From an uncultured bacterium (GTDB lineage: Bacteria > Bacillota > Clostridia > Oscillospirales > Oscillospiraceae), in NCBI GenBank assembly GCA_946548895.1, contig CAMNQF010000005.1:10595-74594 (forward strand): a DNA stretch of 64,000 bases, read 5' to 3'. Shown one piece after another: positions 1 through 64,000 of the stretch. A program made the translations under genes and the position numbers. The notes beneath the pieces were generated by a model. That model ran no database searches. It was not told where the DNA came from and saw only the letters and a list, made by a program, of their open reading frames with translations. The stretch's first letter is position 1. Every line of letters starts with the position of its first letter.

Positions 1-14711: not shown

Positions 14712-16700
14712 ATGCAAACATCCAGCTATCTTGGGACGGAAAAGATCGGAAAACTGCTGCTGAAATTTGCGGTCCCCTGCATCTTTTCCCTCATCATCTC
14801 CTGCCTGTATAACATTGTGGATCAGATTTTTGTGGGCAACGGCGTGGGCTACCTGGGCAACGCCGCCACCGGGGTGATCTTCCCCATCACGGTGATCGGC
14901 TGGGGCGTGTCGCTGTTCTTCGGCGACGGCGCGGCGGCCTCCCTCAGCGTATCCCTGGGAAAAAATGAGACGGAAAACATCCATCGCATTGTGGGCAACA
15001 GCATCCTGTTTTCCTTTCTCGGAGGCCTGGTCATCATTCTTATCAGCTACGGCTGCGGGGACGGCCTTCTGCGGCTCATCGGGGCCACGGACGCCAACCT
15101 TTCCCTGGCCCACGACTACGGCTTCATCATCTACGCCATGATGCCCCTGGCCCTGGTACAGAATACCCTGGCCTCCATCATCCGGGCGGACGGCAGCCCC
15201 AAGTACGCCATGGGCGCCATGCTGGTGGGGGCGGTGCTGAATATCATCGGCGACCCGGTGGCCATCTTCCTGCTGGATATGGGCATCCAAGGCGCGGCAT
15301 ACGCCACCATCCTGGGGCAGTTTGTGAGCTTCCTGATCTGCGCGGCCTATCTCGCCAGGAGCAAAACCTTCCGAATTTCCCCGGCCAGCTTCCGCCCGGA
15401 CTTCAAGCTGCTGAAGCAGGTCATGGCCTTGGGGGCGTCCAGCTTCCTCACGCAGCTGTCCATCGTGGTAATCACCATCGTGAACAACATCCTGCTGGTG
15501 AAGTACGGTGCGCTGTCTCCCTATGGCGAGGACATCCCCCTGGCCGCCTTCGTGGTCATTATGAAGCTGTTTCAGATTGTGCTGAACATCGCCATCGGTA
15601 TCGCCGCGGGGGCCCAGCCCATCGTGGGCTACAACTACGGGGCGAAAAAGTTGAGCCGGGTGCGGGAGCTGCTGAAGCTGATGATCGAATGGACCGTGAT
15701 TATCTGCCTGATCTGCACGGTCCTGTTTCAGGCGTTTCCCCAGGCGTTTATCCGAATGTTTGGCGCGGCGGGCACACAGGGGGCGGCCGCCATGGATCCC
15801 GAGCTATATCTCCAGTTCGCGGTGCCCTGCCTGCGGATCTATCTGTCCCTGATCCTGTTCACCTGTGTCCAAAAGGTATGCGCCATCTTCCTGCAGTCCA
15901 TCGGCCACGCCAAGGCGGCGGTGCCGCTGTCCTTCCTGCGTGATGTGCTGCTGATTGTGTTCTCTGTGATCGTCCCGGTATTCGCCGGCGTCACCGGCAT
16001 TTTCTGGGGCGCGCCCATTGCCGATGTTCTGGCTATTGCGGTAACGGCGGTTGTGATGCTGCGGCTCTGGAATCAATTGAAAGCAGAGGATGGGCAATCT
16101 GCGGAAAATCGATCCGTTCTTCAAAAGTCCCGTCCCGGCGTCATCATCACCATTGCCAGGGAACACGGCACCGCTGGGAAGCGGATTGGCCAGCTGGTGG
16201 CCGAAAAGCTGGGCATTCCCTGCTACTATAAGGAGATGACCGCGTTAGCAGCCCAGGAGAGCGGGCTTGCCAAGGAGTTTATTTCCGGCATTAACTCCGA
16301 CGAAAACGCCGTCATGCGGGAACTGTACCTCAGCACCAGCGCCGTCCAGCAGGCGGTGATCGCCCAGGACAAAGCCATCAACATGATCGCCGATTCTGGC
16401 TCCTGCGTCATCGTGGGCCGGGCGGCGGACTACGTCCTGCGGGACCGGGAAAATGTGGTGCGTATCTTCATCCATGCGCCGAAAGAGTATCGTGTGAAAA
16501 AGGTGATGGAGATGTACGGCGATACAGAACAGGAGGGCAGAAAGAGCGTTGCCCGGTCCGACGCCGCCAGGGGATCCTACTACAAGAGCATTTCCGGCCA
16601 TACCTGGGGTGATCCGCATCAATATGAGCTGAGTGTGGACAGCTCCATCGGATCGGAGAAAACGGCGGAACTGATTTGCGGCTACATCAGCCATCTGTGA
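14712..16700 (+). CDS. MATE efflux transporter fused to a C-terminal cytidylate-kinase-like (P-loop) domain
   Basis: The N-terminal roughly 450 aa are paralogous to the 13092 gene (KIGKLLLKFAVPCIFSLIISCLYNIVDQIFV). The C-terminal roughly 200 aa read VIITIAREHGTAGKRIGQLVAEKLGIPCYYKEM...CVIVGRAADYVL...VRIFIHAPKEYRVKKVM, the pattern of the cytidylate kinase-like family. The frame is continuous with no stop. Confidence 0.8.
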   Translation: MQTSSYLGTEKIGKLLLKFAVPCIFSLIISCLYNIVDQIFVGNGVGYLGNAATGVIFPITVIGWGVSLFFGDGAAASLSVSLGKNETENIHRIVGNSILFSFLGGLVIILISYGCGDGLLRLIGATDANLSLAHDYGFIIYAMMPLALVQNTLASIIRADGSPKYAMGAMLVGAVLNIIGDPVAIFLLDMGIQGAAYATILGQFVSFLICAAYLARSKTFRISPASFRPDFKLLKQVMALGASSFLTQLSIVVITIVNNILLVKYGALSPYGEDIPLAAFVVIMKLFQIVLNIAIGIAAGAQPIVGYNYGAKKLSRVRELLKLMIEWTVIICLICTVLFQAFPQAFIRMFGAAGTQGAAAMDPELYLQFAVPCLRIYLSLILFTCVQKVCAIFLQSIGHAKAAVPLSFLRDVLLIVFSVIVPVFAGVTGIFWGAPIADVLAIAVTAVVMLRLWNQLKAEDGQSAENRSVLQKSRPGVIITIAREHGTAGKRIGQLVAEKLGIPCYYKEMTALAAQESGLAKEFISGINSDENAVMRELYLSTSAVQQAVIAQDKAINMIADSGSCVIVGRAADYVLRDRENVVRIFIHAPKEYRVKKVMEMYGDTEQEGRKSVARSDAARGSYYKSISGHTWGDPHQYELSVDSSIGSEKTAELICGYISHL

Positions 16701-16709
16701 GCAGAAAAA

Positions 16710-16740
16710 ACGGCAGGGAGTCACGCAGACTCCCTGCCGT
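16710..16740. terminator. bidirectional intrinsic terminator
   Basis: AAAAAACGGCAGGGAGTC pairs with GACTCCCTGCCGT as a 13-bp stem, located between convergent genes. Confidence 0.7.
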
Positions 16741-16758
16741 AACATGATGCCGCTCTAT

Positions 16759-17271
16759 TCAAGCGGTAGCCTTACGCTCCGTGCCCGCGTACAGGCGTTC
16801 CCGAATCAAATCCGGCGTGGTATCCAATACAACGGCAAATTCTTCACAGATCATTTTTTCCGCCAGCTTCAGGTATTTGGAGTCCACCTGCCCCAGCCGT
16901 TTCTTTTGCCGGGCCATTTCCCTCTGCCTGACATGGATCTCCTTGATTAAAAGCAGGCAATCCTCCACCTTGCGGGAAGCAAGCATACTTTGGTAATGGG
17001 CGGTCAGTTCCATTGTTTTGCCAAAACGGAATACATGGGGTTCCAGCCGGGAAAACAGCTCCAGATAATGAGACGCTTCGCCGCTGCTGATGAGAGGGCG
17101 CATGGACGGAATTGTGTCCACTGGCGTATAGATAATCTCATCACTGTTGGAAAATACGGCGCACAGCTTATAATAATCGCCGGTGGTTCCCCGAACCGGC
17201 GGCGCCCCCACGCTTTCGACCTCGTAAACGCCCCTCTTGTCATACAGAACCAGCGCTCCAACTTCATACAT
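16759..17271 (-). CDS. CarD/CdnL-family transcriptional regulator
   Basis: 170 aa. MYEVGALVLYDKRGVYEVESVG...GDYYKLCAVFSNSDEIIYTPVD matches the CarD_CdnL_TRCF N-terminal Tudor-like pattern. Confidence 0.8.
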   Translation of the reverse strand: MYEVGALVLYDKRGVYEVESVGAPPVRGTTGDYYKLCAVFSNSDEIIYTPVDTIPSMRPLISSGEASHYLELFSRLEPHVFRFGKTMELTAHYQSMLASRKVEDCLLLIKEIHVRQREMARQKKRLGQVDSKYLKLAEKMICEEFAVVLDTTPDLIRERLYAGTERKATA

Positions 17272-17276
17272 AGCGT

Positions 17277-17516
17277 TCAGTCCAGGTAGTCGCCCACAGG
17301 CTGGGTATTATTCTGTTTCTTGATTTTGATGATAAGGGAGCCGTCAGGCTGTTCGGCTTCTTCTATGACTTTGTACTGCGTCCTATGCCGGTCCATCTGA
17401 ATTTTGTAGGATTTGTATTCCTGCCGGACCTGCTGCTTGGCCAGTTCCGGGGAAATTCCATCCTTCAGTTGAAAGTGAATCGTCTGCTCCAGGCAGGCCG
17501 CTTTGATGCGCTTCAT
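17277..17516 (-). CDS. hypothetical small protein, co-oriented with the CarD-like gene
   Basis: 79-aa ORF ending 5 nt before the CarD-like start. I recognise no family. Confidence 0.55.
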   Translation of the reverse strand: MKRIKAACLEQTIHFQLKDGISPELAKQQVRQEYKSYKIQMDRHRTQYKVIEEAEQPDGSLIIKIKKQNNTQPVGDYLD

Positions 17517-17635
17517 AATAAATGGCCCTCCATTTCTTTATGTAGAATCATTTTACTATGAATTTGCACATTTTTCAAAGGGCTTTATTCACAAAATTGT
17601 GCGTTCCGCACATAGGGCATTTTGCACAAAGGGAA

Positions 17636-17734
17636 GGCGGCGGCAAGCAATGTGCCGCCGGCATTGAGATGTCCGACGAGTACGCAAGGCTGGCCAGGTT
17701 GCGGATCATGAGCGGGCTGAAGCAGGCGGCGTGA
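17636..17734 (+). pseudogene. 3'-terminal remnant of a DNA methyltransferase gene
   Basis: Own translation: GGGKQCAAGIEMSDEYARLARLRIMSGLKQAA-stop (TGA 17732-17734). This resembles the C-terminal G-x-GIE-x-x-x-EY...A..RI tail of N4/N6 DNA methylases. No upstream catalytic part is present. Confidence 0.45.
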
Positions 17735-17739
17735 CAGTG

Positions 17740-18324
17740 TCAGCGGTCAGGGCCGATCCTCAATTTCTCCCGTAATCCTTTTGTTGACTGGACCTCAACG
17801 GAGCCATACGCCAAATCAAAACACGCCAGTCTCCCGCCGGCGTCAATGTAGACATATTGGTATGAGATCGGGGCTTTGTTCTCATCGCACAACGTCTCCA
17901 GCAGCGGCTCCAGCTCGTAGTCCTCCAGAGTGTGCCGGTCTGAGTAGAGAAACAGATCATAGCGCCCCAGAAACGCGTATCCGGCGTTCAGTTTCCTCAA
18001 TTTCTTGCGGAAAGGTTCAATAAAGCCCGCCGCCGGGAGAGGGTTTATCACAAAGGTCTGCCAGGAATCGTACTCAATGCCGCATTTCGCGCACAACTCC
18101 AGGACGCGGTCCGACGGCGCCTGATACGGCTTGCTCATGGCGATTTCCGTCACAAGCCGCTCAAAGGCTTCGCCGTTTACGGATGTAACCTCAATGCCGG
18201 ACGACCCGTCCGCGGTCTGAAGGTCCGGCCTGTCCCGCAAAAGCAGCGTTCCGTATCGTTCCCCATACAGCGTTTCCAAAACGTATTTCGCGTATATCTC
18301 ATAAGGACTGGTGCGCCTCGTCAT
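17740..18324 (-). CDS. hypothetical protein, possible PD-(D/E)xK nuclease
   Basis: 194-aa ORF in a lower-GC patch. The segment RDRPDLQTADGSSGIEVTS resembles a D...E-x-(K/T) nuclease core. It converges on the methylase remnant. Confidence 0.5.
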   Translation of the reverse strand: MTRRTSPYEIYAKYVLETLYGERYGTLLLRDRPDLQTADGSSGIEVTSVNGEAFERLVTEIAMSKPYQAPSDRVLELCAKCGIEYDSWQTFVINPLPAAGFIEPFRKKLRKLNAGYAFLGRYDLFLYSDRHTLEDYELEPLLETLCDENKAPISYQYVYIDAGGRLACFDLAYGSVEVQSTKGLREKLRIGPDR

Positions 18325-18365
18325 GGAACTCCCCCTTTGATATGATTTTTTCTACTATACCAAAA

Positions 18366-18434
18366 GATATCCGCATTGTACAGAGCGCAAAAGACAAGAT
18401 TGGAAATAACATCAACCAGACCGCAAAAAAACAG
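18366..18434 (+). pseudogene. MobC-like relaxosome protein fragment
   Basis: DIRIVQSAKDKIGNNINQTAKKQ contains the GNN(I/L)NQ(I/T)A motif of MobC mobilisation proteins. Only about 25 codons are recognisable. Confidence 0.4.
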
Positions 18435-18488
18435 GACGCTTCGATTTGCTTTATGATTATGATGCGCTATAATAACAGCTACCCCTGC

Positions 18489-18680
18489 ATGGAGCCGGAA
18501 CTGGTGGAGAACTTCTGGGAGTTCCGCGTTGGAGAGATGGAGAGCCATCCGGCCAGCGATTTTATGGACGCGCCCACCTATCAGAAATGGCTGGCCCAAG
18601 CCCCTGATTTTGGATTCCCGGGCGGTGAGACCTTGATGGAAACACAGCTGCGCGCCTTAGCCGGGATGGACTTTCTGGAG
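18489..18680 (+). pseudogene. histidine phosphatase (PGM/CobC-like) gene fragment
   Basis: EPELVENFWEFRVGEMESHPASDFMDAPTYQKWLAQAPDFGFPGGETLMETQLRALAGMDFL resembles the middle part of the family (DFGEWEG ... P-GES). The N-terminal RHG catalytic motif is absent. Confidence 0.45.
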
Positions 18681-18834
18681 TTTTTCCCCTCCGGCGCGCC
18701 CGGCTCCGGCCAGAGGGCTCTCCTTATTTTCAACCCAATGAAAAATAGACGCTGGTCTAGGGGACGGACTTGAACGAGCCCGTCCCCTCAGCCTGCTGAA
18801 AAGCGGCCTACCTGGGAAAATCCAGACAGGCCGT

Positions 18835-18884
18835 GAAACAGCCGCTCCCCAGCTTTCAACAGAAAGCCGGGGAGCGGCTGTTTC
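18835..18884. terminator. 16-bp perfect hairpin downstream of the GH3 gene
   Basis: GAAACAGCCGCTCCCC (18835-18850) pairs with GGGGAGCGGCTGTTTC (18869-18884). There is no clear U-tract on either strand. Confidence 0.4.
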
Positions 18885-18909
18885 AAGTGCAAAAATAGGA
18901 AGGTATAAC

Positions 18910-21897
18910 CTAAATATTGGACTTTTTGCTCTTTTTAATGGTCCTGACCAGCATGAGAATGGAACCCGCGGCCAGCACGCCAAACACCACGTCGGCGGCC
19001 ACAATGGCGTTCTTCCACCAGGGCCGGATCTCAATGACCTGCATATTGGCGCTGACGCCGTTCATGGCGTTGGAGTTGGCCACCGTGTACAGAATATGCT
19101 TGGCGGCCTCCCGCATGGCCTGGCAGACATTGGGGTCGTCCTTATATTGAAGCAGCTTCTCGGTCCATTTGGAGCCGTCGTTGCAGTCCCAGCCGTCGCC
19201 CCCGGCCATCAGGCCGTTGAGCACGTCCATGTAGTTGTTGTTATTTGAGAAGTCGGTGAGGATGAAGCCGGGCATACCCCATTCCCCTCGAAGAATTCCA
19301 GTGAGCAGATTCTTGTCGCCGCCCGCCCAGACACAGCCCATGCGGTTGAAGCTGGTCATGACGCAGTAGGCCCCGGCCTCCGCCACGGGGTACTCAAAGG
19401 CTTGCAGGTAGATCTCCCGGGCCGCCTGCTCATTGGTCCACACGCAGATGCCGTCCCTGGCCGTCTCCTGATCGTTGAGGGCAAAGTGCTTCATGTATAC
19501 GTACACGCCTTTGGACTGGATGCCGGCCACCTCGGCGGCGCAGGTCTTGCCGGAGATGAAGGGGTCCTCGGAATAATACTCAAAGTTGCGCCCGGAGTAG
19601 GGGGTCCTGTGGATGTTGACGCCGGGGCCGTAGATGCCGGAGTAGGCCTTGCCGTTGGCCAGCAGGCAGTCGTTGCCCATGCTGCGGCCCACCGCCTCCG
19701 CGACGGCCGGGTCAAAGGAGGCGGCCAGCAGGTCCTCCGAGGTGTAGCTGGTGGAGGAGCCGCCGCCGGTGAGGGTGGCGGTGATGCCCTGAGGGCCGTT
19801 TTCGTCCTTGGTGGCGGGCTTGGACACGCTGGACACGGGCACGGTGCTGTGGTAGGTCTGGCCGATGAGCCGGGCCATCTCGTTGAAGGTCACCTGATCC
19901 ATCAGGTCGTCCCAGGTGTAGCTCTGGCCGTTCACCTCGGCGGCCCCGTCCAGGGGGACGCCGATGAACTGGGCCAGGTTGAGAGCGCCCTCCTTGCCCA
20001 TGGCGGGCATGGAGCCGGAGGTGTTCTTCTCGTACAGGGCGTTCATGAGGGCTGCCATCTCGTCGCTGGCGGCGATCTGGGCGGCGGCCTTGTAGCTCTT
20101 GGCGGTGATGTCCGCCTTGGGCATGGTTCCCTGCCAATCGGAGCGGGTGAGGTAGACGATATCGTTGGAGGAATCGCTGTCAAAGCGGTTCAAGTCGGCG
20201 TGGTCCAACTGGTTGACGATGGGAGCGCCGGTGGCGGCGGTGGCAAACACGCCGGTATCCAGGCTGGACACGGTGTATTTCGCGGCCAGGGAGGCGGCCC
20301 CGTCGGCGGTCATGCCGTCGGCGGCGGTGTAGCCCTTGGCGGCAAGGATGTTGTTCAGCGCCTCGTGGACCCCGTTGCCGCAGGCGAAATAGTAGTCTCC
20401 GGCGTCCAGGATATAGGTTCCGGCCCCATTGGCGTCGTAAGCCCGCAGCTCCGTCTTGGGCACGGTGACGGTGACGGAGGCGGTCTCCCCCGGGGCCAGG
20501 CCCACCTTCTGGTATCCCACCAGTTCTACCGCCGCCTTCTCAATGCCGTTCTGCCGGTCGTAGTCGGTGTAGGGGGACTGCATGAAGATCTCCACCACTT
20601 CTTTGCCCTCCACGCTGCCGGAGTTGGTCACATCCACGGTGAACGCCAGCTCATCCCCCTGCTCCGCCATGGACAGCGGGCCGTAGGAAAACTGGGTATA
20701 GCTCAGGCCGTAGCCGAAGGGATAGGCCACCGTGGAGGCATAGTCGTAGTCCCCGGCGTTCCCGGCGCCCATCACCGCGTCCTCATAGCGGGTTTCGTAG
20801 TAGCGGTAGCCCACGTAGATGCCCTCCTGATAGGCCACATAGTACTCGTTGTTGGTCCCGGCAAAGGCGAGGCCCTGGGCGGCGGCGTTGGTGTAGGAGG
20901 TGGCGTGGGCGTTCTGGATGGCGGGGGAGGTCAGGTTGTCGTAGCAGTAGGTGTCCACCAGCTTGCCCGAGGGGTTCACGGTCCCGTTGAGCAGGTCTCC
21001 GATAGTGCGGATGCCGCTCTGACCCACTTCGCCCACCCACAGGCAGGCGTCTACGCCGTAGTCCACGCCGCACACGGAGGGCTCCAGGAAGTCCAGCTCC
21101 ACCGCGTTGGCTACGTTCAGCAGGACGACAATCTTTTTCAAGTCCCCGGCGGACTTCAGCCCGGCCAGCTTGGACAGCAAAGCCCGCTCCTCGCCGGACA
21201 GCTCCAGAATGTTGCCGTCTCCGTCCCCCGCGCCGTACCAGGGCAGATCGGCCCCCTCGCCGCACACCCGGGAGATGACAAAAATGGCCGCGTCGCCGTA
21301 CTCCTTCACGGAATCCCATTCCTTATTGGAATAGGCGCTCAGGGGCGCCTCGTTGACCTTGTACCCGGCGTTGTCGAAGATGTAGTTGTTCAGGCTGCCG
21401 CCAGCCAGGGCGCGGCGGTAGTCCTTGCCCGCCCCCTCGGTGTAGAACGACCACATGGCGGGGTTGACGGAGAAGCCGTCCTCCTCCAGGGCGTCCTTCA
21501 GGCTCTGGGCCTTGGAGGTGTCCATGCCGCCGGAGCCGGTGCCGCCGTAGACGAAGCTGGCGGAGTTAACGCTGGCCAGGGTGATTTTGGAGCCGGAGGC
21601 CAGGGGCAGGGCGTTCTCCCGGTTGAGCAGCAACACGGAGCCGTTGGCCACCACCTGTTCCACCACCTTCTCCGCCTTCTCCACCTGCTGGGCGCTGGTG
21701 AAGTCGGCCTCGAAGTAGGTCTTGCCCGGGTCGCCGACGGTTTTCGTGGCCTCGATGCCCAGCACCATGTTGATGATGGAGGCGTAATTTCCGGCGATGG
21801 GCCCGGCGATCATGGTGAACGCGAACAGGACGGTGAATACGATGGACAGCGCGGTCCAAAGGCCGCGGCCCTTGATCTTAGCCTTTTTTTCCTTCAC
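18910..21897 (-). CDS. glycoside hydrolase family 3 (beta-glucosidase/xylosidase-like), permuted domain order, membrane anchored at both ends
   Basis: 995 aa with a GTG start and AGGAGGAA SD. The N-terminal TM helix is LWTALSIVFTVLFAFTMIAGPIA. Domain order is the GH3 C-terminal domain, then an Fn3-like region (GYGLSYTQFSY), then the catalytic N-terminal domain (NIHRTPYSGRNFEYYSEDP, KHFALNDQE, FILTDF). The C-terminal TM helix is AIVAADVVFGVLAAGSILMLV. Confidence 0.9.
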   Translation of the reverse strand: MKEKKAKIKGRGLWTALSIVFTVLFAFTMIAGPIAGNYASIINMVLGIEATKTVGDPGKTYFEADFTSAQQVEKAEKVVEQVVANGSVLLLNRENALPLASGSKITLASVNSASFVYGGTGSGGMDTSKAQSLKDALEEDGFSVNPAMWSFYTEGAGKDYRRALAGGSLNNYIFDNAGYKVNEAPLSAYSNKEWDSVKEYGDAAIFVISRVCGEGADLPWYGAGDGDGNILELSGEERALLSKLAGLKSAGDLKKIVVLLNVANAVELDFLEPSVCGVDYGVDACLWVGEVGQSGIRTIGDLLNGTVNPSGKLVDTYCYDNLTSPAIQNAHATSYTNAAAQGLAFAGTNNEYYVAYQEGIYVGYRYYETRYEDAVMGAGNAGDYDYASTVAYPFGYGLSYTQFSYGPLSMAEQGDELAFTVDVTNSGSVEGKEVVEIFMQSPYTDYDRQNGIEKAAVELVGYQKVGLAPGETASVTVTVPKTELRAYDANGAGTYILDAGDYYFACGNGVHEALNNILAAKGYTAADGMTADGAASLAAKYTVSSLDTGVFATAATGAPIVNQLDHADLNRFDSDSSNDIVYLTRSDWQGTMPKADITAKSYKAAAQIAASDEMAALMNALYEKNTSGSMPAMGKEGALNLAQFIGVPLDGAAEVNGQSYTWDDLMDQVTFNEMARLIGQTYHSTVPVSSVSKPATKDENGPQGITATLTGGGSSTSYTSEDLLAASFDPAVAEAVGRSMGNDCLLANGKAYSGIYGPGVNIHRTPYSGRNFEYYSEDPFISGKTCAAEVAGIQSKGVYVYMKHFALNDQETARDGICVWTNEQAAREIYLQAFEYPVAEAGAYCVMTSFNRMGCVWAGGDKNLLTGILRGEWGMPGFILTDFSNNNNYMDVLNGLMAGGDGWDCNDGSKWTEKLLQYKDDPNVCQAMREAAKHILYTVANSNAMNGVSANMQVIEIRPWWKNAIVAADVVFGVLAAGSILMLVRTIKKSKKSNI

Positions 21898-21925
21898 AGC
21901 AGGTTCCTCCTCGTAATTTTTAGAA

Positions 21926-21957
21926 AAACGGCTGCCGCCCTTTTGCGGCAGCCGTTT
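21926..21957. terminator. bidirectional intrinsic terminator
   Basis: AAACGGCTGCCGC pairs with GCGGCAGCCGTTT as a 13-bp stem around the loop CCTTTT. It lies between the lipoprotein gene stop and the GH3 start. Confidence 0.7.
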
Positions 21958-21973
21958 CAGGCCGTATCCTGTT

Positions 21974-22582
21974 TTAGCCGGCGCTGGTGAGCAGCTTCAG
22001 CTCGGGCAGCTCAACGATCCGGCAGCCCAGGGAGACGTCCTCGGGATCCAGGGAGGGGTCCTCCACGGTAATGGTGAGGGTCTCGGCGTACTCGGAGAGG
22101 AACGCCTTGCCGTCCATGGCGTTGTTCTCGGGGTCCGCGGCGCTGGTCATGGCCTCGGTCCAGTTGGCGGTGTCCAGCACCATGTGGCCGGCCAGGGCGG
22201 AGCGGCCGTAGCCCTTCTCGTGCTGCTCGAAGTAGATGCGCTCGGCGGGCTGGAGGGTGTAGTCCACATGGGTCTCCCAGCCGTCGGAGCTGGCGGCGGA
22301 GGTGCACTTGCCGGTGTAGATGATGGTGCGCAGGCCCTTGATGCCGGGGTCGGTGGTGCCGAAGATGTGCTCCTGGAAGGTGAGCTCATAGGTGCTGTCG
22401 CTGTTGACCTTCAGGGTGTACACGTCGCTGGCGTACCAGCCGATGCCGTCCAGGTAGCGGGAGGTGCCGCCGGCAAAGGACTTGGACAGGCCGGCGGAGC
22501 CGCCGCCGGAGCAGGCGGTGAGGGTCAGGCAGAAGGTGGCGGCGGCCAGGGCGAGGGCAAGCGCTTTGACAAACTTTTTCAT
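21974..22582 (-). CDS. secreted lipoprotein, function unknown
   Basis: The start is moved to ATG 22582 (GGAGGA SD). MKKFVKALALALAAATFCLTLTACSGG is a signal peptide plus lipobox. Confidence 0.7.
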   Translation of the reverse strand: MKKFVKALALALAAATFCLTLTACSGGGSAGLSKSFAGGTSRYLDGIGWYASDVYTLKVNSDSTYELTFQEHIFGTTDPGIKGLRTIIYTGKCTSAASSDGWETHVDYTLQPAERIYFEQHEKGYGRSALAGHMVLDTANWTEAMTSAADPENNAMDGKAFLSEYAETLTITVEDPSLDPEDVSLGCRIVELPELKLLTSAG

Positions 22583-22705
22583 GATATGTTTCCTCCATTT
22601 CTTTTCTGGTACGCAATGTACCGCTGCGGATGAATTGAGTATAGCGGGCTTCCCCGCCGGGGTAAACGTCACTGACAAAAGCGGTAGGTTTCCTGTCAAA
22701 ACCGG

Positions 22706-23590
22706 TCAGTCGGTGTGGGCCTGAAGGAATTCCACCGTATAGCCGGTGGCCTCCCTGGCCAGCTTGCCCTGGAAGCCGTGCTCGCCGTACTGAATGACCT
22801 TCAGCTCGGCGCTGTCATAGACCTCCACCGCCCGCTCGGAATAGCTCAGGGGTACCAGAGTGTCCTTGTCGCCGTGGCAGATCAGAACGTCGCCCTTGTA
22901 CTTGCCGATCTCCTCATAGATGTCGAAGCTCCGGGCATCCTTGGCATAGATGGCCCCCAGGGGGACGCCCATGGTTTCGAACTCCTCGTCGGGGATGGCG
23001 TCCACCGAGTCATACTGCTCGAAGTAGGCCTCCTGAAGGGGAAACGCGGGGTAGAACAGGATCAGCCCCTTCACATCATCGGGGCGCTGGGCGGCGGTGT
23101 AGGCGGAGACAAAGCCCCCCTGGCTCAGGCCGAACAGGAACAGCTGGCCGCCGTCCACATAGTCCAGCGCCTTCACCTGGTCCATCACGTCGGACAGGTT
23201 CCGATACTCGGTGAGCACGCTCATCTCGGTGGTCACGCCGTCCGATTTGGTGCTGGGGCTGCCGCCGCAGAAGTCGAATATGTACGCGGCATACCCCTGT
23301 TTGGCGAAGGATTCCGCATAGCCCTCATTCAGCACCGACGAGCTGTTGAACCCGTGGCTGAGGATGACGGCGGGATAGCTGTCCTGCTCTCCGCCGGGCA
23401 GGTACATTTTTCCGTAGATCTTCTTTCCCCCGCTCTCCAGCCACAGCTCCTCCACGCGGACGGGCTCCGGCGTGGGGGTGGGGTCAGGCGTGGGGCTGGG
23501 GGTGCCGCCGGTCCCGCCCTGGCCGCACCCGGCCAGCAGGGACAGGGACGCCGCCGCGGCCAGCAGCAGGGCGGTCGCTCTCTTTCTCAT
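22706..23590 (-). CDS. alpha/beta hydrolase (serine esterase) lipoprotein
   Basis: Starts at ATG 23590 with a GGAAGGAGAG SD. MRKRATALLLAAAASLSLLAGCG is the lipobox. It carries a Pro/Thr linker, the nucleophile elbow GLSQGG, and HGDKDTLV plus GEHGF as candidate Asp and His residues. Confidence 0.8.
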   Translation of the reverse strand: MRKRATALLLAAAASLSLLAGCGQGGTGGTPSPTPDPTPTPEPVRVEELWLESGGKKIYGKMYLPGGEQDSYPAVILSHGFNSSSVLNEGYAESFAKQGYAAYIFDFCGGSPSTKSDGVTTEMSVLTEYRNLSDVMDQVKALDYVDGGQLFLFGLSQGGFVSAYTAAQRPDDVKGLILFYPAFPLQEAYFEQYDSVDAIPDEEFETMGVPLGAIYAKDARSFDIYEEIGKYKGDVLICHGDKDTLVPLSYSERAVEVYDSAELKVIQYGEHGFQGKLAREATGYTVEFLQAHTD

Positions 23591-23788
23591 GGTAACGCTC
23601 TCCTTCCGTTTCATTCTATCTGTAGTGTCCGGCACGTGTCTGCCGTTTCTGTGTGTGAGCATATCCGATCCCCTCCGCGTTGTAAACGGCAATCACAAAA
23701 CAGGCGCATTCTGCATCAAAACCGGCCGCCACGGCGCGAAAAAAGCGGCCCCCGGCGGGGGCCGCTTCCCAATCTGCAAGGTTCCGGC

Positions 23789-25081
23789 TCACGGCCGGAA
23801 CAGAATGAGGTCCAGAAAAAACTTCCCGTTGTTCAGCTTCACCGCCAGGGTTCCGCCATACTTCTCCACAATGCGCTTCATGCTCTTCATGCCGAAGCCG
23901 TGGTACTGGGCGTCCCGCTGGCTCTTCGGCAGAGCTCCCTCCATGACGATGCCGCCGGAATAGGGGTTCTCCACGTGGATTGTCACCATGCCACCCTCGT
24001 CGGCGGCGGTGAGGGTGACGAACCGTTCCCCCTCCGGCAGTCCGGCGGCCGCCTCCATGGCGTTGTTCAAAGCGTTGTTCACCAGGGCGTACAGGTCCAG
24101 CTCCTCCATGAAATCCAGCGCCGGACCGTCCGCAAAGGCGGTCAGTTCGATGCCCCGGCGGTTGCAGGCGGCCCGCTTCTCCGCCAGCACGATGTCAAGC
24201 ACCCGGTTTCCGGTGTCCACAAAGGTGTCGTACTCCCCCACCTTGCGTTTGAGCTGGTCCGTCTGCTCCTGGGATATCTGCCCCTGAAAGCTCTCCAGCA
24301 AACCCTTCAGGTCGTGGTACTTCTCGTTGACCAGGGCGGCGCTCTCCTCGGACTGGCGGAACTGCTCCCGCTGCAAGTGGACCAGCTCCCGCATGGCGTC
24401 CACGCTGCGGTTGAGCTTGGCCCGCTCCATGACGCCGAACTGAAGCAGGAGGATATACATCCCGCACATCAGCTGGTAAACGCTCTCGGCAAACACAGCG
24501 GTCTCGTTCCGGCCGGTGTTGCCCTGGGTGATCCGGGCCATCCCCAGGCCGAAGGCCAGCACCATGGTGGAAAATACCGCCTTCGTGCGGTTGTTGAAAT
24601 TCTCCTCCCGGCTGCGGGTGAACGGGCGGAAAATGAAATACAGCGCCGCGTACATCCCGAAATACGCCGCCAGGTCCACCAGCAGGATGCCAAAATCGTC
24701 CTGGCACAACCGATTTACCCAGGGATTCAGCTTCAGCAGGGTTTTCACCGTTCCGCCAAAATCCTGGGCGATATATCCGGAAGCAGCCACAAACAGGGCC
24801 GTCCAGAAGGATTCCTCAAAAAAGAACCAGCACAGGAGGATCAGCACGAGGTAGACGGCAAAGGTCATTACAACACGCCCCGGGCTATTTACGCGCTGCC
24901 CCATGTCCGGGAAAAGGACGATCCGAAGGCCGTGCAGCACGGCAAAGCCCGCCGCGGTGCCCAAAATGAGCCGGAGGGGAAAGCGGTTCCGCTTCCGCAG
25001 GGAATAGGCGAACACGAACACACCGAGGACGGATTGCAGCAGGAGAATGGGCGAACGGAATTCGGCGTACCACGCGGGCAT
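23789..25081 (-). CDS. GHKL-type sensor histidine kinase of a LytTR system (AgrC/HATPase_c_5-like)
   Basis: 430 aa. The N-terminal half has multiple TM helices. It is followed by KYHDLKGLLESF (the H-box region) and NNALNNAMEA...YHGFGMKSMKRIVEKYGG (the ATPase region). Confidence 0.85.
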   Translation of the reverse strand: MPAWYAEFRSPILLLQSVLGVFVFAYSLRKRNRFPLRLILGTAAGFAVLHGLRIVLFPDMGQRVNSPGRVVMTFAVYLVLILLCWFFFEESFWTALFVAASGYIAQDFGGTVKTLLKLNPWVNRLCQDDFGILLVDLAAYFGMYAALYFIFRPFTRSREENFNNRTKAVFSTMVLAFGLGMARITQGNTGRNETAVFAESVYQLMCGMYILLLQFGVMERAKLNRSVDAMRELVHLQREQFRQSEESAALVNEKYHDLKGLLESFQGQISQEQTDQLKRKVGEYDTFVDTGNRVLDIVLAEKRAACNRRGIELTAFADGPALDFMEELDLYALVNNALNNAMEAAAGLPEGERFVTLTAADEGGMVTIHVENPYSGGIVMEGALPKSQRDAQYHGFGMKSMKRIVEKYGGTLAVKLNNGKFFLDLILFRP

Positions 25082-25803
25082 TACGCGCTCCCCCCTTTGT
25101 ACTGGGCCAGTAGCGTCAGGAACTCCTTGCGCTTGGACCGGGACAGGGGGATCTCAATCTCGGTCCCGCCCAAAATCACCACATCCTTTTTGACGCCGCG
25201 CACATATTTGAGATTGACCAGGAAGCTGGAGCAGGGCCGGGCAAAATGGGCCTGCCGGAGCTGTTCCTCATACTGGGACAGGGCGCCCCACTGCCGGAGG
25301 ACCTCTCCCCCGGTATGAAACAGCAGGTCATGGCGGGCGGCGGTCTCCACATAGATTACGCTGTCCGCCGGCACCTTGCGCACGTCGGTCTTTGTGCGCA
25401 GTTCCAGCATCAGCTCCTGCTTTCGGTGGGAAAGCATCCGCAGCGCCCGCTCCAGCTTTGCGGAGAAGGACGCATAGCGCACCGGCTTCAGGATATAGTC
25501 AAAGGCCCGGACGGAGTAGCCCTCCACCGCGTACTGGGTAAGGCTGGTGACGAAGACGATCATCACGGCCTCGTCCATCCGGCGGACCCGCCGCGCCACG
25601 TCCATCCCCAGCATATCCGGCACCCGGATGTCCAGAAAAACCAGATCCGCGTCACACTGATAGGCACTCAAAAGCTCCAGGCCGCGGTCATAGCATTCCA
25701 AAACATACTCAAAACTCGGATTCTCCTCCTGATATCTGGCCAGAAACGATGTCAGCTTGTCAAGCTGGGGCCGTTCATCCTCAAGGATCAGGATTTTGAG
25801 CAA
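25081..25803 (-). CDS. LytTR-family response regulator
   Basis: Receiver motifs are KILILEDE and DLVFLDIRVPDMLG. The LytTR C-terminus reads VIYVETAARHDLLFHTGG...FARPCSSFLVNLKYV. TTG 25803 is preferred as start (GGGAGG 8 nt upstream), although the track ATG at 25827 remains possible. The stop overlaps the kinase start by 1 nt. Confidence 0.85.
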   Translation of the reverse strand: MLKILILEDERPQLDKLTSFLARYQEENPSFEYVLECYDRGLELLSAYQCDADLVFLDIRVPDMLGMDVARRVRRMDEAVMIVFVTSLTQYAVEGYSVRAFDYILKPVRYASFSAKLERALRMLSHRKQELMLELRTKTDVRKVPADSVIYVETAARHDLLFHTGGEVLRQWGALSQYEEQLRQAHFARPCSSFLVNLKYVRGVKKDVVILGGTEIEIPLSRSKRKEFLTLLAQYKGGSA

Positions 25804-26011
25804 GGGGTTCACCTCCCGGTCGGGCACACTGTTCTTATTAAATTAGTATACGGCTTTTGGACAGTTTCGTCAAGCTGCTTTGGGTTTTGCGGCGGCAATT
25901 CGGTCATTTTTGACGTGAAAAGCGCCGGTTTTGTGGTTTGGGTTGACTGCGGACTCTGCGGCATGGTAAAACAGCCGTGCCAGTATTTCCAAATTTCAGG
26001 AGGATGAAACT

Positions 26012-26899
26012 ATGAAAAAGAGACAACTGTCAGCCCTTCTATGTACCGCTTTGGCTGCGGCATCCCTGCTGGCCGCCTGCGCGGACAGCCTGCCCGCGGC
26101 CACACCCAGCCCGTCCGCCAGCGTCAAATGGTTTACCGAGCCACGGGAGCTGGACGCGGGGGACGGCTATACCTCCAGCGAGTACTATCTGCTCAACGAG
26201 GAAACCCAGCGGCACATCTACTGCGTGGAAACCAAACCCGCCGGCGTAAAAGAGGGGGAAAAGGTCCCCGCCGTGGTCTACGTCCACGGGCAGAGCGGCT
26301 ACGCCACCAATTTCAGCGCGATTTACACCCGGCTGGCGCAGGACAACATCGCGGCCTTCTCCTTTGAGTGCTGCGGCGGCAACAAGAGCGGCGCCAAAAG
26401 CGAGGGCTCCAAGCTGTTCCCCGCTCACTACACCTCCCGTATGACCGACCTGGAGACCGTGCTGGCCAAAGTCAAAACCCTGGACTATGTGGACACGGAC
26501 CACATTTTCCTGTTCGGCGAAAGCTACGGCGGTGTAACGGTGTCCCTGGACGCCATCGGCCATAACGAAATTCCTGGGATCATTCTTCTCTCCACCGGAA
26601 TCTCGGATACAATGCTGGCCCGGGAGGAGGACGATCCGACCTATATCCCGGAGCGCGACTACGCCGACCCTCTGGAGGCAATCAAAGGTTATGAGGGAGA
26701 TGTTATCTGCTTCAACGGACAGCAGGATTTTGCTCATGACGCGGGCGAAAACCAGATCGCGGTTTACAACCAGCGCAGCACAGGTTCCGCAGTGTTTTAC
26801 TCTTTGGAGGATTCCGACCACAGTTTTTCCGCGCTGTCTGACGAAGGAAAGAAATTCCTCGTGGAGTCCATGAGAGATTTTATTCTGGAGCGCTCTTGA
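26012..26899 (+). CDS. alpha/beta hydrolase (serine esterase) lipoprotein, paralog of 22706..23590
   Basis: MKKRQLSALLCTALAAASLLAACAD is the lipobox. The nucleophile elbow is GESYGG. It shares the LDYVD...IFLFG block with the other esterase, plus CGGxxS. Confidence 0.8.
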   Translation: MKKRQLSALLCTALAAASLLAACADSLPAATPSPSASVKWFTEPRELDAGDGYTSSEYYLLNEETQRHIYCVETKPAGVKEGEKVPAVVYVHGQSGYATNFSAIYTRLAQDNIAAFSFECCGGNKSGAKSEGSKLFPAHYTSRMTDLETVLAKVKTLDYVDTDHIFLFGESYGGVTVSLDAIGHNEIPGIILLSTGISDTMLAREEDDPTYIPERDYADPLEAIKGYEGDVICFNGQQDFAHDAGENQIAVYNQRSTGSAVFYSLEDSDHSFSALSDEGKKFLVESMRDFILERS

Positions 26900-27135
26900 T
26901 TTTGGAGGGACAGAATAGGGAAAAAATCGTCCGCCTGTACTTTTCGCGGGGTTCCGCATAGGCCGCCGGAGATATCCGCAAAATTGTCCTCCGGCATCAA
27001 AAACGTATTGCGTATAAAATCGTCCAAACCACCGCTTTGTCTGAAATGATAGGCGCTTCCTATTGGAAACGGAAGCCAAATGATGATAAAGTAAGAATAA
27101 ATCATGTTGCCATCCCAAAGGAGCGTGTGTCTTTC

Positions 27136-28131
27136 ATGGTAAAGCAGGTATGGAACGACCCGGCCGTGTACTGCGTTGAGGTGGATCTCCCGCAGAATCC
27201 GCTGCACAATTTAAATGTCTACGTGATCCGCACCCCAGAGCGCGATCTCATGATTGACACCGGCTTTTGCCGCCCGGAATGCCGTGAGGCCCTGTGGTCA
27301 GGGATCAGGGAGCTCGGATTGAATCTTTCCAGGACCGCGCTCTTTTTGACCCACCTCCACTCCGACCACACAGGACTGGTATGGGATTTTGTGGACCGCG
27401 ATATTCCCGTCTATATGGGGCGCGTTGATCTGGGCTATCTCTCCGGGCCCCATCAGATGGATCATCTGGCGTTGCTGGAAGAAATGTTTGGCATGGAGGG
27501 CTTCCCCCCGGAATATCTGGCCGTGCAGTCTACGGAAAATCAGGGCCGCATCTATGCGCCCAAACCCGGTTTTCCAGCGGTTCCTCTGGACCACGGAGAC
27601 AAAATCCCCATGAGCGGCTTGGATGTGACCGCGCTCCACACACCGGGCCATACCCCAGGCCATATGGTGCTCTATCTTCCAAAAGAACAGCTGTTGTTCT
27701 CCGGCGATCACATTCTGTTTGGCATCACGCCAAATATCAGTGTCTGGCATCAGGTACCCCACTCGCTGAAGGATTACTTTGACAGCCTGGGCATGATCCG
27801 CACCCTTCCCATCCGCGCCACATTTCCGGCGCACCGTTCCGCGGAAGGAGACGCGCACCAGCGCGTGAAGGAGCTGTTGGTTCACCATGCTCAACGGTTG
27901 GCCGAGATATACCAAGCGGCCGCCGCCTATCCGGGCAGCACGGCCTATCAGATCGCAGGCATGATTAAATGGTCGGCGCGGGGACGGGCCTGGGAGGAAT
28001 TCCCATCCCATCAGCGGTGGTTTGCCATGGCGGAAACGCTGGCGCACCTGTACTATCTGGCGGAAAAGGACAAAGTGCGCCGGATACAGCGGTCCGGCCG
28101 GATCTTATATCATGTCAAAGCGCCCCTGTGA
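27136..28131 (+). CDS. MBL-fold metallo-hydrolase
   Basis: The motif LTHLHSDHTG is the HxHxDH signature, followed by HTPGHTPGH. The start is moved to ATG 27136 (AAGGAG upstream). Confidence 0.85.
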   Translation: MVKQVWNDPAVYCVEVDLPQNPLHNLNVYVIRTPERDLMIDTGFCRPECREALWSGIRELGLNLSRTALFLTHLHSDHTGLVWDFVDRDIPVYMGRVDLGYLSGPHQMDHLALLEEMFGMEGFPPEYLAVQSTENQGRIYAPKPGFPAVPLDHGDKIPMSGLDVTALHTPGHTPGHMVLYLPKEQLLFSGDHILFGITPNISVWHQVPHSLKDYFDSLGMIRTLPIRATFPAHRSAEGDAHQRVKELLVHHAQRLAEIYQAAAAYPGSTAYQIAGMIKWSARGRAWEEFPSHQRWFAMAETLAHLYYLAEKDKVRRIQRSGRILYHVKAPL

Positions 28132-28158
28132 ATCCCACAGGGGCGCTTTTGGCATACG

Positions 28159-29046
28159 TCAGGGCTGGTAGGACCAGAACGCCGCCACATAGTCGATAAA
28201 GCTCTCCACCACCGGCGTTTTGTACCGATCCCGGTGGAACACCATGTAGACCATGTGAAAATCAATGGGAACCTGGGCGAGAGGGATCAGCGAAATGTCG
28301 TCAAACATTCGGACCCTGGGCGTGTCCAGAAGGATGGCCACATAGTCGCTGAGCTGGCAGATGCCATACATAGATTCCTCGTTTCCGTAATGGTGGTCCG
28401 CCGACAGGTGGTGCCGGGCCAGGAGCTTCTGGATGTCGCGGCCAATGGGCTGCTCCAGGTGATAGGAGATCAGCTTATGCCCCGCCAGGTCGGAAAAGTC
28501 CAGGGACTCACGGCTGTCAAGAGGGTGCCCCCGCCGGACCGTGGCCGCCAGCAGCTGGCACAAAATGGGCACAAAAAACAGGTCGCTCCCATCGGGCACA
28601 TGGGAGCAGAACCCCACATCCCATTCCCCCCGGCGGATGCGCTGAATGATCTCGTTGGTTTGCGCCTCAAAAATGTTGACCTTCACCGCGGGGCCCTTCA
28701 AGTCCCGGAAGGCCAGCAGAACCTGGGGGATAAAGTCGGATTGGATCGTGGGGATGCAGCCGACGTTGACGGTGCCGCTCAGGCCTCCCCCGTATTCCTT
28801 GGCCTTCGCCACGCCCTTGTCCAGGGTGCGCAGGGCCACGGAGACCGTGTCGTAGAATTCCTTTCCATACTTGGTGAGGACCACGTTCCGGCCGCTTTTT
28901 TCGAACAGCGCAATGCCCAGCTCCGCCTCCAGGGAGCTGATGGCGCCGCTGAGGCTGGGCTGGGTGATGTAGAGTTCTTTCGCGGCCTTGGTGTAGTGCT
29001 GAAGCTCGGCCAGCTTGCAGAAATAGTACAGGTGCGCGAGATTCAT
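28159..29046 (-). CDS. LysR-family transcriptional regulator
   Basis: MNLAHLYYFCKLAELQHYTKAAKELYITQPSLSGAISSLEAELG is the LysR HTH. The gene is divergent from the acyl-CoA operon. Confidence 0.9.
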   Translation of the reverse strand: MNLAHLYYFCKLAELQHYTKAAKELYITQPSLSGAISSLEAELGIALFEKSGRNVVLTKYGKEFYDTVSVALRTLDKGVAKAKEYGGGLSGTVNVGCIPTIQSDFIPQVLLAFRDLKGPAVKVNIFEAQTNEIIQRIRRGEWDVGFCSHVPDGSDLFFVPILCQLLAATVRRGHPLDSRESLDFSDLAGHKLISYHLEQPIGRDIQKLLARHHLSADHHYGNEESMYGICQLSDYVAILLDTPRVRMFDDISLIPLAQVPIDFHMVYMVFHRDRYKTPVVESFIDYVAAFWSYQP

Positions 29047-29261
29047 TCAGAGCCCCTCCCTTGTCACCCGCAGACTCGCCGCGGCGCGGAACGATAGGCG
29101 CGGCCTATGGTTTCCAGCTCCCCCGCAAGGCGCTTCCGATTGGACGCGGCGGGCATATGCGGGTACAATATTGTTTGTCAACACAAGGGACTCATTTCCA
29201 GATGTCAGTCCCATTATAGCAGAGAAAACTTCAAATTTCAAGACAAAAGGGGAGTCAAATC

Positions 29262-30443
29262 ATGAAGTTGTCCGAAAAGCAGTTCCAAGACTATCTGCTC
29301 CAGATCCGCGCCCTGGCCGAGGGCCCCTTCGATGAGATGCAAAAGGAGATTGAGGTCACCAACAAGTTCCCCGCCGAGTTCTACGACCTGGCCATCAAGA
29401 ACGACCTCTACCGGTTCTCCCTCCCCGAGAAGTACGGCGGGTGGGGTATGTCCGAGCTGGAGATTCTGAAGGTCCAGGAGGAGTTCTCCCGCGGCCCCGG
29501 CGGTATGCGGATGCACCTGCACTACGCCGCCGACATGAACTGGCGCATCCTGGACGACTACGGCAGCGACGAGTTGAAGGCCGAGTACATGGACAAGTTC
29601 CAGGACAAGACCATCTTCACCTGCTTCGCCCTGACCGAGGAGACCGGCGGCACCGGCGCCGACCTGCACACCACCGCCGTGCGCGACGGCGACGACTACA
29701 TCCTCAACGGCGAGAAGTGGCTGATCTCCCACACCGACTGCTGCGAGTTCGCCTACGTGTTCGCCGTCACCAACCCCGACAGCGACAAGGACGACCGCCT
29801 GTCCGGCTTCTTCGTCCCCGTGGACACCCCGGGCTATGAGGTGGTCCCCATGCCCCACATGATGGGCTGCCGCGGCGCCGGCCACACCGGCCTGAAGTTC
29901 ACCAATATGCGCCTGAACAAAAAGTACCTGCTGGGCAAAGAGGGCCAGGGCCTGGAGATCGCCCTGCACTCCCTGTCCGTCTCCCGGGCCCACATCGCCG
30001 TGTCCAACCTGGGCATGGCCCAGCGTATGCTGGAGATCAGCATCAAGCGCGCCCAGGACCGGGTCACCTTCGGCAAGCCCATCATCTCCCGCCAGGCCAT
30101 CAAGATGAAGATCGCCGAGATGTCCACCTGGATCCACGCCCTGCGCACCATGGTCTACGACTTCGGCAAGGACTATGACAACGATCCCCACGGCGAGTAC
30201 ATCGAGGAGAAGGCCGCCATGTGCAAGCTGTTCAGCATTGAGACGGTGAAGATGGTGTCCGACGAGATGCTGGAGATCTTCGGCGGCGTGGGCTACTTCG
30301 AGGACAATCCCTACGGCCCCGTGGAGCGGCTCTACCGCGACTGCCGCGCCATGTTCCTGGAGGAGGGCGCCCCCACCGTCCAGCGCATCACCATCGCCCG
30401 CAACACCGTCAAGCACGGCGGCACGCTGAAGTATCTGGACTGA
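29262..30443 (+). CDS. acyl-CoA dehydrogenase family protein (divergent, CaiA/CarC-like position)
   Basis: 393 aa. CFALTEETGGTGADL resembles the ACAD motif xLTEPxxGSD. Also present are GEKWLIS and the C-terminal CRAMFLEEGAPTVQR, which corresponds to the YEGT catalytic Glu region. Confidence 0.85.
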   Translation: MKLSEKQFQDYLLQIRALAEGPFDEMQKEIEVTNKFPAEFYDLAIKNDLYRFSLPEKYGGWGMSELEILKVQEEFSRGPGGMRMHLHYAADMNWRILDDYGSDELKAEYMDKFQDKTIFTCFALTEETGGTGADLHTTAVRDGDDYILNGEKWLISHTDCCEFAYVFAVTNPDSDKDDRLSGFFVPVDTPGYEVVPMPHMMGCRGAGHTGLKFTNMRLNKKYLLGKEGQGLEIALHSLSVSRAHIAVSNLGMAQRMLEISIKRAQDRVTFGKPIISRQAIKMKIAEMSTWIHALRTMVYDFGKDYDNDPHGEYIEEKAAMCKLFSIETVKMVSDEMLEIFGGVGYFEDNPYGPVERLYRDCRAMFLEEGAPTVQRITIARNTVKHGGTLKYLD

Positions 30444-30558
30444 TTGTCCGGCCCCTAGCGCTGAAAACATAAGACTGCACGGCGCGGCCGCCCCTCCCAG
30501 AGACTGTGGGGAGGTGGCGGCCGCGCCCGTATCATCGGCAGACAGGAGGGAATGCGGC

Positions 30559-31785
30559 GTGAAGCCTATGGAACAGATCAAGGTGGTGGAGCTGTCCACC
30601 TATCTGGCGGCGCCCACCGCGGCCAGAGTGCTGGCGGAGTGGGGCGCGGACTGCATCAAAATCGAATCTCCCCAGGGCGACCCTGCCCGCACCCAGGGCG
30701 CGGTATTCAATATGCCCTACAGCGACGAGGAAAATCTGGCCTTTGACGTGGCCAACTTCAACAAGCGATTCGTGACGCTGAACCTGAAAAGCGAGACGGG
30801 GCTGGAGGTGGCCTACAAGCTGCTGGCCGGGGCGGACGTCTTTGTCACCAGCGTGCGCACCAAGAGCCTGAAAAAGATGGGCCTGGACTACGAGACGCTG
30901 AAGGAGCGTTTCCCCCGCCTGGTGTTCGCCCAGGTCCTGGGCTACGGCGAGCAGGGCCCGGAGAAGGACAGCGCGGGCTTTGACGTCACCTGCTACATGG
31001 CCCGGGGCGGCGTGTTCGGCACCACGGTGAACCGGGGGGACGCCCCCATGATCCCCACCAACGGCTTCGGGGATTTCCAGGTGTCCCTGGCCCTGGCGGG
31101 GGGCGTGGCCTCCGCGCTGTTCAACCGAACCCGCACCGGCCTGGGCGACAAGGTGACGGTGAGCCTCCACCACGCGGCGGTGTTCGCCCTCAGCACCGGC
31201 ATCATCAGCGCCCAATACGGCAATCCCTACCCCAAGAGCCGCAGGGAAGTGGTGAACCCCTTCAACAACGTCTACCACACCAGCGACGACAAGTGGGTGG
31301 TCATCTGCTGCCCGGAGTACGACCGGGACTTCAACAAGATCATGCGCCTCATCGGCCGGGAGGATCTGGTGGACAGCCCGGAGCTGTCCAACTGCGCCCA
31401 GGTCAACGCCCGGGGCGAGATCTGGAAGGTGGTGGACGTGCTGGACGAGGCCTTTGGGAAAATGACCCGCGGCGAGGCCATGTCCCTGTTCAAGGGCGCG
31501 GACTTGCCCTGCGAGTCCGCCAACGAGCCGCTGGACATCTACGAGGATGAGCAGTGCTGGGCCAACGACATCCTGTGCCGGTACCCCTACCCCCAGGGCG
31601 GGAGGAACTTCGCCACCAACCCCGTCCGCTTTTCCTCCCTGGGCACCCCGGACTACTTCTCCGGCGGGAAGCAGGGCTCCGCCACTGAGGAAGTGATGGC
31701 CGCGCTGGGCTACACCCGGGAGCAGGTGGACGCGGCCATTGCCCAGGGCGCCGTGGAGGGCAGCAAAAACCTCAAGCGGCTGTGA
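30559..31785 (+). CDS. family III CoA-transferase (CaiB/BaiF type)
   Basis: The sequence IKVVELSTYLAAPTAARVLAEWGADCIKIESPQGDPAR is the typical N-terminus of family III CoA transferases. GTG 30559 is preferred (GGAGGG 8 nt upstream), with ATG 30568 as the alternative. Confidence 0.85.
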   Translation: MKPMEQIKVVELSTYLAAPTAARVLAEWGADCIKIESPQGDPARTQGAVFNMPYSDEENLAFDVANFNKRFVTLNLKSETGLEVAYKLLAGADVFVTSVRTKSLKKMGLDYETLKERFPRLVFAQVLGYGEQGPEKDSAGFDVTCYMARGGVFGTTVNRGDAPMIPTNGFGDFQVSLALAGGVASALFNRTRTGLGDKVTVSLHHAAVFALSTGIISAQYGNPYPKSRREVVNPFNNVYHTSDDKWVVICCPEYDRDFNKIMRLIGREDLVDSPELSNCAQVNARGEIWKVVDVLDEAFGKMTRGEAMSLFKGADLPCESANEPLDIYEDEQCWANDILCRYPYPQGGRNFATNPVRFSSLGTPDYFSGGKQGSATEEVMAALGYTREQVDAAIAQGAVEGSKNLKRL

Positions 31786-31822
31786 GCGGGGCTCACAGCC
31801 GCGGGGGAAGGGGGAGAGCTAC

Positions 31823-33463
31823 TTGAAGATAGCGGCGAGGATCGACCCGGAGCGGCAAAGGTACTATACCCGGCAGGGCTGGTGGGGGACGCGCACCCTG
31901 TTGGACCACTGGAATGAGACGGTTCAGCGGTACGGGGACAGGCGGTATGTCTGCGGCGACAACGGCGTGTGGCTCACCTACCGCCAGGTGGACGGCTACG
32001 CGGGCCGTCTGGCCGCGTATTTGAGGGAGAACGGCGTGGAATGCGGCGACGTCGCCGCCATACAGCTGCCCAACTGGACCGCCTACTGCGTCGCGTATGT
32101 GGCCGGATTAAAGGCGGGCGCGGTCCTCCACCTGATCTCCCGGAACACGGAAAAGTCGGAGCTGGCGGACCTGTTGACGCGGTCGGGCGCGAAGGCCCTG
32201 GTCTGTCCCACCAGCTTCCGGGGTCTGGATTATGAGGCGGCGCTGTCGAATTACCGCAGGGACATCCCCTCCCTGCGGTGCGTGGTGCTCGTGGACGAAC
32301 AGGAACCGGCCCGCAGCGGCCATACCACGCTGACTCAGGTGCTGAAAACCTGCCGGCCATTGGACGCATCTCCCAAGGCCGATGCCAATGACGTGGCGGC
32401 GCTGTTAAACACCTCGGGGACCACCGGCTCCCCCAAGATCGTCATGATTACCCACAACAACATCCTGTTCAGCGAGACGCAGTTCAACCGGGAGCTGGGC
32501 GTCACCCAGGACGACATCATGTTCATGCCCGCGCCGCTCCACCACGCCACCGGGTTCCACCACGGGCTGATCGCGCCCATGCTGGCCGGCGCGGGGGTGG
32601 TCCTCCAGCAGCGGTTCCAGCGGGAGCAGGCGGTCCGGCTCATCCTCCGGGAGCAGTGCACCTACTCCATGGGGGCCACCCCCTTTGTCTACGACATCCT
32701 CCAGGAGATGGAGCGCACCGGGGTCCGTCTGCCCAGCATGAAATTCTTCCTGTGCGGCGGGGCCCATGTACCCCGAAGCCTGGTCCGGCGGGGGATGGAC
32801 CTGGGCCTGCCCATCTGCGAGGTCTACGGCTCCACCGAGAGCCCGCCCCACGCCTTCGTCCCGGTGGCGGAGGCCGAGAAGCTGGCCGGCTCCGTCTCAG
32901 GCCGCCCCATGGGGGGCGTGGAGGTGCGGCTGGTGGACGGCAACGGGCGGGACGTGCCGCCGGGGGTGAAGGGCGAGGAGTGGTCCAGGGGTCCCAACGT
33001 GTTCGTGGGCTACCTGGGGGACCAGGCCGCCACCGACCAGGCGCTCCATGCCGGTGGCTGGTTCGCCAGCGGCGATTTGTGTGTGGGGGACGAGGCGGGA
33101 AACCTGCGGGTGGTGGGCCGGAAAAAGGAGATCATCATCCGGGGCGGCGAAAACCTGTCCATCCACCGCATCCGGGAGACGCTGGAGGGCTGTCCCGGCG
33201 TGGCGGACTGCGCCGTGGTGGGCAAGCCCGACCCCCGCTTCGGGGAGCGGATCTGCGCCTGCGTGGTGCCGGAGGCGGGGCGGACCGTGACCCTCCAGGA
33301 CCTGTTGGGCTATGTGTCCGCCAACCATGTGCCCAAGTACCTGTGGCCGGAGATGGTGGAGATTGTGGACGCCATCCCCCGCACGGAGAGCGGGAAGATC
33401 AAATGCTGTTCACTGGTGCGGGAGATTCAGGCCAGGGACCGGGAGGGGGCAAACAGCCGATGA
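31823..33463 (+). CDS. AMP-dependent acyl-CoA ligase
   Basis: The AMP-binding motif is LNTSGTTGSPKIVMITH, followed by YGSTE and GWFASGD...VVGRKKEIIIRGGENL. TTG 31823 comes after GGGGGAGAG, which places the start after the preceding stop at 31785. Confidence 0.85.
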   Translation: MKIAARIDPERQRYYTRQGWWGTRTLLDHWNETVQRYGDRRYVCGDNGVWLTYRQVDGYAGRLAAYLRENGVECGDVAAIQLPNWTAYCVAYVAGLKAGAVLHLISRNTEKSELADLLTRSGAKALVCPTSFRGLDYEAALSNYRRDIPSLRCVVLVDEQEPARSGHTTLTQVLKTCRPLDASPKADANDVAALLNTSGTTGSPKIVMITHNNILFSETQFNRELGVTQDDIMFMPAPLHHATGFHHGLIAPMLAGAGVVLQQRFQREQAVRLILREQCTYSMGATPFVYDILQEMERTGVRLPSMKFFLCGGAHVPRSLVRRGMDLGLPICEVYGSTESPPHAFVPVAEAEKLAGSVSGRPMGGVEVRLVDGNGRDVPPGVKGEEWSRGPNVFVGYLGDQAATDQALHAGGWFASGDLCVGDEAGNLRVVGRKKEIIIRGGENLSIHRIRETLEGCPGVADCAVVGKPDPRFGERICACVVPEAGRTVTLQDLLGYVSANHVPKYLWPEMVEIVDAIPRTESGKIKCCSLVREIQARDREGANSR

Positions 33464-34005
33464 TCCATCAGGAGTACGGCCCCCGGCGCAGCCGGGCCAC
33501 CCGCAAGCCCTCCGTCACCTGCCCGGAGACCACCTTTTACCGCTGCCCCCGCTGCGGACGGCTTCTCCAGGAGCTGGAGCGGCGGGAGAAAGGGGATGAT
33601 CCATGCTGCTGCGGCGGGGCCATGGAGCGCCTGGAACCTGTGGCGCCGGAGGACCTGCCCGGCGGCGTGTTGCTGGACTACCGCATTGTGGGCGGCTTCA
33701 ACGACAACGCGGTGCAGTTCTTCTGGCAGGACGCGGACCAGGAGAACCGGCTGGAATGGGTCTATCTGCGCACCTTTACCGGGGGCTGCATCAAGTATCC
33801 GCCGGAGAAGAAGCGGCCCCCCATCATCTTCCCCCTGGCGGACGAGGACGCTTACGCCTACTGCGACCAATCACCTTGTCTGGAGTGCGTCTTCCGCTGC
33901 AAGCGGGGCTTCATCCTGTACGCGTACCTGTCCGGCGTGGGGCTGGCGGAGCTTCCCATCGACCGGATGGACCCCTACTGGCAGACAAAGCCCGCGTCCA
34001 ATTAG
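33460..34005 (+). CDS. desulforedoxin-like (CxxC...CC) Cys-rich protein with unknown C-terminal domain
   Basis: 181 aa with an ATGA overlap with the ligase stop and a GGGAGGGGG SD. FYRCPRCGRLLQELERREKGDDPCCCGGAMERLEP matches the desulfoferrodoxin centre-I pattern. The C-terminal about 125 aa has a second cluster, YCDQSPCLECVFRC, and contains no His. Confidence 0.7.
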   Translation: MIHQEYGPRRSRATRKPSVTCPETTFYRCPRCGRLLQELERREKGDDPCCCGGAMERLEPVAPEDLPGGVLLDYRIVGGFNDNAVQFFWQDADQENRLEWVYLRTFTGGCIKYPPEKKRPPIIFPLADEDAYAYCDQSPCLECVFRCKRGFILYAYLSGVGLAELPIDRMDPYWQTKPASN

Positions 34006-34020
34006 ATAGGAGGAACTAGC

Positions 34021-35256
34021 TTGAATTCAGAACAAAAACGCTGGCGGAGCTTTATCATCGCCCTGTTTATCCTGCTGTTCGGCGGCTTTCTCTACGCCTG
34101 GAGCGTGGTCACGCTGCCCCTGGAGCAGAAATACGGCTGGAGCAGCTCGTCCATCTCGCTGGCCTATACGCTGAACTTCCTGGTCACGGCTCTGGTCACC
34201 CTGTTCGGCGGGAAGCTGAAAAGCCGGATGGGCATCCGCCGCACCGTCCTGGCCGGCGGCGTCTTTACCGGCGCGGGCCTGGTGCTGTGCAGCATGATGC
34301 GCGGGCAGATCTGGGAGCTCTATCTGGGCTTCAGCGTGCTGTACGGCATCGGTGTCGCCTTCATCTCCCCGGCCCTGGTGTCCTACTGCGTGCAGCTCCT
34401 CCCCGGGCGGTCCGGCCTGGCGGGCGGGGCCTCCAGCGGAGCCTTTGCCCTGGGGGCGCTGATCTGGGCCCCGGCGGCCACCAAGATCCTGGCGTGGAAG
34501 GGCGACGTCTCCGCCTCCTTCCTCTACCTGGGCATTCTCATGATGGTACCCATCGTCGTCCTGTCCTTTTTCCTGACGGAGGTCTCCGCAACGCCCCAGG
34601 CCGGGCGGGAGGAGGAGAAGAAACCTGCCGCGCAGGGCGGCCTGCTGTGCATGGGGCGGGGCGAGATGCTGCGCACCGGGGCCTTTTATGCCATCGCCGT
34701 CACCTTTGTCCTGGGCCTGGCCTGCGGCGCCATGGTCATGTCCTATGGCGCGCCCATCCTGAAAATCACTTTCCCGGAGGTGACGGACCAGACCACCGCC
34801 CTGCTGGTGGGGGTGTTCTCCATCATGTCCGCCGTGGGCCGTATGTTCTGGGGCACCCTCTCAGACAAGCTGGGCAAGCTGAAGACCCTGCTGCTGCTGT
34901 GCGCCGCCACCGGCGTATCCATGGCGGTGCTCATCCTGGTGTCCAGCCTGCCCCTCTATATCGCCATGCTGGTGCTGGCCACGCTGTGCTACGGCGGATT
35001 TGCCTGCATCGTGGGACCCCTGACCTCCGAGGTGTTCGGCCCGGAGCACTTTGACGAAAACTATTCCGCCATCTATCTGGTCTACACCATCGCCAGCCTG
35101 ATCGGCCCGGTGATGATCTCCGCCGTCCAGGAGGCCACCGGGGCGCTGTCGGGCGCGTTCGTCGCCGGGCTGGGCTTCTGCGTAGCGGGGGCGCTGCTGT
35201 GCGCGGGCCTGCTCCGCTGGGCGAAAGGAAAGCGGGCAGAGACGCCGCAGCATTAA
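34021..35256 (+). CDS. MFS transporter (oxalate/formate antiporter-like)
   Basis: 411 aa with a TTG start and AGGAGG 7 nt upstream. It has 12 TM-like segments. The N-terminus WRSFIIALFILLFGGFLYAWSVVTLPLEQKYGWS is typical of OFA-type MFS carboxylate carriers. Confidence 0.85.
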   Translation: MNSEQKRWRSFIIALFILLFGGFLYAWSVVTLPLEQKYGWSSSSISLAYTLNFLVTALVTLFGGKLKSRMGIRRTVLAGGVFTGAGLVLCSMMRGQIWELYLGFSVLYGIGVAFISPALVSYCVQLLPGRSGLAGGASSGAFALGALIWAPAATKILAWKGDVSASFLYLGILMMVPIVVLSFFLTEVSATPQAGREEEKKPAAQGGLLCMGRGEMLRTGAFYAIAVTFVLGLACGAMVMSYGAPILKITFPEVTDQTTALLVGVFSIMSAVGRMFWGTLSDKLGKLKTLLLLCAATGVSMAVLILVSSLPLYIAMLVLATLCYGGFACIVGPLTSEVFGPEHFDENYSAIYLVYTIASLIGPVMISAVQEATGALSGAFVAGLGFCVAGALLCAGLLRWAKGKRAETPQH

Positions 35257-35301
35257 ATGAAAAGTTAAAACATAATACTATGAAACCAGGAGGAATCACC
35301 C

Positions 35302-36441
35302 ATGGGACATATTATGACTGAGGAGCAAAAAGAGCTGGTCAAAATGGTGCGCGATTTCGCGCAAAAGGAGGTCAAGCCCCGGGCGGCGGAGTTTGACGCC
35401 ACCGGCGAGTTCCCGCTGGAGCTGCTGAAAAAGACCTTTGACATGGGCCTGCATATGCTGGAGTTCCCCGAGGAGGTGGGCGGCATGGGCCTGGACTTCC
35501 AGACCACCGCCATGATGTTTGAGGAGCTGGCCAAGGCGGACGCGGGTTTTGCCATCTCCCTGGTGACCACCTTCGTGGCCTTCCGCACGGTGATGCAGTC
35601 GGGCACCGAGGAGCAGAAGCAGCTCTTTGTGGACAAGATCGCCCCCGGCGGTTTCGGGGCCTTCTGCCTGACGGAACCGGACGCCGGCTCCGATGCCGGG
35701 GCCATGCGGGGCACCGCCGTCCGGGATGGGGACGAGTATGTCATCAACGCCAACAAGTGCTTCATCACCACCGGCCAGTACGCCGATATCTACGTGGTCA
35801 TGGCCTCCACCGACAAGAGCAAGGGCTCCCGGGGCATTTCCGCCTTCATTGTGGAAAAGGACCGCCCCGGCATTACCGTGGGCAAGCATGAAGACAAGCT
35901 GGGCCTGCGCCTGTCCAACACCTGCAACGTGAGCTTTGACGATGTGCGCGTCCCCGCCAGCCACCGCATCGGCGCGGAGGGCGAGGGCCTCAAGAGCGCC
36001 TTGGGCGCGCTGAACATCTCACGGGCCTTTGTGGGCACCCTGGCGGTGGGCATCTGCCAGGCGGCCATCGACGAGTGCCTGAAGTACGTGCAGGAGCGCA
36101 AGCAGTTTGGTCAGCCCATCGCCGATTTCCAGCTGGTGCAGGGGATGCTGGCCGACATGGAGATCCAGACCGAGGCCGCCCGGCAGCTGGTCCAGTACTC
36201 CATGCGGCTCATCGACAACGGCATGGACGTGGTCAAGGCCGGGGCCATCACCAAGTGCTTCTGCGGCGACACCGTGGTCAAGGTCACCACCGACGCCATC
36301 CAGGTGTTCGGCGGCTACGGCGTCAGCCGGGAGTATCCTGTGGAGAAGCTCTTCCGGGACTCCAAGGTGTTCCAGATCTTTGAGGGCACGAACCAGATCC
36401 AGCGCCTCACCATTGCCAAGGAGCTGTATCGCGGGAACTGA
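35302..36441 (+). CDS. acyl-CoA dehydrogenase (butyryl-CoA dehydrogenase-like)
   Basis: 379 aa. The motifs are FCLTEPDAGSDAG, ITNG-like CFITTG, and IFEGTNQIQRL with the catalytic Glu. Confidence 0.9.
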   Translation: MGHIMTEEQKELVKMVRDFAQKEVKPRAAEFDATGEFPLELLKKTFDMGLHMLEFPEEVGGMGLDFQTTAMMFEELAKADAGFAISLVTTFVAFRTVMQSGTEEQKQLFVDKIAPGGFGAFCLTEPDAGSDAGAMRGTAVRDGDEYVINANKCFITTGQYADIYVVMASTDKSKGSRGISAFIVEKDRPGITVGKHEDKLGLRLSNTCNVSFDDVRVPASHRIGAEGEGLKSALGALNISRAFVGTLAVGICQAAIDECLKYVQERKQFGQPIADFQLVQGMLADMEIQTEAARQLVQYSMRLIDNGMDVVKAGAITKCFCGDTVVKVTTDAIQVFGGYGVSREYPVEKLFRDSKVFQIFEGTNQIQRLTIAKELYRGN

Positions 36442-36457
36442 GGCTGTGTTATGAATC

Positions 36458-36497
36458 GGAAAACGCGGGAAAGAAGTGATTCCTTCCCGCGTTTTCC
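36458..36497 (+). terminator. intrinsic terminator of the acyl-CoA operon
   Basis: GGAAAACGCGGGAA (36458-36471) pairs with TTCCCGCGTTTTCC (36484-36497) as a 14-bp stem. Confidence 0.7.
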
Positions 36498-36701
36498 CGT
36501 CTAAAACCATCTGCTATAGGCGGGAGCATGGCAAAGAGGGGTTACAGCCTGTACTTTGTCTCTACAAAAGTTAAGAAACTGGAGAAGAAGCTGGCGCGGA
36601 TAGAAAGTGAGCTGCGCCAAAAGGACAACGATACCAATCTGTATGCAGGGCCGTTCTGAATTTTTCGGTTTTTTGTTCTATCTCAGAAAGCGTACAGGAT
36701 T

Positions 36702-37600
36702 TTAAACTGGCGGACGGGACGTGAAAGGAAAGACGATCGCCAACACAAAGCTGTTAATATCCAGATCCTGCCGGATTGACAGAATCCCTCCATACTTTTT
36801 CGCGATATGCTGAATACTTTTAGTACCAAAGCCGTGATAGCCGCTTTTCTCATCGGACGAGACGGGGAGCCCGTCTCGAAATTTTAACGGGCAGCTGCAA
36901 TAGTTGTCCAGCTTAATCGTAAGGGCGTCGCTGGACGCGGAAATGTTTAAACTGAGAATGCGGTTTTCCTCTTCTTCGCGGCGAAGGCACTCAATGGCGT
37001 TGTCCAGCGCGTTCCCGAACAGAGAATAGATATCGGGTTCCTCCATAAAGCCGAGCCGGCTTCCATCGGCAATAACGGCCAGATTGATTTTTAGATGGCT
37101 GCACAGGAGGGATTTCTCCGTCAGGATCGTGTCTAAAACGTCATTCCCCGTTTTAATCATGATGTCGTATATCTGTATCGCATCCTCAGCTTCAGAGAGA
37201 AACTGGTCCTCACCTTCTACCCCCCTGTGATTTCTCAGCCGGGCGATCTGATGCTTTAGGTCGTGGCACTTTTGGTTGATGATGTCGATCGTCTCCCTGG
37301 ACAACCGCTGCTGCTGCTCGGCGTCATGGTAAATCTGAGCCATAAGCTTGTGCTCATTTTTGATCTTAGATCGGTCAAAAAGTTGGAATTGGATGCCCAG
37401 CAGAAGAACACAACAAATCGCCTCATAGATGAGTGTGGACAAATTTGTATAGTTGAACATATAGGTCCAATAGTGAAACACATTGATAATCAAAGCGGTC
37501 ACGATACAGAAAAGCATAAGAAGCCGGTTTTCGAAATCCACCTGCTCCGTCAGCACACGCCGTATGAGAAATCGGTAGGCGGCAAGCCACATGAGCACCG
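36702..37600 (-). pseudogene. 5'-truncated GHKL sensor kinase (paralog of 23789..25081)
   Basis: Low-GC ORF. KCHDLKHQIARL and NALDNAIECL...YHGFGTKSIQHIAKKYGG match the intact LytTR-system kinase. Only about 3 TM helices remain, and there is no partner regulator. The first about 25 codons of track ORF 36702..37658 run antisense through the GH3 remnant. Confidence 0.6.
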
Positions 37601-38292
37601 TGACGCATACGAACCGCAACTCTGTGTGCACTTGGTCCAACGAGCAGGCCATCCGCAAAATTTACCTGGCCCCCTTTGAGATCACCATCAAAACCTCCGA
37701 TTGCAACGGCGTGATGTCCTCCTACAACAATATTGGTACCCGCACGGCTAAGGGCCATTACGCGCTGCTGACCAGTGTTTTGCGGGATGAGTGGGGATTT
37801 GGCGGCGTGGTCATCACCGACCTGGCCACCGATTCCGGCACCGCCAATGATATGTCTCTGGCCGCCGGTGTGGACCTGCAGCTGACCACCGGCATCAATG
37901 AGTTGAGTACGACCAAAGAGAACCGCATTCGCAATGCCTTGGTTCAGGCCACCAAGCGCGTTTGCTATGCCGTGGTCAACAGCTCCGCCATGAACGGGAT
38001 GGCGGGCGGCGCCGGCATGGTTTCCAGCGGTACGCCGGCCTATGTCGTTATGCTCGCGGCGATTGATATACTGGGGCTTCTGGCTTTGGTGACAGCTGAG
38101 GTATTTACGGTTCGGAAGTGCCGCGTCGAGGCGCCGGTTCTGACCGAGGGGGAGCAGAAAAAGGCGCGCAAAAAGGCAATTGTCAAAGCTGTGGTCACGA
38201 TTGTGGCGCTTGCCGTTATCTTAGTTGCCGCGGTAATATATATTAATTCTCAGATGATTGGCGAGTCCATATTCGACTATATTTTCCATTAA
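37588..38292 (+). pseudogene. 5'-truncated GH3 glycosidase (C-terminal third only)
   Basis: SHMSTVTHTNRNSVCTWSNEQAIRKIYLAPFE aligns by eye with KHFALNDQETARDGICVWTNEQAAREIYLQAFE of the intact GH3. GVVITDL aligns with GFILTDF. A C-terminal TM anchor is present. An in-frame TAG sits at 37576-37578 just upstream. Confidence 0.65.
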
Positions 38293-38352
38293 GCATTCAC
38301 CAGCATGATAAAACAGCACGCGGCAAAAGGATGTTCCGCGGCGATACGGCAG

Positions 38353-38508
38353 GTATGGCCCAGCGATAACGTCACCCGGGAACAGCTTGCCGTCATGCTG
38401 TGACGCTGCGTGGGTGTCCCGCCGCCCCAGTGGGTGCTGAAGCTGCCGGCCATGAGCAAAGGGGCCGCGGACGGCGCTGGGGCGCAGACCGGCGGCATTC
38501 AGGGGTGA
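38353..38508 (+). pseudogene. SLH-like cell-wall-binding repeat remnant with in-frame TGA
   Basis: Own translation: VWPSDNVTREQLAVML-stop-RCVGVPPP...GAQTGGIQG-stop. The TREQLAVMLWRY... and ...G(I/L)(I/L)(Q/S)G pattern is typical of SLH-type repeats. The TGA at 38401 sits where TGG (Trp) is expected. Confidence 0.4.
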
Positions 38509-38512
38509 GGGA

Positions 38513-38549
38513 AGCCCCCGGCGCGGTTCTCCGCGCCGGGGGCTTTTTG
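38513..38549 (+). terminator. intrinsic terminator
   Basis: AGCCCCCGGCGCGG pairs with CCGCGCCGGGGGCT as a 14-bp stem around the loop TTCT, followed by TTTTT. Confidence 0.75.
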
Positions 38550-38610
38550 TAGTTGAGATGTGTTATTAACGGATAAAGTGTGTTCATCATGATGAATTGG
38601 AAAAAGTAAA

Positions 38611-38639
38611 TTGTTTTCTGAAAAATGTATAGATATAAT
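38611..38639 (+). promoter_or_regulatory. sigma-A type promoter of the OmpR/HK operon
   Basis: TTGTTT (38611-38616), a 17-nt spacer, then TATAAT (38634-38639). It lies in an AT-rich patch about 175 nt upstream of ATG 38815. Confidence 0.55.
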
Positions 38640-38814
38640 AAGAAGTATTGGGATAAAAAATCTGGGCGGAAAGGTTTTCTTAAACGGAATTTAAATATTT
38701 TCCCCCTTGCGGCTTAATCGGCCGCCTGATAGGATAATAACATCAGGGGCAGTCCGGCCGCCGCGCCGGCGGGCGGATTGGAACAAGGCAGGGAGAGAAA
38801 GGGAGGGATGCGCC

Positions 38815-39519
38815 ATGTACACGGTGCTCATCTGCGACGACGACAAGGACATCGTCTCGGCGCTGGAGATCTACCTGACCAGCGAGGGCTACCGCACGGT
38901 GTCCGCCTACAACGGAGAGCAAGCCATCCAGGCGGTGAACAAGGGGAACATCGACCTCATCCTGATGGACATCATGATGCCTCAGCTGGACGGCATCCGG
39001 GCCACCGCCCGCCTGCGGGAATCCGGGGGCAATATCCCCATCATCCTGCTCACCGCCAAGAGCGAGGACAGCGACAAGGTGCTGGGGCTGAACATCGGCG
39101 CGGACGACTATGTCACCAAGCCCTTCAACCCCATCGAGGTGCTGGCCCGGGTGAAGAGCCAGCTGCGGCGCTATACCACCCTGGGGGGCAAGGCGGTAAC
39201 CCAGGAGGCGGACGGCACCCTGCGCAACGGCAGCATTGTCATGGACGACGAGGCCAAATCGGTGACGGTGGACGGGGAGGGCGTCAGCCTGACCCCCATT
39301 GAGTACAACATCCTGCGGCTGCTGATGAAAAACCTGGGCCGGGTGTACTCCACCGCCCAGATCTACGAGCAGGTGTGGAACGACCCCGCCCTGGGCTCGG
39401 AGAACACCGTGGCCGTCCACATCCGCCACCTGCGGGAGAAGATTGAGATCGACCCCGCCAACCCCCGGTATCTCAAGGTGGTATGGGGGCTGGGCTATAA
39501 GATGGAGAAAATGCAATGA
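38815..39519 (+). CDS. OmpR-family response regulator
   Basis: Receiver motifs are MYTVLICDDDKDI and DLILMDIMMPQLDG. The winged helix reads LTPIEYNILRLLM...VWGLGYKM. GGGAGGG SD. Confidence 0.9.
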   Translation: MYTVLICDDDKDIVSALEIYLTSEGYRTVSAYNGEQAIQAVNKGNIDLILMDIMMPQLDGIRATARLRESGGNIPIILLTAKSEDSDKVLGLNIGADDYVTKPFNPIEVLARVKSQLRRYTTLGGKAVTQEADGTLRNGSIVMDDEAKSVTVDGEGVSLTPIEYNILRLLMKNLGRVYSTAQIYEQVWNDPALGSENTVAVHIRHLREKIEIDPANPRYLKVVWGLGYKMEKMQ

Positions 39520-41882
39520 GGTGGCGGGAAAATGTGGCGGTGAAGGCCCTGGCCTTCACCGCGGCTGTGGCGGCGTTCACCGCCACAGCGATCCTAAGCT
39601 GGTATCAGCTGGCGAACTTCGACGCCCTGTGGACCGACGCCTATTACGACAGCACGGGATATACCGGCGGCTATACCCGGACCTATCTGGTGCGGCAGGA
39701 CTACTGGATGGTGCGCCGCCTGGTGGACCTGAAGGACAAACAGGCGGCGGGGGAGGAGTTGGACCTGTCGGAAAAGCGGACCATCGAGCGCTACGAGGCG
39801 GAGTATGACGCCGGGGCCACCAACCTGCGCTGGCAGCTCTTGGACAAGGACGGCAAGGTTATCTACGGCAACACCCGGGAGGATAGCACCCAGGCGGATA
39901 TTGACTACTGGGTGGATTTCCGCCGGGGCGGGAATCGGACCCAGAGTGTCAGCGCCGAGTGGGGGTATTTTGACCCGGAATCCCCATCCAGCGCCGTCAA
40001 CGCTGGGGATTATACCAGCGTATGCTACAATTCCAGCTGGCGGGACCTGCTGCCCGGCTGGGTGGAGATGCGGAACGACCCGGAGGCTGAGGCTGCGGGG
40101 CGGTACGAGGTGACGGACCGCAATGGCGGCCTTGCCGCCGTGGCGGAAAACCAGGTGCTGGCGGACGAGAACGGCAATACCAAGATCCTCCGTGTGACGG
40201 ACGCGGCGGGCGATTCATATATTTTCTACCCCACCATCCAAGCCTGCCTGGAGGCCAACCAGTTCGGTTATATCTTTGATCCGTACGGCCTGGAATGGGG
40301 ACTGACCCCCGAGGCCATTGCCCAGTCGGAGGCGAGAAACGCCAGCCTGGTGCTGTGGGTGGACGACGCCCTGCGGGTGGACGACCAGTACCGCAAGGCG
40401 GCCACGCAGCTGGCCCGCTGGCAGGCGGACCGGGAGTGGTATCTGACGGGCACCATCGTGCTGGGCACGCTGGGCCTGCTGCTGACGGTGTACCTGTGCT
40501 GCGGCGCGGGCCACAAGCGGGAGGTGGAGGGGATCTACCTCAACTGGTTCCACCGGGTCCCCGGCGACTTGCTGCTGTCCCTTCTGTTTTTGGGCGGTGT
40601 GGCGTCGGTGGGGCTGGGCGTCTCCATCGTGGCCGAAAGCTATGGGGACCTGCCCATGTTCATGCAGCTGTTCGGCGTGGGACTGGGGGTGGCCTTTGCC
40701 GCGGCCATGGGCCTGGCGGCGCTGGTGACGGTGTGCGCCCGGTGCAAGGCCCACACCCTCCTGCGCAACACCTGGACCTGGAAGCTGTGCGCCTGGTGCT
40801 GGAAGCTGCTTGTGCGGTGCTGGGGCTGGATTGGCGAGTTGTTTCGGACCATGGGGCGGGCTATCCAGGCCGTCCCCCTGATTTGGAAGGCGGTGACGGG
40901 CTGTATGGCGTACGCACTGTTTACCATTGTGACGATAGACAACGGCAATGCCACGGGGCTGTGGCTGCTGGTGAGCTTCGTCGTGGCGGCCTATCTGTGC
41001 ACCTGGGCCTACCAGTGGAAAAAAATCCGCCATGGCACCCAGGAGATCATCGGCGGCAACCCCAACTACCACATCGACACCCGGCGGATGCTCCCCGACC
41101 TGAAGGGCCACGCCGACGAGTTGAACAACCTGGGCCACGCCATCTCCACCGCCGTGGACGAACGGGTGAAGAGCGAGCATTTCAAGGCGGAGTTGATTAC
41201 CAACGTGTCCCATGATCTGAAAACCCCCCTGACCTCCATCATCAACTACGTGGACCTGCTGAAAAAGGAGGAGATCGGGAACCCCAAGGTGGCGGAATAT
41301 ATTGAGGTGCTGGACCGAAAGAGCCAGCGGCTGAAAAAGCTCACCGAGGACCTGGTGGAGGCGTCCAAGGCGTCCACCGGCAACCTGACGGTGAACTGGG
41401 AGCGGCTGGACTGGGCCCAGCTCACCGACCAGGCCCTGGCGGAGTGCGGCGAGCGGCTGGAGGCCCAGCGGCTGACAGTGATCCGGTCCCTGCCCGAGGG
41501 GCCCCTGTGGGTGGAGGCGGACGGGCGGCACCTGTGGCGGGTGCTGGACAATCTGCTGACCAACTGCGCCAAATACGCCCTGCCGGGCACCCGGGTGTAT
41601 GTGGACCTGCGGTGCAGCGGGGAGCAGGCGGTGCTGGCGGTGAAGAACATCTCCCGGGACCCGCTGGACGTGCCTGCCGAGCGGCTGATGGAGCGGTTTG
41701 TCCGGGGGGACGAGTCCCGCAACCAGGCGGGCAGCGGCCTGGGGCTGTCCATCGCCCAGTCGCTGACGGAGCTTCAGCGCGGAAAGTTTGAGATATCCAT
41801 TGACGGCGACCTGTTTAAAGCCATTGTCACCCTGCCTTTGGCGGGAGCGCGGCCGGAAGACCCCATTCAGCTCATTTTATAG
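39516..41882 (+). CDS. sensor histidine kinase with large N-terminal extracytoplasmic domain and multi-TM region
   Basis: 788 aa with an ATGA overlap with the regulator. The HisKA motif is ELITNVSHDLKTPLTSI. The HATPase motifs are DNLLTNCAKYA and GSGLGLSIAQS. Confidence 0.9.
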   Translation: MRWRENVAVKALAFTAAVAAFTATAILSWYQLANFDALWTDAYYDSTGYTGGYTRTYLVRQDYWMVRRLVDLKDKQAAGEELDLSEKRTIERYEAEYDAGATNLRWQLLDKDGKVIYGNTREDSTQADIDYWVDFRRGGNRTQSVSAEWGYFDPESPSSAVNAGDYTSVCYNSSWRDLLPGWVEMRNDPEAEAAGRYEVTDRNGGLAAVAENQVLADENGNTKILRVTDAAGDSYIFYPTIQACLEANQFGYIFDPYGLEWGLTPEAIAQSEARNASLVLWVDDALRVDDQYRKAATQLARWQADREWYLTGTIVLGTLGLLLTVYLCCGAGHKREVEGIYLNWFHRVPGDLLLSLLFLGGVASVGLGVSIVAESYGDLPMFMQLFGVGLGVAFAAAMGLAALVTVCARCKAHTLLRNTWTWKLCAWCWKLLVRCWGWIGELFRTMGRAIQAVPLIWKAVTGCMAYALFTIVTIDNGNATGLWLLVSFVVAAYLCTWAYQWKKIRHGTQEIIGGNPNYHIDTRRMLPDLKGHADELNNLGHAISTAVDERVKSEHFKAELITNVSHDLKTPLTSIINYVDLLKKEEIGNPKVAEYIEVLDRKSQRLKKLTEDLVEASKASTGNLTVNWERLDWAQLTDQALAECGERLEAQRLTVIRSLPEGPLWVEADGRHLWRVLDNLLTNCAKYALPGTRVYVDLRCSGEQAVLAVKNISRDPLDVPAERLMERFVRGDESRNQAGSGLGLSIAQSLTELQRGKFEISIDGDLFKAIVTLPLAGARPEDPIQLIL

Positions 41883-41887
41883 AACAA

Positions 41888-41919
41888 ACGCGCCCCCGCC
41901 TGAGCAGGCGGGGGCGCGT
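41888..41919. terminator. bidirectional intrinsic terminator
   Basis: ACGCGCCCCCGCC pairs with GGCGGGGGCGCGT as a 13-bp stem around the loop TGAGCA, located between convergent genes. Confidence 0.75.
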
Positions 41920-41924
41920 CCTGT

Positions 41925-42425
41925 TTATTTCTCCTCGTCCAGGTCGAACTCGGGGCCGAACTGGAGCTCACTGGGCCTTTGAGCGCCCCGCAGCTCCGGC
42001 TCCAAAGCGGGCTGGGGCTTTACGGTGGTGCACCGGCCGTTGAGGATGCCGCCGTCCTCCACCACCAGGGAGGCGGTGGTCACGTCGCCGTCCAGGCTGC
42101 CGGTGGATTCCAGCCGCATATGCTCCCTGGCGTGGACATCGCCCTCCACCCGGCCGGCCACCCGGACCACGTCGGCGGCCACGGGGCCCCGGATCAGGCC
42201 GGACTCGGCCACAATCACCGCGCCGGTCAGGTCGAACTCGCCCTCTACGACGCCTTCCACTTGGACCACGCCCTCACCGCGAAGAACGCCGGCAAATGTA
42301 ATGCCCTGGGCCACGATGGTGCTGCCCGCCCGGGGCGTGGGAGGGGTATTCACAGGCTCATCCTTGGGAAGGGCCGGGACATCCGCCGGGGACTCCACCT
42401 TCTGCATACCAAAGAAACCCATCAC
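41925..42425 (-). CDS. bactofilin family protein
   Basis: 166 aa. The repetitive beta-helix pattern reads ITFAGVLRGEGVVQVEGVVEGEFDLTGAVIVAESGLIRGPVAADVVRVAGRVEGDVHA. The start is GTG 42425 or ATG 42422. Confidence 0.8.
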   Translation of the reverse strand: MMGFFGMQKVESPADVPALPKDEPVNTPPTPRAGSTIVAQGITFAGVLRGEGVVQVEGVVEGEFDLTGAVIVAESGLIRGPVAADVVRVAGRVEGDVHAREHMRLESTGSLDGDVTTASLVVEDGGILNGRCTTVKPQPALEPELRGAQRPSELQFGPEFDLDEEK

Positions 42426-42564
42426 AATCTCACCTTTCCTTTGGGAGGGGCCGGCGGTTCTCCGGCCCTCCGCTTATGGTCTCCATACTAGCACAGAAGG
42501 AAAAAAATTTCAACCCCGAATGGCTTCCTGTTTTTGTAAAACCAGGGGAGGTTTTGGCGGGCGA

Positions 42565-43296
42565 CTACCGCTCCACCAGCCTGCGCCGGAAGAGGAGGAC
42601 CGCCAGCGCCATGATGGCGGCGGCCCAGGCGCACACCCACAGCAGGTGGCCCGGCAGTGCGGACCAGTTCCCGGCCAGGGCGGCCTTGGCCCCGTCCACC
42701 CCGTGGGCGAAGGGGAGCAGGTAGGCCACTGTGCCGAAGGGGCCGCCGATGAGGGAAAGGTCGAACCAGATCCCCGCCAGAAACGCCGTGGCGTTGGTGA
42801 GCAGGGCCCCGCACATACCGCCCACCTGCTTGTCGTTGAACAGGGTGCCGCACAGCAGCCCCAGGGCGATGAACAGCAGGGCGGAGGGGATGAGGGAGGC
42901 CGCCGCCGCCAGCAGGTTCCAGTTCAACGGCAAACCCAAGGCCACCGCCGCCCCCAGGCAGATGGCGGTCTGCCCCGCCGCCATGGGCAGCATGGGCAGC
43001 AGGTAGCCCAGCAGGAAGTCGGAGGCGGTCATGGGGGAGGCGGTGAGCCGGGCCAGAAAGGCGGAGGTGCGGTCCTTGGCCAGCAGCAGCCCGGAAAACA
43101 GCGCCATAAAGGTCAGGCCGAAGAAGGCGATGCCGGGGGCCAGGGTATCCAGCTCGAAGATGTGCACCGGGATATTGCGCTGAATGAGGGTCATCAGCCC
43201 CAGCAGCGCCATGGGAAAGCCCAGCCCGAAAAACAGGGTCAGCGGGTCCCGGAGCATCTCCTTGAGGTTGCGCATGGCAAAGGCTTTGATTCTCAT
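42565..43296 (-). CDS. ABC-2 type transporter permease
   Basis: 243 aa with 6 TM-like segments. The N-terminus is MRIKAFAMRNLKEMLRDPLTLFF. It overlaps the ATPase gene by 4 nt. Confidence 0.85.
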   Translation of the reverse strand: MRIKAFAMRNLKEMLRDPLTLFFGLGFPMALLGLMTLIQRNIPVHIFELDTLAPGIAFFGLTFMALFSGLLLAKDRTSAFLARLTASPMTASDFLLGYLLPMLPMAAGQTAICLGAAVALGLPLNWNLLAAAASLIPSALLFIALGLLCGTLFNDKQVGGMCGALLTNATAFLAGIWFDLSLIGGPFGTVAYLLPFAHGVDGAKAALAGNWSALPGHLLWVCAWAAAIMALAVLLFRRRLVER

Positions 43297-44012
43297 GACG
43301 CCGCCTCCCCTCCGGCCAGGGCCACAAAGGCGTCCTCAAAGCTGCCGCGGCCCGCCATGGCCTTCAGCTCCTCCGCCGTCCCCACCGCACGGAGCCGTCC
43401 CGCGTTCATCACGCCCACGCGGTCGGCCAGCGACTCGGCTTCTTCCAAGTAATGGGTGGTCAGGACAATGGTGGTGTGCCCCTTCAGCCCCCGGATCACG
43501 GTCCACAGCTCCCGCCGGGCCAGCACGTCTAGCCCCAGGGTGGGCTCGTCCAGGAACAGCACCTCCGGCTGGGACACCAGGGCCATGGCGATGGACAGCC
43601 GCCGCTGCCAGCCGCCGGACAGGGTTTTCGCCCGGGCCTTGGTCCACTGGCCCAGCCCCAATTGGGCCAGGATCTCCTCCGGACGCCCCTTGGGATGGCC
43701 GTAGATGCCCGCCATCAGCTCCAGGTTCTCTAAAACCGTGAGATTGGGGGCAATGGCCGTCTCCTGGGGGGAGACCGCCAGGATTTCCTTGGCCTGATGG
43801 CTGTCCCGGCGGACGCTGTGCCCCATGAGCTCGGCGTCCCCCTCGGTGGGGACGGTGAGGCAGGACAGCATTTTGATGGTGGTGGATTTGCCCGCCCCGT
43901 TTACCCCCAGCAGGGCGAACAGCTCCCCCGCCGGGACGGTGAGCTCCAGCCGGTCCACCACCCTGCGGCCCGCGTACTCCTTGGTAAGGCCCATGATTTT
44001 GATCGCGTTCAT
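43293..44012 (-). CDS. ABC transporter ATP-binding protein
   Basis: Walker A is GVNGAGKSTT. The signature is LSGGWQRRL. Walker B is VLFLDEPT. Confidence 0.95.
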   Translation of the reverse strand: MNAIKIMGLTKEYAGRRVVDRLELTVPAGELFALLGVNGAGKSTTIKMLSCLTVPTEGDAELMGHSVRRDSHQAKEILAVSPQETAIAPNLTVLENLELMAGIYGHPKGRPEEILAQLGLGQWTKARAKTLSGGWQRRLSIAMALVSQPEVLFLDEPTLGLDVLARRELWTVIRGLKGHTTIVLTTHYLEEAESLADRVGVMNAGRLRAVGTAEELKAMAGRGSFEDAFVALAGGEAAS

Positions 44013-44254
44013 TTCCGCTCCTCCTCCTGTTCCTGCTGGGCCCTCCGGGCCTGCCGGATGGATTCGTCCATAAAGTCGATCATGCCGTCGAAGGCCACGA
44101 TGGCGATGCCCTTTTTCTTGTCCGCCATCAGCAGCAGGTTGTCTCCCGGCTCGATCTCAAACAGCTCCCGCACCTCCTTGGGGATGACGATCTGGCCCTT
44201 GTCGCCCACCCGCACGGTGCTCAGAAATTGGTCCCGCGGCAGTTTCAGTTTCAT
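44009..44254 (-). CDS. AbrB/MazE/SpoVT-family DNA-binding protein
   Basis: 81 aa. RVGDKGQIVIPKEVRELFEIEPGDNLLL is a SpoVT-AbrB swapped-hairpin motif. It overlaps both neighbours by 4 nt. Confidence 0.8.
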   Translation of the reverse strand: MKLKLPRDQFLSTVRVGDKGQIVIPKEVRELFEIEPGDNLLLMADKKKGIAIVAFDGMIDFMDESIRQARRAQQEQEEERK

Positions 44255-44424
44255 AGCGCGCCTCTCAGAAGGGCGATGCCCTTTTTCTTGTCCGCCAGGA
44301 GCAGCAGCTGATCCCCCGGCCTGATGCCGAACAGCTCCCGCACCTCCTGGGGGATGGTGACCTGTCCCTCGCTCCCCAGCCGCACAGGGCCCAGGAATTC
44401 ACCCGTGGGTTTTGTCACACGCAT
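44251..44424 (-). CDS. AbrB/MazE/SpoVT-family DNA-binding protein (tandem paralog)
   Basis: MRVTKPTGEFLGPVRLGSEGQVTIPQEVRELFGIRPGDQLLL aligns residue for residue with the downstream paralog. ATG 44424 is preferred (GGAG 8 nt upstream). The track start is GTG 44433. Confidence 0.75.
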   Translation of the reverse strand: MRVTKPTGEFLGPVRLGSEGQVTIPQEVRELFGIRPGDQLLLLADKKKGIALLRGAL

Positions 44425-44440
44425 ATTCATCACTCCTATT

Positions 44441-44488
44441 AGTTATACTTTTCCCACTAAGTATAACTCGTAGAATCGGATTTGTCAA
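44441..44488 (-). promoter_or_regulatory. promoter with overlapping 10-bp inverted-repeat operator for the AbrB-like/ABC operon
   Basis: On the minus strand: TTGACA (44488-44483), a 16-nt spacer, then TTATAC (44466-44461). The perfect inverted repeat AGTTATACTT (44441-44450) / AAGTATAACT (44459-44468) covers the -10 box and the start region. Confidence 0.5.
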
Positions 44489-44536
44489 GGGTCTAAGCCT
44501 CTCTCCCGCCGCATATCATGCAGGGAGGTGAAGCGT

Positions 44537-45703
44537 ATGCGAAAGAAGAGGACAAGTAGGCCGTGGGTCCGGGGGCTGCGGGTGGGGGCGGCGGTGCTGG
44601 TGGGATCGCTGGCGCTGTGGCTGGCCTGGCTGGTGGGGGACCCCGCCGCCGCCCTGGACGACCTGCGTGAGCTGGCGGGCAGCGCCCAGGTGTCCCTGGC
44701 CCTGCTGTCGGCGGAGCTGGGGCTGGAGGACCGCCGGGACGGCCTGTCGGGCTGGGACAGGCTGGTGCTGGCCCAGTCCTCCCTGCTGAAGGCGGTCCCG
44801 CCCTCCCAGGGGCCGGAGCCCTCCGGCCCGCCCCCGGAGGAGACGGGCGACCTGCTGGAGCTGGACCCGGCCGGCGAGGACGAGGAGCCCAGCGAGCCTG
44901 TCCCCACCGCCGCGCCGCAGGAGGGCATTATACCCCGGACCATGGTGGCGGGGTCCTCCGCCAAGTACGTCACGTGGGAAAACGTGTCCCTCTACAACCA
45001 CACCGACTATGCGATTGACATACCTGCCCTCATTGAGAACGCGCCCCAGCTGTCCGGGGCGGGGGAGGGGCCCAAGGTGCTGATCTACCACTCCCACGCC
45101 ACCGAGTCCTACACCATGGAAGGGACGGACGTCTACGAGCCCAGCGGCGACCACCGCACCTTGGACACCAACTATAACATGGTCCGGGTGGGGGAGGAGA
45201 TGAAGGCGGTATTTGAGGCGGCGGGCATCGGCGTGGTCCACGACACCACCTTATACGATTACCCCAGCTATAACGACGCCTATGTCCGTTCGGTGGAAGG
45301 GGTGTCGGAGAACTTGAAGAAATACCCCTCCATCGTGCTGGCGCTGGACGTCCACCGGGACGCCCTGGTGGCCAGCGACGGCACGATTTATAAGGTGGTG
45401 GCGGGGACGGTGGACAACTGCGCCCAGGTGATGATGGTGATGGGCAGCGACGCCACCGGCCAGGTCCACCCCAACTGGAAGGTGAACCTGGCGCTGGCGC
45501 TGAATATCCAGTCGGCGTTGAGCAGCAAGTGGTCCACCCTGGCACGGCCGCTGGTGCTGCGGCCCACCCGGTTCAACCAGCACCTGTCCACGGGGATGCT
45601 GCTGGTGGAGGTGGGCACCCACGGGAATACCCTGAGCGAGGCCATCACCGCCGCCCGGCTGTACGCCCGGACGGTGGTGGAGCTGATGGAAAGCGGCGGA
45701 TAG
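44537..45703 (+). CDS. spoIIP: stage II sporulation protein P
   Basis: It has an N-terminal TM helix. KVLIYHSHATESYT and LALDVHRDA are SpoIIP signature blocks. The start is ATG 44537 after GGGAGG. Confidence 0.85.
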   Translation: MRKKRTSRPWVRGLRVGAAVLVGSLALWLAWLVGDPAAALDDLRELAGSAQVSLALLSAELGLEDRRDGLSGWDRLVLAQSSLLKAVPPSQGPEPSGPPPEETGDLLELDPAGEDEEPSEPVPTAAPQEGIIPRTMVAGSSAKYVTWENVSLYNHTDYAIDIPALIENAPQLSGAGEGPKVLIYHSHATESYTMEGTDVYEPSGDHRTLDTNYNMVRVGEEMKAVFEAAGIGVVHDTTLYDYPSYNDAYVRSVEGVSENLKKYPSIVLALDVHRDALVASDGTIYKVVAGTVDNCAQVMMVMGSDATGQVHPNWKVNLALALNIQSALSSKWSTLARPLVLRPTRFNQHLSTGMLLVEVGTHGNTLSEAITAARLYARTVVELMESGG

Positions 45704-45720
45704 GCTGTGGTGAAGCAAAA

Positions 45721-45755
45721 AGCGGAGCGCCGTGCCCTGGGCACGGCGCTCCGCT
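45721..45755. terminator. bidirectional intrinsic terminator
   Basis: AGCGGAGCGCCGTGCC pairs with GGCACGGCGCTCCGCT as a 16-bp stem around a 3-nt loop. It lies between the convergent spoIIP and nth genes. Confidence 0.75.
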
Positions 45756-45758
45756 CTG

Positions 45759-46415
45759 TTACGCGTGATGTTCCGCTTTCGCGTATTCGCACCAGGGGGC
45801 CAGGGCGCACGCCCCGCACATGGCCTTCCGGGCCGTGCATACCGCCCGTCCGTGGAGCACCATGCGGTGGCAGAAGTTGTTGGACTCCTCCGGCGGCAGG
45901 ACCTTGCGCAGCTGCTGCTCCACCTTGGCGGGGTCCTTGGTGCCGTCGGTCAGCCCCAGCCGCCCGGTGATGCGGATGCAATGGGTGTCCGCCACCACCA
46001 CGCCGGGGGCGCCGTGCACGTCTCCCAAAATCAGGTTGGCCGTCTTCCGGCCCACGCCGGGTAGGCGCAGCAGGTCCTCCATGGTGTCCGGCACCCTGCC
46101 GCCGTACTCGTTCAGCAGCATCTGGGCGCACAGCACCAGGTCCCGGCTCTTGCCCCGGAAGAAGCCGCAGGAGTGGATGTACCGGCCCACCTCCTCGATA
46201 TCGGCCTCCGCGAAGCTCTCCAGGGTGGGGAAGCGCGCAAACAGGGCGGGGGTGACTTGATTCACCCGCTCGTCAGTGCACTGGGCGGACAGCCGCACGG
46301 CAAACAGGAGCTCATAGTCCTTTTCATACTGCAAGGAGCACAGGGAATCCGGGTACAGCTCTTTCAGCGCGTCAACGATGGCACACACGTCGGACTTGGT
46401 CGTCATTTGTCTCAC
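45759..46415 (-). CDS. nth: endonuclease III
   Basis: 218 aa. The HhH-GPD region is LPGVGRKTANLILG...VVADTHCIRI. The C-terminal 4Fe-4S cluster motif is CTARKAMCGACALAPWC. Confidence 0.95.
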   Translation of the reverse strand: MRQMTTKSDVCAIVDALKELYPDSLCSLQYEKDYELLFAVRLSAQCTDERVNQVTPALFARFPTLESFAEADIEEVGRYIHSCGFFRGKSRDLVLCAQMLLNEYGGRVPDTMEDLLRLPGVGRKTANLILGDVHGAPGVVVADTHCIRITGRLGLTDGTKDPAKVEQQLRKVLPPEESNNFCHRMVLHGRAVCTARKAMCGACALAPWCEYAKAEHHA

Positions 46416-46555
46416 CTCATTGGTAAGGATACCACAAATCTTTCTCCCCGTCTACCAAAACCCGAACGCCGGCCAGGTTCAAAGCCCATCCGCTTTTCCG
46501 TCAAGCGTGCCACAACCGGGATGGAAAAGCGGCCGTGTTTTTTCCTTCCCGCCAG

Positions 46556-46584
46556 TTGTGTTTTTTTCGCAAAAGGGATATAAT
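46556..46584 (+). promoter_or_regulatory. sigma-A type promoter of glyA
   Basis: TTGTGT (46556-46561), a 17-nt spacer, then TATAAT (46579-46584). Confidence 0.55.
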
Positions 46585-46617
46585 GGGGAGACTAAATTTT
46601 GAAAGGCGGAGACAGAC

Positions 46618-47868
46618 ATGGTTTTGGAGTATATCGACTTCGTGGCCCGGCACGACCCTGAGGTGGGGGCGGCCATCCGGGCGGAGTATCAGCGCCAGTG
46701 CGACAACATTGAGCTCATCGCGTCGGAGAACATCGTGTCCGAGGCGGTGCTGGCCGCCATGGGCAGCGTGCTCACCAACAAGTACGCCGAGGGCTATCCC
46801 GGCAAGCGGTACTACGGCGGCTGCCAGTGCGTGGACATCGCGGAGAACCTGGCCATTGACCGGGCGTGCAGGCTGTTCGGGGCCAAGTTCGCCAACGTCC
46901 AGCCCCACTCCGGCGCCCAGGCCAACTACGCCGTCTATATGGCCCTCTGCCAGCCCGGGGACACCGTGCTGGGCATGAACCTGGACCACGGCGGGCACCT
47001 CACCCACGGCAGCCCGGTGAACTACTCCGGCAAGTACTTCAAAATGGTGTCCTATGGCGTGAACGAGGAGACCGGCGTCATCGACTACGGCGAGGTGGAG
47101 CGCATTGCCAAGGAGTGCAAACCCAAGATGATTATCGCGGGGGCGTCCGCCTATCCCCGGGTCATCGACTTCCAGCGGTTCCGCGCCATCGCCGACGAGG
47201 TGGGGGCCTATCTCTGGGTGGACATGGCCCATATCGCGGGCCTGGTGGCGGCGGGGCTCCATCCCTCCCCCATCCCCTATGCCCACGTCACCTCCACCAC
47301 CACCCACAAGACCCTCCGGGGGCCCCGGGGCGGGCTGCTGCTCACCAACGACGAGGACCTGGCCAAGAAGCTGAACTCCGCCATTTTCCCCGGCTCCCAG
47401 GGCGGGCCGCTGATGCACGTCATCGCCGCCAAGGCGGTGGCCTTGGGCGAGGCGCTGACCCCGGAGTTCAAGGCCTACCAGCGGCAGATCGTGAAGAACT
47501 CCGCCGCCCTGGCCGAGGGCCTGGTGAAGCGGGGGATGAAGCTGGTGTCCGGCGGCACGGACAACCACCTGTCCCTCATCGACCTGCGGGACATGGGCGG
47601 CCTCACCGGCAAGGAACTGGAGCGCCGCCTGGACGAGGTGCGCATCACCGCCAACAAGAACAAGGTGCCCGGCGATCCCCGCTCTCCCTTCCAGACCAGC
47701 GGCCTGCGGGTGGGCAGCCCCGCCGTCACCAGCCGCAGCTTTGTGGAGGCGGACATGGATAAGGTGGCGGAGTATATCGCCCTGGCCGCCACCGACTTCG
47801 AGGCCAAGGCGGAGTATATCCGCGGGGGCGTGGCGGAGTTGACCGCGAAATACCCCATCTACCGCTGA
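46618..47868 (+). CDS. glyA: serine hydroxymethyltransferase
   Basis: 416 aa. The blocks [26 protein letters not shown] and [14 protein letters not shown] (PLP lysine region) are all present. Confidence 0.97.
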
Positions 47869-48128
47869 TGGCGAAGGGGCCGAAATCGGAGCTGACCGCC
47901 ATCCCCGGCGTGGGGAAAAATATGGCCGTCCATCTGAACGCCCTGGGCATTGAGCGGGTGGCCGACCTGAAGGGAAAGGACCCGGAGGCGCTTTATGCCC
48001 GGGAGTGCGCCATGCAGGGCTGCGCGGTGGACCGCTGTGTGCTGTATGTGTACCGCCTGGCGGTGGCATACGCCGAGGGGCGGATTGAGAATCCCGAGCG
48101 GCTCAAATGGTGGAATTGGAAGGACTGA
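47868..48128 (+). CDS. helix-hairpin-helix domain protein (Cdd1-like)
   Basis: 86 aa. The HhH region is LTAIPGVGKNMAVHLNALGIERVADLKG. The start overlaps the glyA stop (TGATG). Confidence 0.6.
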   Translation: MAKGPKSELTAIPGVGKNMAVHLNALGIERVADLKGKDPEALYARECAMQGCAVDRCVLYVYRLAVAYAEGRIENPERLKWWNWKD

Positions 48129-48133
48129 GCGGC

Positions 48134-48163
48134 AGCGCCCCGGCAGAATTCTGCCGGGGCGCT
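48134..48163 (+). terminator. stem-loop terminator after glyA operon
   Basis: AGCGCCCCGGCAGAA pairs with TTCTGCCGGGGCGCT as a perfect 15-bp palindrome. The U-tract is weak. Confidence 0.6.
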
Positions 48164-48181
48164 TGATGTGGAAAAACAATC

Positions 48182-48210
48182 TTGCGAACACTTGTATAAT
48201 GTGGTACAAT
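48182..48210 (+). promoter_or_regulatory. sigma-A type promoter of rarA
   Basis: TTGCGA (48182-48187), a 17-nt spacer, then TACAAT (48205-48210). Confidence 0.55.
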
Positions 48211-48243
48211 GCAGTTCGAAAGAGGCGAAGGGAGGGACCGTGT

Positions 48244-49521
48244 ATGTACCAGCCGCTGGCGGACCGCATCCGTCCGCAGAATCTGGACGAGGTGCTGGGC
48301 CAGGGCCATATTCTGGGCCGGGACGGCCTGCTCCGCCGGGTGATCGACAGCGGGAAGATCCCGAACATGGTGTTCTACGGCCCCTCCGGCACGGGAAAAA
48401 CCACCGTGGCCAACATCATCGCCCAGCGGTCGGGCCGCGCCCTGCGGCGGCTCAACGCCACCACCGCCTCCCTGGCGGACATCCGGGACGTGATGGACCA
48501 GGTGGGCACCCTGCTGGCCCCCAACGGCGTCCTGCTCTACCTGGACGAGATCCAGTATTTTAATAAGAAGCAGCAGCAGTCCCTGCTGGAGTTCATTGAG
48601 AACGGCAAGATCACCCTCATCGCGTCCACCACGGAGAACCCCTATTTCACCATTTTCAACGCGATTCTGTCCCGGTCCACGGTGTTCGAGTTCAAAATGC
48701 TGACGGCGGACGACATCCTGCCGGCGGTAGACCGCGGGATCGCCCTCCAGGCCCGGGAGCTGGGGGTAGAGGCCGCCTGCGAGGACGGGGTGCGGGAGCA
48801 CCTGGCCGCGTCCTGCGGCGGGGATGTGCGCAAGGCCCTGAACGCCGTGGAGCTGCTGATGACCGCCAGCCGCATCAAAGACGGGGTGCTGACCATCGCC
48901 CTGGACGACGCCAGGATGGTGGCCCAGCGGTCCGCCATGCGGTACGACCGGGACGGGGACGACCACTTCGACATCGCCTCGGCGCTGATGAAGTCCCTGC
49001 GGGGGTCCGACCCGGACGGGGCCCTCCACTACCTGGCCCGGCTGCTGGAGGCGGGGGATATGCTCACCGCCATCCGGCGGATTCTGTGCTCCGCCAGCGA
49101 GGACATCGGCATGGCCTACCCCCAGGCGGCGTCTATCGTCAAATCCTGCGTGGACAGCGCCCTCCAGCTGGGCCTGCCCGAGGCCAGGCTCCCCCTGGCC
49201 CAGGCGGTGATTCTGCTGGCCACCGCCCCCAAGTCCAACAGCGTGCTCAATGCCATTGACGCCGCCCTGGCCGACGTGCGGGCGGGCAGGACGGGGGACT
49301 ATCCCCGGCATTTGCAGAACGTCCACGCCGACGGCGCGGGGTTTGAGCGGGAGCAGGGATACCTCTACCCCCACGACTTCCCCGGCCACTGGGTGGACCA
49401 GCAGTACCTGCCCGACGCCCTCCGGGGCCGGGTCTACTACGAGTACGGCCCCAATAGGACGGAGCAGGCGGCCAGGGCCTATTGGGAGAAGATCAAACAT
49501 CCGGCGGAGGAGGGCGGCTGA
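48244..49521 (+). CDS. rarA: replication-associated recombination protein A (AAA ATPase)
   Basis: MYQPLADRIRPQNLDEVLGQ at the N-terminus. Walker A is FYGPSGTGKTT and Walker B is LLYLDEIQ. The C-terminal MgsA region is GYLYPHDF. Confidence 0.93.
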   Translation: MYQPLADRIRPQNLDEVLGQGHILGRDGLLRRVIDSGKIPNMVFYGPSGTGKTTVANIIAQRSGRALRRLNATTASLADIRDVMDQVGTLLAPNGVLLYLDEIQYFNKKQQQSLLEFIENGKITLIASTTENPYFTIFNAILSRSTVFEFKMLTADDILPAVDRGIALQARELGVEAACEDGVREHLAASCGGDVRKALNAVELLMTASRIKDGVLTIALDDARMVAQRSAMRYDRDGDDHFDIASALMKSLRGSDPDGALHYLARLLEAGDMLTAIRRILCSASEDIGMAYPQAASIVKSCVDSALQLGLPEARLPLAQAVILLATAPKSNSVLNAIDAALADVRAGRTGDYPRHLQNVHADGAGFEREQGYLYPHDFPGHWVDQQYLPDALRGRVYYEYGPNRTEQAARAYWEKIKHPAEEGG

Positions 49522-49522
49522 A

Positions 49523-49720
49523 ATGCCCATGGATATTCGGGTCGGCGACATACTGGAACTGAAAAAGGCCCACCCCTGCGGGGGCAGGGAGTGGAAAGTG
49601 CTGCGGGTTGGGATGGACTTCAAGCTGAAGTGCCTGGGCTGCGGCCATGAGGTGATGACCCCCCGGGTCAAGGCGGAGAAGGCCATCAAAAAAGTGAAGC
49701 GGGAGGAGACGGCCACATGA
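49523..49720 (+). CDS. DUF951 family protein
   Basis: 65 aa: GDILELKKAHPCGGREWKVLRVGMDFKLKCLGCGHEVM. Confidence 0.8.
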   Translation: MPMDIRVGDILELKKAHPCGGREWKVLRVGMDFKLKCLGCGHEVMTPRVKAEKAIKKVKREETAT

Positions 49721-50769
49721 ACCGTTTTTGGAGCAGGCGCATCCAGCAGATTGTCCCCTACACGCCGGGGGAGCAGCCCAAAGACCGCAAGTTTGTCAAG
49801 CTGAACACCAACGAGTGCCCCTATCCGCCCTCGCCCCAGGTTCTGGCGGCCATCCGGGAGGCGGAAGAGGATCTGCGGCTTTACCCCGACCCGGAATGTT
49901 TGGAGCTGCGCGCGGCCATCGCCCGGCGGGAGGGGCTGGAGATCAACCAGGTGTTCTGCGGCAACGGCTCCGACGAGGTGCTGGCTTTCGCCTTTCAGGC
50001 GTTCTTCGACCCGGACCGGGAGGTGGTGTTCCCCCGGATCACCTACAGCTTTTACCCGGTGTACACCGACTTTTTCGGTTTGAAGCGCCGGGAGGTGCCC
50101 ATGAACCCGGATTTTTCCGACCCCGTCGGCCTGCTGTGCGGGGACAACGGCGGGGTGGTGCTGGCCAACCCCAACGCCCCCACCGGCATTGCCGTGGGGC
50201 TGGACACGGTGGAAAAGCTGCTGGATGCCAACCCGGACGTGGTGGTCATCGTGGACGAGGCGTACATTGACTTTGGCGCGGACAGCGCCGTGGGGCTTAT
50301 CGGCCGGCATCCCAACCTGCTGGTGGTCCAGACCACCTCCAAGTCCCGGGCTCTGGCGGGCCTGCGGGTGGGCTGGGCCATGGGGGACCCGGGGCTCATC
50401 GACGGCCTGCGCTGCGTACGGGACTCCATCAACTCCTACACCGTGGACCGGCTGGCCCAGGCGGGGGCGGCGGCGGCTGTCCGGGATGAGGACTATTTCC
50501 AGTCCATCCGCCGCCGGGTGATGGCTACCCGGGCCTGGACAGAGCAGGCGCTGAAGGAGCGGGGCTTTGCCGTCCTGCCCTCTCAGGCGAATTTCGTCTT
50601 TGCCAGCCGCCCCGGCTGGGCCGGGAAGGACCTGCTGGACGGCCTGCGGGCACGGGGGGTGCTGGTACGCTGGTGGCCCATCCCGGAGATTGCGGACTGG
50701 CTGCGCGTCAGCATTGGGACGGACGAGGAAATGAGGGCGCTGATGGGGGCGCTGGACGAATTGCTGTAA
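49717..50769 (+). CDS. hisC: histidinol-phosphate aminotransferase
   Basis: 350 aa. IVPYTPGEQP...KLNTNECPYPPSP at the N-terminus, then VQTTSKSRALAGLRVGW with the PLP lysine. ATGA overlap with DUF951. Confidence 0.88.
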   Translation: MNRFWSRRIQQIVPYTPGEQPKDRKFVKLNTNECPYPPSPQVLAAIREAEEDLRLYPDPECLELRAAIARREGLEINQVFCGNGSDEVLAFAFQAFFDPDREVVFPRITYSFYPVYTDFFGLKRREVPMNPDFSDPVGLLCGDNGGVVLANPNAPTGIAVGLDTVEKLLDANPDVVVIVDEAYIDFGADSAVGLIGRHPNLLVVQTTSKSRALAGLRVGWAMGDPGLIDGLRCVRDSINSYTVDRLAQAGAAAAVRDEDYFQSIRRRVMATRAWTEQALKERGFAVLPSQANFVFASRPGWAGKDLLDGLRARGVLVRWWPIPEIADWLRVSIGTDEEMRALMGALDELL

Positions 50770-50780
50770 ACGCGGCTGAC

Positions 50781-50819
50781 GGGCCGCCGGAGCTTCCGGC
50801 GGCCCGCTTTTTTATTTTT
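50781..50819 (+). terminator. intrinsic terminator after hisC
   Basis: GGGCCGCCGGA pairs with TCCGGCGGCCC as an 11-bp stem, followed by GCTTTTTTATTTTT. Confidence 0.8.
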
Positions 50820-50895
50820 GTTGGACTTGCTTCGGCTTTTTTTGATGGGCCGGAGGGCTATAATTTGGGACAGACCGACAGAGGAGGGCCGCGCC

Positions 50896-51732
50896 GTGAC
50901 AGTGGTTTACATAGATCTCCTGTTCCTGCTGAACCTCATCGCCAATTACCTGCTGCTGCTGGCGGCGGGCCGGATGGCGGGGGCGGCGCTGGTGCGCTGG
51001 CGCGTCGGGCTGGGAGCCGCGGCCGGGGCGCTGTACGCCGTGCTGGTGTTCCTGCCGGGGCTGGAATGGCTGGCGGGCTGGCCCTGCAAGCTGGGGGCAG
51101 GGGTGCTGATGGCCCTGGCCGCCTACGGCGGGGAGCGGCGCCTCCTGCGGGTGACGGTGCTGTTTTTTGGGGCGTCCGCCGCCCTGGCGGGGGCGGTGCT
51201 GGGGCTGGAGCTGCTGGGCAATGTGTCGCTGACGGTGAAAAACGGGGTGCTGTATACCCCGGTGGATGTGCGGCTGCTGCTGTTGCTGTTTGTGGTGTGT
51301 TATTTTGTGCTCTCCCTGTTTTTCCGCCGGATGGGGACGGTGGAGGGCGGTCTGGCCCGGCTGGAGATCACGCTGGACGGCGGCAGCGCGGCGCTCAACG
51401 CCCTGCGGGACACCGGGCACACCCTGTCCGACCCGGCGGACAACCGCCCGGTGGTGGTGGCGTATTGGAAGGGCCTGGCCGGGCTGCTGCCCCCCTGGGC
51501 GGACCCAGCCGACCCCATCCGCTCGGTGGAGCGGTGCCACGCCGCCGGCTCCCGCCAGGCCCGGCTGGTGCCCTACCGGGCGGTGGGGGTGGAGTGCGGG
51601 ATGCTGCTGGCCCTGCGGGCCCGCCAGGTCACGGTGGATGGGAAGCCCTGGGGCCGGCTGCTGGTAGCCCTGTCTCCCACGCCGCTGGACGGGGACGGCG
51701 GGTATCAGGCGCTGATAGGAGGAGGGATGTAA
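50896..51732 (+). CDS. spoIIGA: sigma-E processing peptidase SpoIIGA
   Basis: [25 protein letters not shown] at the N-terminus, with five TM-like segments. DTGHTLSDP is the aspartic protease DTGN-type motif. GTG 50896 follows GAGGAGGG. Confidence 0.88.
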
Positions 51733-51733
51733 T

Positions 51734-52459
51734 ATGCTCTGGACAAATCCATATATCTGGCTGTGCCGCCTGCTGGACCGGCTGGGCGTGGGGCCGCAGG
51801 GAACGGTTCACTACATCGGCGGCAGCGACACCCTGCCCGCCCCCCTGACCCGGGAGGAGGAGGCCCGACTGCTGGCCCAGCTGGAGGAGGACGGGGAGGA
51901 CCGCCGGTCGGCCCGCTCCCGGCTCATTGAGCACAACCTGCGGCTGGTGGTGTATATCGCCCGGCGGTTTGAGAACACCGGCGTGGGCATCGAGGACCTG
52001 ATCTCCATCGGCACCATCGGGCTCATCAAGGCGGTGGAGACCTACAAGCCCGCCAAAAATATCAAGCTGGCCACCTATGCCTCCCGGTGCATTGAGAACG
52101 AGATTCTGATGCACCTGCGGAAAAACGCCAACCGCCGGGGAGAGGTGTCCCTGGACGAGCCGCTGAACACCGACTGGGACGGCAACGAGCTGCTGCTGTC
52201 CGACGTGCTGGGCACCGACAGCGACAGCATCGAGAAGCCCATTGAGGACGATGTGGACCGGGACCTGCTGTTCACCGCCGTCAGCCGCCTGTCTGAGCGG
52301 GAGCGCACCATCATCACCATGCGCTTCGGCCTGGACGGGCGGCGGGAGCGGACCCAGAAGGAGGTGGCCGACCAGCTGGGCATCAGCCAGTCCTACATAT
52401 CAAGGCTGGAGAAGCGCATCATCGACCGGCTGAAAAAGGAGATCCTGCGGATGATGTGA
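51734..52459 (+). CDS. sigE: sporulation sigma factor SigE (pro-sigma-E)
   Basis: 241 aa. [17 protein letters not shown] marks the pro-sequence junction. [32 protein letters not shown] is region 2. Region 4 is [21 protein letters not shown]. Confidence 0.93.
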
Positions 52460-52532
52460 CCGGGGGAAGGGGGGATACAAAAAGTCCATCGAAAGCGGTC
52501 TGACGATAAAAAATATAGCCCGCCCCGCCGCC

Positions 52533-52560
52533 GTATGAAAGAGCCTCCATCGGAAATACT
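52533..52560 (+). promoter_or_regulatory. candidate forespore (sigma-F/G type) promoter of sigG
   Basis: GTATG (52533-52537), a 14-nt spacer, then GGAAATACT (52552-52560). This resembles the GYATA-N15-GGnnAnAnT pattern. The spacing is one nt short. Confidence 0.35.
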
Positions 52561-52598
52561 GAACCTGTAACCATTCCGAAATAGCGAGGTGTTCTGCG

Positions 52599-53369
52599 GT
52601 GCAGGGAAAGGTGGAGATCTGCGGGGTCAATACGGCCAAGCTGAAGGTGCTGAAAAGCGAGGAGAGCATGGAGCTGCTCCGCCGGGCCAGGGCGGGGGAC
52701 ATGGCCGCCCGGGAGGAGCTGATCTCGGGCAACCTGCGGCTGGTGCTGTCCGTCATCCAGAAGTTCGCCGGCCGGGGGGAGAACGTGGACGACCTGTTCC
52801 AGGTGGGCTGCATCGGCCTCATCAAGGCCATCGACAACTTTAACATTGATATGGACGTGCGGTTTTCCACCTACGGCGTGCCCATGATCGTGGGGGAGAT
52901 CCGCCGCTATCTCCGGGACAACAGCGCCATCCGGGTGTCCCGGTCGGTGCGGGATACGGCGTACCGGGTGCTCCAGGCCAAGGAGAAGTATATGGCGGAG
53001 CACCAGAAGGAGCCCACGGTGGACGAGATCGCCAGGATCTTGGAGCTGCGCCGGGAGGATGTGGTCATGGCGCTGGACGCGGTGGTGGACCCGGTGTCCC
53101 TGTTCGAGCCGGTGTACTCCGACGGCGGGGACACGGTGTGCGTTATGGACCAGGTGCGGGACAAGAAGAATACCGACGAGGCGTGGCTGGAGCACATCGC
53201 CCTGGGGGACGCCATCAGCAAGCTGGACGAGCGGGAGCGCCGCATTCTGTCGCTGCGTTTTTTTCAGGGCAAAACCCAGATGGAGGTGTCCGCCGAGGTG
53301 GGCATATCCCAGGCGCAGGTGTCCCGGCTGGAAAAAAATGCCCTGAACCGAATCAGAAAAGAGCTGTGA
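52599..53369 (+). CDS. sigG: sporulation sigma factor SigG
   Basis: 256 aa with a GTG start. KVEICGVNTAKLKVLKSEE at the N-terminus. LRLVLSVIQKFAGRGENVDDLFQVGCIGLIKAIDNF is region 2. QMEVSAEVGISQAQVSRLEK is region 4. It follows sigE in the canonical order. Confidence 0.9.
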   Translation: MQGKVEICGVNTAKLKVLKSEESMELLRRARAGDMAAREELISGNLRLVLSVIQKFAGRGENVDDLFQVGCIGLIKAIDNFNIDMDVRFSTYGVPMIVGEIRRYLRDNSAIRVSRSVRDTAYRVLQAKEKYMAEHQKEPTVDEIARILELRREDVVMALDAVVDPVSLFEPVYSDGGDTVCVMDQVRDKKNTDEAWLEHIALGDAISKLDERERRILSLRFFQGKTQMEVSAEVGISQAQVSRLEKNALNRIRKEL

Positions 53370-53373
53370 ACAA

Positions 53374-53414
53374 AGCGCCCCGGGATTCCGAAACGGAATC
53401 CCGGGACGCTTTTC
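53374..53414. terminator. intrinsic terminator between sigG and pheT
   Basis: AGCGCCCCGGGATTCCG pairs with CGGAATCCCGGGACGCT as a 17-bp stem with one mismatch, followed by TTTTC. Confidence 0.7.
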
Positions 53415-53435
53415 AAGCTGCTGCGGAGGAGAAGG

Positions 53436-56135
53436 TCAGCGCAGCACCGCGCCGCAGTCCTTTTCCAGGGTTTCCAGAATGCTCCTCACGTCTTCGTCGG
53501 CCTCCTCGCCGGTGAGGGAGCGGTCGTCCGCCCGGAGCACCAGGTTAAAGGCCACCGATTTCTTGCCCTCGCCCAGGTTCTTGCCCCGGTAGATGTCGAA
53601 CAGGGATACCTCTTTGAGCAAGCCCTTGGCCCCTCTGCGGATGGCGGCCTCCAGCGCCCCTACCGTGACGGACTCATCGCATACCACGGCGATGTCCCGG
53701 GTGATGGGGGGGTACTTGGGCAGGGGGGCGTATACCGGGTCGGGGCCCTGGGCCATCAGCAGCTCGTCGAAACTGAGCTCCGCGCAGTACAGCTCCCCGT
53801 CCACGCCGAAGTTCTGGGCGGCCAGGGGGTGGATCTGGCCGAACACCCCCACGATGTCGCTGCCGCTGTACGCATAGGCGCACCGGCCCGGGTGGTAGGA
53901 GGGGTCCTCCGCGCACGGCTCAAAGCGGACGTCCTTGGCCCGGACGCCCTTCAGCAGGGCCTCCACGGCCCCCTTCATGGTGAAGAAGTCCATGCCGTTG
54001 CCGTAAGCGCCCAGGGTGAGGATCTGGGCTTCCATGGCCAGGCCGTCCTCGCCGCCGGGCAGGTAGATGCGGCCCAGCTCATACAGCCACGCGGACTTGT
54101 TTCGGTTGTTGTAGTTGCGGCCCAGCACCTCCAGCATGGAGGGCAGGGTGGTGGTGCGCATAATGGAGGTGTCCTCCCCCAGGGGGTTCAGGATCTTGAA
54201 GGAGCTGCGGTGGAAATCGTCGGGCTTCCACAGGATCTTGTCGTAGGCGGCGGGGGAGATGAAGGAATAGGTGATGACCTCGGTGTAGCCGCAGGCGCGG
54301 CACACCTCGCCCAGCCGGTTTTCCACCTTCTGCGCCGGGGACCATCCCCCCTGGGTGGTCTGCCCCCGCATGAGGGTGGAGGGGATATTGTTGTAGCCGT
54401 AGAACCGGGCCACCTCCTCGGCCAGGTCGGCCATGCGGCGCACGTCGCCCCGCCAGGAGGGGACCGTCACCTGATTGCCCTCCACGGCAAAGTCCAGCTT
54501 TTTGAGGATGCGGATCATCTCGTCCTCCGGCACGCCGGTGCCCAGCAGGGCGTTGATCTTGTCCGGCTCCACGGTGAGCACGGCGGGCTGGGGGACGTTG
54601 TTCAGGATGTCGATGACGCCGTCCACCACCTCGCCCGCGCCCAGCAGCTCCACCAGCTCGCAGGCCCGGTTGACGGCGGGCAGGGTGTTCATGGGGTCCA
54701 GGCCCTTCTCGAATTTGGCGGACGCCTCGGTGCGCATACCCAGGGCCAGGGCTCCCTTGCGGATGCAGGTGCCGTCGAAGCAGGCGGACTCGAACACCAC
54801 GTCCGCGGTGTCGGCCACGATCTCGGAGTTCAGCCCGCCCATGATGCCCGCCAGGCCCACGGCCCGGCCCTCGTCGGCGATGACCAGGTGGTTGGCGGTG
54901 AGGGTGTGTTCCTTGCCGTCCAGGGTGGTGAGCTTTTCCCCCTCGGCGGCCCGGCGGACGATGATCTTCCCGCCGTTCACGTAGCGGTAGTCAAAGGCGT
55001 GCATGGGCTGGCCGTACTCCAGCATGACGTAGTTGGTGATGTCCACGATGTTGTTGATGGGCCGCACCCCCATGGCCCGAAGGCGCTCCCGCATCCACTT
55101 GGGGGAGGGGGCGATCTTCACGTTGCGCACCATCCGGGCGGTGTACCGGGGCACCAGGTCGGCGTCGGGAGTTTCCACGTCCAGCAGGCCGGTGAGGACG
55201 CCGTCGGCCCCGCCCTTGACCTCAGGGGTGTGGAGGGTGAGGGGCTTGTCAAAGGTGGCGGCGGCTTCCCTGGCCAGGCCGATGACGGACAGGCAGTCCG
55301 GGCGGTTGGGGGTGATCTCGAACTCCACCACATGGTCGTCCAGGCCGGTGACGGCCTTGATGTCGTCGCCGGGCTTGCAGTCCTCCTGGAGGACGAAGAT
55401 GCCGCTGGGGCGGCAGTTTGGGAACTCCCGCTGCTCGGCGTGGAGGCCGGCCAGGGTGCAGATGGCCCCGGTTTTGACGTTATAGGCCACCAGGTCACCG
55501 GCGTGGAGGTTCTGGCAGGGGGTGGTGAGGATGGCGGCGGTGGGGCCGTCCTGCTCCGCGTAGGCCAGGGTACAGGCCCAGGCGCCGTTTTCGGCGGCGT
55601 TGACCTCCTTTACCTCCGCCGCCACCACAGAACCAAAAATTTTGTGCCCCGGCTGGATGTCCGCCGGGATGGAGGGCTTGGCCGGGTCGATGGGGTGGTA
55701 GTCCCCCAGAATGGCGGCGGGGGTGATGGCGGCGTAGGGAAAGTCCCGCTCGTCCAGGCCCAACTCGGTCAGGGAGCACAGCATTCCCTTGGACTTGACG
55801 CCCCGCAGGTTGCCCCGGGTGATGTGGACGCCGCCAGGGAGCCAGGAGTTGTCCTTGGCCACGGGGACCAGATCGCCCGCGTGGATGTTCCAGGCCCCGG
55901 TGACGATCTGCACCGGCTCCTCCTGGCCGATGTCCACCTGGCAGATCCACATATGGTCGGAGTCGGGGTGGCGCTCCATGGACAGGATGCGGCCCACCAC
56001 CACGTTGGAGATCTCCGCCCCCAGGTCGGTGGTGCCCTCCACCTTGGAGCCGGACAGGGTCATGGCTTCGGCGAACTCCTTGTCGTTTACATCTATCTGG
56101 ACAAACTCATTGAGCCATTTACGGCTTAAGTTCAT
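53436..56135 (-). CDS. pheT: phenylalanine--tRNA ligase beta subunit
   Basis: MNLSRKWLNEFVQIDV at the N-terminus. It contains a tRNA-binding domain, B3/4 and B5 regions, and a C-terminal FDX-ACB region. ATG 56135 has an AGAGG SD. Confidence 0.93.
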   Translation of the reverse strand: MNLSRKWLNEFVQIDVNDKEFAEAMTLSGSKVEGTTDLGAEISNVVVGRILSMERHPDSDHMWICQVDIGQEEPVQIVTGAWNIHAGDLVPVAKDNSWLPGGVHITRGNLRGVKSKGMLCSLTELGLDERDFPYAAITPAAILGDYHPIDPAKPSIPADIQPGHKIFGSVVAAEVKEVNAAENGAWACTLAYAEQDGPTAAILTTPCQNLHAGDLVAYNVKTGAICTLAGLHAEQREFPNCRPSGIFVLQEDCKPGDDIKAVTGLDDHVVEFEITPNRPDCLSVIGLAREAAATFDKPLTLHTPEVKGGADGVLTGLLDVETPDADLVPRYTARMVRNVKIAPSPKWMRERLRAMGVRPINNIVDITNYVMLEYGQPMHAFDYRYVNGGKIIVRRAAEGEKLTTLDGKEHTLTANHLVIADEGRAVGLAGIMGGLNSEIVADTADVVFESACFDGTCIRKGALALGMRTEASAKFEKGLDPMNTLPAVNRACELVELLGAGEVVDGVIDILNNVPQPAVLTVEPDKINALLGTGVPEDEMIRILKKLDFAVEGNQVTVPSWRGDVRRMADLAEEVARFYGYNNIPSTLMRGQTTQGGWSPAQKVENRLGEVCRACGYTEVITYSFISPAAYDKILWKPDDFHRSSFKILNPLGEDTSIMRTTTLPSMLEVLGRNYNNRNKSAWLYELGRIYLPGGEDGLAMEAQILTLGAYGNGMDFFTMKGAVEALLKGVRAKDVRFEPCAEDPSYHPGRCAYAYSGSDIVGVFGQIHPLAAQNFGVDGELYCAELSFDELLMAQGPDPVYAPLPKYPPITRDIAVVCDESVTVGALEAAIRRGAKGLLKEVSLFDIYRGKNLGEGKKSVAFNLVLRADDRSLTGEEADEDVRSILETLEKDCGAVLR

Positions 56136-56389
56136 AAGAAAAACCTCTCTTATCAAATATAGTAAGAGCGAAACGCAGTTTCGCGGTCAAAGCTCTTTTT
56201 GGTTCTTTGTTGTCACGCTGCGAAGCGGACAGGACGTTCGGTCGCTTTCGCTACGACTCAAGCAAAACCCAGCCCCGCTGTGCGGGCCTTGGGCTTTTGC
56301 TTTCGCTCCGCTCCAAGCTCCCTCACTGTCCGCCTCTCCGCGCTTCTCCTTTTCTTTCGAGAAAGAGAACGCCTGTCCGGCGCGGCCAA
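56136..56389 (-). other. 254-nt highly self-complementary pheS-pheT spacer
   Basis: Nested imperfect palindromes are centred near 56278 (AAGCAAAACCCAGCCCCGC / GCGGGCCTTGGGCTTTTGCTT). Outer pairings are GCGAAGCGGACAG with CTGTCCGC...CTTC and AAGAGC with GCTCTT. There are two GCGAAAGC units on the transcribed strand. No convincing ORF is present. Confidence 0.5.
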
Positions 56390-57415
56390 TCAGAACTGCT
56401 CCAGGAACCGCACGTCGTTCTCAAAGATGAGCCGCAGGTCGGCGATTTTGAACCGGCGCATGGCGGTGCGCTCCAGGCCCATGCCGAAAGCCCAGCCCGA
56501 CCACTCCTCCGGGTCGATGCCCGCCATCTCCAGCACGTGGGGATGGATCATCCCCGCGCCCAGCAGCTCGATCCAGCCCTCGCCCTTGCAGGTGGGGCAG
56601 CCCGCGCCGCCGCACTTGTGGCACTGTACGTCCATCTCGCAGGAGGGCTCGGTGAAGGGGAAGTGGTGGGGGCGGAACCGGGTGACGGTGCCCGCGCCGA
56701 AGAGCTGCTCGGCCAGCAGGTTCAGGGTGCCTTTCAGGTCGGCCATGGTGACGTTTTTGTCGATGACCATCCCCTCCACCTGGTGGAACATGGGGGAGTG
56801 GGTGGCGTCCACCTCGTCCTTGCGGTACACCCGGCCGGGGGCGATGATGCGGATGGGCAACTCCATGGAGTCCATGGCCCGCACCTGCATGGGGGAGGTC
56901 TGGGAGCGGAGCATCACCCGGCTGTCCTCGTCGAAATAGAAGGTGTCCGACCAGTCCCGGGAGGGGTGGCCCTCCTCGGCGTTGAGCCGGTCGAAGTTCA
57001 GCTGGGCCAGCTCGATCTCGGGGCCGTCCAGCACGGTGAAGCCCATGCCGATGAAGATCTCCTTGATCTCGTCCAGGGCGGTGTTCATGGGGTGGCGGCG
57101 GCCCACCTGCACGGTCTTGCCGGGGATGGTCACGTCCACCGTCTCCGCCTTCAGCTTCAGTTCCAGGGCGGCGGCCTCCATCTTCCGGGAGGCGGCTTCC
57201 AAGGCGCTTTCCAGGGCGGCCCGGACCTCGTTGGCCAGCTGGCCCATGGCGGGGCGCTCTTCGGCGGACAGCCTGCCCATCTGCTTCAGGACCGCCGTCA
57301 GCTCCCCTTTTTTGCCCAGATATTTCACCCGCAGCTCATCCAGGGCGGCGGCGTCCTTCACGCCCTCGAAGGCGGAGAGCGCCTCGGCGCGGATTTTTGC
57401 TAACTGTTCTTTCAT
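56390..57415 (-). CDS. pheS: phenylalanine--tRNA ligase alpha subunit
   Basis: 341 aa. The class II motifs are RSQTSPMQVR, GRVYRKDEVDATHSPMFHQVEG and FPFTEPS...GAGMIHP. Confidence 0.96.
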   Translation of the reverse strand: MKEQLAKIRAEALSAFEGVKDAAALDELRVKYLGKKGELTAVLKQMGRLSAEERPAMGQLANEVRAALESALEAASRKMEAAALELKLKAETVDVTIPGKTVQVGRRHPMNTALDEIKEIFIGMGFTVLDGPEIELAQLNFDRLNAEEGHPSRDWSDTFYFDEDSRVMLRSQTSPMQVRAMDSMELPIRIIAPGRVYRKDEVDATHSPMFHQVEGMVIDKNVTMADLKGTLNLLAEQLFGAGTVTRFRPHHFPFTEPSCEMDVQCHKCGGAGCPTCKGEGWIELLGAGMIHPHVLEMAGIDPEEWSGWAFGMGLERTAMRRFKIADLRLIFENDVRFLEQF

Positions 57416-57420
57416 ATCCT

Positions 57421-57747
57421 TTACTCCTTTTCCAAAAGCTCTGCCGTGACAGCGGTTCCGCTGGCTGAGACCATCATCATCTGGCCCAGGGATTCGTAGT
57501 CGATATCCACCCCGACCACGGCGTTAGCGCCAATGGCCTGGGCCCGCTTTTTCATCTCGTCCAAGGCCTGCTGCCGGGCCTCGGTCAGCGCCTCCTCGTA
57601 GGCGCTGGAGCGTCCGCCGAAAAGGTTGGTAAAACCGGCGGCAAAATCCCGGGCAAAGTCGGTGCCGATGATGACCTCGCCAAATACGAGGCCGCAGTAG
57701 TCGGTGATCCGCCAGCCTTGAATGGTTGGCGTTGTCGTTAAGAGCAT
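57421..57747 (-). CDS. YbjQ (DUF74) family protein
   Basis: [51 protein letters not shown]...[16 protein letters not shown] 57747 has a GGGAGA SD. Confidence 0.8.
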
Positions 57748-57767
57748 CCCTGCGATTCTCCCTTCTG

Positions 57768-58000
57768 AAAATAAATAAAAGCCCTTCCTCCCCATCACTG
57801 GGGACGAAAGGCAACCCTTCCGCGGTACCACCCGCATTCCCGCGCGCGGCGCGGACACTCAAGGCCCCGTAACGGGGGGCAGGCCGTCCCCCTCTCGGGG
57901 GCCGCTCCCGGGCGAACAAGCGGCACATACCGGGGCGGCTTTCAGCCGGCGGCCGCCCCTCTCTTGGATACGCAAACCCGCTATTTTCCCATTCGTCGCA
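57768..58000 (-). promoter_or_regulatory. T-box leader (Phe specifier) with terminator
   Basis: Read on the minus strand. Stem I has AGAGAG. The specifier is TTC (complement of 57914-57916). The conserved T-box sequence is AATGCGGGTGGTACCGCG (57838-57821). The terminator is CCTTTCGTCCCCA / TGGGGAGGAAGGG plus CTTTTATTTATTTT (57811-57768). Confidence 0.85.
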
Positions 58001-58014
58001 TTTCACTAAAATTC

Positions 58015-58043
58015 TTTATATCATAATTGAGGCTGAAATGCAA
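58015..58043 (-). promoter_or_regulatory. promoter of the T-box/ybjQ-pheST transcript
   Basis: On the minus strand: TTGCAT (58043-58038), a 17-nt spacer, then TATAAA (58020-58015). Confidence 0.5.
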
Positions 58044-58222
58044 GGGGGAAAATGCTGATTGACCGAATTCTCCCCGCCTGGGGCGGGGAGAATCTCTGCC
58101 CCAGCATATAATATGTGGTTGAAATGCGAGGGGGGAAATGCCGGTTGACCGAATTCTCCCCGCCTGGGGCGGGGAGAATCTCTATCCCAGCATATAATAT
58201 GTGGTTGAAATGCGAGGGGGAA
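58024..58222. repeat. 86-bp tandem direct repeat, about 2.3 copies, each full copy carrying a 12-bp-arm palindrome
   Basis: GAAATGC(A/G)AG starts at 58035, 58121 and 58207, giving an 86-nt period. The palindrome ATTCTCCCCGCC-(TGG)-GGCGGGGAGAAT occurs in copies 1 and 2. Copies 2 and 3 are near-identical up to 58222. Confidence 0.85.
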
Positions 58223-58233
58223 AACGTTATAAT
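58205..58233 (+). promoter_or_regulatory. sigma-A type promoter of nnr
   Basis: TTGAAA (58205-58210), a 17-nt spacer, then TATAAT (58228-58233). The -35 box lies inside the third, partial repeat copy. Confidence 0.6.
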
Positions 58234-58260
58234 GAAGAGAAATTGAGGGGAGGGGCCGCT

Positions 58261-59877
58261 ATGAACCTGTACACCGCCGACCAGATGCGGGAGGCCGACC
58301 GCCGGGCCATCGAGGAGCGGGGCATTCCGTCCATCCAGCTGATGGAGAACGCCGCCATGGCGGTGGTGCGGGAGGTGCGCGCCCTGCCCATCCCGGGGCC
58401 GGGGCTGGACGGCCCTATCGGCTGGATCAGCGAGGACGGCCACATCCCGGACTCCGAGGAGGTCGCGGAGTTCTGGGCCATGCGGCGGCGGTCCGCCATC
58501 GTGTGGTGCGGCCCCGGCAACAACGGTGGGGACGGCGTGGCCGCCGCCCGCCTGCTGCTGGAGATGGGCTGGCTGGTAAAGTGCGTCCTGGTGGGGGACC
58601 GGGCCAAAATGACGGCTGACTGCCTGGAGATGGAGCGCCGCCTGGCGGAGGAGGGGGGCGTGCTGGAGGACTTTGATCCAGAGAATTGGGAGCAGTATAT
58701 GCCCTTTGACGTGGCCATTGACGCCATGTTCGGGGTGGGCCTTCACCGGGACCTGGGGCCCGACGCGGCTCTGGCGGCACAGATGACCCGCCGGGGGACG
58801 GGCTGGGTGGTGTCTGTGGACGTGCCCAGCGGCATCCACGCCGACACCGGCGCCGTGATGGGCTCGGCGGTGCGGGCGGACGTCACCGTCACCTTCTCCC
58901 GGGGCAAGCCGGGGCTGTACGTGGGCCAGGGGGCGGTGCACAGCGGCCGGGTGGTCATTGCCGGCATCGGCATCCCGGATGATCTGTACCCCAAGCGGGC
59001 CCAGACCGTGCTGGTGGGGCGTGAGGATGTGTACCTGTCCCCGAGGCCTGTGGACGCCCACAAGGGGAATTTCGGAAAACTGTTTATTCTGGCCGGGAGC
59101 CGGGGCTATACCGGGGCCGCGGCGCTGTGCGCCCGGGCGGCGGTCCGGGGGGGCGCGGGGCTGGTGACGCTGGCCGTGCCGGAGGACGTGTACCCCATCC
59201 TGGCGGCCAAATGCTGTGATGAGGTGATGGTGTGGCCCCTGCCCCCGGACGATGATGCCGTGGTGAAAAAGGCCAAGGGCTGCACCGCCGCCGTCATCGG
59301 CCCGGGCCTGGGACAGGGGGAGCGGGCCAGGCGGCTGGTGTACCGGCTGCTGGAGGAGCTGGCCTGCCCCGTGGTGCTGGACGCCGACGGTCTAAATATT
59401 ATTTCCGGGCATATAAATGATGCAGTGGCCACCTTGTCCCGCCACATTGACGTGCTGGACCGGCGGGAAGGGCTCACCGTCCTCACCCCCCACGACGGGG
59501 AGTTTGCCCGGCTGGACGGCTGCGGGCTGCCCATCCGGGACCGGCTGGGGCTGGCGCGGCGGTTCGCCGGGAAGCACCGCTGTGTGACGGTGCTCAAGGG
59601 ATACCGCACTGTCACCGCCTTCCCGGGCGGTTCCTGCGCCGTCAACCCCACCGGCAACCCCGGCATGGCCAAGGGGGGCAGCGGCGACGCCCTGGCGGGG
59701 CTGATGGGCGGGCTTCTGGCCCAGCGGGCCCAGCCGGAGGAGGCGGCCAAGGCGGTGTGGCTCCACGGCCGGGCGGGGGACCTGGCGGCGGAGGACAGGG
59801 GGGAGTACGGCATGACCCCCACGGACCTGATCAAGCGGATCCCTTACGCAATGAAGGAACTATTGGACAAGGAGTGA
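58261..59877 (+). CDS. nnr: bifunctional NAD(P)H-hydrate epimerase / ADP-dependent dehydratase
   Basis: MNLYTADQMREADRRAIEERGIPSIQLMENAA...CGPGNNGGDG is the YjeF_N region. GNPGMAKGGSGDALAG is the carbohydrate kinase region. Confidence 0.92.
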   Translation: MNLYTADQMREADRRAIEERGIPSIQLMENAAMAVVREVRALPIPGPGLDGPIGWISEDGHIPDSEEVAEFWAMRRRSAIVWCGPGNNGGDGVAAARLLLEMGWLVKCVLVGDRAKMTADCLEMERRLAEEGGVLEDFDPENWEQYMPFDVAIDAMFGVGLHRDLGPDAALAAQMTRRGTGWVVSVDVPSGIHADTGAVMGSAVRADVTVTFSRGKPGLYVGQGAVHSGRVVIAGIGIPDDLYPKRAQTVLVGREDVYLSPRPVDAHKGNFGKLFILAGSRGYTGAAALCARAAVRGGAGLVTLAVPEDVYPILAAKCCDEVMVWPLPPDDDAVVKKAKGCTAAVIGPGLGQGERARRLVYRLLEELACPVVLDADGLNIISGHINDAVATLSRHIDVLDRREGLTVLTPHDGEFARLDGCGLPIRDRLGLARRFAGKHRCVTVLKGYRTVTAFPGGSCAVNPTGNPGMAKGGSGDALAGLMGGLLAQRAQPEEAAKAVWLHGRAGDLAAEDRGEYGMTPTDLIKRIPYAMKELLDKE

Positions 59878-59885
59878 TCGGGAGG

Positions 59886-60485
59886 GTGCGCAAGGCGTTG
59901 TCTTGTGTACTGATGATAACCCTGCTGCTGTCCGGCTGCCGGGCCGGGAGCGCGGGCGAGACCCCGGAGGAGGCGGCGCTGGCCCTCCGGGAGGCGTATC
60001 AGGCGATGGCGGGCTGGTCCGCCGGGGTGGACATTTCGGTGTGCTACAGCGAGGCCGTGTTTGACTTCTCCCTGGACGCCCAGTGGAGCCGGGAGGGGGA
60101 GACGGTGCTCACCGTCACCGCCCCGGAGCTGGTGGCGGGCATCACCGCCCGCGTCGCCCCGGGGGAGACGGTGCTGGAGTACGACGGCGCGGGGCTGTCC
60201 CTGGGCCTGCTGGACGGCTCCGGGCTCACCCCGGTGTCCGCCGTCACCGCCATCATGGCGCAGATCGAACAGGGCTATATGGCCAAGTGCGCCTGGGCGG
60301 GGGAGAACGGGGAGCTGTTACAGATCTCCTTCCAGGACCCGGAGCGGGAGCCCAACACCGGCACCCAGTTCCTGCTCACCTTCGACCGGGCCAGCCAGGC
60401 TCTTCTGAGCGCGGAAGTGAGCACGGCGGGGGAGACGGTGCTGACGGCACAGATCAAAAATTTCACAGCGTCCCCCCAGGAGTGA
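59886..60485 (+). CDS. YdcC-like (LolA-fold) sporulation lipoprotein
   Basis: GTG 59886 follows AAGGAG. VRKALSCVLMITLLLSGC is the lipobox. It occupies the position immediately upstream of alr, as ydcC does in Bacillus subtilis. The family call is partly synteny-based. Confidence 0.6.
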   Translation: MRKALSCVLMITLLLSGCRAGSAGETPEEAALALREAYQAMAGWSAGVDISVCYSEAVFDFSLDAQWSREGETVLTVTAPELVAGITARVAPGETVLEYDGAGLSLGLLDGSGLTPVSAVTAIMAQIEQGYMAKCAWAGENGELLQISFQDPEREPNTGTQFLLTFDRASQALLSAEVSTAGETVLTAQIKNFTASPQE

Positions 60486-60547
60486 GCGGGGGACAGGGGG
60501 CGGAGGGCGCGGCGCGCCCAGCCCCGGCGAGGAGAGGACGACCTCAA

Positions 60548-61690
60548 ATGATACAGAAAACGGCGCGTGACACCACGCGGACCTGGGCGGAGATCAGCCT
60601 GGGGAATTTGGAGCACAACTACCGGGCGCTGCGGGGCTGCGCCCCGGACAGCAAATTTTTGGGCACGGTGAAGGCCAACGGCTACGGCCATGGGGCTGTC
60701 CCCATTGCCCGCCGGTTGGTGGAGCTGGGAACGGATTACCTGGCGGTGGCCTGCCTGGACGAGGGCGCGGCCCTGCGCAGGGCGGGGATCACCGCCCCCA
60801 TCCTGGTGCTGGGGTATACCGCGCCGGGGCTGGCCGGCGAGGCGGTGGACCTGGACCTGACCCTGGGGGTGTTCACCCCGGAGCTGGCGCGGGCCCTGTC
60901 CGAGGCCGCCGGGGCGGCGGGGAAGCGGGCGAAGGTCCACCTCAAGGTGGACACCGGCATGAGCCGCCTGGGTGTGCTGGACCACGACCCGGCCGCCGCC
61001 GCCAGGGAGGTTGCCGCCCTGTGCGCTCTGCCCCACCTGGAGCCGGAGGGTATTTTTACCCACTTTGCCAACGCCGACGGGGACGAGGAGTATACCATGC
61101 TCCAGTTTACCCGGTTTCTGGACGTGCTGGACGGGCTGAAGGAAAAATACGGCAGGACTTTTGCGATCCGCCATTGCGCCGCCAGCGCCGCCGTGTTAAA
61201 CTACCCCTGTATGCACATGGACATGGTCCGCCCCGGCATCGCGCTGTACGGCCATTACCCCGATCCCTCCTGCGAGGGGCTGGACGGCCCCGGCCTCAAG
61301 CCGGTGATGTCGCTGTACAGCCGGGTGGCGGCGGTGCGGGACTTCCCGGCGGATACCCCGGTGGGCTACGGCTGCACCGCCCGGTTCGGACCGGAGGGCG
61401 GGCGGACGGCGGTGCTGCCCATCGGGTATGCCGACGGCCTGCACCGGGTGCTGTCCAATGAGAGCGGCGTGTGGCTGGACGGACGGCGCCGCCCCATTAT
61501 GGGCCGGGTGTGCATGGATATGTGTATGATCGGCCTGGATTCCGGGGCCAGCGTCCGCCCCGGCGACGTGGCGGAGGTGTTCGGCCCCCATCTGCCGGTG
61601 GAGCGCCAGGCGGACGCGGCGGGCACCATCTCCTATGAGCTGCTGTGCGCCGTCGCCCCCAGAGTACCCAGAGTGTACCTTGACGCATAG
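60548..61690 (+). CDS. alr: alanine racemase
   Basis: WAEISLGNLEHNYRAL...VKANGYGHG contains the PLP lysine. It ends in SYELLCAVAPRVPRVY. Confidence 0.95.
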   Translation: MIQKTARDTTRTWAEISLGNLEHNYRALRGCAPDSKFLGTVKANGYGHGAVPIARRLVELGTDYLAVACLDEGAALRRAGITAPILVLGYTAPGLAGEAVDLDLTLGVFTPELARALSEAAGAAGKRAKVHLKVDTGMSRLGVLDHDPAAAAREVAALCALPHLEPEGIFTHFANADGDEEYTMLQFTRFLDVLDGLKEKYGRTFAIRHCAASAAVLNYPCMHMDMVRPGIALYGHYPDPSCEGLDGPGLKPVMSLYSRVAAVRDFPADTPVGYGCTARFGPEGGRTAVLPIGYADGLHRVLSNESGVWLDGRRRPIMGRVCMDMCMIGLDSGASVRPGDVAEVFGPHLPVERQADAAGTISYELLCAVAPRVPRVYLDA

Positions 61691-61704
61691 GATGTTCAGG
61701 GAAC

Positions 61705-61746
61705 CCGCCGGGCGTGAAAACCCGGCGGCGAGCCGCGGCGGTTTTT
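61705..61746 (+). terminator. possible terminator after alr
   Basis: CCGCCGGG (61705-61712) pairs with CCCGGCGG (61721-61728). GC-rich sequence follows and a TTTTT tract comes only at 61742-61746, so the geometry is atypical. Confidence 0.35.
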
Positions 61747-61848
61747 CCCTGCCGCAACGGTATAAAAGCCGCCGCCCCGTGGGAGAATGATAGTACCCGG
61801 GCTACATAAGCGTAGACGGGCACTATATCCGGCGGAGTGTGAGATCCT

Positions 61849-62214
61849 GTGGACAACAGCGTCAAACGCGGCGACATTTTTTACGCGGACTTAAGCCCGG
61901 TGGTGGGCAGTGAGCAGGGCGGCGTCCGCCCGGTGCTCATCGTCCAGAACGACACCGGCAATAAGCACAGCCCCACGGTGATCGCGGCGGCGATCACCTC
62001 CCAGACGGGGAAGGCCCGTCTGCCCACCCATATCACCCTGGCCTCCCACAGCTGCGGCCTGCCCAAGGACTCGGTGGTCCTGCTGGAGCAGATCCGCACC
62101 CTGGACAAGAAACGGCTCCGGGAGCACATGGGCCGGGTGGACGACCAAGTAATGCGGCGGGTGGACAGCGCCATCGCCGTCAGCTTCGGCCTCAGCCCCG
62201 AGCGGCTCGTCTGA
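61849..62214 (+). CDS. mazF: MazF/PemK/EndoA-family mRNA interferase toxin
   Basis: 121 aa with a GTG start. [34 protein letters not shown]...[11 protein letters not shown] is highly similar in pattern to Bacillus EndoA/NdoA. Confidence 0.92.
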
Positions 62215-62320
62215 CGGGGCCCCCGCAAAAGCGCCCTTCAGCTTTTGTGGGGAGAGGAGGGGCAACGGAGCGCATGGAGCTTTCGGCGAAGCCGGAAGCG
62301 GAAGGAGCGCAGTTTGCCCC

Positions 62321-62389
62321 GACGAGATGCGGCGGGTGGACAGCGCCATTGCCGTCAGCTTCGGCCTGAGCCCCGAGAGACTCGTTTAA
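62321..62389 (+). repeat. duplicated copy of the mazF 3' end (22 codons plus stop)
   Basis: The copy translates [22 protein letters not shown]-stop (62321-62389). The original is [23 protein letters not shown]-stop (62143-62214). The nucleotide match starts at ATGCGGCGGGTGGACAGCGCC, 174 nt apart. The downstream hairpin region is also duplicated. Confidence 0.85.
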
Positions 62390-62506
62390 TACCTCCGCGA
62401 AAGCGCCCCGAATGGGGTCCCCACAAAGCCTCTTTGGCTTTGTGGGGAGGGGAGGAGCGGCGGACGGGGGACGGGCCCCGGTTATATAGCCTTGGAGGGA
62501 CTACAT

Positions 62507-63022
62507 ATGAAAAAATGGAAGATTGCCGCGGCGGCCCTGTGCGTCTGCTTTCTGTTCACTGCCGCTTACGCCGCCAACGCGGGCGCGGGCGGGCAGAACG
62601 ACCCGCTGATTACGTTAAGCTACCTGAACGGGACCTATACCCAGCAGGTCAAGACGATGGTGGACCAGACCGTCACCGCCCGCAAGGCGGAGATGGAGCA
62701 GTCCCTGCGGGATATTCTGGCAGGGCAGGGGGGGAGCGCCGCCGTCCCCGGTGGGAGCGGCGTGTTCACCGTGGTGACCCTGGCCCAGGGGCAGTCCCTG
62801 GTGGGGGATGTGGGCTGTGAGGTCATGCTGCGGATCGGCTCCGCCGTGTGCGCCTCCCCGGACAGCGTGGGCCTGATCGACACCACCTCCGGCTCGGTGC
62901 TGGGCAGCGGCCAGGCGCTGGAGGCCAACCACCTCTACATGGTGACAATCAGCGGCCGGTCGATGACGGCCAACGCCCCCACGGTTAAGGTGCTGGCCCG
63001 TGGGCCCTATTCCATTCGGTAG
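62507..63022 (+). CDS. secreted hypothetical protein
   Basis: MKKWKIAAAALCVCFLFTAAYAANA is a signal peptide. GGAGGGA SD. I recognise no family. Confidence 0.65.
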   Translation: MKKWKIAAAALCVCFLFTAAYAANAGAGGQNDPLITLSYLNGTYTQQVKTMVDQTVTARKAEMEQSLRDILAGQGGSAAVPGGSGVFTVVTLAQGQSLVGDVGCEVMLRIGSAVCASPDSVGLIDTTSGSVLGSGQALEANHLYMVTISGRSMTANAPTVKVLARGPYSIR

Positions 63023-63086
63023 CCATCTCGAATAAATGGCCCCGCAGGGGCGCGGCGCGGCGAAGGGGCCCAAACGAAAACAGGGA

Positions 63087-63121
63087 AAGGGCAGAGAAGC
63101 GGATAGCTTCTCTGCCCTTTT
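63087..63121. terminator. bidirectional intrinsic terminator
   Basis: AAGGGCAGAGAAGC pairs with GCTTCTCTGCCCTT and is followed by TTT. It lies between convergent genes. Confidence 0.75.
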
Positions 63122-63178
63122 GCGGGTGATGCCAAAGGTTGAATGGCGCGGCGGCCGGCCGCACAGGGGGGCGTTTCC

Positions 63179-64000
63179 TCACCGCAGAAACAGGCGGAGC
63201 AGCCGCTCATACAGCCCCTTCTGATAGGGCTGGTAACGCACGGGCAGGTCCATCCAGGTTTTTTTATCCACGATGCTCTTGCTGTGGGAGAAGGCCCGGA
63301 AACCCTCCCGGCCGTGGTAAGCCCCCATGCCGCTCTCGCCCACGCCGCCGAATCCCATCTCGCTGGTGGCCAGGTGGATGACCACGTCGTTGACGCAGCC
63401 GCCGCCAAAGCGGAACCGGGCCATGGCCTCCCGGATACGGGGCCGGTTTTCGGAGAACAGGTAGAGCGCCAGGGGCTTGGGCCGGTCCGCCAGGAGGCCG
63501 TACAGGTCTTCAAAGCGGTCGAAGGTGAGCACAGGCAGGATGGGGCCGAAAATCTCCTCCCCCATCACAGGGTCGGCGCCGGTCACGCCGTCCAGGATGG
63601 TGGGGGCGATCTGGAGGGTTTCCTCGGACCACCGCCCGCCAAAGACCGTTTTCTCCCGGTCCAGCAGGCCCAGCAGCCTCCGAAAATGCTTTTCGTTGAC
63701 AATGCGGCCATAGTCTGGATTTTGCAGGGGGTCCTCCCCATACTGCCGCCGGACCTCCCGGCACAGCGCCTCCACCAGCCGGTCCTTCACGGCGCTGTGG
63801 CACAGGATGTAGTCCGGGGCCACGCAGGTCTGGCCGCAGTTGAGGTACTTGCCAAAGGCGATCCGCCGGGCCGCCAGGGGAATTTTTGCGGTTTCGTCCA
63901 CGATGCAGGGGCTCTTTCCCCCCAGTTCCAGCACCGCCGGGGTGAGGTGCTCCGCCGCCCGGCGCAGCACCTCCTTCCCCACCTCCTGGCTGCCGGTGAA
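63179..64000 (-). CDS. aldehyde dehydrogenase family protein, C-terminal part (gene continues past window end)
   Basis: The frame is open to the window edge. FTGSQEVGKEVLRRAA, LELGGKSPCIV (Glu) and FGKYLNCGQTCVAPDY (catalytic Cys) are all present, in an ALDH3-like arrangement. Confidence 0.9.
   Translation of the reverse strand, partial: FTGSQEVGKEVLRRAAEHLTPAVLELGGKSPCIVDETAKIPLAARRIAFGKYLNCGQTCVAPDYILCHSAVKDRLVEALCREVRRQYGEDPLQNPDYGRIVNEKHFRRLLGLLDREKTVFGGRWSEETLQIAPTILDGVTGADPVMGEEIFGPILPVLTFDRFEDLYGLLADRPKPLALYLFSENRPRIREAMARFRFGGGCVNDVVIHLATSEMGFGGVGESGMGAYHGREGFRAFSHSKSIVDKKTWMDLPVRYQPYQKGLYERLLRLFLR

Follow-up and report, generated by a model that had tools for sequence, protein, structure and literature searches.

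A conserved CoA-thioester gene cassette in an uncultured Oscillospiraceae bacterium combines a divergent acyl-CoA dehydrogenase with a desulfoferrodoxin-derived cysteine-rich protein

Within the window (the whole 64,000-nucleotide stretch of DNA analysed), the open reading frame list and Pfam searches recovered seven genes, a divergent LysR gene followed by six co-oriented genes that run up to a strong hairpin. A preliminary description had given the same layout of a divergent regulator, six packed genes and a strong terminator, and open reading frames, Pfam matches and RNA folding all bore it out. The features were as follows.

28159..29046, minus strand: LysR-family regulator (HTH_1, 69.3 bits; LysR_substrate, 105.3 bits)
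29094..29108, no strand: LysR-type operator ATAGGCGCGGCCTAT, a T-N11-A palindrome (inverted repeat, 168 nt 5' of the ACAD1 start)
29141..29169, plus strand: promoter-like site for the operon, TGGACG-17-TACAAT (consensus scan alone)
29241-29213, minus strand: leftward promoter-like site for LysR, TTGAAA-17-TATAAT with TG (consensus scan alone)
29262..30443, plus strand: ACAD1, divergent acyl-CoA dehydrogenase and signature enzyme of the cassette (three ACAD Pfam domains)
30481..30527, plus strand: GC-rich hairpin in the gap between ACAD1 and the CoA-transferase, no U tract (-45.2 kcal/mol, z -4.55)
30559..31785, plus strand: family III (CaiB/BaiF-type) CoA-transferase (PF02515, 284.2 bits)
31823..33463, plus strand: ATP-dependent acyl-CoA ligase, FadK/PRK06087-like (PF00501, 262 bits; PF13193, 63.8 bits)
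33460..34005, plus strand: desulfoferrodoxin-derived Cys-rich protein, 181 aa (fold and profile homology)
34021..35256, plus strand: MFS transporter, lactate/OFA-like (MFS_1, 170 bits)
35302..36441, plus strand: ACAD2, Bcd/AcrC-like acyl-CoA dehydrogenase (Pfam)
36458..36497, plus strand: terminator hairpin at the operon end (-27.5 kcal/mol, z -6.33)

Intergenic distances along the six-gene operon were 115, 37, -4, 15 and 45 nt. Three gene models were corrected by reading the DNA, namely the starts of the CoA-transferase and the ligase and the reading frame assigned to the Cys-rich gene. The CoA-transferase most likely begins at GTG 30559, 9 nt past an AGGAGG, and the ligase most likely at TTG 31823, whereas the Cys-rich gene occupies 33460-34005 with an ATG that overlaps the ligase stop (ATGA). 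The open reading frames 33596-34009 and 33603-34019 were rejected as candidates for this gene. Neither hairpin was equalled in stability by any of 200 shuffles. The one at 36458-36497 was absent from the list of the consensus terminator scan because just four U lie 3' of its stem. The one at 30481-30527 was found once in the genome and is therefore no repeat element; it might act as an mRNA stabiliser or processing site.

The regulator combines the domains of the LysR family (HTH_1 and LysR_substrate) with a T-N11-A site at its target promoter; it reached no NCBIfam equivalog cut-off. Its relatives, at a median identity of 45%, were found in 72 of the 79 related loci. Of 71 regions upstream of ACAD1, 46 contained an ATAG-N7-CTAT box (position -121 to -173), compared to 0.59 regions per shuffled set (background 0.013 per 260 nt), and this recurrence argues for the predicted LysR control of the operon that had been proposed before. 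The promoter consensus scan returned three sites against 1.6 expected, with the LysR-side site stronger than the operon-side one.

The cassette is no orphan and belongs to a conserved, previously uncharacterised cassette family. Relatives were present in 178 of 195 candidate stretches of species genomes, and 79 loci, seeded on the Cys-rich gene, were fetched for comparison. Carriers include Lachnospiraceae, Clostridium, Acetobacterium, Sporomusaceae, Desulfitobacterium, Bacillaceae and one Desulfuromonadota relative. Over the 79 loci the family counts were 78 for ACAD, 76 for the Cys-rich protein, 70 each for EtfA and CoA-transferase, 67 for EtfB and 66 each for LysR and the ligase, and the gene set is more than a chance assembly since the same set recurs across these loci. 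Its core is the divergent ACAD1 together with the Cys-rich protein. A PaaI-type thioesterase was encoded in 24 of the 79 loci, and the transporters belonged to the MFS, to a GntP-like group or to an unnamed 12-TM type. No hydratase, thiolase or hydroxyacyl-CoA dehydrogenase occurred among the open reading frame families common to more than 19 loci (frames of at least 80 aa, in a scan that took in few of the families in 17 or fewer loci), and a single 3-hydroxyacyl-CoA dehydrogenase was met, in locus L034. The earlier analogy with the cai, car, bai and bbu toolkits (importer, priming ligase, family III CoA-transferase, ACAD flavoenzymes) was upheld. None of the cassette genes reached an NCBIfam equivalog cut-off or had a close solved homologue, so placement of the orthologues inside a characterised clade, the outcome named beforehand as fatal to a distinct cassette, was not found. 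An anaerobic pathway is a plausible reading of the cassette. Bacillaceae also carry it, which bears on the label 'anaerobic'.

The CoA-transferase carries the family III domain (PF02515), with formyl-CoA transferase as its best NCBIfam match (164 bits against a cut-off of 442) and 4ed9_A as its best PDB match (137 bits). It scored far below the cut-offs for CaiB (93 against 413), Frc (147.9 against 504), and succinate-glutarate and mesaconate CoA-transferases (134.4 against 750 and 119 against 700, respectively). The window ligase came just below the cut-off of the FadK-type model NF004758 (PRK06087; 660.1 against 736 bits), and its Hungatella hathewayi orthologue lay just over it (737.5). The transporter satisfied the general MFS_1 model alone, falling short of the models for the SfMCT L-lactate transporter (262.8 against 320), the OFA family (164.7 against 374.85) and the BaiG-type bile salt transporter (NF038246; 81.4 against 400), with no other bai-specific model among the listed matches. 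Of the earlier assignment to an OFA-type MFS, the MFS part therefore stands and the OFA part falls below its cut-off; the gene is moreover peculiar to the present species, with a weak match in 2 of 79 loci (24-28% identity), and is not conserved across the family.

ACAD1 contains the N-terminal, middle and C-terminal ACAD domains (PF02771, PF02770 and PF00441, all over cut-off), and its AF2 model (pLDDT 81.4) has the canonical ACAD fold, superposing on solved ACADs with TM 0.85-0.89 at 24-31% identity; cyclohex-1-ene-1-carboxyl-CoA dehydrogenase was among its top structural neighbours. Both ACADs fell below the NCBIfam equivalog cut-offs for AcrC, CaiA, cyclohexane-type, glutaryl-CoA and desulfinase enzymes, the best matches being 234.4 bits (cut-off 640) for ACAD1 and AcrC at 388.8 bits (cut-off 640) for ACAD2. 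In the ACAD tree, a stem of 1.51 substitutions per site leads to a separate ACAD1 clade. ACAD2 fell within a clade of cassette ACAD2 sequences (20 rows, support 99), closest to the Negativicutes, Peptococcales and Bacillaceae type, and on this placement is taken as the orthologue of the family's ETF-linked ACAD. The scores and the tree agree with the initial view of a divergent first and a Bcd/AcrC-like second enzyme. The FLEEGAP block noted at the outset in ACAD1 is real: the stretch RAMFLEEGAPTVQR aligned with ITEIYEGTSEVQR of Clostridioides difficile Bcd (5ol2_C), with LEEG opposite IYEG, and the catalytic Glu of the YEG block is therefore retained. Among 21 orthologues, E367, E368 and G369 were invariant and mean column identity was 83%, with a median identity across phyla of 79%. 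Given this Glu and an ordinary ACAD fold, ACAD1 could simply use ETF. In some metagenome loci ACAD1 was present as two paralogues, and no gene beside them closely matched ACAD2 or ETF.

The Cys-rich protein is a desulfoferrodoxin homologue, descended from superoxide reductase. Profile alignment to true desulfoferrodoxins gave an hhalign probability of 99.4% (E 6.4e-22), and the AF2 model (pLDDT 73.6) had 1dfx and 1y07 as its top Foldseek matches (E 6e-5, TMt up to 0.78). In the VIA-wide comparison both scored Z 11.8 over 116-118 aligned residues, with all others at or below 8.4. The protein thus shares the beta-sandwich fold and detectable homology of this family, although it had zero Pfam matches at E<=10, PF01880 included (PF06397 was tagged on some homologues). 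The centre I motif CxxC...CC is present, with C29, C32 and C51 in 78 of 78 sequences and C50 in 77. A further site, C135-x4-C-x2-C-x3-C147, joins the centre II cysteine of the YAYC motif (C135) to three new invariant cysteines, and the eight site cysteines were each retained in 77-78 of the 78 sequences. C135 is all that is left of the centre II set of four His and one Cys, and no alignment column exceeded 50% His. The N-terminus bears a conserved basic tail of 22 residues, disordered in the model, and the C-terminus is extended by about 35 residues. The preliminary description had listed this protein as Cys-rich and offered no interpretation of it; its presence stands, and it now appears as a desulfoferrodoxin-derived, obligate partner of ACAD1.

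An ACAD1 orthologue (at least 65% identity) was found in 72 of the 79 loci seeded on the Cys-rich gene, and all seven others ended at a contig end or had a short flank. Conversely, 46 of 77 metagenome loci seeded on ACAD1 contained the Cys-rich gene, among them all 36 whose downstream flank reached 8 kb or more; in the 31 loci that lacked the gene, this flank did not exceed 7.5 kb. The two genes were directly adjacent in 12 loci, and in Pelosinus (L015, L035) the 13-20 kb retrieved contained the pair but no ligase, CoA-transferase, ACAD2 or ETF gene. In Lachnospiraceae, Clostridium and Acetobacterium the immediate upstream neighbour of the Cys-rich gene was the ligase, and the single fused form found (P0270) joined the Cys-rich partner to the ligase, not to ACAD1. 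Pairwise identities of the Cys-rich protein correlated as highly with those of the ligase (r 0.90) as with those of ACAD1 (r 0.82), a comparison that is descriptive and confounded by kinship; those of ACAD2 correlated poorly with other cassette genes (r 0.33-0.47).

Profile search of the contigs confirmed the earlier statement that the window holds neither enoyl-CoA hydratase nor etfAB genes: the window's contig had no ECH_1 or ETF_alpha match, and the genome's matches lay on other contigs. The genome-wide search for etfAB suggested then found one etfBA, outside the cassette (assembly 95.9% complete). In most relatives etfBA is part of the cassette, and strict fermenters and acetogens have an ETF-only version of it. 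A FixC-type gene lay inside the cassette in 7 of 79 loci, adjoined in six of these seven by a FixX-type gene, and in Pelosinus and Sporomusa acidovorans (3 of 79 loci, without etfBA) the ACAD1-Cys pair adjoined the gene of a membrane-anchored HdrD-type protein (about 670 aa) that combines a 4Fe-4S dicluster domain with CCG domains. The electron route, described beforehand as an open question, is less open than stated, because etfBA occurs in most relatives' cassettes, FixC in seven and FixX-type genes in six. The present genome also encodes a Bcd-EtfA-rubredoxin fusion (BOOR-type). The occurrence in Bacillaceae and the FixC/FixX-type genes would agree just as well with an oxidation that delivers electrons to quinone as with a reduction.

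We propose, at roughly even odds, a LysR-induced operon for a CoA-thioester redox cycle on a small imported carboxylate, with the desulfoferrodoxin-like protein as the electron partner of ACAD1. The MFS carrier would import the acid, the FadK-like ligase would make the first acyl-CoA using ATP, and the family III CoA-transferase would then shift CoA from product onto fresh substrate, so that the product exits as free acid. The chemistry would fall to the two flavin ACADs. ACAD1 would be the substrate-specific enzyme and would have the desulfoferrodoxin-derived protein as its partner, with single electrons most likely passing between the ACAD1 FAD and the two Cys4 metal sites of that protein; ACAD2 would act with the ETF encoded elsewhere in the genome. 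The electron-carrier role of the Cys-rich protein is inferred because centre I and the second Cys4 site are invariant, HdrD-type proteins are neighbours, and precedents exist in BOOR, where an ACAD passes electrons to an Fe(Cys)4 centre (PMC12288474), and in the bbu cluster, where an ACAD-like enzyme stands alongside a small Fe-S protein (PMC8364193). From gene context, the substrate is probably a small mono- or dicarboxylate, likely unsaturated or substituted. Reduction is the most likely net direction, the acid then acting as electron sink, since beta-oxidation genes are missing, the transferase would recycle CoA from the product, and the cassettes bring along EtfBA or FixC/FixX-type genes. 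More tentatively, ACAD1 and its partner may constitute a new acyl-CoA redox system, in which a superoxide reductase scaffold was rebuilt as an electron carrier holding two centres of the Fe(Cys)4 type, dedicated to ACAD1 and replacing or bridging to ETF. If so, gut and sediment anaerobes would use it to connect an organic acid to electron transport through quinones or ETF.

It is unlikely that ACAD1 is instead a BbuA-like redox-neutral eliminase, expelling a beta- or gamma-leaving group to give an enoyl-CoA that ACAD2-ETF then reduces with energy gain, while the desulfoferrodoxin-like protein holds the flavin redox state or is accessory, as BbuD may be. The architecture is bbu-like (ACAD-like enzyme, class III CoA-transferases, small Fe-S protein, transporter, thioesterase; PMC8364193), including the PaaI-type thioesterases; the two ACADs have different histories, as seen in the ACAD1 stem and the low r of ACAD2, and the extreme conservation of ACAD1 is as expected of demanding chemistry. 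The likeness to bbu is, however, one of gene content; ACAD1 keeps its normal catalytic Glu, the transporters are anion carriers and not BCCT, and the loci with two ACAD1 paralogues misfit a scheme of eliminase plus reductase.

Anaerobic cyclohexanecarboxylate degradation uses a family III transferase and two ACADs. An oxidative cassette of this kind, in which the acid enters catabolism by two successive dehydrogenations with electrons passing through ETF to the quinone pool, is quite doubtful. The FixC/FixX-type and HdrD-type genes do offer a link to quinones in respiring Bacillaceae, Desulfitobacterium and Geopsychrobacteraceae, a cyclohexene-type dehydrogenase is a structural neighbour of ACAD1, and cyclohexane-type models ranked second for the ligase, ACAD1 and ACAD2 (372, 179 and 334 bits), but these scores are far under the cut-offs (792, 650 and 650) and hardly distinguishable from generic ACAD matches. 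The 79 loci also have no downstream hydratase, dehydrogenase or thiolase family in common, and the ETF-only version occurs in strict fermenters and acetogens.

It is improbable that the Cys-rich protein is no redox carrier and serves instead as a structural subunit that binds Zn, as a scavenger of superoxide or oxygen that shields the flavoenzymes, or in the assembly or regulation of ACAD1 or the ligase: Cys4 sites frequently bind Zn, which would make the partner structural, and a weak zinc-ribbon match (TIGR02605, E 0.089), the basic tail, the ligase fusion, the superoxide reductase ancestry and the genome's ACAD-rubredoxin fusion for oxygen removal all lean that way, but to our knowledge all characterised relatives bind iron at their desulforedoxin-type CxxC...CC motif, the lost centre II histidines and a Cys4 site with no open coordination position speak against scavenging, and the HdrD-type and ETF neighbourhood is redox throughout.

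Among known systems, E. coli CaiTABC, linked to FixABCX, shares importer, ligase, family III transferase and ACAD with the cassette, and its ETF and FixC/FixX chain recurs in the Bacillaceae and Negativicutes versions. The cai models were, however, far below cut-off (CaiA 131/217 against 540; CaiB as above; CaiC 177.5 against 651, scored on the H. hathewayi ligase), the present carrier is MFS and not BCCT, and ACAD1 and its partner are additional. Caffeate respiration in Acetobacterium woodii uses CarABCDE, with CoA-transferase, ligase, ACAD and EtfBA in one operon, as an electron sink. This gene set, like Bcd-EtfAB, resembles that of most cassette relatives, but CarC (6fah_C) and Bcd (5ol2_C) were ordinary-level matches (157-187 bits for ACAD1, no close identity), and the cassette has its genes in another order, a second ACAD and a desulfoferrodoxin-like partner. 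The E. coli ydiF-ydiO-ydiQRST-fadK cluster combines a FadK-type ligase, an ACAD, a CoA-transferase (YdiF, of family I) and ETF with FixC/FixX-type genes. The FadK-type ligase (660 bits for the window ligase), ACAD and CoA-transferase recur in the present cassette, and ETF with FixC/FixX-type genes in its relatives, whereas the YdiO model scored just 156-234 against 537 here and the ydi cluster has no desulfoferrodoxin-like gene. Desulfoferrodoxin (2Fe-SOR) shares the two-domain fold, centre I and the YAYC cysteine of centre II with the Cys-rich protein, which differs in its missing centre II His, three added invariant Cys, terminal extensions and constant association with an ACAD gene. The substrate-induced bbu genes of Emergencia timonensis are alike in an ACAD-like key enzyme, class III CoA-transferase(s), a small iron-cysteine protein, a dedicated transporter and, as in many relatives, a thioesterase (PMC8364193), but differ in a di-[4Fe-4S] ferredoxin in place of the desulfoferrodoxin fold, a BCCT carrier, and a gene set with no ligase or second ACAD. 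In BOOR of Fusobacterium nucleatum, which works with a flavodiiron protein, ACAD electrons likewise reach an Fe(Cys)4 centre, there a fused rubredoxin reached via the ETF FAD domain with O2 as acceptor (PMC12288474), whereas the partner here is a separate desulfoferrodoxin-fold protein within a substrate-specific cassette.

The seven genes of the preliminary description were all found by ORF listing and Pfam search, with LysR on the minus strand followed by six genes on the plus strand. Three gene models were corrected by reading the DNA (the CoA-transferase start, the ligase start and the frame of the gene for the Cys-rich protein), resulting in the following features:

28159-29046, minus strand, LysR regulator (ORF listing and Pfam)
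29262-30443, plus strand, divergent first acyl-CoA dehydrogenase, ACAD1 (ORF listing and Pfam)
30481-30527, second strong hairpin, GC-rich, between ACAD1 and the CoA-transferase, -45.2 kcal/mol, without a U tract
start most likely GTG 30559, behind AGGAGG, plus strand, family III CoA-transferase (DNA read)
start most likely TTG 31823, plus strand, AMP-forming ligase (DNA read)
33460-34005, plus strand, Cys-rich protein P0001, 181 aa (third frame; DNA read)
34021-35256, plus strand, MFS carrier (ORF listing and Pfam)
35302-36441, plus strand, second acyl-CoA dehydrogenase, ACAD2 (ORF listing and Pfam)
36458-36497, plus strand, operon-end hairpin, -27.5 kcal/mol, z -6.3

The gaps between the six plus-strand genes are, in order, 115, 37, -4, 15 and 45 nt, with the ATG of the Cys-rich gene overlapping the ligase stop. 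The operon-end hairpin was skipped by a consensus terminator scan because just four U follow the stem. The hairpin behind ACAD1 could give ACAD1 and the downstream genes different mRNA levels; it occurs once in the genome with no second copy, which rules out a genome repeat. The proposed LysR control agrees with a motif conserved across loci. A perfect palindrome (ATAGGCGCGGCCTAT) lies at 29094-29108, between lysR and ACAD1, and 46 of 71 ACAD1 upstream regions carry ATAG-N7-CTAT between positions -121 and -173 relative to the gene start, compared to 0.59 regions per shuffled set. It is also present where lysR lies at the far cassette end, and 45 of the 67 total matches in the same loci fall on this spot. 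This putative operator supports LysR control and puts ACAD1 at the head of the predicted unit.

Base composition and gene content indicate that the host is a high-GC spore-former, as the GC profile is high and a SpoIIP gene is located at 44528-45703 in the window. Most DNA runs containing the stretch were rodent-gut metagenomes, and it was also detected in two human-gut contigs with 96-99% identity. Downstream of the cassette, GC falls to 0.53 at 36500-38300 compared to about 0.63 in the surroundings. This part contains a 43-codon ORF past the terminator, the remnant of a GHKL-only kinase (36702-37658, minus strand) and a GH3 glycosidase fragment of 233 aa (37591-38292), all of which resemble remnants of genes left at a site of rearrangement. 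Elsewhere in the window a 995-aa GH3 glycosidase (18910-21897, minus strand) has a permuted Pfam order of C-terminal domain, Fn3-like domain and N-terminal catalytic domain.

Relatives of the Cys-rich gene numbered 178 in a scan that took a single genome for each species, and 79 loci were retrieved and compared by tblastn with the window proteins and by clustering of all ORFs. Acyl-CoA dehydrogenases were found in 78 of the 79 loci, the Cys-rich protein in 76, EtfA and the CoA-transferase in 70 each, EtfB in 67, and LysR and the ligase in 66 each. Median identity to the window protein was highest for ACAD1 (79%), followed by the CoA-transferase (67%), ACAD2 (61%), the Cys-rich protein (51%), the ligase (50%) and LysR (45%). 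Lachnospiraceae, Clostridium and Acetobacterium mostly have the order ACAD1, CoA-transferase, ACAD2, EtfB, EtfA, ligase and Cys-rich protein, then carrier and LysR. Bacillaceae, Sporomusaceae, Desulfitobacterium, Pelotomaculum and one Geopsychrobacteraceae genome display the order ACAD1, Cys-rich protein, MFS, CoA-transferase, FixC, FixX, ACAD2, EtfB, EtfA and ligase. Carriers vary by locus (GntP-like in 42, an unnamed polytopic protein in 31 and an ACS-type MFS in 19 of the 79), and the window's lactate/OFA-like MFS had weak matches in two. Hungatella, Enterocloster, Lacrimispora, Eggerthellaceae and acetogens are among those carrying the cassette. It is rare within the phylum sample, though found in 178 species genomes, with no ACAD1 orthologue at E ≤ 1e-120 in the 400 other genomes sampled. 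In the literature searched, no paper was found describing the cassette or a pairing of an acyl-CoA dehydrogenase with a desulfoferrodoxin-like protein, and the main text of a C. ljungdahlii transcriptome paper (PMC5640608) contained no occurrence of 'acyl-CoA dehydrogenase', 'CoA transferase' or 'CoA ligase'. A Geobacillus adipate paper (PMC13135583) is, in its accessible part, unrelated to the cassette.

ACAD1 and the Cys-rich protein form the core of this conserved cassette. ACAD1 was present in 72 of the 79 loci seeded with the Cys-rich protein, the other seven being cut by a contig end or short-flanked. Conversely, the Cys-rich gene was found in 46 of 77 metagenome loci seeded with ACAD1, including every one of the 36 that extend 8 kb or more downstream, and each of the 31 loci lacking it had at most 7.5 kb downstream. 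One of these 31 (L113), with a truncated ligase, may be a true exception. The minimal Pelosinus loci L015 and L035 have kept the pair alone. In a Syntrophomonadaceae MAG (L005:234-2757) a single ACAD1 lies between two copies of the desulfoferrodoxin-like gene. Seven metagenome loci (L136, L143, L144, L146, L147, L152, L155) have the order ACAD1, CoA-transferase, ligase, Cys-rich protein, (LysR) and a second ACAD1; their two ACAD1 paralogues have 74-78% identity to the window ACAD1 with no close match to ACAD2 or ETF adjoining, and this variant may be the Eggerthellaceae form.

No cassette gene reached an NCBIfam curated cut-off. The best model was AcrC for both ACAD1 (234 vs 640) and ACAD2 (389 vs 640), formyl-CoA transferase for the CoA-transferase (164 vs 442; CaiB model, 93 vs 413), the FadK-type PRK06087 for the ligase (660 vs 736) and the SfMCT lactate carrier for the MFS (263 vs 320). 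Neither ACAD1 (best 187 bits) nor the CoA-transferase (best 137 bits) has a close solved relative. The model of ACAD1 is an ordinary acyl-CoA dehydrogenase fold (pLDDT 81.4; TM 0.85-0.89 at 24-31% identity to solved members), and the catalytic glutamate is kept, with LEEG aligned to the YEG of Bcd. A FastTree phylogeny of 53 acyl-CoA dehydrogenases groups the ACAD1 sequences tightly, on a stem 1.51 substitutions per site long, and places ACAD2 in another clade of cassette enzymes. At E ≤ 1e-150 ACAD1 had 607 protein clusters, every one generically named and some from Eggerthellaceae. Several possibilities were considered and set aside: adipate-type dicarboxylates (Tfu_1647 is, by a narrow margin, the top structural neighbour of ACAD1), 3-nitropropionate (a nitroreductase adjoins the pair in one locus) and cyclohexanecarboxylate as substrates, and a metal site within ACAD1 made up of invariant His and Cys residues of the enzyme.

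The Cys-rich protein had no Pfam match, even at E 10, and its homologues (225 clusters among 262 candidates) are nearly all named hypothetical, with few tagged as having a desulfoferrodoxin N-terminal domain. Its AF2 model (pLDDT 73.6) had desulfoferrodoxin and a Treponema superoxide reductase as top Foldseek matches (E 6e-5, TMt up to 0.78), and in a VIA all-against-all comparison both structures reached Z 11.8 over 116-118 residues, with the next match at 8.4. E-values of true desulfoferrodoxins against the family profile were 1e-9 to 1e-6, and a profile-profile comparison with them gave 99.4% (E 6e-22). In that alignment the YAYC motif of the family falls on the centre II cysteine, and the four histidine ligands of centre II have no counterpart; no column is more than half histidine across the 78 family sequences. 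The cysteines of centre I (C29, C32, C50, C51), those of a new Cx4Cx2Cx3C site (C135, C140, C143, C147) and C21 are each kept in 77 or 78 of the 78. As the histidines are missing and the cysteines conserved, the protein cannot be a superoxide reductase of known kind. Of the four classes named in the accessible part of the SORGOdb paper (PMC3116461), none is described with an all-cysteine centre II. The basic N-terminal tail is invariant in the family (R10, K16, P17) and disordered in the AF2 model. A 746-aa metagenome protein (P0270; one cluster, 12 contigs) putatively fuses a FadK-like ligase to a desulfoferrodoxin-like protein, its residues 559-729 being 49% identical to the window protein, and may be a read-through artefact. 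The search for longer homologues gave this ligase fusion alone and no fusion of ACAD1 with its partner.

The reported absence of etfAB and enoyl-CoA hydratase extends to the whole window contig, which gave no ETF or hydratase match. The host genome has a single ordinary etfBA, on another contig (C22) adjoining another acyl-CoA dehydrogenase and sharing 54-58% identity with the Etf encoded in the cassette of a Hungatella locus, and has neither FixC nor FixX. The window version is thus a rearranged cassette, with ACAD2 shifted to its end, etfBA lost and a new carrier gained. More CoA-thioester cassettes lie outside the window on C29 (about 18.6-34.4 kb) and C1 (about 153.5-158.3 kb), with ligase, family III transferases, GntP-like carriers and acyl-CoA dehydrogenases; unlike the window's, they have enoyl-CoA hydratase genes beside the acyl-CoA dehydrogenases. 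In Pelosinus and Sporomusa acidovorans, at loci without etfBA, the ACAD1-Cys pair adjoins a protein of about 670 aa (HdrD type) that combines four membrane helices at its N-terminus with a 4Fe-4S dicluster and two CCG domains. Such HdrD-type membrane proteins connect ETF with menaquinone in syntrophic butyrate oxidisers. In Sporomusa acidovorans (L052:11975-13887 and L052:401-2887) a UbiD-type decarboxylase and a small PAC_bac-like protein follow ACAD1, the Cys-rich protein and the CoA-transferase, and two 2-hydroxyacyl-CoA dehydratase D-component genes lie upstream; these neighbours possibly hint at the substrate class.

The model with the best support is a cycle of CoA thioesters that acts on a small imported carboxylate and is induced through LysR. 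LysR would induce the operon, the carboxylate would be imported and primed by the ligase, and the transferase would recycle CoA; ACAD1 with the desulfoferrodoxin-derived protein would carry out a substrate-specific redox step and ACAD2 with ETF a more generic one. Hydratase, thiolase and hydroxyacyl-CoA dehydrogenase are absent from the gene families common to many of the 79 loci, and this lack of beta-oxidation follow-up genes, together with the ETF or FixC/FixX-type context, would favour a role of the acid as electron sink; its oxidation instead is possible. That the cassette conceals a new type of electron partner for an acyl-CoA dehydrogenase is conceivable, if somewhat doubtful. Against the partner as electron carrier for ACAD1, the sole fusion found joins it to a ligase (P0270), and its divergence tracks that of the ligase as closely as that of ACAD1, a comparison that is descriptive only. 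If it is a redox carrier, it would represent a new electron partner for an acyl-CoA dehydrogenase and show the superoxide reductase fold put to a new use.

The observation in the preliminary description is thus real and its general reading sound, and the points of interest are those it had left open. The cassette is widely distributed and uncharacterised; its defining features are a very conserved divergent acyl-CoA dehydrogenase and an all-cysteine putative metal protein descended from superoxide reductase, together with a shared LysR operator. The ACAD1-Cys marker pair is easily recognised and could lead to the substrate in cultured carriers. Cassettes of the same build (cai, car, bai, bbu) are behind several host-relevant gut conversions. 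In the bbu cluster, as described in the accessible text, an acyl-CoA dehydrogenase-like enzyme is likewise paired with a small Fe-S protein, and class III transferases, a carrier and a thioesterase are further members (PMC8364193). Outside the window, contig C1 of the host encodes a 637-aa fusion of a full acyl-CoA dehydrogenase, an ETF-alpha FAD domain and a rubredoxin (L002:1150-3063, minus strand), adjoining an ODP/metallo-beta-lactamase (flavodiiron-type) gene. This fusion shares its architecture with BOOR, the butyryl-CoA:oxygen oxidoreductase of Fusobacterium, an ACAD-EtfA-rubredoxin protein that, according to the accessible text, passes electrons from butyryl-CoA to O2 (PMC12288474), and so provides a precedent for an acyl-CoA dehydrogenase that delivers electrons to an Fe(Cys)4 centre.
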